Below, piece by piece: positions 1 to 52,277 of a stretch of DNA of 52,277 nucleotides. This DNA comes from Girardia tigrina (taxonomy: Eukaryota), in assembly GCA_001938485.1 (NCBI GenBank), contig MQRK01246661.1:1-52277 (forward strand). The letters are read 5' to 3'. Both the position numbers and the translations under genes were made by a program. Numbering within the stretch: the stretch's first letter is position 1; each line of letters opens with the position of its first letter. Under the pieces are notes generated by a model. That model was not told where the DNA came from and did no database searches. It worked only from the letters and a program-made list of their open reading frames with translations.

Positions 1-115
1 GGATATTAGATATTTTAATTATTTGAAATATTTAATATTTACTTTTTTGATAAATATTTTGTTTAAATATTATCAATTAAACATTGTTTTGAAAATAAAC
101 TTTTCGCGTGTTACA
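1..115 (+). mobile_element. 3' part of an LTR (solo or 3' LTR) of the family at 27821-31430
   Basis: Nearly identical to 28292-28406. Ends ...CGTGTTACA and is not followed by the AGCTATC PBS. Confidence 0.85.
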
Positions 116-581
116 AGAAGAAGGGACGGGGACCCCGGAATTCAAATATTATATTTAATATTTATATATAATATATTCAAATTTTGTATAAATAAATATA
201 TTATTTCTTACATTTTTCACGGACAGAGTAAGAGCAACAACTTGGAAAAACCGGATCACGTGCTCCTCATCTGCTCGAGATGCGGTCATCGTCGAAGGTG
301 GTTGACACCTCCTCGCCCGACTGGCGATCGTTGAAAGCGGCGACCGGATTTCTTTCGCTCGAATGGCGATCGTCAGAAGAAGGAAAACACGCTCCCCTGC
401 TACCAGATTATCGTTCGACACTCAGGTTGCCCCGAGAATCGGACGGGGGTAAAAAAGTTGCGCAAGGAAACCTTCTCGTTGTGTTGGGCCCGTTTTTATT
501 TGAATTGACGCTAATTGAACCTCCGCAGTCGAATAATATTAACAAATATCTCGTGATCTTCTTTATCTAAATCGATATTTT

Positions 582-983
582 TCACCGTATATTTGGAATT
601 AGCGGAAACGAAAGATCAATCGAAAGATCTTCCAACTGTAAATCCTCATCGGTCTCGTTTGACCACACGGAAATCAACCGCCAAACGTCATCAAAGAATT
701 GCTTCGCTTTGCTCGCATCCGTGTGACAGTACTCATTTACCTGTCGCTGCAGGATACAGCAAAATAGGAAAATCAGATCGAATTTCTTGTGAAAAGTCTC
801 CATTAAGCGAGAGAGACACCTGCGGTATTCGGCAATCAGATCGTCGATTTGTGGCTCGTAAATACTGAAATAACTGCATCGGGAGAGCCCGGTTTTACTC
901 GAGGCACTGTTGAATATGTTATTCAAATCGCTGATTCGTTTCATCTCAATAAAACTCCAAAGAAAAAAAATGAGACAAGGCAA
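582..983 (-). other. Unidentified ORF in a CpG-rich island
   Basis: 133-aa open frame in a GC/CpG-enriched block (~220-960). No family recognised. Confidence 0.25.
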
Positions 984-1394
984 TTTAAATCGATTTATTT
1001 ATTTTATTTTCCAATTCCCATATTTCAATATCTCTGAAACATTCAAACAAATTCATGCAATTAATTTAAATTTTTGATAATGGTTTTTTTTACATTTTTT
1101 AATCTTATCTTTGTAAAAACAATTAACATTAATTTTCACAAAATTACACACATTTCATGATAAAAAGAAAACACAAAAAAACACTTAGATATCACAAAAA
1201 AGTTTTTGTTTCTATTTTTTGTGGCGAATGCGACAAAAGAGAACGCGGGATCCATTAAATATATTCATATATATAGAGATAATTAATTGGTATTAACAAT
1301 ATAGTAACGATAATTGAATCCCGAACACTACTCTTATAAACACAATTACATTTAATACTATTCCATATATAAGGATTCAAAATATTCTTATCAT

Positions 1395-2408
1395 TTAGTT
1401 TATGGCTCCCATCACCTCCTGATATGACAGAGTCTCGAAGTTTGACTGATTCTCCGATTCAACAACCGATAGTCGAGTTCCATCTGTTTCATCCATTCCC
1501 GCAATAGTCACTTTGGGAGACGAATCCCGTTGGTTAAATCGATAACGATTATCTGACCTCCTACCGTCTTCTTTTCTGTTACATTGATACTGCAGATGGC
1601 CGTTTGCTCCACATGTTGCGCATTTTAAGTATGGACAATCTCTTCTTATATGTCCCGAGCCTCTGCATCCATAACAAGTTTTCATATTTTCAGGGCATGT
1701 ACGCCGGATGCGTCCCTTCTTTCCGCACCCATAACACGTGATATTGTGGTTTTCTGTTCTTAAGTTCAATTGTTTCGGTGGTCCTGTCATTGTTTTTCTG
1801 AATTCGCTGCCAAATTGCATTTTCCTTGGTTGTTGTTGTTGAGAATCAGTTTTTTCCTTCAGAACCTTTGTGTACGTATTTTTCCGGTAAATATTGGCAA
1901 CTTCTGAAGCTTGGACTTCCGAGTGGATCATATCCATTTTTTCGATTACCATTTTAATTTTTTCGGGTGATTTCGCTTCCTACAAATAGATTTGAGTTTT
2001 TATGTCAACATCTTTGACACAATGTGTCAAGAAGTATTTCATTAACTCAGTTTTATTTAATTTGAGGCTTAAAATTTTGTCCACCATTTTTTCAACTTTA
2101 TTATAATATGAATCTACCGAATCCGATCCTTTTCTATAATCGATAATATCCTGAAGGTCAAGGATTAATGACGATGGCTTCTTGAATGCCTTTCGAAGAC
2201 GCTCCGCAAAAATCGTTATTTTCTCGTCCACTGCTTCATATTTTGATAGAAGATCCTTGTTGATAAAAGCCTTCACAGCGAGAGCTTGTATCGTTTTGTT
2301 TACCTGAGATACTTCGAAAAACCTCTGGCACTCGATAATAAATTGTTTCAAATCATTGTATCCGTCATATATATTTGGAGACAAAATGTTGTAACGTGTG
2401 GTCGCCAT
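1395..2408 (-). pseudogene. gag: Ty3/Gypsy gag with three CCHC knuckles and one in-frame TAG
   Basis: ORFs 1980-2435 and 1395-1952 share a frame, separated by TAG at 1980-1982. Knuckles: CYGCGKKGRIRRTC (H>R), CYGCRGSGHIRRDC, CATCGANGHLQYQC. No pol follows. Confidence 0.88.
2398..2407 (-). promoter_or_regulatory. Canonical primer-binding site TGGCGACCAC
   Basis: Starts with TGG (complement of tRNA 3' CCA) directly after the LTR. Confidence 0.8.
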
Positions 2409-2578
2409 GTAAGGAGGCATACAAGTCACTTTCAAAGATTTATTTATATCTACAATTATACAATATTATTTAAACAACAATTCAGGAGAATTAAAAAAAT
2501 GTTGTGAATCCTTTTTAAATATAAATATCAATATGTATTTAATATAATATAGATTGTTTGTAATTAGTCATCCTTACA
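2408..2578 (-). mobile_element. 5' LTR (171 bp) of the Gypsy gag element
   Basis: Termini TGTAAGGA...TCCTTACA (8-bp inverted), immediately followed by a PBS. Confidence 0.85.
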
Positions 2579-4004
2579 AGGATCATAGAATCCCATATTG
2601 TCTCTGAGAGCTGGAAACAATTTTTTACAGTTCTGCTATTAAAACCAGGTAAATAGGGACAATATGGAGAGATTGCATCGTAGCGACCAATAGCTCTTTT
2701 GGAATGCGCGTATAAGATACCGTATAAGATTCGATGAATTTCTGTGAAGAAAAATACTAAGACAGTAAGATGAAATGGTTAGTTCTGAGATTTAGGTATT
2801 TGTCTTTTGATTTTGAAATATAACATAATGATTTAAATAGAAGTATAAGAGGCTTGGTGTGCAATATGTAAAAAAAGACAAGTAAAACACAATAAGGTAA
2901 AATTGACAAATTGAGAGTATAGAAATTGGTTTGGAAAACTTGAATTAAAGAAAATATTGAAAGGCACAAACATATCAGGAAAAAACATATTTTTGAGGAT
3001 AAAGAATATTTCAGAAAAGTATTTATAGATATATAAGTAATGTCATCCAAAGTGCAAAGCTTCCTTTTAAGTAAAACGAAAACGATTAATAGATTGCATG
3101 TTTATCTGATTTATAAATCTAATATAAAAAACTCAAAGATTGGATAAAAATCAATATCTCAAAACCCATATCTTTGAGCGTTTACGATTGCGTGGATCGA
3201 GACTGATTCTTGATTACTGGTTATATTGTAAGAGTAGAACGTCATTCATTTCAAAAGATGAGTTTTATTTTCTAAAAACGATTTTGGTTCACATTACTAG
3301 AAACAGTTCAGAAAGTTATATTAAGGGCACACCACAACCGACTAATTACATTAAAATGAGCCAAGAAAGCACAAGAAATCTTTACTTAAATAAAAATTAT
3401 CATTATGAACAAATAATGTATTATTTAATTGAAATTTATTTTTATTATTTTATCATTTCCTTATATTTTATACTAGTTTGTTAAAAATTGATGATGATTA
3501 TGACATAAACATCAAAACATGTCAAAAATATATATACAATCTATAATTTTATTCTTGTGTTCCTACAAAATGGAGATTGTTGACTTAAAGTACCATAAAT
3601 AACTAAAATTTACTTTCATTCTATCATTACAATGTGCTGTTTAATTCTTCTTTCATTTTTGTTCCTTTTATTTACTTGATGCAAAACTTATTAATTGTTT
3701 TCTAAAGCCTACAAAAAACAGATTTTATGACTATATACGTATCAATACTTTTTTTAAAGAAAATGTTAAGTTTAGATGTTGAAAAGTTTATCATGCGGTA
3801 TTTAAAAACTTAATTCGTAGTAATTTATTTTGATCAAACTTACTCAGCTAATCAACAAACAAAATAAATTTTACTTTATAATATTTAAAAAACACTTGTT
3901 AACCAAAACAGACATGCAAAATCTCCAAAATGCATACTTATAATAAAAGGAGGAAAACTAAATATTTCTATAAAATTTGTAATCAAGCTCTACTTGCATC
4001 TCAC

Positions 4005-4145
4005 CGATATCCATGTCATCAATATAGTTTAAGTGAAGAAGTGATCTCGAATGAGTATTCAAAGAAAAAACAAACATTTTGTATTCATTAAATGCATGTT
4101 CTTTCAAATTGGTGTCAACTAGTTTTTCATAGGATACCTTTGAAT
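4005..4145 (-). CDS. Candidate further TRPM exon (NSKVSYEKLVDTNLKEHAFNEYK...)
   Basis: tag| acceptor, open frame in the phase-1 register required after exon 10, |gtgaga donor. No recognisable motif. Confidence 0.3.
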
Positions 4146-7100
4146 CTAATAAAATGCAACATTAACATTTACACTTTAGCTTTGAATAATTATATTAAAA
4201 TATTTGAATTTAGTTTTTCAAAATTTCGTTAAAAATATTTTATTTTTTTAAATCTTTTTATTTTATCTTATGGTTACAATATTATTTTAGTCATTTGATT
4301 TGGTTATATTTAATATTTCTTTGATTTGTTAATATTCTAACTAATTTCCCTTTAGAGTTCATCCTTTTGAAAATAAATTAAATGTATTTTCACTAATGTT
4401 TCCTTCTATACATTAGAAACGCTTTTTTTATATTATTGTATGAAATATTTTAAATTTATTATGTTGAAATATTGAATTTTGTATGTTGAGTTAAGTATTT
4501 GGAAATGTGCAGCTTCAACCCAATTGAAAAATTGGTATTTTTGATTTTTGTGAACGGGATTTAGATTTTAAATTACAACATAAGATTTAAATTATTAAGA
4601 TATTTGAATATTAAAATTTTTGATAATGTAAATAAGTTTAAACTGAATTTTAAATCAACTAAATAAATGCTTTAAATAAAACCATTTTTAAATTAAAATA
4701 ATTTTTTAAATACAATTATTGTCGAAATTAGTGAAGAACAATTGTAAAAATAAAATCTGAAAATAATTTAAATGGATAAATATAAATTTTGTTCCAATAT
4801 TTGTTTTAAAAGATCCACAATCAGAAATCTTATCAATGTCAATGTACGAAAGCTTCACTGAGAATAACAATAAAATACGGTAAAAAAATAAGTGTGGAAA
4901 ATAATATTGGTGTTTTTAATAATTATATTACGTCTTTTTATTGGAGTTTTAATATATTTATTTGGAAGTTTCAATTTACAATTGCTAAAGAAAACGACCT
5001 AGTGAATTTTCATTTGTACATCATGGAAATGTTTTTTATTCCATTCATTTTTGATATCTTGATATTAAAAAACATTGATGATGACAATATTTTCTGACTT
5101 TTAAGCATATTTTAAAATTATTTTATTATTGCTTTTTAACGCCAATAAAACTATTTAAGAAATGAGTACAAATAAAGATAAATTAAATGTGAATATTCTC
5201 CAAAGCACTGATCATTTATGGTTTTATCAACCTTTCTTTTTTATTAAAAACTTTCTTTTTTATTTTCATATTACAAAAAATAGATTATTCGATATATTTT
5301 AAGTTTTGTTTAAATGTTGAAATAATGAATACACAAAATGTCATTCAATTAATATTTTAATATTTGATTTTCTTGGAAAAATAAAACTGCCAAACATGTC
5401 AAAATTATAAAAAATTCAATTTTTAAGAATGTTAAAACAGAATTGTATTTTAATTTTTATTAATTTTGATTTTATTTCACTATTTATTGGTAAATTTTTT
5501 AAAATTCAATCCACAGAGTAATAATTTTCAATACATTTTGAACAATAATATTTAATTTTAGTTGAACCTATTGATAAAAACTCTAATAACATTTTAATTA
5601 AAATATAGAGTTTTTTGCCACCAATCAATTAAATAAATATATGGATCTATAAAATGTGTCACGTACCGCTTGTGGAGCATGATAGTTTCCAGAAAAAAAT
5701 GATGACAGACAGAATTATTACCAAAACCTTAATTACGATAGTTAAAAAGAAAAAAACTGCATTCCTGCTAGGAATACTTAATGCGTCTCAAATTTTTTGT
5801 TGTTGTCCTGAGAGCTTTAATGTTTTCAATATTGTTTCGTTTTCACTCGGCGAGGAACCCAAGTAACCCACAACAATGGTACTTAGTCAAACTGTCCATC
5901 CCCCTGTACTGCTTTTTGGCTTTCAGCTTTTTACATTTCGTCTCATTGTTTTTTCTTGCTTTCTTTAGAGTTAAATTAAAAAGAAATAATTTATAATCGA
6001 ATGATTTAAAATAAAAAAAACAAAACTAAATAAAATAACATATTTATATATTTATCGACATTAATATTTATATTTAGAATTTTGAGATCTGGATTATGTA
6101 ATTAAAATATTGTTCCTCATAAATTTGTTTCAATAATGAAAATTGTAGTAGAAATAAAGTTTACAAAATTATGACTTCCAATTTTAATCACGAACCTAAT
6201 ATAGCTTATTCATAGTTTAATTTATTTACCGAGGATTGAAAAACAATTGAATAAACTGTTACCAATCCTACTTTTTATCCGTTTACAAATCATTGCTCTG
6301 TGTTTGTACTTTGTAAATTGTAACCACTTGTCAAATCTCTACCGACTAACATCATCGAATTCGTTGTTGTAACAAATTTCATTTTGTTTACATTCAAAAT
6401 CCAAACTCTATTTAATCGGTTTAAAAATTTGGAACTAAAAATGATATGTATATTACCGTTTATTAATTAACGCGGAGTAACTACGATAAAAAATAATTTG
6501 GGATTTCCTGGCAACTGGGCCGTTTAAGTCCAAATTTTATTCTCTCAATTTATCGATTTGGCAATCTTATTTCCTTAGTCTATAACAGATTCATCAATAT
6601 AACCTTTGAAAACTTCTTGGTTTAAATTAAATCAATATTCATTCCACTTGATCGTATAAACCATGTTATCAACCAGTAAATAAACAGCTCATTCATATTC
6701 ATTTGATATATTTGTGAGACAGTCATTATTATTAATGATAGTTCAACTTGTTATATTATTCATTTTTGTTACTTTATCATAACTACATAACTTCAAGTTC
6801 AAAATATTTTATTTGCAACTTATTACTTTTTTAATTGAAGATGTTTTATGAGCGTATTTATTCAAAATATTCCTCATTCATATGATAAATAGTCCAAATC
6901 TTTCTGTTTTTAAACCCACCCCTACTTACAAAGCACAAGACTGTAAAATAATGTTACTTAAATGATAATAATAAAAACATTTCGTTACATGCAGACGTTA
7001 ATTTTAAATTTCCTGTCAAATGAAGACATAATACTTTTGAATTCCAGTTGTTTGATTTCCTTTCTGTGCACCACCAAATAAGATGTATGTAAAACAGTAT

Positions 7101-7856
7101 ATACATTACTAAAGACGGTGAGTACATCAACTATTCCCATTTAATTTGTTCTCCATTTAAATATTTCAGAAACATTATGGAAGGAGTGAAAAAGTTTGTT
7201 ATACCATCATAATACTGCCATTAAAGTGTTGCCATTCTACGGGATCTAATATACCAATGTTCTTGCACTGCACTTGCAACGTTTTTTTCCATATTCCTAC
7301 GACATTTTGAAACTCTGGTTCGTGTATTTGTCTCTCCTGATCAATCGCATTAACATCCTGATCAGTTTTTGCAGTGTTTTCTGGCTTTACTGTTTGTCTA
7401 AGAACAGCTTTCAGTTCAAATTCGGGAGGCAAGACTGTTGCTTTAATGGCACTGGAAATGCTTGGAAAGGATTAATCTTTTTTGTACAAACAAGTAAACT
7501 CAAGATTGGAAAGGGACTGAGTTTTTTATCTCCTTACGAAGCTTTATTCTAGCTTCCTATTTTTTCTTTTGTTTTTCCGCTCCACTTTTTTACTTCTTTT
7601 CTCCGACATTATGACGATGGATTATTTTTAAATTAGTTTCTCCAACTATTGAAAATTTGAAACAATTAAAATATTAAATGACAATATTCAGTATCTTCAA
7701 ATAAATTTCGTCTACTGTATCAATCGGAATTCAGAAATGCACGAATATTATTGCATAACCGTGACGTCATTCACGTCACTGTCCATGGATAGGAGTGTAG
7801 AATCACGCGGCTGATTGCTAACGCTGAACTGTCCATTGGCAGAAAAATTTTGGTAA

Positions 7857-7967
7857 CTTAAACGAGAATCGCAAATCGAAAAAATATGTCATTTCTGGCT
7901 CTAGCTTTTTTGCTAGAGGCTAGAGCCAGAAATGGTATTTTTGTTGTTTAGCAATTCTCGTTTTAGT
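7857..7967. repeat. Imperfect palindrome / hairpin
   Basis: CATTTCTGGCTCTAGC...GCTAGAGCCAGAAATG core, extended by AAACGAGAAT/ATTCTCGTTT. Confidence 0.75.
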
Positions 7968-8039
7968 CTCGGTCAACTTAGCTGATATGGTTGACGTCAC
8001 TGCATGATTATTAGTTAGTTATTCTGTTTCACGAATTGG

Positions 8040-8290
8040 TAGATGGTTCACGAATTCCCCTCATTCTCGTTGTCATTCACATGGACAGAACGCGCCATGA
8101 TGCTACCGCACTATTTTTGGTAGTAAGTAACAATTCTCGAGTTGAGTAAATTTGAGTCAACATAAACGAATACGAATAATCTGTTGACATTTGAATGTTG
8201 ATCATGAATCATTTGAATTTTTAAATTTTTGTTTTTCTGTAAGTTGTCGTTGTTAACTTGTTTTATTTGTAAATTTGTAACACAATACTT
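8040..8290 (+). repeat. Dispersed repeat, inverted diverged copy at ~27545-27790
   Basis: Shared blocks such as TGAGTAAATTTGAGTCAAC and GAATGTTGATCATGAATCATTTGAATTTTTAAA appear reverse-complemented at 27545-27790. Confidence 0.8.
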
Positions 8291-9041
8291 CAATACATTT
8301 ATCTTTTCATCGAGCGATCCCTTAAGTGGCAGTTATCTACTTTGCCTAATGGATAATCCGGTACTATTCGGCTTAATTCATAATAGCTATAATAAAAAAA
8401 GAAATTGTAATTATATAATGTGCTTTCGAGGTTAAATTATAACCCTAAAATAGATTAGACATTTGGAAATACGAAATCAATTCATGATAAATTAATTTAC
8501 TGAAATATTATTATAATTTATTTATTAAATATAATAATTTATGAAAAATAGTATATTAAATATAATCAAGTGACAGAAGTAATTTAACTAAATAAAAGAA
8601 AGTAAAATAAGCACTTTTGCAAAAAATAGTATATATATATATATATATAATCGGAAATAGTTATATTAGGAAATTTTATATTTATCCAATTGTGCTTTTA
8701 TGTATATTTAAATTATTTGTAGTTAGTCTTAAGTTCATACTAATAGAAATATTATAAAAATTTTAAGTTTTATCTAAAAAAATTTTATTTCCTTTTTAAT
8801 TTTCAACTGAATCTAATAAAATTTTAATTTTATGAAACGAATTTTATCTCATATTAATCTTTAATTGTTCAAAATTTCAGAATTGTCTAAAATATTTTTC
8901 GAAGGCATAATCGTAAATTATCAATAATGTTGTCATATACCAGAAATAAATCAATATTTAAGGTCTATCAATCTTTCTCTGTGACAGATATGATTCTCCA
9001 GATAATTTTCTAATCAATATATTATACTCTATATAACTAAC

Positions 9042-9201
9042 TCTTAGTGATTTTTATTGATGGGACATTGTTAGAAATTTCTTCATTGCTTTTCAACAAA
9101 AGACTCTGGAATTCTTTTGACAAATATAGTGGATGATAGAAATCACCTATAAGAGTTTTAATAACTTTTCCAACTTCTCTCAGTTTTACGTTTGATGTTG
9201 T
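9042..9201 (-). CDS. TRPM: TRPM exon 10 (VKLREVGKVIKTLIGDFYHPLY...)
   Basis: tttctag| acceptor, |gttagt donor, phase 0 to 1. L..VG.VI..L.G..Y...Y motif. Confidence 0.85.
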
Positions 9202-12200
9202 CTAGAAAAAATCAATTATTAACATTTGTATAAGGGTTGAAAAATAAATTATAAGATTTAATGGTTTGTGTTTTATTACATTTAATAATTAAATATTTTT
9301 ACATATTATAATATCACAATTAGACAACAATACAAATATTAGACACATCAAATGAAACTTAGTATATACTTTTTCTTGTTCCGAATAAAAAACTTATGAT
9401 TAGAAGATATAATATCTCAGCCCATGACAAAATTAAAACATAAAAAGAATACTTCGAGTATTGTGTGTATGTTAAATAAAAATGTAATGTTCATTTAATA
9501 GCATTTAATATCAGTATCTACAAACACATACACATACATTAACACATATTATTCAGTCTTGCGAACACTAATTTAATACTTTGAAAAATAATTTTGTTAA
9601 AGATTTTTTAAGAAATTTATTTTTGAACATATTTGAAGTTTCATACCTCATCATCAGTAATTATAATTTAATTTTTAAAATATTAGTTAGTTTTAAAATG
9701 TTATTTTTAATCTAAGATTAAAGTAATTTATAGTTAACTGTTCAAGATATCATTGAATCATAATGAAAAGTTTTTTAATTTAGTTTAAAATTTTAAAGTT
9801 TGAGACGGCTTTACTTTGTTTATTTTGAATGTTAATTAATGGGTTTTAGTGACTTAATAATAACAATTCATAGAACTGTCATTCATAATATACATCAAAG
9901 CCTTTCTGTAAAAAAGAAAACTAATCCTAGATCGATGCGATGGTGAATACTCACTAATCTGGTTTTGAAATGACGATTCGCCTCTTCAATAAACGAGTTT
10001 CAGGCCTGGGACAATTAAATAACGGATAACATGAAATAGGACACCTACTATTTTAATAGTAGGTGGAAAAAAAATTGAAAAGGCGCCCAATATTGGTTTA
10101 CACCTACTATTTGGTGCTTTTGTTTTGAACTTGTCTTAAACTTGAAAAATAAANNNNNNNNNNNNNNNNNNNNNNNNNNNNNNNNNNNNNNNNNNNNNNN
10201 NNNAAAAGCATCATCAGTTAATATTTCTTCACTATCACTGTGATCAGTTTCTTTTTGGGATTCCGACAAATACTTTTTTACAAAACGTTCACCATACACA
10301 TCATGTTTTGAAATATGCCATTTTTATAAATTGCTTTAAAAACGATACACCTACTATTTGATTCCACCTACTATTTTAATAGTAGGTGGAAAATTTTTTG
10401 AAAACTTCATTACACCTACTATTTCATGTCCACCTACTATTTGATGTTATCCGTTATATAAACCTGATTAGCTTGCAATCAACAAATTGATTTTGATTCA
10501 TTTGAAATGTTGATATCATTAACATCACTTTGATAATATAATATAATATAGTACTTTGATTATTTGTTAGTGCTCTTCAAAGTTTTCTTCCTTTAATCCT
10601 TTCTTAACTGTGTTTATGTACATAATTTGTCCAATGTAACCATAATGTTGTGTTTTTATTTCTCTAAGAATATTTAAACCAAGATCTGCTATTTCGAAAT
10701 GGGAAGACTAATTCCAAACTTTGTGAACTAGGTTATGTATACCTCTCTATATTTTCTGATAATAAGTCTTGAATGAGTTTTTATTTAGAATATTTATTTT
10801 TTATTTTTGTTTAACTTATTATTTTGTTTTTATAAGTTTCCTATTTATTATACAACTAACCGAGACCATGGAATGTCAGATACCACAAATGTTTTTAAAG
10901 TCGTGTCAAAGTTTCTTATACCGTAATATACTGTAACTACATTGTAAAAATCTGATATCAATTTAATATATTTCTAAAAATATTAAACCTTTAGTTAATA
11001 TTTTTACTTCACATATGAATTTATCGAGACATTTTGTATATATTCAAATAGCAATAGACATACAACAATTCAAAATACTATAATCATTCTTAATGTATCT
11101 TTTATATGCAACTAAAAATACATAAATAAAATAATTATCCCATATCTTACCCTTGATGTTTTATAATTATCCCACAGTCGTTGAAATATTTCAATTCTAG
11201 AGTTCTGAAAATTATTGAAATTCAAAAATTATTGAAATGAGAATAAGAATTATTTGCATAATTATTCATTTTACATTCATTTATTCAAAATTAAAACGAA
11301 TTAATTGAAAAAATAAAATATTTCATTTTTATGATTAAATAATATTAAAAACTTAATTCTGAAAGTTTTTTCCAACTATTGTGGTAAACTGAATAACTTA
11401 AATTTTTTATAATAACTATTTTATAAAAAAACATACAGAACGATAAGAAATTTTTATTTGTACAAAATCTATGGACACCTTGAGATTCGCTGGATGAATA
11501 TGTTAATTTACAAAAATAAAGTAAAATATAACCGATATACGTTTATATTTATATATACGTTGTATATACGTTTACATTAAAGTGGAGAATATTGGTGTTA
11601 TGATTCCCAAACCGATTCCTTTTGACTTTTTATATTAAATTATATTCGTTATAAATTTGGAAAGAAGATGAAGAAGTTTTTCTCAATTTTGATAGTATTA
11701 TGTGAATGTATTTCAGCTCATTGGAATTCGTAGTTATTAAGAAGACCAATATAACTTTTAATATTTTCTTATTACAACAAGCTTGATTGTTCTCAGGGAC
11801 AATCTTTGTCAAAGCTTTCGTAAGATTGCATCCGTCTAATTAATAATTGACTTTAATCTTATTATCTGAGAAAATGGAGAATTACATACATTGTTAACAT
11901 ATTTTTTTAAAATTTTATTGGTTAAGAAATAAAATTATTATTAATTATTTAAAAAAATATTAATTTAATTTATTTATTTAAAAATTGTAAATTAAATTAA
12001 TTAAGTTATTTAAAATTTTACAATTATTTCAAATTAGAAATAAACTTTAACATTACATATTTCCAGATAATAAGAATTAAAATATTAATTTACCATCTGT
12101 TTAGGAAAGACATAATTCCAAATCAACATATAAAATTCAAACACAAAACATCAAACATTCCAAATATCCTTCACAGTAGTAAACACTTTGAAGCAATCAA

Positions 12201-12940
12201 ATAATTCTGGAATTATTTGTTATTTATGACCTTTTAACCATTTCCTCATTAATGTTAAGTTATCCTCGTTGGAAATGATTTTATTTTTAATTTAGAATTC
12301 AAAAAAAATTTCATTTAAAATATGTTTTAATTACATGTATGGTTTTGATTGGTAAATATTTCAAATTTTAAACAAACCATTTTTTTTAACTGTTCAGTAT
12401 ATAATTTTTCTAAGACATATACAGTCAAGAATTCTTCGAGACTGAATCCTTGTTCTAGAAACAATTTGACGAATTCATGGCGATCACTCATTAAAGCATT
12501 GAACATGTATTCATTTAGGTCTCCTTTCTAAAAAATAAAGTAATAACCAAATGAAATTTAATTAATTAAATATCATACTACTTGTATTTAGAAGGGCTTC
12601 AGTAGTCAAAAAATGGAAGTTTTTAGTTAGTTTTAGTCATTAAGAATGAATGAAATTAATATAAGATCTGAAAGAGAACAGATTCCCCTAACAAAATGTG
12701 ATTATCAATGAGATTTGTAAAAAGAAAATAATAAGATTGATTCATAAGGAATATAAGAATAAGGAAAAAAGAATGGCTCATTCAATGAGAATATTTAAAA
12801 GTGAGTTTCCTCCAGAATATCTATAAAATGAGACTGAAATTGTAATTGAATGAGTATTTGAATATTAAACTAGTAAATAAAAATTTTTTTATATCCATGC
12901 TTTATGTGGGCAGAACTCTACTTGGCCAACAATTATTCGT

Positions 12941-12979
<39 letters not shown>

Positions 12980-13984
12980 GGTTATCATAAAGTAACTAGA
13001 GTTTTAAAACCACTTTAATATTTCGTAGAAATAGTGGAAAACACAAAACAAATTGAAAAANNNNNNNNNNNNNNNNNNNNNNNNNNNNNNNNNNNNNNNN
13101 NNNNNNNNNNNNNNNNNNNNNNNNNNNNNNNNNNNNNNNNNNNNNNNNNNNNNNNNNNNNNNNNNNNNNNNNNNNNNNNNNNNNNNNNNNNNNNNNNNNN
13201 NNNNNNNNNNNNNNNNNNNNNNNNNNNNNNNNNNNNNNNNNNNNNNNNNNNNNNNNNNNNNNNNNNNNNNNNNNNNNNNNNNNNNNNNNNNNNNNNNNNN
13301 NNNNNNNNNNNNNNNNNNNNNNNNNNNNNNNNNNNNNNNNNNNNNNNNNNNNNNNNNNNNNNNNNNNNNNNNNNNNNNNNNNNNNNNNNNNNNNNNNNNN
13401 NNNNNNNNNNNNNNNNNNNNNNNNNNNNNNNNNNNNNNNNNNNNNNNNNNNNNNNNNNNNNNNNNNNNNNNNNNNNNNNNNNNNNNNNNNNNNNNNNNNN
13501 NNNNNNNNNNNNNNNNNNNNNNNNNNNNNNNNNNNNNNNNNNNNNNNNNNNNNNNNNNNNNNNNNNNNNNNNNNNNNNNNNNNNNNNNNNNNNNNNNNNN
13601 NNNNNNNNNNNNNNNNNNNNNNNNNNNNNNNNNNNNNNNNNNNNNNNNNNNNNNNNNNNNNNNNNNNNNNNNNNNNNNNNNNNNNNNNNNNNNNNNNNNN
13701 NNNNNNNNNNNNNNNNNNNNNNNNNNNNNNNNNNNNNNNNNNNNNNNNNNNNNNNNNNNNNNNNNNNNNNNNNNNNNNNNNNNNNNNNNNNNNNNNNNNN
13801 NNNNNNNNNNNNNNNNNNNNNNNNNNNNNNNNNNNNNNNNNNNNNNNNNNNNNNNNNNNNNNNNNNNNNNNNNNNNNNNNNNNNNNNNNNNNNNNNNNNN
13901 NNNNNNNNNNNNNNNNNNNNNNNNNNNNNNNNNNNNNNNNNNNNNNNNNNNNNNNNNNNNNNNNNNNNNNNNNNNNNNNNNNNN

Positions 13985-14023
<39 letters not shown>

Positions 14024-17000
14024 GTCAAATTCGTGTATTCGGCCACAGTTTGTTGAAAAAGTGTAATTGCCGAATTCATTAACTATATGAAAACTTTACA
14101 TTTTAAAATGAAAATTTCTCAATTAAAAGTGAAAGATTATGTATTTCATATGAAAAATTCCGTATTTAATATACAAAATTATCTTTTTATTACGGTAAAA
14201 ATTTATCAATTAAAAATTCTCTATTTAATATCTTTTCAAAATAAGTTGATATTATTTTTGGAGAACAAACCTTCCATTTTTTGTTTTCTAAAAATATTTT
14301 CTCTTTTGCAATATCAGCTCGATTTAAAGTAAGAGTTATTTCCAGTTGTTCTAAATTCAGTTGATTTTTGTTAAGATCCGATCCAGCTGAAAAGAGAAAA
14401 ATGATTACTTTTTTTAATTTTATTTACCTTGTTTAAATTTACTTTAAATATAAAAAAAACTTTAAATTTGCACACTAGGTTGTTATAAATGTTGTCATTT
14501 AATATCAAAACATATATACAGAAAAAATATTTACAAATCATACCGGTCTAATCAGTTATATGTCCTTCGGACATCTATAACTCATCTTAGATTGTTCTTC
14601 AGTCTATTTTAAAGTTCATCAAATTTCATTTATCACATTAGGGACTTGACAAATGGGGTGATTTCTTCAGAAGAATGACAGAAAATGTTACAAATTTGAT
14701 GTGATGAAAGAACATCGATTTCATAAACGAGGTGAGTATGAACTCTATATGAAAAGATGCATGTCATAAATATCAAAAAAATTTTCTCCAATAACGGCTC
14801 AATTTGTTATCAAGCTGAATCTTCAGTTACGAAAAGTCACTAGATTGTTATGTTATCTCCCTAATACATTGCTGGAGCTATGCAGAATTTCAGCATAACC
14901 AGGGTTTGAGGGTACCTTGATAGGTAGACATGGCATTTGAATTTTTTTATGAAATTTTCTTATGCTATAGAAATTATTATTCATGAAAGTTTCAATTTCT
15001 ATCTTTTATTTCGGTAATCACAGTAAGAATTTCCCGTGACTTAACCACAAAATTTCTATACAAAAAACTACCATATTTAGACTTGAGTTCACTAAGACAT
15101 TGTTAAAATCAACGATGGCTCAATGAATTGTTTTTAATCTAATAGATAACCTTGATAACAGCTTTTATCACATATAATATGTTCAAAACTTGTTCATAAA
15201 GATTTGCTAAAGGAAAAACAATGCCAAACAAATATTTTAAAATCATTCAAAGCTTTTACATGATAAAAAATTAATCTAACAATACCCATACTTTTCCAAA
15301 TATTGAAGACTTAATCTGTTGCGATACATATAAAGTTTTCAAATCTATCTGATGACTTTGAACGTAATTTATAAAATTTTTCTTCATATCTCTTCAAATA
15401 GTAATACTTTAAAAACTCAAAAGTTCATTTAGTTCTTCAGTAATATTCATTTGATGGTCGATATCTTTAATAAAAAGTACAAGTTTAGCAGTATCAATAT
15501 TATCTGACGTTTCGTCTACAGAAAGTGAAAAATAAAAATATATATATTTTACTTGTGTTTTAGAGATGCATAAATCTCATTCGAAATGTTACAGAACCTT
15601 CTATTTATCGTTTGAGGCAACAGACTATTTCAAGAAACATATTGGGAATTCACAAGTGAAAAGAATGTTGTACTGTAAGATTATCTAGATCATAACCTAA
15701 ATTACTGGATATTATATATCAATATAGGTTAGCTTTATTCCTTTTTATTTTTTTGGTATATTTATAAATACAAAAAAATAAAAGTCAATCGTTAACAAAA
15801 ACGTTATAATTGTCAAAACAGGGATACCAATAAAATTAACAAAGGCTAAACAAATTACTACACTTTGTAAATATATTTCTTTTTAATATTTACCGACAAT
15901 AATATCAGTAACAAAGTAAGTACCGCTTGCAATAAAATTGAAATCAAATAAGTGCGGTTTAGGACTTTGTTTTTGATAAAACTTTGTAAGAGATAATAAA
16001 TATTTCTTCTGCAGCAGGTAAGTTAATAATGATTTTTTTCTGATCGATTAAATTATTAATTCAATTTGAATTTAAATTGTCTATGGTAATTTAATAATAT
16101 GATTAATAATTTAATTTATGGAAAATAATAAAGGGGGAAAACATATAACCCAAAATCCTTCGCGTTTCCCTATCTTCTTCAATATTCTCTCTTCTTTCAA
16201 CCATTTCTCCTATCTCTTGTGAACAAAAAATAGAAATAAATAATAAAAAGAAAAATCACAAAAAAACATCATTTGACCTGAATATCACAATACGAAAATA
16301 TCACACGACTCTCAAACAATTACCCACGGCACAAACAGGAACACATCTCATTCCACAAGCCACGTACACAAGCACCTGAATCAACTCACTAAAAAAACTC
16401 GCTGCACATATTCAGATAAATCACACACACGGATCCAATCGAGAGAATCACACAAGGTGAAAGAAAGACAAAAAGGTGAAACTAATACCCAGCAAACACA
16501 CGATCAACACTCGAAAAGAGGATATTATACAATCAATAGAAAGATTTCTTTTTTTATTTCAATCTTCCATGGCTTTTTGATGACGAGATTCAATGATTGC
16601 TTAATTGTCTTAATGATAATTCATGTCTTTTTATTCAATTGAAGATAGAAAAAAATGTTGTAGCTCAGAGTTGCTAACTATGATCAACTATTTGTTACTT
16701 GATGTTTTCTTGACAGAAAAGGATGAATTTAGAAGATTTCGAAGGTTTTTTAACTATTAAGTTTATCTTAAATATCTTTAAGAAGACCCAAAAGGTGATG
16801 ATTGAAAGAATGAAGAAAACAATATAGTTTTATGGTATCTCCTATCTCGTCTATATTTGTCAAAGTTTCTTGGCTGCTGAAATTTGACTGACCGTAACAA
16901 TCGAGCTGAAAGTTCTTTTTCAATATTCTTATCGAATTCGGAGCCAAAATTATCATGATCGGGCTAGTCGCTGTTGGATTCTATTCATCGTATCTGAACA

Positions 17001-20000
17001 ACTTCGATGTTCAGAAGATCTCCAAGGACAACAATGACGAGTGGTATCCATGGTGGGTGAGATAAAAATAATTTATTCCCCACGACTCAAAGTCCACCCT
17101 TCGACGCCGAGTGTCGCGGCCACGCAAGTGATTCCCCTGCTCTGTTATTAATTGATTTAATTACGCATACCATCAAATAAAATTGGAAGAAGAGTCAAAG
17201 GTTAAGATGATATTCTCAAGAAAGAACAAACATACTGTTTCAAAAGAATGCTTTGGGAATTGCGGCTGCCCAAGTGAATTTTCAGGAGTTAATGGTGAAA
17301 TTTTTGGGAAATTTGAATTTGAAAGAAGTATTTGTATATTTGGATGATATTTTTATTTTTGATAAACATGAAAAAGAATATCTTCAAGGAGTATTTAATG
17401 TATTTCAAAAAAATTAAAGAATCTGGTTCAATAATAAAAATGTAAAGTTCTTGAAGAAAAGACAAGCTTTTTAGGATATTTCATATGTAAAGCAGGTATT
17501 GAAACAGATAAAACAAAGATTAAACAAAAAAAAAGTTAAACAAAAAACTCGTCATACATTAAATTTTTAAGGAGATTTTTTTGACTTGACAAATTACTAC
17601 ATAAAATGTACAGCTTTTCAAAATCAAAAAACAATAATGTCTAAAACCCCGATTTCTAAATATTTTACCAAATATTTTATGCTTTATTCGGACGCAGGTT
17701 TTGATACAATATTAGTAGTGTTAACACTGAAAGACAAACATGGAAGAGAAAGATATAAAATGAATCATTATATGAAAAGCATAAAATGAATAAACATAAA
17801 CTTGGCTATTAAATTACAAGGAAATAACTTCTTGCATTTTGTTATTTTAAACAGAATTTTAAAAAAATTTTGTATAGAAAAATATTTTTGTTATGAACAT
17901 ATCAGGTGTCAATATATACTGGCCATAATAGACCAGTTCAGTAAATATATTAACTTGAATACAGTTGCTAGTAAAGAGGAAAAAATAATATCTTTCTATT
18001 GTACAGATGAATCTGAAAATTTTTACTAACAAAAGAAATTCAAGTAGACAGAGAAAAAATTCAATCGGCTTTGTTCAAAGAAACAGCTAAACAGTCCAAA
18101 ATTGAGATACTCTATTCGAGTTCCTATCATCCATAATACAAATGGAATCGTAGAAAGACAGTTTTGATCTATCAGAAAAGCTTTAAATATTAAAATGAAA
18201 GATAAAGATCATAAAGATATGGCAGATGTTTTATCAGAAATTTAGCTTATGTTGAATAATACTGTACAAGATACGACAGGTGTGTCACTAACCAAAATAG
18301 TATTTGGACGAAAATTTAGACATCGGTGGAAAAAAAATTAAGAAGATGACGAAGAAAACATAGAGACAAGAAGAAAATTTTAAGTAAAAGACGGAGTAAG
18401 GAAGGAAAAATTTTCAAGCGATGATGACTGTTGCATGGGTCTGCAAGAGTGGTGAAATAATCATGAAAAAAAGTTAAGAGTTATAGCTTGAAAATGTCAG
18501 AATTTTTAAAGTCAAATATATCAAAGGAAATGTGAGAAGTGTTTTAATTTTTTATGTTTTTATGTTTGAGTGTCATGTACTGATTTGAATTGTGTCTCTT
18601 ACTCTGATGGCTTCTTATCATAAACTATTTTAATTAAATTTATAGTTTAATATTTATATTTATTTTAAATTTAAAAAGCGTTGTAAAATTTCTAGTGATT
18701 TGAATAATTTATTTTTAATTTTTAAATGAATGAAATATTTTTAAAAATAATTAAAATGAATTTTAATTTTTAATTATGAAATTTACGAGACATTATTTTT
18801 AATATTCAAATGTCATTATGATTCAGATAATTCTAAATTATTATATTATCCTATTAGAGTGATGTTTTTGAGTGACATATTTTATACGGATAATCTTAAG
18901 GATGATCCGAATTGAATTGCTAATAAAATTTATAATCAGTGAGTGCGTTCTCTTAATAAAATCTTAGACCATTTTGAACTTTTTAATGAAATGATTACTA
19001 AAATTGCAGTACAATGTAAAATATTTGTGACAAAAATTAGTTTGAATTTAATGCTAAAAAGATTTGAATAATGTAATTGTTATTTAAATAATTTCAATAG
19101 TAACAAAACAGGAAATTTTCTCATTCATAACCGGAACTTCAAATAATATGTCTCATTCACTGGAAATTATTCATTTAAATTCTACTGTTTACCTGCATTT
19201 TGAAAGTACAATAATTTTTATTTTAAAGCTTAAAATAATACAATTAGTAAAAAATGAATTAATCAACATTAAAAGATATTTCGGTTTTCAATATAAATTA
19301 TTTTGTCTTTGTGACTTACTTTTTAGTCAAGAAAATGGATGGCATTGTCTTCTAAACAGTATGGACAAGACAACTGAGTAAATGTGACTTTTTGTTAAAT
19401 ATTTTATTTAAATTACTTAAAGAATACAAAGCTTGACACAAATTAAAAAATATAATAATATTCCGTATCAGAATATTTTTTTATTATAAATATATTATTG
19501 TTATGGTTATAATTATGGGAATAACATAAATAAAATTAAAGGATTATTATGAATAAATTATCGTATAAGTAATAAAAGCAATATCAGAGATCATGTTCAT
19601 TTTTTTAATTACAATAAAGACGAAATTTGAATTTAGTATTGTCGAAAAAATTTTAAATATAAATTTTTTAAATAAAAATTATTGTACTTCCAATACCGTC
19701 CAGGGATTTCAAAATATCTGAACTAAGAATTTTTAAAAAGTCTTTTCGTTTGATCTTGTNNNNNNNNNNNNNNNNNNNNNNNNNNNNNNNNNNNNNNNNN
19801 NNNNNNNNNCCCGCCGTTTTTTGAAAAATTAAAATTTTATTTTTAACAAAAAAGTTACTAGAAATTAATCACAAATATAATCTCCGCCATTGTTCACGAC
19901 TTCTTCCCAACGTACAACGAGTTTTTCAATGCCTCTTTTGTAGAAATCGCCCGGTCTTGACTCGAAGAATTCAGCCAACGAAACTTGCAGTTCTCCATCA

Positions 20001-23000
20001 TTGTTGAACGAAACACCACGCAAAGCGTTAGAAAGTGAACGAAAAAGATGAAAATCAGATGGAGCAAAGTTAGGTGAATACGGAGGGTGCGGTAATACTT
20101 CCCAACCAAGCGTTTGAATGGCTTCTGTTGTCATTCTGGCAATATGAGGACGTGCATTGTCATGTTGCAAAATAATGCCATGTTGTCGATCCGGATGTTT
20201 TTGTCTTATAGCGGCGTTGAGTCTATGCAGCTGTTGAACATAAAGTTCCGATTTCACTGTTTGGTTTCGAGCAAGCAATTCATAATGAATAATCCCTTCC
20301 CAACCCCACCAAACACATAGCATTGTCTTTCGTGAATGAAGATCCTGTTTTGCTCGCGGAGTCGATTGTACTTCTCGGCTACACCATTCTTTGCGCTGTT
20401 TCATGTTGACGTACAGGCACCATTTTTCATCACCCGTTACAATTCGATAAAGAAATTGTTACTTATGAACGTGAGTAGAGCGATGACGGGCAAGCAAACT
20501 CGCCGAAATTGTGTATCGCTGGTTTTTGTTGTTTTCGGTCAAAAGATGTGGGACCAAAGCTCCCATTTGTTGAACTTTCCCCATTGATTTCAGGACGTTG
20601 ACGACAGTTTTTTGATCACAATCCATTTGTTCCGCCAATTCTCGAGTGGTTTGACGCGCGTCTTCATGCAAAAGTTTGTTCAAACGCTCTTCANNNNNNN
20701 NNNNNNNNNNNNNNNNNNNNNNNNNNNNNNNNNNNNNNNNNNNCTGTTTCATGTTGACGTACAGGCACCATTTTTCATCACCCGTTACAATTCGATAAAG
20801 AAATTGTTACTTATGAACGTGAGTAGAGCGATGACGGGCAAGCAAACTCGCCGAAATTGTGTGTCGCTGGTTTTTGTTGTTTTCGGTCAAAAGATGTGGG
20901 ACCAAAGCTCCCATTTGTTGAACTTTCCCCATTGATTTCAGGACGTTGACGACAGTTTTTTTATCACAATCCATTTGTTCCGCCAATTCTCGAGTGGTTT
21001 GACGCGCGTCTTCATGCAAAAGTTTGTTCAAACGCTCTTCATCGAATCCATTTGGTCGTCCTGAACGAGGTGCATCCTTGAGGTCAAAATTGCCAATTTT
21101 AAATTTTGCGAACCAATCACGAGCGGTTCTATTAGCTATAGCACCTTCTCCGTATACAGCACAAAGCTCTCGGGCAGCGTCTGCGGCTTTGGCGCCTCGA
21201 TTATACGCAAACAATAGATGGTGTTGGAAATGCTTATTTTTGTCGACTTGACACTCCATTTCAATGGTCTAAAAATCGACAAAAATTAATGTGAATAAAA
21301 AAACAAAATACACCATTTTTTAGAGCAAAACAATAGCATTCAAATAACATATATTATTACATCAAAAAATTTGATTTAAATATTAAATTGATTAAAAATT
21401 CAAAAAACGGCGGGAACTTATTCCTCAACCTAATATTAATATTCAACTAAATTATTGTTGCAATGAAATGAAATTTCAGTTACATCTAGGGTTAATAAAT
21501 GTTTATTGTCTTTATTCGATGACCAAAGAGAGCACAATATTGTATTTTTTCAAAAAGATTCAGACGAGGTGGACGATTATGATATTCGACTTCAACTCAT
21601 AATTTACGTTTTGAAAGACCGAGTCATTATCTATCAGATTTTAAACCGAACGATCTGTCTGAGAAACTGTGATCCGTATTTGACACCGATTCTCAGGCAT
21701 TTCTAAATCATAAAAGACAATCCAATTTGCTATAATCTTTATCGTCTTATCGATGAAGTCATTACAGAACTGAATTTTACACAAGGATAGTATGTATTCC
21801 GATCCGACATTAAACATTCTTGAATCGTTTAATCTCACGGATATATTAAAAAAATCAATGATCCAAATAATATCCAGAACGCGTCAGAAATTCAAAAAAA
21901 TTAAAATAAACTAAACAACATAATTGAAAGTTTATAAAAATCAAACAAATAATGATCGATTTTCCGAAGTAATGCAAGTCAATGAACAATATTAAGAAAA
22001 CAAATGTTACTTTTTATATTGTTATTAGTATAACAATTTTGATAGTCCTCTGGACGATCTTTGGCAACACTTTTTTACTTTTGCATCCTAATTGATTAAT
22101 GACTTAAATTTTAATATCTGAGTAAATGGAGATTGAATACTCATTTAAAATATTTACTAAAAATTTTATGGGTTAAAAATTAAAATAAATAATAAATATT
22201 TTAAAAATATTAATTCATTTTATTTATTTAAATTGTAAATAATAGTAATCGACTTATTTAAAATTTTAAAATAATTTTAAAATTAAAAATAAATTTAACC
22301 ATTACACATTTTAAATAACAAGAACAAATATATTAATCAGTCATCTAGGTAGGAGAAACACAATACCCAAATCAACATACAACATTCAAACACAAAACAT
22401 CAAACATTCCAAATATTCCACAAACAATTTTGTTGAAAACTCGGAAATTCAATTAATTAGGAATCCAGTCAGTGAAAACGATAATTCGGAATCGAAGAAG
22501 AAAGTCAACAAAATCAAAAGCATTCGATAATGAAAGTCAAGTAATCGATGAGAATAAATTTCAGGAAAAAATCAATGCAAATTTTGCATCGATTTTAAGT
22601 ACTTTTTGATTGGAGTCAATAGGTTATTATAATTGGTTATTACAATAATAAGTTGTGTAGGAAAGACAATTGATTGATGTGACCTTTAACAGAAATTATT
22701 TTCATGAAACAAATAAAATTTAACAAAAAAAGTTTTAGACAATATCGAATTTGTTATTTAATTTAAATATAAAGATTTGGCGTTTTTAAATTTTGTATAA
22801 TGATAATAACAATTTGAAACTAACTTCAGTTACTTCCGGTTGTTACAAAATCTTTGGGGCTAAAGCGAAAGTTTGTAAGAATCGATTGTTAACAATAACC
22901 GATAGTCACTCGACGGTAACTCGACAAGTCAAAGTTTTTTAATTTAAGCAAAAACCAGTACTTTTAAAAGGGGAGTTTTTAAGAATTATTTGATAAGTTT

Positions 23001-25252
23001 GCAAATTTGTTTATAAATAAAAAAAGTAATGGTGAATTTCTTAAAAAAAATAAAGTTGTACCATCAGAAAACAAAATTTTATTTTACAACATATGTTGGA
23101 TATCAACAGATTTACTGTTAGTCCATCTCTATACATTTATGTTTTTCTTAAAATAAAATTAACCAAGGTAGACTGGTGATAAGAATTAAGAGTAATGTGT
23201 CAAGACATTTCAAATGTGTTGAAAGCAACAAAATCTTGTTGGAAGCAGGAGTGTTGTTTTAAACAAATATGAATTCGTTGCTTCGTTGGTAGAGTTTTTA
23301 CTTGGGATGGTGGTTAAGGCTTTTCCTCTTGTAGATCTTTGGTTGATTCTTCATCATTGTGAAAATTTAACGCTGTAGTTGTCTATAATGCAAGGATGGC
23401 ACTTTTCTCACAAAGTTTACAAGTATTGAGGTCAGTGTCGGTTGTGTTAAGGGTATCCATCATTATTGTTTTCAACAGAGAAAATACCACTCTCAGTCAA
23501 TCAAAGATAACGTTGAAGTCAGCAGAAATTTCTTTGTTAACGCATGGTGGTGATGTTACTGCTGAACTATTTGGTGACTCTTGTACAACACCATCCGCTT
23601 GAAGCAGTTGTTGATTTTTTTCTGTCTTGAAGTTTTCCCATGCATTCTTCAATGACATCAGAGATATCAGAAGATTAGCATCAAGGTCCCCTTCGCGTCA
23701 TGTAAGATCAAAGTTGTGCCATCAAACTTTTCCGACAATGCACCTTAACACTTGTGACAGCTTTCAGATTTTTTACCAGAAAATGAGAATGGCAGTTGTC
23801 TACAATAAATGCTGCCTGACATCCAGCAAAGGCCATTAGCTTGTCTGTTTTATACATCGAATATAGACTTCAAAAATTGTGGCAATCATCATGGCTTTTT
23901 GGTTACTTGTGTGGTCCAAGGGAAAGTCTTGGTTTCAGAAGAATCTTTTATCCTCTGGTTTTTAACAAATTAACAGAGGTAATTTCTCTCCTGTCATGCT
24001 AGTGCCAAAAGATAGGGTTTACTATCCTTGGCACATTTAACTCGATTGCATTTTTCAAATTCTAAAGCAAGAGTGATTGCAAAACAATTACATCAATATT
24101 AATTTTCAATCAAAGATCATTGGTACCAGATATTCTGTATTAACCGGAAGTAGCAAAAATCTATATGAAATAATACACGCAACTGTTTTAAATAACAGAT
24201 AGTTTGTATTAACCGGGTTAGTAATAACCGACTTTTTTCCGATGTAGCGAACCGGTTAAATGTTCTTGCCATGGTAAATATTTGTAATAACCGATAGTTT
24301 GAATTGATCGAATTTGTAATAACTGGAAGTAAAATATATAAATTATTGAATTTGTCTCATTTTCTTATTGTATTATGAAGTAATACCTGTAATAATTTAC
24401 TGTAAAAAATAAATCTAATAACAAAAATTAATTTACGATACAGATTTGAAATTAAATGATAAAAAATTGATTTTTTCTTTGATCTACCTAAACTTGGAGA
24501 TGAATGCTATTCCATTAAATAATCGAGTTTTTAATTAAAAATAGACAAACATTCGATCGTTCATAACAATTTAAGTAAACATTGTAACAAGTTTAGTATA
24601 AATTTTCACAAATAATTTCGCACTGAAATGAAAATTAATTTCATTTAAGATATTAGTCAAAGTTTTTTCTTCAATAATGAAATAAAATTTTTATTACAAG
24701 TAGTTTATGCATAACATTTTATACTAGTTTATATAATTGGTTTTTGTCAAGAGAAATCATTCGCAAAAAATTCCAGGACTTTAATTTAATATATTTAATT
24801 TAGTTTGTTTCTTTTTATCGTTCGTTTCATTACTTTGAGTTCATTTTGACAAAATCGTAAAAAGTAATTAGTTTGCACTACTTTGGAATTGTAAAAAATC
24901 AGGATTTAAATTGCTAAAAATTGTGTAATAATTATTTATAAGTCATAATAAAAAATAATTATTGTAAATATCATGAATTTTTGGTAAGAAAAAAGTGAAG
25001 ATGGTAAATAAATATAAATATAATTTTAATTTTATTTGGCTTTTAGAAATTATCATTCGGTAGAGATGGCTGAACACATAAATATATTTTAATAAATCAC
25101 TAGATGACTTTGTTTATATTAAGGACCATATAATTTAATATATTTTTTATAATTCATATTAAAAGCGAAAAACTGGTTATTCTATTACATCACAAAATTT
25201 CTTTTTTCTTTACATTTCTTAGTTATAATAAAAATTATTAAAATAAAATAAC

Positions 25253-25291
<39 letters not shown>

Positions 25292-28200
25292 CTAGAATTG
25301 GCCTTAGAAGAAGTTGAAGACAAAGACCAATAACGAAACACAAACCCTTTAATCATGTTATGATTATATTTTGGTTCATAAAAACTTTTTGGAGTTTTAT
25401 ACAACTCCGTATCAGCTTTCTATAGATCTCTGTTTCATTACAACAACCCTTCCTTTCAATTAGCAGATCCAGAAAAGTTAATAAACCATTCTTTTCAGTC
25501 TCGACAGTGAGCGAAATATTTTGATGTAAGGAATATAAATATTCCAAAAAAGGAGACATTGTGAGCGTTTTTAGAAAAGATTAGAGAAACATCATCAACA
25601 TAACGCTTATACACTATAGGTTTAGCTAGGGTGGTAAAATCGGTTGGTAGAAACTTATTGATAAAATCCGGAAAAAATCCTGACAGTCATATATTTCGTT
25701 GAATCATCTGTGTAAGATTAAATATGAGATATTTTCTTACAATAATTATGTTAAGAAGGTGTATATTTTTTGGATGACAACAGGTTAAGCTGACAGAAAT
25801 TTTTCTAAATTGCCATTATACATAATTTGAATTTAAAATATTTAATTAAATGACATTGTTCAAATACTAAAACATAATTCTCGTTTTAATTTACGACTTC
25901 TTTCAAAAGTACCTCCTTTTATGACATATATTCACGCTTAATATTAAATTTCTCGAATAAAAATTATTTTTAGATGAAAATTTTTTGGAACTTGGACAGA
26001 TTTTCAAATCTTGCCTAGATGCCCCAGACGAGCATAAAAACCTGGACATGTCCGGGAAAATCCGAACATATGGTCACCCTAAGTTAACTTAATATGAACT
26101 TTAATTTTTTAATATTTAACTGCAGCATTCCATTCTCTCGAAATAAATTTTGCTTTTTAAAGTCCTAACAAATGAAGAACTTTAAAAAACAAGCTTAATA
26201 ATTTTAATTATCAAATGTTATATTTGCTCATGAACTGTAGTAATTTTAAATTTAAGAGTAGACGCTTAAAGTATCATTATCAATTATTTATATTTTATAA
26301 TTTTAAAGTTAGAAAATATACCACTGCTGAGGAGAGAAGAAATAATGTATCCATCCAAGTCCCAATCTTCTTCCATATCGAAAACAGAAACCAAGTGACT
26401 ATAATTTGTTACAACTTCCTTCAGTTGTAAACTTTCTTTTTTAAAATCGGTAATTTCCGGATTGATTTTTTGCAGACATTCTCTAATGATGGTTTCAAGC
26501 CTAAACGAAAATTAAGAGAAGGGATTAAAAATTAAAACATTTTCTGAATAAAAATTTGTTAGTTTGTAAATAACGAGTTCTTTATGAGCCCGATTGACTT
26601 TTATTTATTTATTTACAAATTAATCAATTAATAATAGATCAATTATAATTTGAAGTTACGAAATTTATCATTGTCTGATAACGATATTTTCCTGATTTAA
26701 CACAAAATCACACTAATTTTATAATAAAGTATTGACTTTAATAGCAATTTAATTTATAAAAAACCTTTTGTCTAACACTATTAGATATTTTTATTGTTTT
26801 GTGTATTATTTAGACTGATGACTTCACAATGGTAACAAAAATAGAATTAAATTCTTACAGATTTTAACGTTTACCATATGCGATTATATAATTAATTAAT
26901 TAGCTGATTAATATCTCAGAAACTTGAGCGAGTCTGATATATTATAATCAGTATCATAAGTCTTGCATGTACCGGATTAACCTTTCGGCAAAAGAAGCAA
27001 CTGCATGGGGGTCCGCAATAAAATGATAAATATATTGTACACTGTGTCCAGTAGAAAACCAAACTGTATGTCGTGATGAGACGTTTCCTTTGATTTTTAG
27101 GGATATCAGTGATACAATAGGCACTCAATAATGGGTTTGACAACAACCGGGAAAAAACTCATACGGCTATGGCTACAGTAAACTGCTTAGAGAAGAACAC
27201 ACGTTTGTTCATCAGGCCTTTGAGTCGCCATCGAAAAGTGCCGACCTGAATGTTATGGATTATAGCATCTGGGGAATTCATCTTCAACATTTGCAAGCAT
27301 TATGCAGCGATTTTATGACGGTTGATGAACTTTACTACTCGCATGGCAGAACATCGACATGGAAGTAATTCTCAAAACCATAGCTTCCTGATGTTTAAAA
27401 ACGTCTTCAAAAGTGTTGTAACAATGACGGAAGACATTTTTTGTAAATATATTATGTAAATTTAAATGTTTTGCCTTTATCACATGTTTAATTAAATACA
27501 CTTTGGTTTCACAAAATTCTTAGGTTTTCTAATGATCACTCTGTAGAATTGTGTTACAAATTTAAAAATATTTGCAAGTTAGTAACGACAGTTGACAGAA
27601 AAAACATTTAAAAATTCAAATGATTCATGATCAACATTCAACTGTGAACATGTTACTCGTAATCGTTTATGGTTGACTCAAATTTACTCATTTTGAGAAT
27701 TGTTACTTACTGCCAAAAATAGTGAGATAGTATCATAACCCATTCTGCGCGCGTAAATGATAACGAGAATGGCGCGAATTTTTGAACATAAGAATGTATT
27801 TGACGTTTAAATTCGCAAATTGTAATATGGGTCTGGTACTCTTGTCGGGATCTCGAGGCCCCTAAAGTGTGACTGCCTATAATCCTCAACTCTACTTAAT
27901 CCGGCACTGAATCTTACACAAAATGTTTGTGTCACATATCTGTAGCCAAAATCATTTTAGATATGTACATTTTAAAACAAAAAGTGAATGTCATAATTAT
28001 ATGTAGTAGACAAAGTGGAGCGGAAAATTAAGATTGACCAAAAATTTTACCATTTGGGAAATTAATTAATAATTAAATAAATAGGTAAAGTAAATAATTA
28101 AAATAATAAAAAAAACTTTAAAGATAATGATTATAAGAATTTTCCATATCAAAAATCCAAAGTTGTATAAACGTTTATTTCTATTACACAATTCTATAAT

Positions 28201-31200
28201 GCGCGTCTTAATTTATTACATTGATTGATTTAAACAATCTCAGGAGTTTTTAATTATTCAGGATCCTTTGATATATTATGATATTGATGTTGGATATTAG
28301 ATATTTTGATTATTTAAAATATTTAATATATGCTTTTTTGATAAATATTTTGTTTAAATATTATCAATTAAACAGTGTTTTGAAAATAAACTTTTCACGT
28401 GTTACAAGCTATCCGGGAATAATGAAGGATATAAAAATCGTTTTGGAGCTTTTGGAAAAATTCGATGGAAGCGTTAGCTTCGAGATCTGGCAGAAGAAAT
28501 TTGAAATGGTCATGAAAATCCAGAAGATTACCGATCCAGACCTGTATCTCCCTTTTTTACTATCGGGGGTTGCACTGAACATCTACATGGAATCGGACGA
28601 AAAGACGCAAAACAGCTGCGATCGGTTCTTCAAGATACTAAACAATTCGTTCGACCTGACTAGACGGTCCGCGTACAGTCAATTGATAAACTTACAGTAC
28701 CACGAGGGCGAGACTATCGATGAATATGCGTCTCAGGTGAAGATGCGATCTAATAAGGTCGACGATCTAACAAAAGCCGCCTTCATTACTGGACTGCCTT
28801 TCGAGCTGCAGCTGGATTTGGAACGGGTCGGCGACCAACCCTTGACCGAAATGATCGAGTATAGCCGTAGGTATTTGGGGATTAAAAAGGGTTTATTACA
28901 TGGTCCAATGACATTAATACAACACAGAAACAACAACAAAGATCCGGAGGTCAGGGAAAACTCGATAAACCCAGAGCAAATCTTCACAAAGGACCCTATG
29001 TTTATCGTGAGGGAGACACCGAATCGGAGGAAAGGAAGCATCATAAGGGTTCTCAGTGGCAATCGAATAAACATACAATATGCTAACAATGTCAGAAACC
29101 GGGTCATATAGTAAAATATTGTCAGTCGGGAAACGAACAGGGGAGTTTGTAGGCGCCGGCTTCACAGATCCAGGCGTTACTGACGATGATCGTCACCGTA
29201 AATGACAGGTCAGCCATAGCGTTGATTGATTCGGGTTGTTCGAAAATGGTCGTTATAAAAGGGTTAGTTAGTGATTGTATGTTGTTTTCTGACAGGGAAA
29301 GTATGGTTTTAGCGAATGGAAAGGGTGTTAGAGTGGGTTCGGGTAAAGTACGGCTGACTATAAATGGTAGGATTCGTAGGGTGAAATGTTCGGTCATGGA
29401 ACATTTTCCGTATGGTCGAGGGATCTTAATAGGTATGGATGTCATAGGTTAATTTGGCAGCGTGAGAATTAATAAGGGTGTTATTGAGTTCGGTGAAGAA
29501 GAAATTAAAGGGACAAATAGTAGCTTGAGTTTTACCGCATCGGATTAGCTTCTTGTTAGCATAAAAAAGCATAATTTTGAGATTAAGTGTAGGGAAAATT
29601 TGTTGATTAAATGGAATTGTAAAAGTGAGGCTCCTAGTTATCTTCCAAATCGACAGTCAGTTTTAAAAGACAATAAATTAAAAGATGTTGCAAAGTTGAA
29701 AATTTTAGACAGTTGGGTAGAAAAGGATTATCTAATCGAGTACAATGAGAAAGAAATGGGTAAATTGATAGGATCCATACCGATATTTGGAATATTGCAG
29801 GCTAATAAGTCCAAAATAAGACCCATTTTTGATTTAAGAAAATTAAACAATTACGTGGATGTTTACAGTGGTTCAGCGGATGTATGTTTAGAAAAGCTCT
29901 GCGATTCGCGACGTAGGGGTTCGACTTTTTCAATGCTTGATTTGTCAGAGACTTACATGCAGATTCATGTTCATAAGGAGATGTGGCGTTACCAATCTTG
30001 TATCATTAATAACAAGAAATATGCTTTAACTAGGATGGGTTTTGGTTTAAACATTGCACCAACTATAATGACNNNNNNNNNNNNNNNNNNNNNNNNNNNN
30101 NNNNNNNNNNNNNNNNNNNNNNGTCAGGTGGATTCTGAACTCTGACATCAGGATGCGTGAAAATACCGACTCTTATATTGATGATATTTATGTAAATAAA
30201 AGTTTCATTTCTGTTGAAGAAGTAGAAAAAGTGTTCAATAACTTCGGTCTCAAAGGTAAGAAACCGGAAAATCTGTCACAAGCCAACGAAGTTCGAGTTT
30301 TAGGAATGAAAGTCTTTAAGGACCAACATGTAGTGAGATGGAAGAGGGACAATCAGGTAAGGGATGAGCTGGATGTGGAATCAATTTCACGTCGTGAGTT
30401 ATATTCGTTATGCGGACAATTAGTTGGAACACATCAGGTAGCTAGTTGGCTACGTCCGTCATATTCATACCTTAAACGACTTAGTGAGGGAAGGTGGGAT
30501 GAAAAGATAGACGAAGAATTATTTGAGAAGATTAAATGGGTTGTAAAGACAGTGAGGGAGATTGATCCTTGCTGAAGTTTATGGGCCATTGATGACTGCA
30601 GGGAAGGTATTATATGGTGTGACGCAAGTTCAATAGACATTGGTTCAGCGTTAGAAGTCAAAGGGAACATAATCGAGGACGAATCATGGTTGAGAAAAAC
30701 TTATGATTCTAGGCATATTAATGTAGCAGAACTAGAAGCAGTTGTAAAGGGTTTAAACTTATGAAATGGGGTTTAAGGAGCGTGATAGTCAAATCGAATA
30801 ATAAGTCATTAGTTTTGTAGATAACCTCAACAACCTCAGATCGCGAAAAATTTAATACCAACACTTCATCTGAGCTTTGAATAAAACGACGACTGTCGAT
30901 GATCAAGGAGCTGTGTCAGGAGTATGAGATCGAGTTGAAGATCGAGTTTGTTAATAGCGAAGATAACAAGGCGGACGAGTTGACAAGAATCCCAAAACAA
31001 TTAAAAANAAGCAATTGTTTTTTAACGGTTACGGACGATCTACTCAACCTGCAGCAACTTCATGATAAGTGTCATTTAGGCCCAAACAGAATGCGATATC
31101 TATGTGCGAAGCAAGGAATAAGTGTATCAAACGTGAATATCAAGGATCTGATTTCATGATGTGAAAAATGTCAATCCATCGATCCGGCATCCGTAAAATG

Positions 31201-34200
31201 GAAAACCGGTAGGCTGAGCATCAATGAAAACTGGACAATACTTGCTGCGGATGTTACAAAGTACAATGAACAAAAATTTTTAAGTGTAATCAATTGAGGT
31301 CCTTCTCGCTTTGCGATATGGAAATTAATTAAGACTGAAGACGTCAGAATTCTCAAGTTTGTTCTGTGAACGCGGGTCTCCCAAGGAACTAATTATCGAT
31401 AATTATACCACACACAAGATCTCTGTAACACAAAGTTTTACTAGTTAATGATCCTACACGCATGATTTTTTCGGAATTTCAAGCTAAATTTAAATTTATA
31501 TTTCTTTTTATTTTTATTTATTTCTATGTGAAATGGCTAAGATTACGTTAGATGTTTCTGAAAACTGACAAAGATTATCGATAGACGTCACAAAGTTTCA
31601 CAATGACAAATACATAACAGTAGTGGATACTGGCTCATTGAGAATGGCAATATTACAAAAAATGCAAAACGAAATCTGTGAAAAGACACGTACTTTCTTA
31701 AATGGTTGTTAAAATTTTATTAAATTGAATAATTTAGAAAAATTATTAATTTAATTCTGCGAAATCTCAAAATTAAATTACAATAGTACTAAAGGTAAGA
31801 TACTCTTAGGGTATTGTTCTATAAATAAAAGCAAAAAACATAAATTTTATAACCTTGCTTCAAGAGGAACAATTTCACCGTCATCTGTTACTTGTTCCAA
31901 CTCAAACTTCTGAGCAGCATCTAATGATAAAGATATAATATCAGCAGCACCACTGGATCCCTAATTTTATAATAATAATTATTTTATGAAATTTAATTAG
32001 AACCTGACAGAGAACCACGGGGCATTTGTTTTCAACAATCGAATGACAAATTTGACTTAAAGTTAATACATCTCCTCCGACGACTAATCCACATATTGGA
32101 ACTCTAGTTTCAATAGAAGTTTCATTATTTAATGTTTCGGACTTCCAAAAAGAAATTGCGTGTTCAAATCTGGATCTAAACTGTACATCATTTTCCCTAG
32201 GGTCATTAGACGGAGGAACATCAAAAAGGAGAAAATGTGAATGATTAGTATCAAGGGATTTTTCTTTTTTATTTTCAATGACAATTCCTTCTTCATTATC
32301 TTCGGGTTCTTCTTCTGACTGATAAATTGCTGGATAAGTTCCCTAATAAATATAATTTTCATTACTGTCTATTATATATAAAACCAGTAGTTTCCAATCT
32401 ATGAAAACCACCTCTTTAAGAGGTGCATAATTGTTGACAAAATATTATTTTTTGTATTCACACAATACAAATCACATCGAAGTCAAAAAAGATAAATTGG
32501 AGTATATATTTAAGTTTATTTATACATAATAGGCTGTACTGACCACTTTTATAAAAAATTTCATTAAAAACTTTTTATAAAAAAACTTTGATAATAAAAA
32601 AACAATAAACGATTAAATTAAATTATAAAAATTGATTTAATTTAATTAAAAAAACATAATTTAAATCAATATTAGTAATTATAAATATCCATATATATTT
32701 AAAATATACTATATTAATTATTTACAAAAAAAATCAGTTGTTTTAACGGACGATTTTTATATACTTTTTTGAAATCGAATAAATTTTTAAAACGGGTGTC
32801 AATCTTTATCTTTAATAAAACTTTTATTTAATTTTTTTCTATAAAAATTATACTCCGGAATTATCCGTCGAGTTTTTATTCACCCTCAACATATGCTATA
32901 AAAGTTTTAACCAGTACAATAAATTACAATATCAAGTAAATATTTATGAAATGTAATATTTTTTGAAAGAGAGGCATAAATACGGAAAAGTTAAAAACTC
33001 TTTATTAAACTAATCCGTTAAAAAATCCAAAGTTTTTTGGAATGTTAATTGTATTATTTATTAATTTACGTAGCACTAGCATAATTTTACTACGGAAATC
33101 CTATTAGATTTCCATAATTTTCAAAATTCAACTGTCAGAAACAAACAATAGACTAAATGAAAAGTATTTTTAAACACATTAACAGTATAATTATTCAACA
33201 TATTTATTTTAAATATTCTTGTTTGTTAATAAATGTATTGTAACTAATCCGATTAAAAATCCAAAGTTTTTTGGAATGTTAATTGCATTATTTATTAATT
33301 TAAGTAGCACTAGCATAATTTTACTACGGAAATCCTATTAGATTTCCATAATTCCCAAAATTCAACTGTCAGAAACAAACAATAGACTAAATGAAAAATA
33401 TTTTAAAACACATTAATAGATTAATTATTTAAAAGATGTATTTTAAATATTCTTAATAACTCTGAAAATAGTTTAAATCAAATATAATTAAAAACATTAT
33501 ATTTTACCTGATATAAAGCATTTTCTAGAACTTCGTTTTTGGCTACTTTATGCCATGGTGCTACTCCTATTGCAATCATTTTATTTCCCCCATATGCATC
33601 AGTGTAATCTCTAACTGCTTCCCCTGCCAGCTTCATTATTCCCATATTCAAACCTTCTGTTACAATCCAGCAGCCTTAAATGTTTAATAATATCATATAC
33701 AAATTAAATAAAATTTCATTTTATTTTAAATTTTTTTATTTCATAAAAATACTTGACATATTTAATTATTACTACAGTTCCAAAAAATTCTTTAAAGATA
33801 CCTATAGTGTTAAAAACAGAAAAATCACTAAATTTTGTGTCAAACTCTGAATTCTATATAAATTCTATATTTGAAATTTAAAATAACGATAATTATTTTC
33901 GGATTTTGATAAGTAATTTTGATCGTAATTATGAAAGGACAATTATTGAAGCACTGTTAATAAAGTTTTAAAACATAGTTTAAACGTGAAAAGTGATTTG
34001 TACTATAATATTAGAGTATTTTGACGTAATATGGTCATCTTACTATATCAACAATCATGTCCGGAAATTTCTACGAAAACATTTAAACGAAGGGAATTTA
34101 TACGAAGGAAATTTATACGAATGGAAAATTATACGAATGAATATTTATACGGATGAAAATTTATACGAACGGAAATTTATACAAATAAAAATTTTTGAAT

Positions 34201-34394
34201 AAAAATTCATTTTTGATTTTATAATAAAAAAATGTTTTTGTAATCGAAATGTTTCAAGTATTTTCAATAGCTGTAATAACTTCTGTTAAAACAAAAAAAA
34301 ACATTACTTTTTACCCAAATGACAATGAAATGGAATATTTACATGAAGTATCTCGTAAAATTAAATTCTAAATTGACTTATTTATTAGTTTAAA

Positions 34395-34428
<34 letters not shown>

Positions 34429-34478
34429 NNNNNNNNNNNNNNNNNNNNNNNNNNNNNNNNNNNNNNNNNNNNNNNNNN

Positions 34479-34531
<53 letters not shown>

Positions 34532-37500
34532 GACTTGTGTTTTCTAATGTTTTGTAAAAATAGTTACCAAAATCTTATAGACTTAAATATAATATTACAG
34601 TAAACTCGGCTTTGGTTGCAGTAAACGTGTTGTGTATTTTAAATTCTTTTCTAAAATATTTTTTGTAGAAGTTAATACAGCTATCAAAAATATTTTATTA
34701 ATATTATTTGTATAAATTTCCCTTTTTCAGTTGTAGAAATTTCCGTTCGTACAAATTTCCATTTGTATAAATGTTATTAGTATAAATTTGCGTTCGTATA
34801 AATTACCGTTCTTATAAATTGCCATTCGTATAAATTTTCATTCGTATAATTTTCCATTCGTATAAATTTCCTAGAATCATAAATAATAACATTTTGGTTA
34901 TTTTTTTATATTTTAATATAAATATATAAAATAATAAAGTACTGAGATTTTCCGAAAATAAGCGCATCCAAAAAGAAGTGCATCAGCGCTGATTTTTTGC
35001 TTCCATATAAATTGATCAAAATAATAATTGCTCCCTGTTCGAAACTGCCATTTTTACATCGAAATAAGCCAATTATTTTTTTGATCAATTCATAAGCAAA
35101 CACAAAATCAGCGCAGATGCTCCTCTTTTTGGGTACCATTTTTTTCGGAAAACTCCGGCATGTATTGCTTTAAATATGTCGTTAAATGAAGAACAGATGA
35201 CATCATTAGTTCGAATATATTATACACAAAAGTTGACAAATTGTTTCGTTCTCAAATATTAAATTTGATATTGTTCTATAAAGAATAATCAATTTGATAC
35301 AGATTTGAATAAATAGTTTTGTGAGTTTGTCGAAATAGATAAAACTAAAACGTGAACTGATATCAAACATTTTGTAAAAAAAAGATTGAAAGGCAACAAA
35401 AATTAATTGAGAAAATTTGCAGGATACTGAAAACTATTCTGTTTCATGATTTAAGACTGCACTTAAGTAGGGTACGGAGTATAAACATAATTGTGATAAA
35501 CTTTAAAATGTTTCGACCCTTGGAAGACCAAAATATGCCACAATATTTGAAATCGTCGAAACATTCTGCGTTATGGTTAGATAAGATCTCCTTTTAACTC
35601 AATACTGTTTCAAATGAAATAAAATCTAACATCACTTTTTTTACACCGCTTAAAATTAATAGTTATATTTGCAAACAAAAAATAAAAATTAGATAAATAT
35701 TAAAAATTAAGTAATTTAAGGAGAATTAATGGAAGTTATATGTAAAACAGGAAAATTGATTGAACTATGTTACTTCCAAATGTATTTGACAAAAAAACTA
35801 AATTATGAATTTAAAGGTAACTAACTTTTGATATTTTTATAATATTTTGATATTTTTGTTATTTTAAATATAAATTATAAGTATTTTTAAATAATTTAAA
35901 TTACATAAATTAATTAAATTTAAAAAATAACATTTAGAACTGTGGAGGATTTCGTTTCTTAGAGAAACATTTTAATAAATGACGTCAAGAAAATAATAGT
36001 ATATTCATTTACAAAATGTTTGAAAAAGTTTTGAAGTATATAAAAAATAATTTTATGATATCAAATTTGTATAAACAAAAATAATTAAACCATATAAATT
36101 ATATTACAAATGGTTCCCCGACAAAATAGTGCCATATTTCCCGACAAAATATTGCTGACCATTGATTTTTTAAGTCTCTGATTTTGAAAATTAAGTCTCG
36201 AGAAATTAAAATTTTAAAAAATGAAAAAATTGGGTAAATTTCAGAAAAAATGAAAAATTCAAGTAAATTTTAGAAAAAAATTCTGTACTTAATAAAATAT
36301 AAAATATTAGATTAAAATATAAACATAATTATAAATATTCAAAAAATAAAAAAAAAGATGGCAAATTATTTTTAAAAAAAAAATACGCCATTTGTTAAAT
36401 AGACATTTATTTTTCAAGACAATTAATTTCGATGGTATAACCGTCATCGTCAGGTCTCAAAAAAAATCAATTTTAAATCTGCTTATATAGGCAAGCAGTG
36501 ATTATGTCATAAATTGATTATTATGTCATCTAAACACGCTCAATAGGGTTTTCGATAGACCCGTTTGCACATTAATCTTGGGATCTAAAGATCTGATATA
36601 AAGTCCTTCACAGGCCACACTCTCCCAATAGTTTTTAAAACGAGAGCAGAATTTTAAAATCATTTATGTTTATGTTTTCATTCGACTTACAACCCTTTCT
36701 ATGTTCTGCAATATTACTCCCACCTACATTCTGACCATGTTCTTGGATTATCTTACAAAGATGATTGGGGCGTCTCTCCAATGTATGTGGCATTACACCC
36801 ATTACATGTAAATTTATATAAGAAATCCGAACATAATCCAAATGGGGGTTGGAGATTTATTACAAAATACATTTTGGATTTTATGTGTTTGTGATATTAT
36901 TTTTAAATTAAAGGCATTATTTAAAATACGCTTTAAGTATTCCATATTCATAGGGATTTGGTCAATTTAAACGTTCAATTTTAAAAAGCGTAAATATTAA
37001 TAATTACTTAATTTTCATTTTCCTGATTGAGATTTAAACAATTAAATATTATTTAATATTAAAATCAAATTAAAAACTTTATGTTAAATATTTTAAATAA
37101 TACTTTAAAATTGAAGTTTTCATTTTTTTTAAATTTACTTGAATTTTTCATTTTTCTTTATACTTATAATTATGTTTTTATATTTTAATCTAATATTTTA
37201 TATTTTATTGTATACAGAATTTTTTTCTAAAATTTACTTGAATTTTTCTTTTTTTTCTGAAATTTACCCGAGTTTTTCATTTATGTTTTCCTAGACTTAA
37301 TTTTCGAAATCAGAGACTTAAAAAATCGATTGTCGGCGCTATTTTGTCGGTCACCATTTCAAATGGCGACACCTAAATGATCTTATTGGACGGAATCAAT
37401 TATTGATCAAGGAGATGAGAAAGCTGTTTAGAAATTCACATTTTTGGAACCTCTACTTACATGAAATTGGAATAGTTACTCAGAACACGGTTTTTTAACT

Positions 37501-40500
37501 ACTGAAAATGATTTTTTCTGTGGTTTACACTCTCCAACAAACTCTAAGGACTTTGTGATAAATCAGAAGAAGCCATTTCATCAGAAAAAGGTATATGTTT
37601 TACAAGTAGTGCTTCAGTTCATTTCTTCTTTTCATGGCTATCACATTTTTATGTGATGCTCTTTGTTATGATAAAAATGATTACGAATTTAAAATCGTGC
37701 TTCATGACTTTTTATCGACTCATTATTCAACATTTATTATTCAGTTCTTTGGAAGATTGTAAATTAGTAATTTTCCCTTAACATCTGTGAACATTGTTTT
37801 GATTGTTACTTTATAGAAGAGGAATAATTTTAAGGTCAAATTTAATATTATAAGCAATCGCCTAATTATTTGTCTGTAAAGGTGTACATCTACAATCTAT
37901 ATGTGTGGAACCCATCTGTTAGAATCGAGTTCTAGAGGAAGGATTTGGGCGAACACGGTCCCATGAAGGTCCTTGTAATTAATTGGATCATCTAATTTGT
38001 TTGAATAATATAGTATTTTGTAAATCGAAAATATCATCTTATTTTACAAGCTATCGTGGCAATGAAAGCAATCAGTAATTTGAAGAAATTTGATGGTGGG
38101 GAGGACGTCGAACGTTGGATCGACAGATTCGAGTTTGCCATCGAGGTAGACGGGCTAATGGGAAAAGAAGTCTCATGCTTGGTCATGCAGTTGGACGGGC
38201 CGGCATACAACACTTGGAAGGGCTTATCGCTGGATCAACAGAGAAACACCAAGGAAATCAAAAGTGAGTTGCGCCGAGTGTTTGGTTTGTGGAAATTTGA
38301 CGCATAATATTTGAATCCCAAACAATTCTGTTATTAAATTTTTTATAATTTTACTCATCTTTGAATTTTATTCAAGTAACGTTATTAATTGAAATAATTT
38401 TTAATCTTTGTTCAAATAGAAAATTGACATTACATTAAAATTTCCTCAGAAACGTATTTAATTTAATTAATTGTCCTAAAACTACAAGTAATTTTAACGG
38501 GTATGGAACTGTCGGCCATTAATGCATTGAGATGCAAATTTCTTGTAGCTCGTAATAAAGTGTGTTTCTTTTTTTGGGACAATGTTTCTTGAAGAAAGTC
38601 CAAGGAAGTGGAACTCAGTTTTATAATCATGAAAATATTAGTTTGCTGCTTAGATTTATTTATACTTAGATTTATTTAGACAGTTCGAGTCAGGAGTTTT
38701 CAAGACTATGATCGATAAGTTAGGCGCCAAGCACGCGCACACGTCTGTGTACCACCCCCAGGCCAATGGGGCAATAGAGTGGTTCCACCGCACCTTTAAA
38801 CTTCCATCAAGATCTTCGCTGACAAGAACGCTCGTTGGGTGGACGCAGTTCCCTATGTTCTTTTGGGGTGGCGCAATACTCCTAACACCACCACAGACGC
38901 TTCACCAGCCCAAATTCTCTACGGAACATCAATCCGTTTTCTTTCAGAACTCACCGATTGTAACATCACCCCGTCCGACACCGACATGGCCGCCGCAAGA
39001 AAGCAGTTCGAAAACCTGCCCAAGGACAAGTTTTACCAGATGCCTAACCACGCAAAAACTTTCCTCCTAGAGAGTCAGTACACCACTAATTTCCTCTGGC
39101 TCAAAGACCACACATCTAGTAGGTTGAAACTACCCTACACCGGACCTAACAAAATCATTGAACTTTACCCCAGCAACGCGAAAATTCTCAAAGACGGCAA
39201 AACTATCACAGTCCACCTCAACAACACCAAGCCCGTCTTCGTTATGGACGACACCCCCATCCCGGGCAGCGATAACATGACCAGTTTATGACCGTCACCG
39301 ATAAACCGTTCATTACCACTACTCCAACTCCGTGCGAAGGAGCCAGCGGAAACACCGCAGCTAATACCAAGACACCGCACGCCGAAGACAACAGTAACCA
39401 AACATCATCTGATGACATTGTCGTTACTAACCAACGCAACTCTCGCATTAGACCTGCCAGATTCACCAGTTGGGCACCAATGCAAACCCCAACGGGCATC
39501 AACAGATTCCGCAGGGTCGAACAATAACCTTCTGCGTTTCCTTTCAGGCGTGTCTCGTGTCTTTCCTTCGGGGGAGTTGTGTTGTGTGCCACCACATTCT
39601 TGTTATTTTTATTGTTGTTTGGAGAGAAATTTATTTGTGTCTATTGTCTTTATAATTAATGTTTATCGCTTTCTCTCTCTCTATTTCTGTCATTATCTCT
39701 ATTACTGTCTCTATCTAATTGTCCTTTGTTGCAGTGTAAATACAGTTCACTCACAATGTGGAATGTGCNGTTTGAATTTGGTTTTTTTTATTAATTTCAG
39801 AAACGAATTTTTTCTTTGATTTGTAAATCGTAACCGATATCGGCAATTGTTCATTTTTTTCTGTTTAATTATTTTTTGAGTTGTCTGTGAATAAAAATAA
39901 TGCTAAAATAGCAATAGAAATTTAATGTCAGAAATTACAAAAAAATATTATCGTGGATAATCAAAAAACAATTACAAAAAAATTATAATTATGAACGTGG
40001 TTAGTGAATGTGTGAATTTGTTTTATTAAACTAAATATATATTTTCGATTTGAGTTTCTTATGAATTTTGTGTTTATAAATGAGTGATTTCCTTAAATGG
40101 GCGTTTGATCATTTCTGCAGAGGAATTAAATCATCACAACACGCAATGACGAAACAGTTTTCTCGATTCTATAATTGTTTGGGAGCCACGTACGAAATCA
40201 GCCGATTTTTCGAATCTCGTGTCCGTAGACCTGACGAATATACGACATTGGTGTTTCATTAATTAGTATTTAAACTAAGGATGTCGTGGATTGGTTTCAA
40301 AGGAATTATATACATGAAAGAATTAGAAGACATAAGCATGATGACACATGGCTTCGAAAACCACCTTTATTTTTAGAAACAGCATGGTCGATATAATATT
40401 CTTTTCAAAATGACATTTCACGTACTTAGAATGTCTTAGAAGCTTGATATCGAAGACGGGAATGCATTATTTAACGAGCATATGTTGGATTTTACAGAAT

Positions 40501-43500
40501 AATTTAAAAATTTCAGAAAAAACAATACCAAGGCAATATATAACAAATTTTCAATAACAAATAATATTGTAATTTTTAAGTAATTTTAATAATTTAAAAA
40601 GTTTCTTTTATTCTTTAATATAGTATATTAAATTCTTACTTTTTTTTAACATTTTAACGATATTTATAAACATTTTTATTCGGGATTTGAGTTTTCGGGA
40701 TTTTAGCGCACTTCCCTTCTGCTCATAGAGAAAAAAAGTATCATTGACTCAGCGTTGTGATAGACTATGAAAATAATTAATTCGCAATTCGTGACTTAAC
40801 TTCTTAATTAATTTCGTAAAAAATTTATTTAACACATATACATATGGTATGCACCTGTGTGATCTGTAAGAAATGCAAAAATATGAAATAAATAAATTTG
40901 TAATTTTAATATGACCAATAACATTTGTCTAATTATTCTAAAAAAGTTTTCTGAATTATTATCGAGAAATGCTTTTGAAGTGTAAGACATCATTAAAAAT
41001 ATTTAACATATCCCCGTTTTCTAGGGAATTCTAAGGACAAATATTTTCAAGTTTAACAACCCAATATTTTATTGTAATGTCTACTATTCTTTCATTATTA
41101 TCGTGCAGTATCTTTTACCTTATCACTAATTATAAAATAGTATTTCATTTTCTGGTAGGAATAAAATGGTTTTGTTTGCCCTGTTTTAAATGCTTGCATT
41201 GAAAGAATCTTTCTTCAACAGAAGTAAAAAGGATTTGAGATAAAATTTTGTAATTAATTTACGCTTTTAACAGTTTGCTGTCATACAAGTTATCGTAAAT
41301 AAATTTGTTTTTATATTATTTTATATTAATTTATTTTAGACCTTTTTATTTTCGTCCAATTGACCTAAAATATTATTTAACGTTTATGGATGTATAATAC
41401 TTGAAAACCAAGGATAATTAAAAATCAGTCTTTTGTGAAAATGATGGAATGGGTTGGAATATCAGAACACTTGTAGAATTTGTACGACATTTTTACATCT
41501 ATTAACTAATTTAGTAAACACTTTCTTAACAGCTTCAGTATAATGATCTATTTTAAATAGTTTCTTACAATTGTAATATATTTATTAAATAACTTCTGTA
41601 ATTTCTAAAAATTTAATTATGTTTTATCATATCATAAAAATTTAAAACCATATTAAAAATTTTTATTACATCTGAAATTATCAGAGTAAAATTTATTTTC
41701 TGACTCCATGAATATAGGAAATTAATCTTAGAAATTTAATTACAGAATTTTATTAACTTTAATGTATGAGTGGTTTAATTATTATTATTATTATTTTAAA
41801 AATTAAAAATCATTTTACCAGCACTCTCAGCTGCTTTCCATAAACCCTTTTTAATAATCATTTTCAGTTTTCTTTTTTTCTCAAAATCTCCTCCAAATAT
41901 ACTGATCACGAGAGTTGGATAAGTAAGTTCCCATTTTGATTGTAAAATATTTTGTATATTAATCTCCGGAGTTGTGTTTGAAAGGCGAGTAAACTACAAG
42001 TTAAATTTCGTGAAAAAAGGATAAATTTCATATTATTTCAAAATTCTTTAGAATAAGAATTTGTTTTAAAATCATTTTACAAAATAACATTTTTATAATG
42101 TTGTCATTTAATTAAATTTCGTAAATAATATCATAAGTTAAGGTACTCTATTGTTTAGGTACCGAATGAGTATTTTAGATTTCTGGTTTGAAGCAAGGCT
42201 CTGGTTTCCAATATTCTTTTATACATATAATGATATAACTGAAACTGTTTTACGTGTCATTGAATTTAAATTTGATACTGATCGACTTTTTTTATTGTAT
42301 TTTTATTACATTGCTTGTATTTATTTGTAAATTTATGCTAGTGTATCTTATTTGTATATTTGTATTATGCATATTTAAATTTACAAAATACCAATAGTAG
42401 TTTTGATTTAAATATATATAGTTTACTGAACATTAATTTAAAACTTTAGAAATAAATATTTATAAAAACCCCTTTTAAAAGATTTTCGTTGAACACGTTT
42501 CTATCAGCATATTTGATTGTAGTGATCCGATTATAGATACAAAGTTTTATTAAAACATCGATGATGTTAAAATAGTGTCAGTAACATCTTAAGTAAGAGA
42601 CTTCCTTACATTGAAATCGAAAACTGCCAATATTGTGAAAGGTATTCTTGTGTAAAAATTTAAATGCTATAGGTGTCAAAAGTCGTACAATGGAGAGACA
42701 AATAGTCATCTAAAAATACAAATTAGTTAGCACTCAGCGATAAAGAAAAAAACTTGTTTGTCTGTATTAAATAAATTATGAAAAACTGGAAAAAAATTCA
42801 AATAAAAAGAATGTCGTGCAAATAAAGGGAAATAAAAAATTATTGTCGCTCTTTCCTTCATTTTTTCTCATCAAATCACATAATTAAAAATGTGTAGTCC
42901 GCAAATTCAAGTTATCAAATGGTGGACTGAACCGATTCGGCCAAAATCGACGCCGCCACATTTCAACTCCCACCGACGGGGCGAGCTGGGGTCGTGTGCG
43001 GGGATCGAGCGCATCGCTTATCCTTCCAAGTGGATCCAGCGGTCACTGGAGCCTCGGCTGACCGATTGGGGGTTCATTACTCAGCAATGCACCTGCTGGA
43101 GGCCACTCAGTCCGACCGGTTACCGGCGTCCACCGAACTGGCCGATCAATTATTCCATCCTGCATCTTCCTGCACAATTAAGAAGTGCTTGCCGCCGCCA
43201 CTCGGTACGGCAGATGGCACCACATTGATCATCCCCAGAAACTTTTTATTTCAATAAATTTTAGAGTACATTTGAAAACCAAAGAAAATAGTAATTTATT
43301 ATAGTTGAATATTATTGGATAATACGTATTCTATTATGTATTTACCATTATCATAAATTATTTAATTTAACGATCTAATAGGCTGAGTGCTCACTAATTT
43401 GTATTTTTAGATGACTATTTGTCTCTCCATTGTACGACTTTTGACAACTATAGCATTTAAATTTTTACACAAGAATACCTTTCACAATATTGACAGTTTT

Positions 43501-46500
43501 CGATTTCACTGTAAGGAAGTCTCTTACTTAAGATGTTACTGACACTATTTTAACATCATCGATGTTTTAATAAAACTTTGTATCTATAACAAGTAAATCT
43601 TATAGATAAATGAATAAATTCATTTTTCTCTATATAATTATTAAAAAATATTCAGCAAAAATCAATTTAAATTTGACTTTAAAATCTTACAGAGAAGCTA
43701 TGGGTTTATTAATGTATATATAGGTATGTATATATTATATAAATAATGTAAAGAAAGAGAGAGAATAAATTATTTTAGAAGATGAATGTATTATTCTAGA
43801 AGATAAAAAAATCAGTCTAGAATAAAAATGAATTAAACTAGAAAATATTTTTTGAACGAGATCAGCAGATAAATTTTAATGTTTTAAATTCTTTTTTATA
43901 AATTTTAAATTTAAAGTTTTAATTTAAATTTAAAATTAAAAAGGTAAAACTTATGCACAAGCCTTCGTCGCATCTTTCTCTTTGTAACCTCGAAAGCTTG
44001 CACATAATTAAGTACACCCACGGTTCAACGGCTAAGGTTCAAAAGAAGAAGAAGAAGGGGAAAATTTAATTAAAAGGGTGAAATAGATTGTATTTTTAAA
44101 TATAATTTTAATCAAAATGTCATGAATTTAAAAAATTTCAAATTAATGGACCAGAAAAAAACAAATCAAAACAATAAAGAAAAAGCCAGGAACCTAGAAG
44201 ATAAAGATTCATATTATTCAAATGATGTTTCCAGTGAAAAAGAATTCATCGAAATCTCAAATAAGCCAAAAATATTGTAGCAAATAGATAACAATAGATC
44301 AAGATCCAATAAAAGGCGTACGAAAAGATACAAACATTTAGTTATAAAGATGATGCTACAGACTATGCCATGCAAAACAATTTATGGGTGAAATCAGATC
44401 TACGGGACTGTCCAATTGTAGAAATGAAGCGATTCTACAAATGTAAATTCAAAGCTGCTTGTTGATACCCTGTCAAAATGTTCATGATTTATCACCACAA
44501 CAAAGCAAACGTGTAAGTATTATTAGATGTTTTTGGAACATCGTTGAAATTATTACTATGAGTTATTTCAGACATCAAAACTTTTATTATACAAAACAAA
44601 AAATGTTATATCTCATATTTAAACAAACTTATTATTTTTTTGAGATACAATTTGTTTTATAAATCTTAAATCGATATAAATAAAAATACTTATAAATATT
44701 CATATTTGATTTTTTTATTAATTTTATAAATTAATTTTAAATTATGATTTTTATAACATTTAAAATATTTAATCGTTTCGTTTAATTTTATTAATTTTTT
44801 AAAAATCATTCCAAGTATAAAAATTATGCATTAATATTTCGAAAGAGTGGACGACAATACATTAATGTTGGTATGAAGGATTTGAGCTAGATTACCAAAA
44901 CCTAATAATGGTTTAGAATCAACTAATTATGTGATAAAGAAAGATGGAACAACATGCAAGCGTTTATCATTAGCCAGCTATCTGGAATTAGTTCAGTCTA
45001 AAATTGTAGAGATTGATCAATCAATAGGAAAAGCAAATTAGCCTCATCTTGTTTGAAGAGGTGCAAACAATTAGCCACGAACTGTGGCTTAAAATAGATA
45101 TCACCATAAAACGAGGCGAGTGTGAGGCTGGACTTGACACGCGGACGAACACCTGAAACCGCGTTTTCTCTGACAAAATGGATGGACAAGACCGGCTCCG
45201 GTAAAAATTAAATTACCGGATTTAGATGGCGCATCATCAAGCAGAATCGGGCCGCCATCTAGCCCACGTGCGATGCAGTTTGAATCGTCGCGGTCGTTAA
45301 CTAATGCACTGCGAGTCGAGCAGTGATGCGCTCGATCGTGCTCGATAAGTTGGCAAAACGTGCAGAATTTTACGTTCGCTCTGATGTTGCGAGAATAGAT
45401 TTTGAGATTCTTCGTCACCGCTAATTCCCCAAAATACGCGTACTCATTGGAGTTTAAATAAAACTCCAATGGAACTGGTGGCGGTTGAGAAATAACCGCT
45501 TTGAAATAATTCGGTAAGACATCTCGTGCTTATTGATTTTTATCGATAATTCGTTTTAATTTCACTGGGAACGTGAGTGAGTTCGATTCAGATACATTCA
45601 TTCGCAAGATAAATTATATTCAAATTCGAGTATAATTCAAACAACTAAAAAATTATTTTTGTTAAATTATTTAAACACAATTTGATAATTATAAATAGTT
45701 TTTCTCTAAGTATTTTTTATTTTTTTTAGAAACATTATTTGAAATTTCAACACCGCGTGCACAAGAAAATATACACATATATTTTTATTTTGATGAAAAA
45801 AATTTAAACTGTGATTTACTAAATCACTACACACCACTCCAGGAGAAATGACAGCAGTGATGTCAAAAAATAAAGAGAAGGTTCATTACATGGCGTCAGG
45901 TTGAAAAATTGCTACAAATTTCAAGGACAAGCAGTTGAGTTTCTGCGAGCTATGCCTAATGGAAGATAAGAACGATTGGACTTTTAGCACATGCAACTGC
46001 AGAGAATTCCAAAAAAATTTGGTCTGTAAACATTTATTACTGCTTGCCTGTCGTTATTAGTATACTTCAATAACACTTAGAGCGCAAAATATCACATTGT
46101 GTCCAAAACAGAAGCGTTATCACCATGTAGAAATCAAAATTGCTTTGGAAACAAGCCGGTTCCAATGCCTAAGAAGTACAAAGTAAATGAAGTGTTCCCA
46201 AATAATAATTCTAAAAAATCTTAAACGGATAAAACTTGTTAAAAAATTTAATTTATTAAAACACGTTATCTTTTTTTTCACGTTATTTGTGTGAAAAAAA
46301 TATGGGATGACAACTCTAACTCTGTGAATAAAATAATAAACAAGCAGGCACTGAAAGAACTTCATAAATTTTGTGCTAAAAATGTATCTTTTCTTTTCAA
46401 TGATTCATGAAATTCAACATTGAAGAAGACGGGGTCGCAATGGGTTCACCATTAGCACCAACTTTGGCATCAATTTTTAAGAAGTCGCTTAAGGATAAAA

Positions 46501-49500
46501 TGAATACATACCCTAGTAAAAAACCTGTATTGTATAAGATATATGTAGATGATGTCTTTTTGGTTTTCAGAAATCAATACCTCAAAGAACCATTCCTAAC
46601 ATTCATGAATGATCTTCATCCTAATATTAAATTTACCACAGAATTGAAAGTAGATAATTAACTTCCCTTTCTGGAAATTCTATTCACTAGGATAAATGGA
46701 GGCTATAAAACTGAATTATTCAGAAAGGCGAAAGGTCTTTACACAATATCACGGAGTTTTAATGAGGAAAAAAAGAGAGGGTATGATTAAAGGCCTCGTT
46801 CACAGTGTTTGGAATTTGTCGACCAATTTTGAAATTGCAAATCAGGGTTTAAAAATTCTTAGAGGGCACTTGAGGGACAATATGTATACAAACAAGCAAA
46901 TGGAACAAAACATTAGGGTAACATTAGACAGATATACGAGTTAAGAAACAATTAAAAGAAGAAAATACTGAAGAATTCAAACAAATAATTAAAATACCAT
47001 ATTCTGAAGGATTTAGATTTTTTAAGAAGATTATTTGGAGAACAATAAGTAGTGCCAAAGTAGTCTCTGTCATATCCAAAGTTCAAAGTTTCTTCTCAAA
47101 TAAATCGAAAACAGTTTGTGTTTTGCAAGCTAATCTGGTGTATAAATATAATTGTTACATGTGTCAAAACTCGTACATCGGAGAGACAAATCGTAATCTC
47201 AAAACCCGGATTAATGAGCATTCAAAAATGAGTCGATCAAGTAAGATTCTTGATCATTGGTTATCTTGTAAGGATAGAACCTCATCCATTTCAAAAGATT
47301 TCTCGCATTTGCGAGAATAGAATTGATAACATGTTATATATGTTTGCTTAATTTTTGAGAAAAATGAAATAAAAAATTTTATTCAAATTATTTATTGGTT
47401 AAATTATTTTTTTGACGTTATAATCTATGAGTTTAATGCATGTTGTGACATGATGATGGGATTATTATCTCGAAACGAGTTGTCCTCTTTTTATCCCTTG
47501 TACATATGTTTGTGTAAAGATTTTACTTTGCGAAGTCTATATATAGAAAACTAAAACATATTTTGATAAAAAATTTTCAAAAAATTTCCTTTCATGTCGT
47601 AATATTTTTAAAAGACTAACCATTGGTGGATCTAGGGAACAAGGCTTGAAAGGGGTAATTTTTTGATAAATAAAATTACTAAAATTATATAAAAAAACCA
47701 CATTCCTGTCATGAATACTTATCGTTATCCTCGGATAACAGGCGAATACTCTGAGTTAGAGTTGCTCATGAAAGTGCATTCTTCACCCCTTCTCTGTCTA
47801 CCATTCTACTGTTGCAACGATTACAGATATACACTCACATACCTTTAAACAATTTATCCAAATATAAAGATATCTTAATAAAAAAATTAATTAATATTCT
47901 TTGGCAGTTTTGTAAATTTAAACAACATTAATTCGCAAAACAAAATAATTTCTAAATAGTTTGACTAGGTCGCAAATTCTAAAGAATAATTATGATTATT
48001 AAACAAATTAAGAAAAATGCATATTTTAAAGAAATATAAATACTTACCTTAAGGCAATATCATATTTGTAACCATTCAATACAAATGTCCAACAACTTGT
48101 ATACAAAACAATTAGTATTCTTTTATCCCCATGTAATATCCATACATTAAACTTTTAAAATTGAGTTAGGTCCTTTATGCGGTACTTACCTCTTTTTGAG
48201 TTTTAGTTTTTTTTTCTTTTTTTCTTTTAATAGCCTTTAAAAACTAAGGCAGTAAAAGAGAAAAGGTTTGCTCCATCATTAACCTTCTAATCAAAATTCT
48301 TACATTACTTTATTAATTTATGCTACACTTTATGAGATTAAATTGTCTGTAGTTCGACAACATTTGAATATAGACATGTGGTCAATAGAGAAAAAAGTTC
48401 TCAGAATGAAGTCTATTTTTGAAAAAGGCAAAAATATGTAGGCATTCTTATTCAAAAAAATGTTACTTTTTGGTACACCGTTTATATGGAAATATACCTT
48501 CGTGTAAAAGAACATTTAATTTTCCACAACTTTTGTATAATAGTTTTTTTCTATAAACTCTTTAACCATCTCTATAATTTTTGATCACCCTGTATAAAAA
48601 TAGGTTATTTCTAAACAGCATTTATTAAGTACTTTCTAAAAATAAAATAAATTATTGCGTTCCATTTCAAAAAACTACATTCTTGGCCTTAACATTTCTT
48701 CTACCCAGTAAATTTCTACCAAAAAATTTGGTAATGTCATTGTTACATTTTTAGGCTGCATGCCAAATTTTATTGTTCTATGATAAATAATTTTTGAGAT
48801 AATTGTCACATAGACAGAAAGACATTTTTTAAAAACGAATGTTTTAAATTGTGCAGACCTGAAAAAGTGAAATTTTTGAAAATTGAAAAAGAGAAGTAAA
48901 AACAGCAGACTTTTTAGCGATAATATCAAACGAAAAATTTTGTGCACTATTTGTAAAACAGCGACATATGAGTTGCATAAAAAAAGACTGGCTCCAGATA
49001 TAAAAGAAAGAGATAATTCTATGGTAACTAGTAGGGATGTATTAATTAATGTATTACTTTAATGCTGTTATCGAATCGGTATAAATCAGAAATAGCATAA
49101 AAATATTAACTATAAAATTCATAGATTAACTTTAAATTTAAGTGAGACGTTGTAGAACCCCAATATATAAATGAGCATAGAACAGTGTAACGGAATTTCG
49201 AGCTGTTACTTAAGTAAGACTAAACGTTTGGTATGATATCGTGGTGTATTTTCTAATGTTTCGAAACAAAATAAGTTCTGTAGAATATGGCCTTATAGTT
49301 CATTGAGAAAGTTATAATTAAACTACGAAACTTTGGGAACAAATAACATTTCAGTTTTCTTTGACGAACCCCTCAATCCAGCAATAATGTTCTATGTTTA
49401 AATTTCAGATTTCAGAAGGGTAATTTGAATGCACAAATAAGAATTTTAATTCAGAAAAGATGGATTCGAATGCAAAACCTTGTATTATATAAACACACAA

Positions 49501-49978
49501 CAAAAAGTGTTTATAAATCATCAAAATCTCCGTCAGGCAAATGATCAAATGAGTTCTACCGAGCTTGAGCTTCGTGTTTCATTGCGTATAACTCACGTAG
49601 GTTTAGAGGCAAGGGAAGATTCAAGGGGGTAATTATCCCCTTTACTCCCCTGTATCCGCTCTTGGGACTAACAAACTTTAGAATTATAATATTTATTTTT
49701 ATACACACAAAAATATTATTATTCTACATACATTAAATATGAACTTTTAATAAAAACAAATTGCATACCTTAGCACTTTGATTTAGGCCAGTAAATTCAA
49801 TTTCACCAAACGTATTTGTTGGAAGGGTGTACGTTCGACGAATTTTATCAGGATCAAAATTGTTTGATAAATGCCCTCGGCTTTGTTCCAATATTTGGGC
49901 AATCCCATCTAATTCATTGTGACCTGCAGTACTATTTCGAGTTGAACCACGTTTTTTTGAAGGATTAAGATTTAGCAT
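9042..49978 (-). CDS. TRPM: TRPM-family cation channel, N-terminal half (SLOG/MHR1-3), 10 spliced coding exons; gene likely continues left of 9042
   Basis: Hand-spliced exons 49769-49978, 41819-41993, 33508-33674, 32004-32342, 31854-31960, 26322-26500, 14271-14386, 12378-12527, 11151-11204 and 9042-9201. All introns are GT-AG with matching phases. TRPM motifs: FGEIEF, PTLVISIFGG, WIVTEG..GIMKLAGEAVRD, AIGVAPW, LDTNHSHFLL, GSSGAAD, NRADIA, ALMSDRHEFVKLFLE, FLT...LEKLY. Confidence 0.93.
10020..10456. mobile_element. MITE (Tc1/mariner-pogo type) with TA ends; contains an N gap
   Basis: TIR TAACGGATAACAT(G/C)AAATAG. Motif CACCTACTATT repeated about six times forward and twice reversed. Confidence 0.8.
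11151..11204 (-). CDS. TRPM: TRPM small exon 9 (NSRIEIFQRLWDNYKTSR)
   Basis: ttttcag| acceptor and |gtaaga donor, 54 nt, symmetric phase 0. Lies in a variable loop. Confidence 0.7.
11830..12167 (+). repeat. Dispersed repeat, diverged direct copy at ~22095-22416
   Basis: Shared TCTGAG.AAATGGAGA and ACACAAAACATCAAACATTCCAAATAT. Confidence 0.7.
12378..12527 (-). CDS. TRPM: TRPM exon 8 (KGDLNEYMFNALMSDRHEFVKLFLEQG...FLTVYVLEKLY)
   Basis: 150 nt, phase 0 to 0. MHR3 motif AL..DR.EFV.LFLE.G. Confidence 0.92.
13061..13984. other. Assembly gap with nearby (AT)n microsatellites
   Basis: Run of N. (AT)n at ~12945-12976 and 13985-14021. TA-CAGGGT at ~12975 may be a Tc1/mariner end. Confidence 0.95.
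14271..14386 (-). CDS. TRPM: TRPM exon 7 (EQLEITLTLNRADIAKEKIFLENKKWK)
   Basis: Strong polypyrimidine-cag acceptor, 116 nt, phase 1 to 0. QL...L..NR.DIA..IF motif. Confidence 0.92.
14990..15700 (-). mobile_element. Decayed hAT (Charlie/SPIN, GTF2IRD2-like) transposase
   Basis: Fragments DETSDNIDTAKLVLFIKDID..NITEEL, LSHR.F..CLSELKSKYG..LY, and QTINRR. Many stops. Confidence 0.7.
16940..17053 (+). pseudogene. HSP90: Degenerate Hsp90 N-terminal ATPase fragment
   Basis: GAKIIMIGLVAVGFYSSYLNNFDVQKISKDNNDEWYPW versus Hsp90 consensus [32 protein letters not shown].W. Confidence 0.8.
17140..18420 (+). mobile_element. pol: Decayed Ty3/Gypsy pol (RT, RNase H, integrase)
   Basis: AYHQIKLEEES, YCFKRM, VYLDDI, FMLYSDAG, YILAIIDQFSKY, SSYHP..NGIVER. 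Frameshifted. Confidence 0.85.
19810..21433 (-). mobile_element. Mariner (DD34D) transposon, near-intact, one premature stop
   Basis: TIR TTAGGTTGAGGAATAAGTTCCCGCCGTTTTTTGAA plus TA at the right end; the inner TIR part is visible at 19810 next to a gap. Transposase 21259 to 19865 has HTH with RSGRP, IVTGDEKW, HDNARPH and YSPNFAPSDFHLF. TAA after HVHK. Confidence 0.95.
22831..24331 (-). mobile_element. Decayed pogo/Tigger-like DNA transposon
   Basis: TIR TACTTCC(G/A)GTT(G/A)TTACAAA, subterminal TAACCG repeats, transposase remnant KNAWENFKTEKINNCFKR. Confidence 0.7.
25290..25626 (-). mobile_element. Penelope-like RT fragment
   Basis: YKRYVDDVSLIF; LHQNISLTVETEKNGLLTFLDLLI...IYRK. Confidence 0.82.
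25627..26081. mobile_element. hAT-type MITE truncating the Penelope fragment
   Basis: Ends TAGGGTGG... and ...TGGTCACCCTA, with subterminal TCCGG/GGACA motifs. No clear TSD. Confidence 0.55.
26322..26500 (-). CDS. TRPM: TRPM exon 6 (LETIIREC...LVSVFDMEEDWDLDGYIISSLLS)
   Basis: 179 nt, phase 2 to 1. VFD...DLD..I..LL motif. Confidence 0.88.
27130..27545 (+). mobile_element. Decayed Tc1/mariner-superfamily 3' end
   Basis: SADLNVMDYSIWG (SPDLN-type third catalytic D). Ends ...TGATCACTCTG-TA. Confidence 0.7.
27821..28406 (+). repeat. 5' LTR (~586 bp)
   Basis: TGTAA...TTACA termini. The 3' end is confirmed by the second copy at 1-115; the 5' end is inferred. Confidence 0.75.
28407..28417 (+). 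promoter_or_regulatory. Non-canonical PBS AGCTATCCGGG, complementary to nt 2-12 of tRNA-Lys(UUU)
   Basis: Abuts the LTR end. Reverse complement CCCGGATAGCT; metazoan tRNA-Lys(UUU) begins GCCCGGAUAGCU. Confidence 0.75.
31524..31690 (+). mobile_element. Integrase fragment of another family of the same atypical lineage
   Basis: LDVSEN*QRLSIDVTKFHNDKYITVVDTGSLRMAI aligns with LSINENWTILAADVTKYNEQKFLSVIN*GPSRFAI at ~31215-31320. Confidence 0.75.
31854..31960 (-). CDS. TRPM: TRPM exon 5 (GSSGAADIISLSL...)
   Basis: Follows a 43-nt intron (31961-32003). 107 nt, phase 0 to 2. GS.GAAD motif. Confidence 0.9.
32004..32342 (-). CDS. TRPM: TRPM exon 4 (GTYPAIY...LDTNHSHFLLFD...VPICGLVVGG...PVVLCQ)
   Basis: 339 nt open frame, phase 0 to 0. 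LD.NHSHFLL signature. Confidence 0.93.
33008..33454 (+). repeat. Tandem duplication, period 234 bp
   Basis: 33008-33220 repeated at 33242-33454 with few mismatches. Confidence 0.9.
33508..33674 (-). CDS. TRPM: TRPM exon 3 (GCWIVTEGLNMGIMKLAGEAVRDY...AIGVAPW...LYQ)
   Basis: aag| acceptor, |gtaaaa donor, 167 nt, phase 1 to 0. Confidence 0.93.
34056..34878. mobile_element. Foldback/Mutator-type element with modular TIRs
   Basis: ~16-bp unit GGAAATTTATACGAA tandemly repeated at ~34063-34200 and inverted at ~34710-34872. Central (AT)n and gap. Confidence 0.8.
34940..35160. mobile_element. Small Tigger-like MITE
   Basis: Imperfect TIR TACTGAGATTTTCCGAAAA / TTTTCGGAAAACTCCGGCA, with repeated AAGCGCA-like motifs. 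Confidence 0.5.
36416..36458 (-). ncRNA. Minimal type I hammerhead ribozyme
   Basis: GAGAC-CTGACGA-T-GACGG-TTATA-CCATC-GAAA-TTAAT-T-GTCTT: stem I, intact core, stem II, palindromic minimal stem III. Just 3' of a Penelope ORF. Confidence 0.8.
36500..36890 (-). mobile_element. Penelope-like GIY-YIG endonuclease fragment nested in the MULE
   Basis: LYKFTCNGCNATYIGET, frameshift, HLCKIIQEH...IAEH...EGLYIRSLDPKINVQ. Confidence 0.85.
37875..38307 (+). mobile_element. LTR (174 bp) + non-canonical PBS + gag start; second family of the atypical lineage
   Basis: LTR TGTAAA...TTTACA at 37875-38048. ATG at 38062. KFDG..W..F gag start homologous to the 28422 gag. Confidence 0.82.
38049..38060 (+). promoter_or_regulatory. 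Non-canonical PBS AGCTATCGTGGC, complementary to a tRNA 5' end (Phe-like)
   Basis: Reverse complement GCCACGATAGCT fits a 7-nt acceptor strand followed by U8-A9-G10-C11-U12. Confidence 0.7.
38678..39769 (+). mobile_element. Ty3/Gypsy integrase C-terminus, PPT and 3' LTR
   Basis: TSVYHPQANGAIEWFHRT, SPAQILYG, PYTGP (GPY/F). PPT GGGGGAG at ~39570, then TG at 39578. Confidence 0.88.
40080..40717 (+). mobile_element. Decayed Mutator transposase 3' part and TIR
   Basis: DWFQRNYI, PPLF..AWSI, RT.NVLEA. Ends in TTCGGGATTT repeats followed by CACTTCCC. Confidence 0.65.
41819..41993 (-). CDS. TRPM: TRPM exon 2 (FTRLSNTTPE...WELTYPTLVISIFGGDF...KGLWKAAESA)
   Basis: tag| acceptor, |gtaaaa donor, 175 nt, phase 0 to 1. 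SLOG motifs. Confidence 0.92.
42531..43589. repeat. 208-bp near-perfect inverted repeat (42531-42738 / 43382-43589) made of Penelope GIY-YIG sequence
   Basis: Arms differ at about 4 positions by eye. The arm translates as LV*KFKCYRCQKSYNGETNSHLKIQIS. Confidence 0.9.
42891..43224. mobile_element. Probable solo LTR (GC-rich)
   Basis: Sharp GC-rich block with TGTG...CACA termini. No TSD found. Confidence 0.5.
44147..46120 (+). mobile_element. Decayed Mutator (MULE-SWIM) transposase interrupted by inserts
   Basis: WYEG...NNGLESTNYVIKK at ~44870-44940. SWIM finger CNCREFQKNLVCKHL at ~45990-46035. Confidence 0.78.
45314..45511 (-). pseudogene. Fragment of a ZDHHC2/15/20-type palmitoyltransferase
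   Basis: NYFKAVISQPPPVPLEFYL...KNLKIYSRN...VKFCTFCQLIEHDRAHHCST matches the family pattern Y.K....P...EF.L...LPIYTR...RYC..CQLIKPDR.HHCS. Truncated before DHHC. Confidence 0.8.
46380..47530 (+). mobile_element. Penelope-like element (RT + GIY-YIG), 5'-truncated, decayed
   Basis: GVAMGSPLAPTLA, YVDD, LHPNIKFTTE, NLVYKYNCYMCQNSYIGETNRNLKTRINEH. Confidence 0.92.
47447..47484 (+). ncRNA. Degenerate minimal hammerhead ribozyme
   Basis: GAC-aTGATGA-T-GGGAT-TATT-ATCTC-GAAA-CGAGT-T-GTC. Core C3 mutated to A. Lies in the Penelope 3' region. Confidence 0.65.
47621..49664 (-). mobile_element. Old hAT (Tip100-like) element
   Basis: Imperfect TIRs CATTGGTGGATCTAGG / CAAGAGCGGATACAGG. 8-bp TSD AGACTAAC/GGACTAAC. 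Confidence 0.72.
49769..49978 (-). CDS. TRPM: TRPM coding exon 1 (MLNLNPSKK...TNTFGEIEFTGLNQSAK)
   Basis: ATG at 49978, with an in-frame stop upstream at 50012-50014. Donor AAG|gtatgc, phase 0. T.TFGEIEF is the typical MHR1 start. The true start is uncertain; there is an alternative acceptor at 49981. Confidence 0.8.
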
Positions 49979-51522
49979 TGCTAAAGCAAGATTTTGGACC
50001 AATTTTCGTGATTATCAAAATTTGATGAAAATTATGAGTGGTCAACTCTTAAAAATATAAAAAATAAAATAATTGAAATTAAAATTTATTTTTAAAGTTA
50101 GTATTACCATTTTTCTATGTATAAATAATAAAAAATTTTATTATTTAATTTTTATAATAATCAAAAAATTTTAAAAAAATTAATATTTTGAACTATCAAG
50201 ATCTCCTAATTATTAACCAAACTTATTTCATTTCTTTGTACACAAAAGTCTTATTTTTCCTAAGTAATGTTTATATAATAAATTATAAATTCTGGTAACA
50301 ATCAATGTTCTTTTAGAATTATAAAACATTAATAGAATATCAGATTATCTGAATTACTAAACAAAACTAAAATTGTTTTAAAGTAATAAAGTAATAAAGT
50401 AAAGTATTAAAGTAATAAATAAAACCAAACTCATACCTTTGTGAAAAATTAGGCTAAACACAAACAAGTTGTATGGTTAAAGGAAACCAGTAAAATCCTC
50501 TATTCCACAAAAGTATAACTTGCAAAGTAGCGATAATAATTAAACTCGACCTACAAATTTAAACCAACAATCAACAGGAAATTCAAAAAAAAACGTACAA
50601 AAATTATTTTGAAGCTTACCAAACAGTTGTTGATCAATCATAATTGTTTCATTTTCCACCAATAAAAAGTGAATTATCAAAATATGAATCATAAATTGAT
50701 CCTGGGAAATATAATATTTCCCTTTCACCGTTTAGATATCTTAATGATAATTTTTACTTATTATGTTTCATTCTGTTAATCGATATGAACTACTTTTTTT
50801 GCAAAATTATCATCCCGAAATTAATTGCAAATTATAAAATTTTAGCAAAACATTTTAAGAAATAAAGTATAATTACTTTGTCAATTCTGAATTTTCATTA
50901 ATAGATTGTTATGTCTAATTAATGGAGATTAATAGATTTGCCAATTGTCAGCATAAACTGCTAATTTTTGTATTACAAGAAAATCACCCTTCAAAACGAA
51001 TGAAATTTATTCTTTCATGTTAAACATTGATCAACTTCGGTAGAATGTATTGAAATATTTAAATAAATGGATTTTGAAATGATAATTTATCTATCCAATA
51101 TTGCCTCCTTCTATTGTGTAAAAAACTTTATAAGCAGCATAGGTACACAAGCTATTAAACCATAGGGGTAAACCTTAAAACTACGGTTGTATGTCCTGAG
51201 ATTTTCAGAGCTCTGTCTTGTTTTGTTTTACTACTTATAAAGGACCATTTTTGATCCATGTTTTTGATTTTACAGTCATTGTCTAAATCAACATTTCAAA
51301 AAACAAATTAAACATGACAATGTATTTTTCGCTTTCATGCCTGTAAACTAAAAGCTTGTACTTCTTCTGATCTTTCAAGAGACATATGCACAATTAAGAA
51401 TGTTTAATTAGTAGAGTTCATTGAATTTGTTTCATCCCGCTGTTGGTCGTTATGAGTTTGATATTGTGATTTTAGATAAATTGAATGAAAAGAACTTTTA
51501 ATACATTTATTTATATAATTTC

Positions 51523-52277
51523 TAGACATGTACCGGTTTCACTTTTTCAAAACCGACCGTTTCCAGTACCGGTTTTGAAAAATAAAAAATTATCAAAAAA
51601 GAAAAACCAACATTGAAACGAAATAAAATTTTTATTTTGTATTTTTAACAGAAATACTAACTTCATCAATTAGATGAAAATTAAATTTCAAAAGAATTAA
51701 TCTCTCTGTATTCTCCGGTAATAGCCTTGATTTTTGGTCGTCCAATGTTTTTCCTGCAATGCTAAAAACTCTTTCAGAAGGAACACTTGTGAGCGGAGAC
51801 ACACGATAGGTACGAGCGATCTGTGATAGTCTTGGGAAACGATGATTATTGAAGCCCCACCAGTGAAGTAGATTTTCTTGTTTTGAAATAAGTCCTTCAG
51901 ATAAATAGATGTCCAATTCTGTTTTCAACGCTGATGCTGGAGAAAAAGACAACTTTGTCTGAGACAGCGATAAAATCTCGTCAAGACTTGACCAGGGGCT
52001 GAGATCACAATTTTGAGAAATGTTCATTAAAGTTTTTTCAGTTTCTAAATGCTCGACGATTGTAGTGATTTCATTTATATACCAACATGTAAAAGCTAGA
52101 AGGTTATCTTTAATTTGTGCAGATACAAACTCAGAAATGCAGCGATGTTTAAAACTGGGATTCAAAAGAGTGGCGATTGCTCAACATGGGTGAATCTCCA
52201 TGTTTCTCAACCGTTTTATGAGAGATTTCAGCAACTGTTCCTTCATTGTTTTTAATTCTGAATCAACTTCGGGCTTT
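51523..52277 (-). mobile_element. hAT (Ac/ZBED1-like) transposon 3' end with dimerisation domain
   Basis: ELDIYL, LHWW, FPRLSQIA, TSVPSERVFSIAG, RLLPEN. Terminus TAGACATGTACCGG with subterminal ACCG repeats. Confidence 0.9.

Follow-up and report, generated by a model that had tools for sequence, protein, structure and literature searches.

A compact LTR retrotransposon of Girardia tigrina with a primer-binding site matching the 5' end of a host tRNA, from a lineage outside the sampled Ty3/Gypsy elements

A pol region in the genome of Girardia tigrina raises the question of which group of LTR retrotransposons it belongs to, and how such an element starts its reverse transcription. It lies in the window, which is the whole stretch of 52,277 nucleotides that was analysed (contig MQRK01246661.1). 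The preliminary description gave it a DIRS-like RNase H and reverse transcriptase (RT) together with a protease and a DDE integrase, and proposed a deep lineage with odd priming. With a probability of roughly two in three, we read it as what is left of a compact LTR retrotransposon after decay and 3' truncation; the element would come from a widespread lineage with a branch of its own, carry a site complementary to tRNA nucleotides 1-12 and likely be primed by a 12-nt 5' piece of tRNA. We consider it an even bet that the lineage is unnamed, has superfamily rank and extends over many animal phyla, and that its main branch starts reverse transcription from nucleotides 1-12 of elongator tRNAs (Lys, Phe, Tyr, Met) freed by the element's RNase H.

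All features of the copy are on the forward strand. The 5' LTR (28288..28406, 119 bp) has TG..CA ends, which were set by the 5'/3' LTR pairs of other copies. Adjoining its CA is the primer-binding site (28407..28418), which pairs with nucleotides 1-12, the 5' end, of the host tRNA-Lys(TTT), with 11 matches of 12 in the window copy and 12 of 12 in most copies of the family. The gag gene (28422..29152) has its ATG 15 nt past the LTR and contains one CX2CX4HX4C knuckle; it is frameshifted with one stop here, and the knuckle is unbroken in another copy (L037). In the gag/pol overlap, the heptamer GGGAAAC (29128..29134) is a candidate -1 frameshift signal, and of the hairpin that folds 3' of it in other copies, a part is missing here. 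GGGAAAC is present in 24 of 54 stretches upstream of the protease, and some slippery-type heptamer in 47 of them; Gag-Pol would be made through such a -1 frameshift.

The pol domains are arranged with the protease first, then RT, then RNase H, and the integrase last. The aspartic protease (29186..29450), with the DSG motif in ALIDSG at around 29220, matches Pfam PF13975 with E 2.5e-5, below the curated cut-off. The fingers and palm of the RT (29740..30350) contain RMGFGLNIAP, the motif LTRMGFGLNIAP at around 30027-30062 and YIDD at around 30175, with a 50-N gap at 30073-30122, and the stretch past YxDD is shorter than that of Gypsy and DIRS. Where the RT thumb would be sits DUF7047 (PF23088, 30387..30557, E 7.9e-14), a marker of the lineage. 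The RNase H (30600..30995) adjoins the thumb without a tether and holds CDAS (around 30618), HINVAELEAV (around 30714-30743) and NKADELTR (around 30966-30990); these three and the RT motif had been reported earlier, and all were located in the window. Next comes an integrase remnant (31045..31412), with an HHCC zinc finger at around 31060-31172. Likeness to other copies stops at 31412, so the integrase keeps the first two acidic residues and the E is missing. The purine-rich tract (PPT) and the 3' LTR are absent from the window copy, which carries stops and frameshifts besides the N gap. The earlier claim of a protease, an HHCC-DDE integrase and TG..CA LTRs thus stands for the motifs and their order, but not for the integrase E and the 3' LTR of this copy.

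Other genomic copies show the layout of the element. It measures 3.85 kb, with 119-bp TG..CA LTRs and the order gag-PR-RT-RH-IN, and the complete integrase including the E is present, e.g., in copy L034. The whole set of an LTR retrotransposon (Gag, aspartic protease, RT, RNase H and DDE integrase) is present in the family and lineage. The genome has at least 151 matches, with 83-91% protein identity among the matches listed, and the same motifs run across a 34-row alignment of relatives, so the motifs in the window are not due to chance. The target site duplication (TSD), whose length the preliminary description proposed to measure, is 5 bp in 8 of the 11 two-ended copies, all elsewhere in the genome, the window copy having a 5' LTR only. 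In a complete element, plus-strand synthesis would start from the purine-rich tract that adjoins the 3' LTR, and insertion of the cDNA would be the work of the DDE integrase.

In terms of extent, 67 matches were obtained, most of them with DUF7047, and the named matches come from six animal phyla. The lineage forms 785 sequence clusters at 50% identity (E<=1e-30, fragments counted). A profile search found DUF7047 in 48 of 48 relatives and in none of 12 contaminated assemblies, and no relative of the lineage was found among viral contigs. This domain is helical in the predicted structure of one relative and, from its position, may be the RT thumb. The predicted RT-RNase H of one relative (pLDDT 89) shares 10-19% identity with the retroviral and caulimoviral RTs that it resembles.

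The lineage is a clade of its own, separate from the Gypsy, BEL/Pao, DIRS, caulimovirus and retrovirus sequences in the sample. It is monophyletic in the RT trees (support 100/99, 99/99 under a mixture model and 91/98 with a Copia row), in the RNase H tree (97/91) and in the RT+RNase H tree (100/99), and a branch of Gypsy and caulimoviruses excludes it with 98-100/97-99 in the RT and RT+RNase H trees. Its grouping with Gypsy is rejected by the AU test (p 2.5e-8 and 0.0007, two tests). The deep lineage outside Ty3/Gypsy that had been proposed is borne out by these results, and a nesting of RT and RNase H inside Ty3/Gypsy, named beforehand as the outcome that would speak against it, did not occur in the RT, RNase H or RT+RNase H trees. 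A sister relation to Gypsy plus caulimoviruses survives the mixture-model test (p 0.083), and both the deep position of the lineage and its join with BEL/Pao are tentative. The Gypsy rows were labelled by Pfam or motif and are not named GyDB elements, and the DIRS rows were taken from eukaryote-like contigs within bacterial assemblies; one DIRS-type row (L537) is labelled Gypsy in the RT tree with the Copia row and DIRS in the RT+RNase H tree. Copia is represented by one row; none was found in the own genome, and the one usable Copia RT came from elsewhere. Troyka, Odin, Loki, hepadnaviruses and named GyDB references are outside the set. A sequence search of the PDB gave best RT matches of around 40 bits (foamy virus, HIV) and, for the integrase, MMTV followed by Ty3, which is uninformative on position.

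It is possible, though on balance unlikely, that the lineage is a strongly reduced, deep offshoot or a sister group of BEL/Pao (Belpaoviridae) and not a superfamily of its own, which would be compatible with the priming model discussed below. BEL/Pao has the same domain order and is the nearest group in the RT and RNase H trees, joined with 97/90 for RT, 93/87 for RNase H and 99/96 for both (95/92 under the mixture model). However, this join was flagged as long-branch and was no longer resolved after adding the Copia row, and the BEL clade has 100/99-100 without the lineage, which is a sister only and not inside. BEL is among the groups to which the lineage scores lowest by profile (RT 77, RNase H 58), its Gag is short, and the main-subclade integrase does not join with BEL. 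Furthermore, Peptidase_A17 is matched by 1 of 48 members, weakly (E 8e-4), and there is no PRLEL motif.

As for the priming, retroviruses and LTR elements as a rule use the tRNA 3' end. Here, the 12 nt straight after the CA of the LTR are complementary to the 5' end of the tRNA rather than to its 3' tail. For 18 LTR-anchored copies selected for this purpose, every position of the available host tRNA genes was scanned; the best match starts at tRNA position 1 in 18 of 18 (9-12 Watson-Crick pairs of 12), while the best match to a tRNA 3' end is 5-7 of 12. Random interior 12-mers reached 11 of 12 in 5 of 200,000 cases. In a gag-anchored census, 40 of 75 metagenome loci were testable, none with a canonical site and 36 with an AGCTA-type site. 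A 37th (L107) has CGCTACCGAGGC, with 11 of 12 matches to the 5' end of a host tRNA-Met having G at position 12, a change on both sides of the pairing. The other loci of the own genome (18 testable of 49) include 12 with the exact motif and 6 that have near-variants or are truncated by the search window, again with no canonical site among the 18. Site variants pair with the 5' ends of tRNA-Lys(TTT) (12/12), tRNA-Tyr (11 plus one GU) and a Phe-like head (12/12), the last presumably tRNA-Phe, judging from its 31 nt; an intact tRNA-Phe gene was not found in the own genome. For the common variants AGCTATTTCGGC, AGCTATCTAGGC and AGCTATCACGGC, whose hosts' own tRNAs were outside the comparison, two pair 10 plus one GU with tRNAs of this genome. 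At the level of sequence, both the primer-site match and its shift with tRNA identity are clear, and the odd priming noted earlier holds for the lineage at large. The tRNA 5'-end site is not universal in the lineage, since a divergent, internally deleted member (L123), probably placed near P0311/P0314, has an ordinary CA-TGG site.

Because the site matches the front 12 nt of the tRNA, a short 5' tRNA piece likely starts the copying. The 5' strand of the tRNA would anneal to the site, whose end abuts the LTR; pairing is impossible from nucleotide 13 onward, and a 3'-OH would therefore require cutting after nucleotide 12. The likeliest cutter, with slightly better than even chances, would be the element's own RNase H, Tf1-like but acting on a second molecule, and the alternative source, with chances a little short of even, a 5' tRNA fragment made or trimmed by the host. 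In Tf1, RNase H makes the self-primer cut. Copia and Ty5 use half-molecule priming by tRNA-iMet, with a fragment that ends in the anticodon arm and pairs through an internal stretch; there too the primer is a 5' tRNA fragment and not the CCA end, whereas our lineage matches nucleotides 1-12 of several elongator tRNAs. Such priming may represent a mode between tRNA-3'-end priming and Tf1 self-priming. The primer site of Tf1/Tj1 likewise pairs with the 5' end of an RNA that needs a cut to prime, but this RNA is their own transcript and not a host tRNA (PMC4600332).

Alternatively, the 12-nt site could serve packaging or regulation by binding a tRNA or a fragment of one, or it could be a self-priming site, with the true primer being something else, which we regard as improbable. 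No precedent came to light for a primer with its end at tRNA position 12, and Tf1-like self-priming sites are likewise without TGG (PMC4600332). On the other hand, the site adjoins the CA of the LTR, where the 3' end of a primer must lie, and a canonical site upstream of gag is found in none of the 58 testable loci. The LTR contains no Tf1-type self-primer (best self-match 5-8 of 12, 18 copies).

Still less probable is a DIRS/LTR chimera or a sister of DIRS, in which the RT-RNase H of a tyrosine-recombinase element was joined to a protease and a DDE integrase. The preliminary description was right in that HIN..EL.A, with an upstream W, is common to the lineage and the DIRS rows, and in that DIRS is the top raw profile match for both RNase H (81 bits, with Gypsy at 66 and BEL at 58) and RT (127, nearly tied with Gypsy at 124; BEL 77). 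However, no tree joins the pair, which is rejected under LG+G4 (AU p 0.02), and DIRS scores higher against Gypsy (RT 207, RNase H 99) and caulimoviruses than against the lineage. The predicted RNase H structure lies at the same distance from BEL as from Gypsy and from unnamed clusters (TM 0.74-0.76). Unlike DIRS, which has a tyrosine recombinase instead, the lineage has a protease, a DDE integrase, direct LTRs and TSDs. The own genome has 8 tyrosine-recombinase matches, with no DIRS RT-RNase H beside the 7 that were read; the DIRS RNase H pattern gave 11 matches there, which belong to the DUF7047 lineage where read, and only noise in viral contigs. HIN..EL.A has the look of an ancient common trait or of convergence, not of a DIRS-derived module.

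That the lineage is a fast-evolving ordinary Gypsy (Metaviridae), drawn out of its clade by long branches, is very unlikely: it shares gag-PR-RT-RH-IN, TG..CA LTRs, the 5-bp TSD, the CX2CX4HX4C knuckle, YxDD and the near-tied RT score, and its integrases are not one clade and not resolved from Gypsy, those of divergent members being Gypsy-like, but besides the AU tests above, it stays outside Gypsy with BEL removed (mixture model), the Gypsy RNase H profiles PF17917/PF17919 have no match among 48 members at E<=0.01, and it differs in its length of about 4 kb and its tRNA 5'-end site. Troyka (Kuafuorterviruses), proposed as a top-level group in 2024-2025, is likewise a lineage of LTR elements in animals that lies outside Gypsy, shares the domain order and sets a precedent for an overlooked superfamily (PMC12440569, PMC11673190). 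Compared by description, with no Troyka row in the trees, identity is ruled out by its CG..CG ends, 3-bp TSD, CX2CX8-10HX4C and IADD/VADD/LADD (PMC12440569, PMC11673190), against TG..CA, 5 bp, CX2CX4HX4C and YIDD. RLGFG, RMGFG and GFGLN have 0 occurrences in the Kuafuortervirus supplement, including its RT alignments. Ty1/Copia is ruled out, as the integrase is not before the RT, and so is the Retroviridae/Odin/Loki layout of a tether and second RNase H, the RNase H of the lineage coming directly after the thumb.

It is rare for a new top-level group of LTR elements to come up, and this lineage, with hundreds of sequence clusters, carries merely a DUF label. A literature search, with Repbase outside its scope, found no description of the DUF7047 lineage or of tRNA 5'-end priming, and no paper on DUF7047; a planarian genome paper is said to mention LTR families outside known Metaviridae. 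If the tRNA 5'-end site does act lineage-wide, it would add a mode of priming and a direct role for very short 5' tRNA fragments, evade control through 3' tRNA fragments, and offer a testable tie to RNase H-dependent self-priming. Annotation tools that seek a TGG primer site or Gypsy profiles would miss or mislabel these elements.

Lastly, a separate insertion of the same family is present at the contig edge. This LTR (1..116, forward strand) has no primer site after it and is not part of the window copy; it is a 3' or solo LTR, 95% identical to the 5' LTR.

The primer site of this family, AGCTATCCGGGC, directly abuts the CA end of the LTR, and the window copy (28288..31412, forward strand) differs from it in the last base. 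It is the complement of nucleotides 1-12 of the host tRNA-Lys(TTT). In relatives with 35-55% protein identity the site lies at the same place, and the bases opposite the acceptor stem differ. We compared 18 LTR-anchored copies of our choosing with every position of a partial host tRNA gene set and one Phe-like head. The odd priming suspected in the preliminary description was borne out: in each of the 18, the best duplex starts from the first nucleotide of the tRNA (9-12 Watson-Crick pairs). In the same copies, tRNA 3' ends pair at 5-7 positions and the copy's own LTR at 5-8. The chance level for 11/12 pairing is 5 in 200,000.

A census with the gag start as its anchor, and so independent of the motif, covered 75 metagenome loci, of which 40 were testable, 29 had no gag match and 6 lay at an edge. 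A site of the putative tRNA 5'-end type was present in 36 of the 40. Locus L107 carries CGCTACCGAGGC, with 11/12 pairs to the host tRNA-Met; position 12 of that tRNA is G, and the first base of the site therefore changes together with the tRNA. The remaining three testable loci have no site, and a canonical TGG site was found in none of the 40. Among 49 further loci of the same genome as the window, 18 were testable: 12 have the exact motif, six have near-variants or are cut off, and none of the 18 has a canonical site. Counting against a lineage-wide trait, L123, which belongs to a divergent subclade and carries a deletion, shows CA followed by a canonical TGG site. A search of the window's genome for an intact tRNA-Phe gene found none. 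Four tRNA-Phe-like 5' heads (L289-L292) stop near nucleotides 25-31 and run into a common repeat, L289 with a Phe-like 3' half nearby; these may be tRNA genes that an element targeting tRNAs has interrupted.

The position of the site, its complementarity, its change with tRNA identity and the absence of a self-complement can be read directly from the sequences, and amount to a strong sequence signature of a primer taken from the 5' end of a tRNA. The primer 3' end would have to lie at the LTR border, at tRNA position 12. The tRNA from position 13 onward (C-A-G) is not complementary to the LTR end; priming from an intact tRNA, or from a fragment longer than 12 nt, would thus call for cutting or trimming. 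In Tf1 the cut is made by the element's own RNase H. Tj1 and Tf1 are described as having primer sites that pair with the 5' end of the element's own transcript (PMC4600332). We favour a Tf1/Tj1-type geometry that would act on a tRNA instead, with a host-made 12-nt tRNA fragment as primer a near rival. Position 9 is A in every matched tRNA; m1G9 blocks pairing, and A9 would avoid it.

With the RT-RNase H (RT-RH) piece of the window copy as query, at least 151 matches were found in its genome (150 of 9,777 candidates scored), and 20 were retrieved with flanks. These have LTRs of 118-120 bp with TG..CA ends, an element length of 3.84-3.95 kb and 95-99% identity between 5' and 3' LTRs (six full pairs). 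The target duplication, whose length the preliminary description had left to be measured, is 5 bp in 8 of 11 family copies with both ends readable; the others comprise one 4-bp match and two without duplication. Ten LTR pairs from other families span 3.2-4.6 kb, and their flanks, read by eye, give an exact 5-bp duplication in six (two after a one-base boundary shift), a duplication with one mismatch in two and no duplication in two. In the family, gag starts 15 nt past the LTR and has a single CX2CX4HX4C knuckle, and pol, in the -1 frame, overlaps gag. Of 54 stretches upstream of the protease, 24 contain GGGAAAC and 47 a slippery-type heptamer of some kind. At four gag/pol junctions (L080, L072, L067, L057) a hairpin follows the heptamer, with a GCGCC loop that could pair with a downstream GGCGC, possibly a conserved frameshift pseudoknot. 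In L034 and L046 the pol frame crosses the purine tract and stops within the 3' LTR; given the gag start, almost no untranslated interior is left.

Trees were built from subsets of 21-65 rows, after removal of near-duplicate, gapped and unalignable ones. As references we took natural sequences, assigned to groups by their Pfam content or by motif (Gypsy, BEL, DIRS, caulimoviruses, gamma- and deltaretrovirus-like pol, one Copia). The lineage is a single clade for RT (100/99 with 65 rows; 99/99 under a mixture model), RH (97/91) and RT+RH (100/99). A Gypsy plus caulimovirus branch excludes it (98-100/97-99 in RT and RT+RH; 92/79 in RH alone), also with BEL omitted. In RT+RH AU tests, joining the lineage to Gypsy gave p = 2.5e-8 and 0.0007, which upholds its proposed deep position outside standard Ty3/Gypsy; joining it to Gypsy plus caulimoviruses gave 0.016 under LG+G4 and 0.083 under a mixture model. 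The integrase tree splits it into three parts, with no resolution from Gypsy.

The suggested link to DIRS held in part. DIRS gives the top profile scores for RH (81; Gypsy 66, BEL 58) and RT (127; Gypsy 124, BEL 77), but the lineage+DIRS topology had p = 0.02 in both runs, and DIRS is closer by profile score to Gypsy than to the lineage. Unconstrained RT+RH trees place the lineage with BEL (95-99/92-96), a join flagged as long branches meeting in three trees and losing resolution once one Copia row is added. The lineage thus falls outside Gypsy, BEL and DIRS as sampled.

Protein searches gave 67 matches and 706 longer ones, with DUF7047 in 120/120 among the longer matches listed. They also gave 785 clusters at 50% identity (E<=1e-30, fragments counted). 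The hosts named among the matches are Hydra, Watersipora, Macrosteles, Amphibalanus, Petrolisthes, Pomphorhynchus, Trichuris, Trichinella and Octopus. Of 48 aligned members, all match DUF7047, 43 match RVT_3 and none matches the Gypsy RNase H profiles PF17917 and PF17919. An RT-RH structure model of one relative (pLDDT 89) matches RTs of retroviruses and caulimoviruses at 10-19% identity, and its RH directly follows the thumb, with no tether. Divergent subclades (L123; P0311, P0314, P0244, P0249, P0267) have longer, more Gypsy-like integrases; an integrase exchange or a switch of priming within the lineage is possible.

The lineage shares its mode of working with Gypsy- and BEL-type LTR retrotransposons, but membership tests left it outside Gypsy, BEL, DIRS, Copia and retroviruses alike. 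Identity with Troyka/Kuafuortervirus is ruled out by the CG..CG ends, 3-bp duplication and I/V/LADD motif of that group, as described in the accessible parts of PMC12440569 and PMC11673190. The accessible parts of PMC12859917, PMC8556966 and PMC6238403 contain nothing on the lineage or on primer sites. Searches of the openly available full-text literature found no description of it; in Repbase, GyDB and subscription journals, members may already be filed as Gypsy. The lineage is real, widespread and deep among LTR retrotransposons, and apparently unnamed.

The window is a contig of an AT-rich eukaryotic genome of 1.43 Gb, apparently that of an animal. All motifs of the preliminary description were located in the window copy, in the order protease, RT, RNase H, integrase. 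This copy is decayed, with stops, frameshifts and a 50-N gap; it ends at 31412, ahead of the integrase E, and its sole LTR is the 5' one. The LTR at 1-116 is part of another insertion. The copy sits just past, and on the opposite strand from, host-gene exons with a putative resemblance to the N-terminal part of TRPM channels (~31840-33700, reverse strand). A different gag at 1395-2408 (reverse strand), with several CCHC knuckles (PF00098) and one stop, comes from another LTR element; no pol was seen with it. By eye, fragments resemble a mariner transposase (19865-21268), a Gypsy integrase (38654-39291), a GIY-YIG (Penelope-type) domain (46928-47320) and a hAT C-terminus (51632-52180). Long inverted-repeat pairs at 42531-43589, 36141-37350 and 34106-35152 are probably non-autonomous DNA transposons.

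The searches also met a multi-copy family of stand-alone tyrosine recombinases (L162-L168), presumably Crypton-like, with open frames in several copies. In one bacterial assembly (G004; L297 and others) the retroelement RNase H profile has 133 matches, and BEL and DIRS contigs occur as well; this content is apparently animal contamination.

Follow-up and report, generated by a model that had tools for sequence, protein, structure and literature searches.

How does an LTR retrotransposon start reverse transcription when the bases next to its 5' LTR match the beginning of a tRNA instead of its tail? This question is raised by a compact, broken element in the 52,277-nt stretch of Girardia tigrina DNA that we analysed in full (the window; contig MQRK01246661.1, assembly GCA_001938485.1). 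The initial annotation proposed that the LTR is followed without a spacer, and without a TGG, by a site complementary to nt 2-12 of tRNA-Lys(UUU). From this it inferred that minus-strand synthesis starts from a ~12-nt 5' tRNA fragment cut in the D-stem, perhaps by the element's own RNase H as in Tf1. We found that the observation is real and stronger than first described. The interpretation is only partly supported, since the sequence bears out the site but says nothing on its use.

To test the layout, we first re-read the sequence. An AT-rich repeat ends in TGTTACA at position 28406, AGCTATCCGGG follows at 28407-28417, and an ATG at 28422-28424 opens a gag-like frame. The putative primer-binding site spans 12 nt (28407-28418, plus strand) and is separated from the ATG by 3 nt. 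The repeat recurs at the first bases of the window (1-117 against 28292-28408, 95% identical). This second LTR copy (1-115, plus strand) starts at LTR position 4 because the window begins there, is identical to the relative's LTR in 104 of 108 aligned columns, and is a 3' or solo LTR of another insertion. The initial annotation took this copy to fix the LTR boundary. However, the two copies also share the next two bases, AG, before the second copy runs into unrelated purine-rich DNA from 118 onward, so the repeat alone places the boundary at either 28406 or 28408. The canonical CA end favours 28406.

Next, we set out to characterize the element through its relatives. A search with the gag frame found two relatives, represented by ten contigs (L001-L010) that were read and compared as they stand, without a consensus and without rotating or joining contigs. 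L001-L009 are 92% identical to window positions 28288-31412, and the four longest (L001-L004) are the same 3808-nt contig, circularly permuted, from four assemblies at about 21x coverage. L010 is distant, with a gag that is 66% identical and DNA that is about 67% identical. In L001-L009 all frames are open. Gag is 246 aa and carries Retrotrans_gag plus one CCHC knuckle, and pol is about 968 aa. Pfam hits on the relatives' open frames were, in order, Retrotrans_gag, zf-CCHC, gag-asp_proteas, RVT_1, DUF7047, RVT_3/RNase_H, Integrase_H2C2 and rve. The last two are weak but are supported by PDB integrase hits. This is the gag-PR-RT-RH-IN order of an LTR retrotransposon.

These contigs also define the LTR. 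In L001-L009 pol runs straight into the repeat, its stop codon lies within the first 13 bases of the repeat, and a purine tract (GGTGGGAG) inside pol codons abuts the first base of the repeat, as expected upstream of a 3' LTR. In the window and in L010 the same base is preceded by unrelated flank. The LTR is therefore only 119 nt (28288-28406, plus strand, TGTTGG...TGTTACA), which the initial annotation had not seen. An AATAAA at 28385-28390, 16 nt before the end, is conserved in all lineages. The LTR of L010 is 138 nt, and a full element would be about 3.9 kb. We saw no molecule with direct repeats at both ends of gag-pol: the window copy has only its 5' LTR, and the relatives' contigs are circular permutations with one LTR, so the TG...CA repeat is present but its terminal arrangement is neither confirmed nor contradicted. 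No insertion with both ends was in hand, and target-site duplications were not scored.

The window copy is dead and 3'-truncated, which had also escaped the initial annotation. Compared with the frames of the relative, gag (28422-29162, plus strand) has one frameshifting indel and at most two stop codons, one of which may be the natural stop. Pol (29204-31412, plus strand; PR, RT, DUF7047, RNase H and the start of integrase) has two frameshifting indels, seven stop codons and one 50-N assembly gap, and its own fragmented frames hit RVT_1 and DUF7047. The positions of the breaks were not recorded. The last roughly 216 codons of pol and the 3' LTR are missing, and the element ends at 31412. A short extra integrase-like stretch lies beyond this end (31570-31673, plus strand). 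A tblastn search of the window with the relatives' gag and pol found only this one element. It lies antisense in an intron of a TRPM-like host gene, next to exons of that gene (31850-33675, minus strand) with a SLOG/LSDAT_euk domain.

We first took the element for BEL/Pao (Belpaoviridae) on the basis of DUF7047. This was withdrawn, as no Pao signature (Peptidase_A17 and allied domains) was found in the open frames even at E <= 5, nor among the precomputed domains of 120 relatives. The ICTV profile of that family also does not fit: it gives an LTR of 0.2-1.2 kb, a genome of 4.2-10 kb and an 18-nt site for the 3' end of tRNA-Arg or tRNA-Gly, against a 119-nt LTR, a 3808-nt unit with one LTR and a 12-nt site pairing with a tRNA 5' end. 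The gag, protease and integrase hits are those usual in Ty3/gypsy-like elements, while the RNase H hits the cellular-type models, and we assign no superfamily. A literature search on DUF7047 (PF23088) found nothing. The lineage is large: 409 proteins had E <= 1e-5 among the 8000 candidates scored, with pol mostly 900-1000 aa on contigs of 3.6-4.4 kb. The named hosts are Trichuris muris and Petrolisthes manimaculis.

We then compared the site between copies. A lack of conservation had been named in advance as grounds for rejecting the proposal. In the window copy 11 of 12 bases match, pairing with tRNA nt 2-12, and the last base differs. In L002 (1300-1311, 3 nt before the gag ATG) and L010 (158-169, 1 nt before the gag ATG) the match is 12/12 and reaches tRNA nt 1, as it does throughout L001-L009. 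This 12-mer is the exact reverse complement of nt 1-12 of tRNA Lys_TTT as printed in PMC12217144, and it also matches the zebrafish 5' fragment of Lys-TTT in PMC4688932. The complementarity has sharp edges, ending at tRNA nt 1 on one side, while on the other tRNA nt 13 would face the final A of the LTR as a mismatch. Between L010 and L001, the LTR without its last 7 bases is identical in 75 of 131 columns (57%), whereas the last 7 LTR bases plus the 12-nt site are 19/19 identical (0.57^19 = 2.5e-5) and the next 40 columns are 24/40. The 11-mer and its complement are unique in the window, and we estimate the chance of a flush 12/12 match to one of about 50 tRNA 5' ends to be of the order of 3e-6. 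Only three lineages plus one fragment were compared, without a family-wide survey of post-LTR sites. The relatives' proteins were also searched for peptides that would betray a translated site, and only P0001 had one.

A better partner for the site, either a tRNA 3' end or the transcript's own 5' end, had likewise been set out beforehand as evidence against the proposal. No TGG lies within 37 nt of the LTR end, so a site for the 3' CCA end of a tRNA is absent from this position. The first TGG, 38 nt downstream, lies inside conserved gag codons and is not conserved as DNA in L010. Pairing of the site with the tRNA 12-mer gives -23.5 kcal/mol, against -6.5 kcal/mol for the best pairing with its own LTR, which equals the mean for shuffled 12-mers (-6.3 kcal/mol). 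The whole 3808-nt unit has no other match to the complement at 3 or fewer mismatches, and the best imperfect duplex (-14.1 kcal/mol, with an internal loop) lies far away in coding sequence. No conserved local structure encloses the site (consensus fold -6.5 kcal/mol, covariation term +0.56), and no conserved hairpin like the fungal GalEa site was found. As to whether a host tRNA has this 5' end, a further point raised in advance, the window holds no tRNA gene and no Rfam family. The 5' end is confirmed only for human and zebrafish tRNA-Lys(UUU), from the published sequences, and the host's own tRNAs were not examined. Contacts between the body of the tRNA and the element's RNA were not assessed either.

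A scan of the window for the shared layout pattern returned one other match, a fragment of a second, remote family. At 38046-38064 (plus strand) the sequence reads ACA (with the 12-mer, 38046-38060), a 12-mer (38049-38060), A and ATG. The frame that follows (38062-38304, plus strand) is a gag N-terminal fragment, 27% identical to family-1 gag over the same residues. The 12-mer differs from the first site at two positions, both opposite tRNA nt 4-5 in the acceptor stem, and is unchanged opposite nt 8-12, a stretch shared by many tRNAs. This fits a different tRNA partner. However, the complement of this site occurs in no paper searched, its tRNA is unassigned, and the fragment may simply be decayed. 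We count it as weak support.

On the minus strand at 1395-2435, gag-like ORFs with three zinc knuckles belong to another retroelement, and about 250 nt upstream on that strand (2675-2695) lies a TGG-type primer-site-like run, itself preceded by AGCTAT. A GC-rich integrase C-terminal fragment of yet another LTR element (38708-39560, plus strand) has a weak rve_3 hit. A Mos1/mariner-type transposase (19865-21259, minus strand) contains a 298-nt direct duplication (20396-20693 and 20744-21041, 99% identical) astride a 50-N gap, which looks like an assembly artefact. An ORF with a hAT dimerisation domain lies at 51632-52165 (minus strand), and a 213-nt AT-rich unit is tandemly duplicated at 33008-33454 (plus strand, 93% identical). 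A 924-N gap (13061-13984) is flanked by (AT)n runs, and a second (AT)n run flanks the 50-N gap at 34429-34478.

Taken together, we favour, with moderate confidence, the explanation that the 12 bases after the 5' LTR are the minus-strand primer-binding site and that they anneal to the first 12 nucleotides of a host tRNA, tRNA-Lys(UUU) for this family. In this view annealing unwinds the acceptor stem and the 5' strand of the D-stem, and a cut between tRNA nt 12 and 13 leaves a 3'-OH facing the last LTR base, from which reverse transcriptase copies the short U5-R. The resulting minus-strand strong-stop DNA would probably be under 60 nt, given the size of the LTR and the position of the AATAAA. 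Plus-strand strong-stop synthesis would later copy the 12 RNA bases and run off at the tRNA's 5' end, recreating the site for the second jump, which would explain why the site is exactly as long as the distance from the cut to nt 1. What our data demonstrate is the position, the complementarity, the conservation and the absence of a 3'-end site and of self-complementarity; annealing in vivo, use of the site for priming, the cut and the enzyme that makes it are inferred by analogy with Tf1 and copia, without functional data of any kind. The cut could be made by the element's RNase H or by a host nuclease. Cuts in the D-loop and D-stem that give short 5' tRNA fragments are known (PMC11962134), and primers released by a cut are known for Tf1/Tj1 (PMC4600332) and for half-tRNA elements (PMC6317226). 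However, a 12-nt primer needs a precise cut for which no enzyme is known in this lineage.

Among the alternatives, the one that survives best, although we consider it unlikely, is that the conserved block serves another purpose, such as integrase recognition of the LTR tip, packaging, dimerisation or the start-codon context, with a coincidental tRNA match and priming by something not yet recognised. The site lies 1-3 nt from the gag ATG and next to the LTR tip, where constraint is expected, and the second family's site matches no printed tRNA. Against this stand the low chance of an exact 12/12 match that starts at tRNA nt 1 and ends at the LTR base, the lack of another candidate primer site between the LTR and gag, and the lack of a conserved hairpin. 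Somewhat less likely still, the primer may be a ready-made host small RNA whose 3' end happens to be these 12 bases, either a 5' tRNA fragment trimmed by host nucleases or a transcript of a tRNA-Lys-derived repeat, so that the element would do no cutting itself. The same sequence evidence applies, short 5' fragments cut in the D-loop or D-stem exist, and a 30-nt 5' fragment of Lys-TTT is recorded in zebrafish (PMC4688932). However, the complementarity stops exactly at nt 12, the described 5' fragment classes are longer and would carry unpaired 3' ends, and many such fragments do not end in a 3'-OH. Tf1-type self-priming is very unlikely: the missing TGG, the short flush site and the Ty3/gypsy-like lineage would suit it, but it is contradicted by the absence of any complement of the site at 3 or fewer mismatches in the LTR and the whole unit, in line with the initial annotation. 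Equally improbable is a misplaced boundary or a repeat that is not an LTR, since despite the single LTR per insertion and the shared AG, the start is fixed by host flank in the window and L010 against pol in L001-L009, the end by flank at 116 onward against the site at 28407, and the TG...CA termini, the abutting purine run and the conserved AATAAA agree.

The closest known systems differ in the RNA or in the part of it that is paired. In the self-primed Ty3/gypsy elements Tf1/Tf2 of S. pombe and Tj1 of S. japonicus, a short site of about 11-12 nt without TGG also lies directly after the LTR, pairs with the very first nucleotides of an RNA and requires a cut just after the paired stretch (PMC4600332); the role of the element's RNase H is established from Levin's work. 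There the RNA is the element's own transcript, with its complement in the 5' LTR; primer release by RNase H was not assayed here. In half-tRNA ('hemivirus'-type) priming by copia, Ty5, Tca2/Tca5, Osser and Bianca, the primer is also a 5'-derived piece of a cleaved tRNA (39 nt in copia) and the site lacks TGG. Those sites pair with the anticodon-stem region of tRNA-iMet, tRNA-Ile or tRNA-Arg, and the elements are Ty1/copia, whereas here the pairing is with nt 1-12, the cut would fall in the D-stem and integrase lies after RNase H. Canonical priming in Ty3/gypsy, BEL/Pao and retroviruses also uses a host tRNA, commonly a lysine tRNA, at a site abutting U5, but through the opposite end of the tRNA, with a TGG and about 18 nt rather than 12. 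The Skipper polypyrimidine tract and the fungal GalEa hairpin are conserved non-TGG sequences at the primer-site position with no known mechanism, but neither is complementary to a tRNA, and our site has no palindrome or pyrimidine run. The papers we read list tRNA 3' ends, half-tRNA sites (Met, Ile) and internal tRNA regions, self-priming, the polypyrimidine tract and the hairpin. None describes a site for the 5'-terminal bases of a tRNA, and a search for sites complementary to a 5' end gave only Tj1 self-priming and unrelated cases, although most subscription journals and Repbase notes fell outside the search and a prior description is not excluded.

A broader and more speculative reading, which we regard as possible but unlikely, is that a widespread lineage of very compact (about 3.9 kb) animal LTR retrotransposons, with more than 400 pol relatives and named hosts including a nematode and a crab, starts reverse transcription from the 5'-terminal 12 nucleotides of host tRNAs cut in the D-stem, with different families using different tRNAs. 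This would be a further mode of priming beside the tRNA 3' end, the half-tRNA and self-priming, and one that current annotation pipelines cannot see.

How reverse transcription is primed is a defining trait of retroelement lineages, and only a few modes are known. The family lies at the small end for autonomous LTR elements, with a 119-nt LTR, a pol that ends inside the LTR and 1-3 nt between the site and the gag ATG. Pipelines that test only the 3' 12-18 nt of tRNAs, such as the method in PMC13524379, where 361 of 1512 elements had no site found, would class such elements as lacking a primer site. If it is the primer site, it points to an undescribed way of starting reverse transcription: a site that pairs with tRNA nt 1-12 would mean that the tRNA must be cut in the D-stem or that a very short 5' fragment is recruited, and it would tie 5' tRNA fragments to retroelement replication and not only to silencing.

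Follow-up and report, generated by a model that had tools for sequence, protein, structure and literature searches.

Compact LTR retrotransposons in Girardia tigrina and a possible primer taken from the 5' end of host tRNAs

The window analysed here, a stretch of 52,277 nucleotides of Girardia tigrina DNA (contig MQRK01246661.1), contains copies of two families of compact LTR retrotransposon, termed family 1 and family 2 (Table 1). The family 2 element in the window is a truncated copy. Its LTR ends with ...TTTTACA at 38048 and is followed directly by the 12-mer AGCTATCGTGGC (38049-38060), a single A and an ATG at 38062. This order had been noted in a preliminary description of the sequence and was found as described, with the ATG opening a gag frame. 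The frame encodes 81 residues of the gag N-terminus, and the cluster to which the family 2 element of the window belongs matches a gag profile with an E value of 3e-23. At about 38305 the copy is broken off; it is without pol, 3' LTR and visible target duplication.

Table 1. Features of the two families in the window
Feature	Position	Strand	Basis
Family 1 5' LTR, 119 bp	28288..28406	+	Paired LTRs and 5-bp duplication in L227
Family 1 PBS AGCTATCCGGGA, complementary to tRNA-Lys(UUU) nt 1-12 except for a changed last base in the window copy	28407..28418	+	
Family 1 gag and pol (PR-RT-RNaseH-IN, decayed), with an approximate end	28422..31400	+	
Single-copy flank outside the family 2 element	37875..37973	.	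Sole genome match is itself; without cover in 4 runs
Family 2 5' LTR, 75 bp, TGTAAT...TTTACA	37974..38048	+	Start and end common to other copies; paired LTRs; loose ends of run contigs
Family 2 PBS AGCTATCGTGGC, directly adjoining the LTR; antisense to nt 1-12 of tRNA-Phe(GAA)	38049..38060	+	
Family 2 gag, 5' part only	38062..38305	+	Homology to other copies stops at 38305

The LTR had initially been given a length of 174 bp, which has to be corrected to 75 bp. In a search of the genome (1.43 Gb) with positions 37875-38310, the best 40 of 1,095 candidates were scored. All 39 non-self matches among those listed start at query base 92-106, mostly at window position 37974, and end at query base 429-432; the repeat therefore starts at 37974, and the 99 bases upstream are single-copy. 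The stretch 37870-37985 has only itself as a match in the genome. Contigs from public runs have loose ends at 37974 in four of four runs and at 38048 in three of four, among the matches listed. The 3' edge of the LTR at TTTACA had been placed correctly: 3' LTR copies stop at the same base and are flanked by 5-bp duplications. The description had named a different position of the LTR end in other copies as an argument against its interpretation; the copies with paired LTRs all end at the same TTTTACA.

Five other copies of family 2 (L018, L020, L221, L222 and L225) have both LTRs, each with this terminus. The 5-bp target duplications are exact in L018, L221 and L225 and agree in four of five bases in L020 and L222, and a purine tract lies immediately 5' of the 3' LTR in L018, L020 and L225. 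The full-length copies measure 3,882 and 3,904 bp and cover residues 10-903 of the protein P0004 in pieces. Three copies (L018, L020 and L222; 1,385, 1,404 and 2,629 bp) are internally deleted and have kept both LTRs and the target duplications. Families 1 and 2 encode a gag with a zinc knuckle, followed by PR-RT-(DUF7047)-RNaseH-IN, as revealed by Pfam searches with P0001 and P0004. Paired TG...CA LTRs, a polypurine tract and a target duplication are present across L018, L020, L221, L225, L227 and L094, and gag and pol include protease, RT, RNase H and a DDE integrase. The elements are thus LTR retrotransposons of about 3.9 kb with the order gag/PR-RT-RNaseH-IN.

The two families share 45 of 114 aligned RT residues, and their LTRs have only short AT-rich matches in common. 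The usual PBS of family 1, AGCTATCCGGGC, occurs at 13 of 28 junctions and differs from the usual form of family 2 at positions 8 and 9 only. A third family with the PBS AGCTAGCCGGGC (three of the four rows of one cluster) matches the host tRNA-Lys(CUU) genes. A genome search for TTACA-AGCTA followed by gag had been proposed at the outset. Of 24 sequence clusters with a junction of ACA and AGCTA-N4-GGC, at least 15 have a gag match (L147-L172, L193-L219); most were sampled as variant copies, since the search patterns excluded the usual forms. The genome therefore has many families of this lineage. A second pattern control gave 8 matches against 235 for the real pattern. At positions 1-117 of the window lies another copy of the family 1 LTR, 95% identical to 28292-28408; the primer site is not next to it, which makes it a 3' or solo LTR.

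The site of family 2 in its usual form differs from the copy in the window by one base. The pattern TTTTACAAGCTATCGYGGC has 146 exact matches in the genome and the control pattern none; among the 100 matches listed, the variable base is C in 89 and T in 11. Position 38057, a T in the window, reads C in four of four public runs. The usual PBS of family 2 is AGCTATCGCGGC and the T of the window is a minority variant, which would most simply be a CpG-type transition. AGCTATCGCGGC is complementary in 12 of 12 positions to nt 1-12 of the 5' end of host tRNA-Phe(GAA), which bears out the earlier proposal that the 12-mer is antisense to a tRNA and ends exactly at tRNA position 1. Likewise, four intact host tRNA-Lys(UUU) genes match the complement of AGCTATCCGGGC of family 1 exactly at nt 1-12. 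The computed duplex energies are -23.5 kcal/mol for Lys, -22.7 for Phe and -20.8 for the variant in the window, which is fully paired by way of one G:U; in none of these three duplexes does the pairing continue past nt 12 into the LTR. The longest perfect tRNA complement in families 1 and 2 is that to nt 1-12, other runs reaching 8 nt, in a scan that took the whole of tRNA-Lys(UUU) but only nt 1-31 of tRNA-Phe.

The host tRNA search suggested by the preliminary description found a tRNA-like sequence that starts with the complement of the family 2 site at four places in the genome. A tRNA beginning with GCC(A/G) had been predicted. All four matches to the degenerate pattern begin with GCCGCG and none with GCCACG, so that the G form stands and a primer starting with GCCACG was rejected. 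These four places hold the 5' part of tRNA-Phe; the 3' part occurs separately at three places. The 3' part has the Phe anticodon and ends at two of the three in TCGCGGCA, which would form an acceptor stem with GCCGCGA by 7/7 pairs. Since the parts are separate, a one-piece tRNA-Phe gene was not called by ARAGORN, which gave noise at a low threshold. The tRNA-Phe(GAA) pieces sit in a repeated cassette on contigs C181207, C56195, C241992 and C250656 (L031-L034, L067-L069), in which the 5' part ends near nt 28-31 and the 3' part lies elsewhere. On C181207 the two parts overlap by 16 nt and are about 1.8 kb apart; this could be the result of an insertion with target duplication or a decayed array.

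For tRNA-Ile(UAU), the commonest host tRNA gene with a GCC start (12 of 28 matches), no matching site was found among 91 rows of junction variants, obtained with a pattern that exceeds its control weakly (91 vs 58). Among the family 1 matches listed, the changes at PBS position 6, counted at that position by itself, are about three to G (the Lys-CUU type, no more frequent than the other changes), five to C and two to A. In this count the variants look like ordinary decay and give no sign of a primer copied into the element.

The elements are not confined to this genome. A search with pol yielded 365 related proteins at E <= 1e-60. Those few with a named source come from a bryozoan and a crustacean (Watersipora and Petrolisthes); the viral contigs and phage records searched contained no relative. 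The domain order PR-RT-RNaseH-IN is that of Ty3/gypsy elements (Metaviridae). Profile and fold matches are distant (11-18% identity) and include foamy virus, HIV, Ty3 and caulimoviruses; the best integrase match is MMTV (E 7e-18), and the best match to Ty3 also lies in the integrase (E 4e-13). The elements are thus far from relatives of solved structure. Of 66 aligned proteins, 65-66 retain each of the catalytic acidic residues of RT, RNase H (D-E-D-D) and integrase. In the predicted model of P0004 (mean pLDDT 85), helices 410-464 run straight into a single RNase H fold at 481-608, and a tether is absent. DUF7047 (P0004 residues 409-465), which forms three helices after the RT palm in this model, is probably the RT thumb of the lineage and is a handy marker for it.

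The site itself was examined in 77 metagenome loci, of which 60 have a visible gag start and 56 at least 70 nt upstream of it; the 21 loci in which that region is absent were dropped. Within 320 nt upstream of gag, CA followed by [A/C]GCTA-N4-GGC occurs in 48 of the 56 loci, compared with 3 of 11,200 shuffled upstream windows. Near forms account for another seven loci, two with the 12-mer after a changed LTR end and five with CA and AGCTA followed by an altered tail. No site was seen in L126, the contig of which begins about 140 nt upstream. At a gag identity of 70% the loci form 41 clusters from other organisms. The site is present in 40 of these, in 34 of them in the strict form; the arrangement is lineage-wide, as had been supposed. 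The motif search prescribed PBS positions 2-5 and 10-12, and position 13 is free; with the tail left free in the search, GGC begins at position 10 in 47 of 52 loci. In L089, L094, L103, L116 and L135 a second LTR sets the edge at CA or at most one base off, and in L109 and L118 the site stays at the LTR with the start of gag about 200-250 nt distant.

Ten different 12-mers occur in the metagenome loci. Half of the full 12-mers (25 of 50) are identical to a tRNA 5' end documented in the source passages or found in the host (Drosophila Phe, Lys3, host Phe, host Lys-CUU). The other 25 we assign provisionally to tRNA types by resemblance. The commonest 12-mer (13 of 50) is identical to the last bases of a probe for the 5' part of Drosophila tRNA-Phe listed in a passage of PMC7038984, and another equals the start of human tRNA-Lys3 as given in part of PMC1797187. 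The 12-mer of L138 is one base off nt 1-12 of human elongator tRNA-Met as printed there (PMC1797187); it has C at position 1, and the pairing therefore reaches nt 12 in this case as well.

A quick IQ-TREE phylogeny of RT and RNase H was calculated from 49 chosen rows, from which near-duplicates and loci without a called site were excluded. The PBS variants placed on this tree require five changes of tRNA label, and its well-supported branches force at least three for Phe and two for Lys. Family 2 lies in a clade with three Lys-type elements (support 97), apart from family 1, and the Met-type element, a case of one family, is sister to a Phe-type element (support 96). The tRNA labels of the metagenome rows were deduced from the 12-mers, the rows from the G. 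tigrina genome have long branches and the tree is arbitrarily rooted; it therefore does not fix the direction of each switch. Families appear to have switched among Phe, Lys and probably Met tRNAs, in agreement with the primer switching proposed at the outset. Families 1 and 2, described there as independent, occupy separate branches of one lineage and match different host tRNAs.

On the basis of these sequence comparisons, minus-strand synthesis is probably primed by a 12-base 5' fragment of a host tRNA. The RNA of the element would invade the tRNA at the 5' strand of its acceptor stem and at its D-stem. A primer must end beside the LTR edge, where an intact tRNA has no 3' end. As tRNA nt 13 onward is unpaired with the LTR end, a cut or trimming after nt 12 is needed; it would provide the 3'-OH, and synthesis would start at the last LTR base with no extra bases left at that end. 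The most likely agent of the cut is the RNase H of the element itself, which would act where the RNA-RNA duplex ends, in the manner of Tf1 self-priming but with the host RNA supplying the 5' end in trans. The conservation of the RNase H residues is expected in any LTR element and is not proof of a tRNA cut. The computed energy of the 12-bp duplex (-23 kcal/mol) has to be set against that of the folded, unmodified tRNA-Lys(UUU) (-29.6 kcal/mol); since the duplex competes with the folded tRNA, the reaction calls for either a chaperone or a fragment cut beforehand. The more far-reaching proposal, that a deep, widespread and apparently unnamed lineage has an RT/RNase H that grips the tRNA 5' end, measures 12 nucleotides, cuts in the D-stem and primes, is tentative, its chances being a little short of even.

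The main rival is a fragment made by the host. A host nuclease would cut the tRNA in the D-arm and the 5' fragment would anneal by its first 12 bases, its tail being trimmed without a cut by the element. Such a free piece spares the unfolding of a whole tRNA, and the tRNAs used have the GCC start and the TAGC[T/G] strand of the D-stem in common. On the other hand, 5' tRNA fragments are usually longer than 12 nt, and a fixed length of 12 that ends at tRNA position 1 (47 of 52 loci) suits a ruler in the enzyme of the element. According to the passage seen of PMC7472051, 5' tRNA fragments form an established class of RNA; this speaks for the host-made fragment, which we nevertheless regard as unlikely. 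Still less probable is a role of the 12-mer outside priming, in which it would bind a tRNA or fragment to control gag translation or packaging while another primer is used. In the 46 loci for which the distance was measured, 0-43 nt separate the site from the gag ATG, close enough for a bound RNA to affect translation. However, the site directly abuts the LTR, the place required of a primer end, and is kept there where gag lies 200-250 nt off. In loci with fixed LTR ends, moreover, the LTR CA is followed by AGCTA or CGCTA rather than TGG, and the canonical site is therefore absent from that place.

Self-priming of the Tf1 type, in which the 5' end of the element's own RNA would pair with the site and the likeness to tRNA would be incidental, was rejected and is very improbable. 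Its length would be similar to the 11 nt of Tf1 given in the part of PMC7175516 consulted, and in L134 a sequence 327 nt upstream of the site agrees with the complement in 11/12 bases. Yet of 54 loci, 51 contain nothing closer to the complement than a match of 8-9 of 12 and none a perfect one, the 75-bp LTR contains no such sequence, and the variants follow the host tRNA genes. Least of all do we believe in a conserved LTR-gag junction that resembles tRNA by chance, a reading we hold to be close to negligible. Only positions 6-9 vary, and the families are therefore not fully independent tests. Against chance stand three families in one genome, each with a host tRNA of its own that is matched precisely over nt 1-12, the shuffled windows (3 of 11,200) and the pattern controls (0 vs 146 and 8 vs 235); the preliminary description had judged chance unlikely as well. 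Priming by nt 1-12 of a host tRNA thus remains the preferred reading.

As far as is known, LTR elements start minus-strand synthesis from the tRNA 3' end, from a tRNA half produced by a cut in the anticodon arm or from the 5' end of their own RNA. Drosophila copia and yeast Ty5 (Ty1/copia) use a tRNA half, their sites being complementary to the anticodon arm of initiator tRNA-Met. The primer proposed here is likewise a 3'-truncated tRNA and not a CCA end, but it would consist of nt 1-12 of Phe, Lys or Met tRNAs, and the integrase follows RNase H. Compared with host tRNA-Lys(UUU), an anticodon-arm complement of the copia/Ty5 kind was found only as 8-nt runs deep in the element. Canonical Ty3/gypsy elements and retroviruses share with the present elements the TG...CA LTRs, the polypurine tract abutting the 3' LTR, the 5-bp duplication, gag followed by PR-RT-RNaseH-IN and the choice among several tRNAs; here, however, there is no TGG after the LTR, the opposite tRNA end is matched and no spacer separates LTR and site.

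The closest parallel is Tf1/Tf2 of Schizosaccharomyces pombe. According to the part of PMC7175516 consulted, the Tf1 RNase H cuts an RNA duplex between bases 11 and 12, and a short site adjoining the LTR pairs with an RNA 5' end; release by a cut at the duplex edge is proposed for the present elements. Unlike Tf1/Tf2, the 5' end would come from a host tRNA in trans, it comprises 12 rather than 11 nt, the element contains no complement and pol is not close to Ty3/Tf1-type proteins. Odin retrotransposons resemble the elements in being env-less animal LTR elements with weak retrovirus-like matches; in the passages seen of PMC9040795 they have a tether and a second RNase H, whereas the model predicts thumb helices followed by one RNase H here. 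In the parts consulted, neither a PBS nor a primer is mentioned in surveys of LTR elements from molluscs and annelids, in the work on Odin or in a network analysis (PMC6238403, PMC8556966, PMC9040795, PMC2774666), and the passages of PMC4402516, PMC7472051 and PMC3286476 deal with matters other than such a site. Among the literature hits listed for the 12-mers there was no retrotransposon paper by title, and the uses examined, in the excerpts seen, were tRNA probes or primers. No description of a priming site for a tRNA 5' end was found in the literature searched; an earlier mention in Repbase, GyDB, subscription journals or supplements, which lay beyond that search, is possible, with a chance of about one in three.

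If the proposal is true, nt 1-12 of a tRNA would form a further class of primer and possibly link tRNA priming with Tf1 self-priming. The chemistry of Tf1 would then be applied to a host RNA, the element would be a tRNA-cutting enzyme that makes 5' tRNA fragments, and 5', not 3', fragments would govern its copying. The 5' tRNA fragments would gain a concrete target beside the start codon of gag. Tools that seek tRNA 3' ends would label the elements as PBS-less, which may account for their having been overlooked. The sequence, length and cut site predicted for the primer are exact, so that the proposal is directly testable.

The window contains remnants of other elements. The region 38700-39760 holds the integrase-like 3' end of an element different from family 2, then a purine run and, at about 39580, a repeat that starts with TG; its longest frame has no Pfam match. 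Remnants of mariner-type and hAT transposases lie at 19868-20458 and at 51635-52180, both on the minus strand. On the minus strand at 2470-1395 there is a third gag with two zinc knuckles, preceded by a short TG...TTACA stretch and then TGGCGACC. The latter looks like a canonical primer site, the TG of which also completes the ATG of gag, and it forms a contrast within the window to the two sites of the tRNA 5'-end type.
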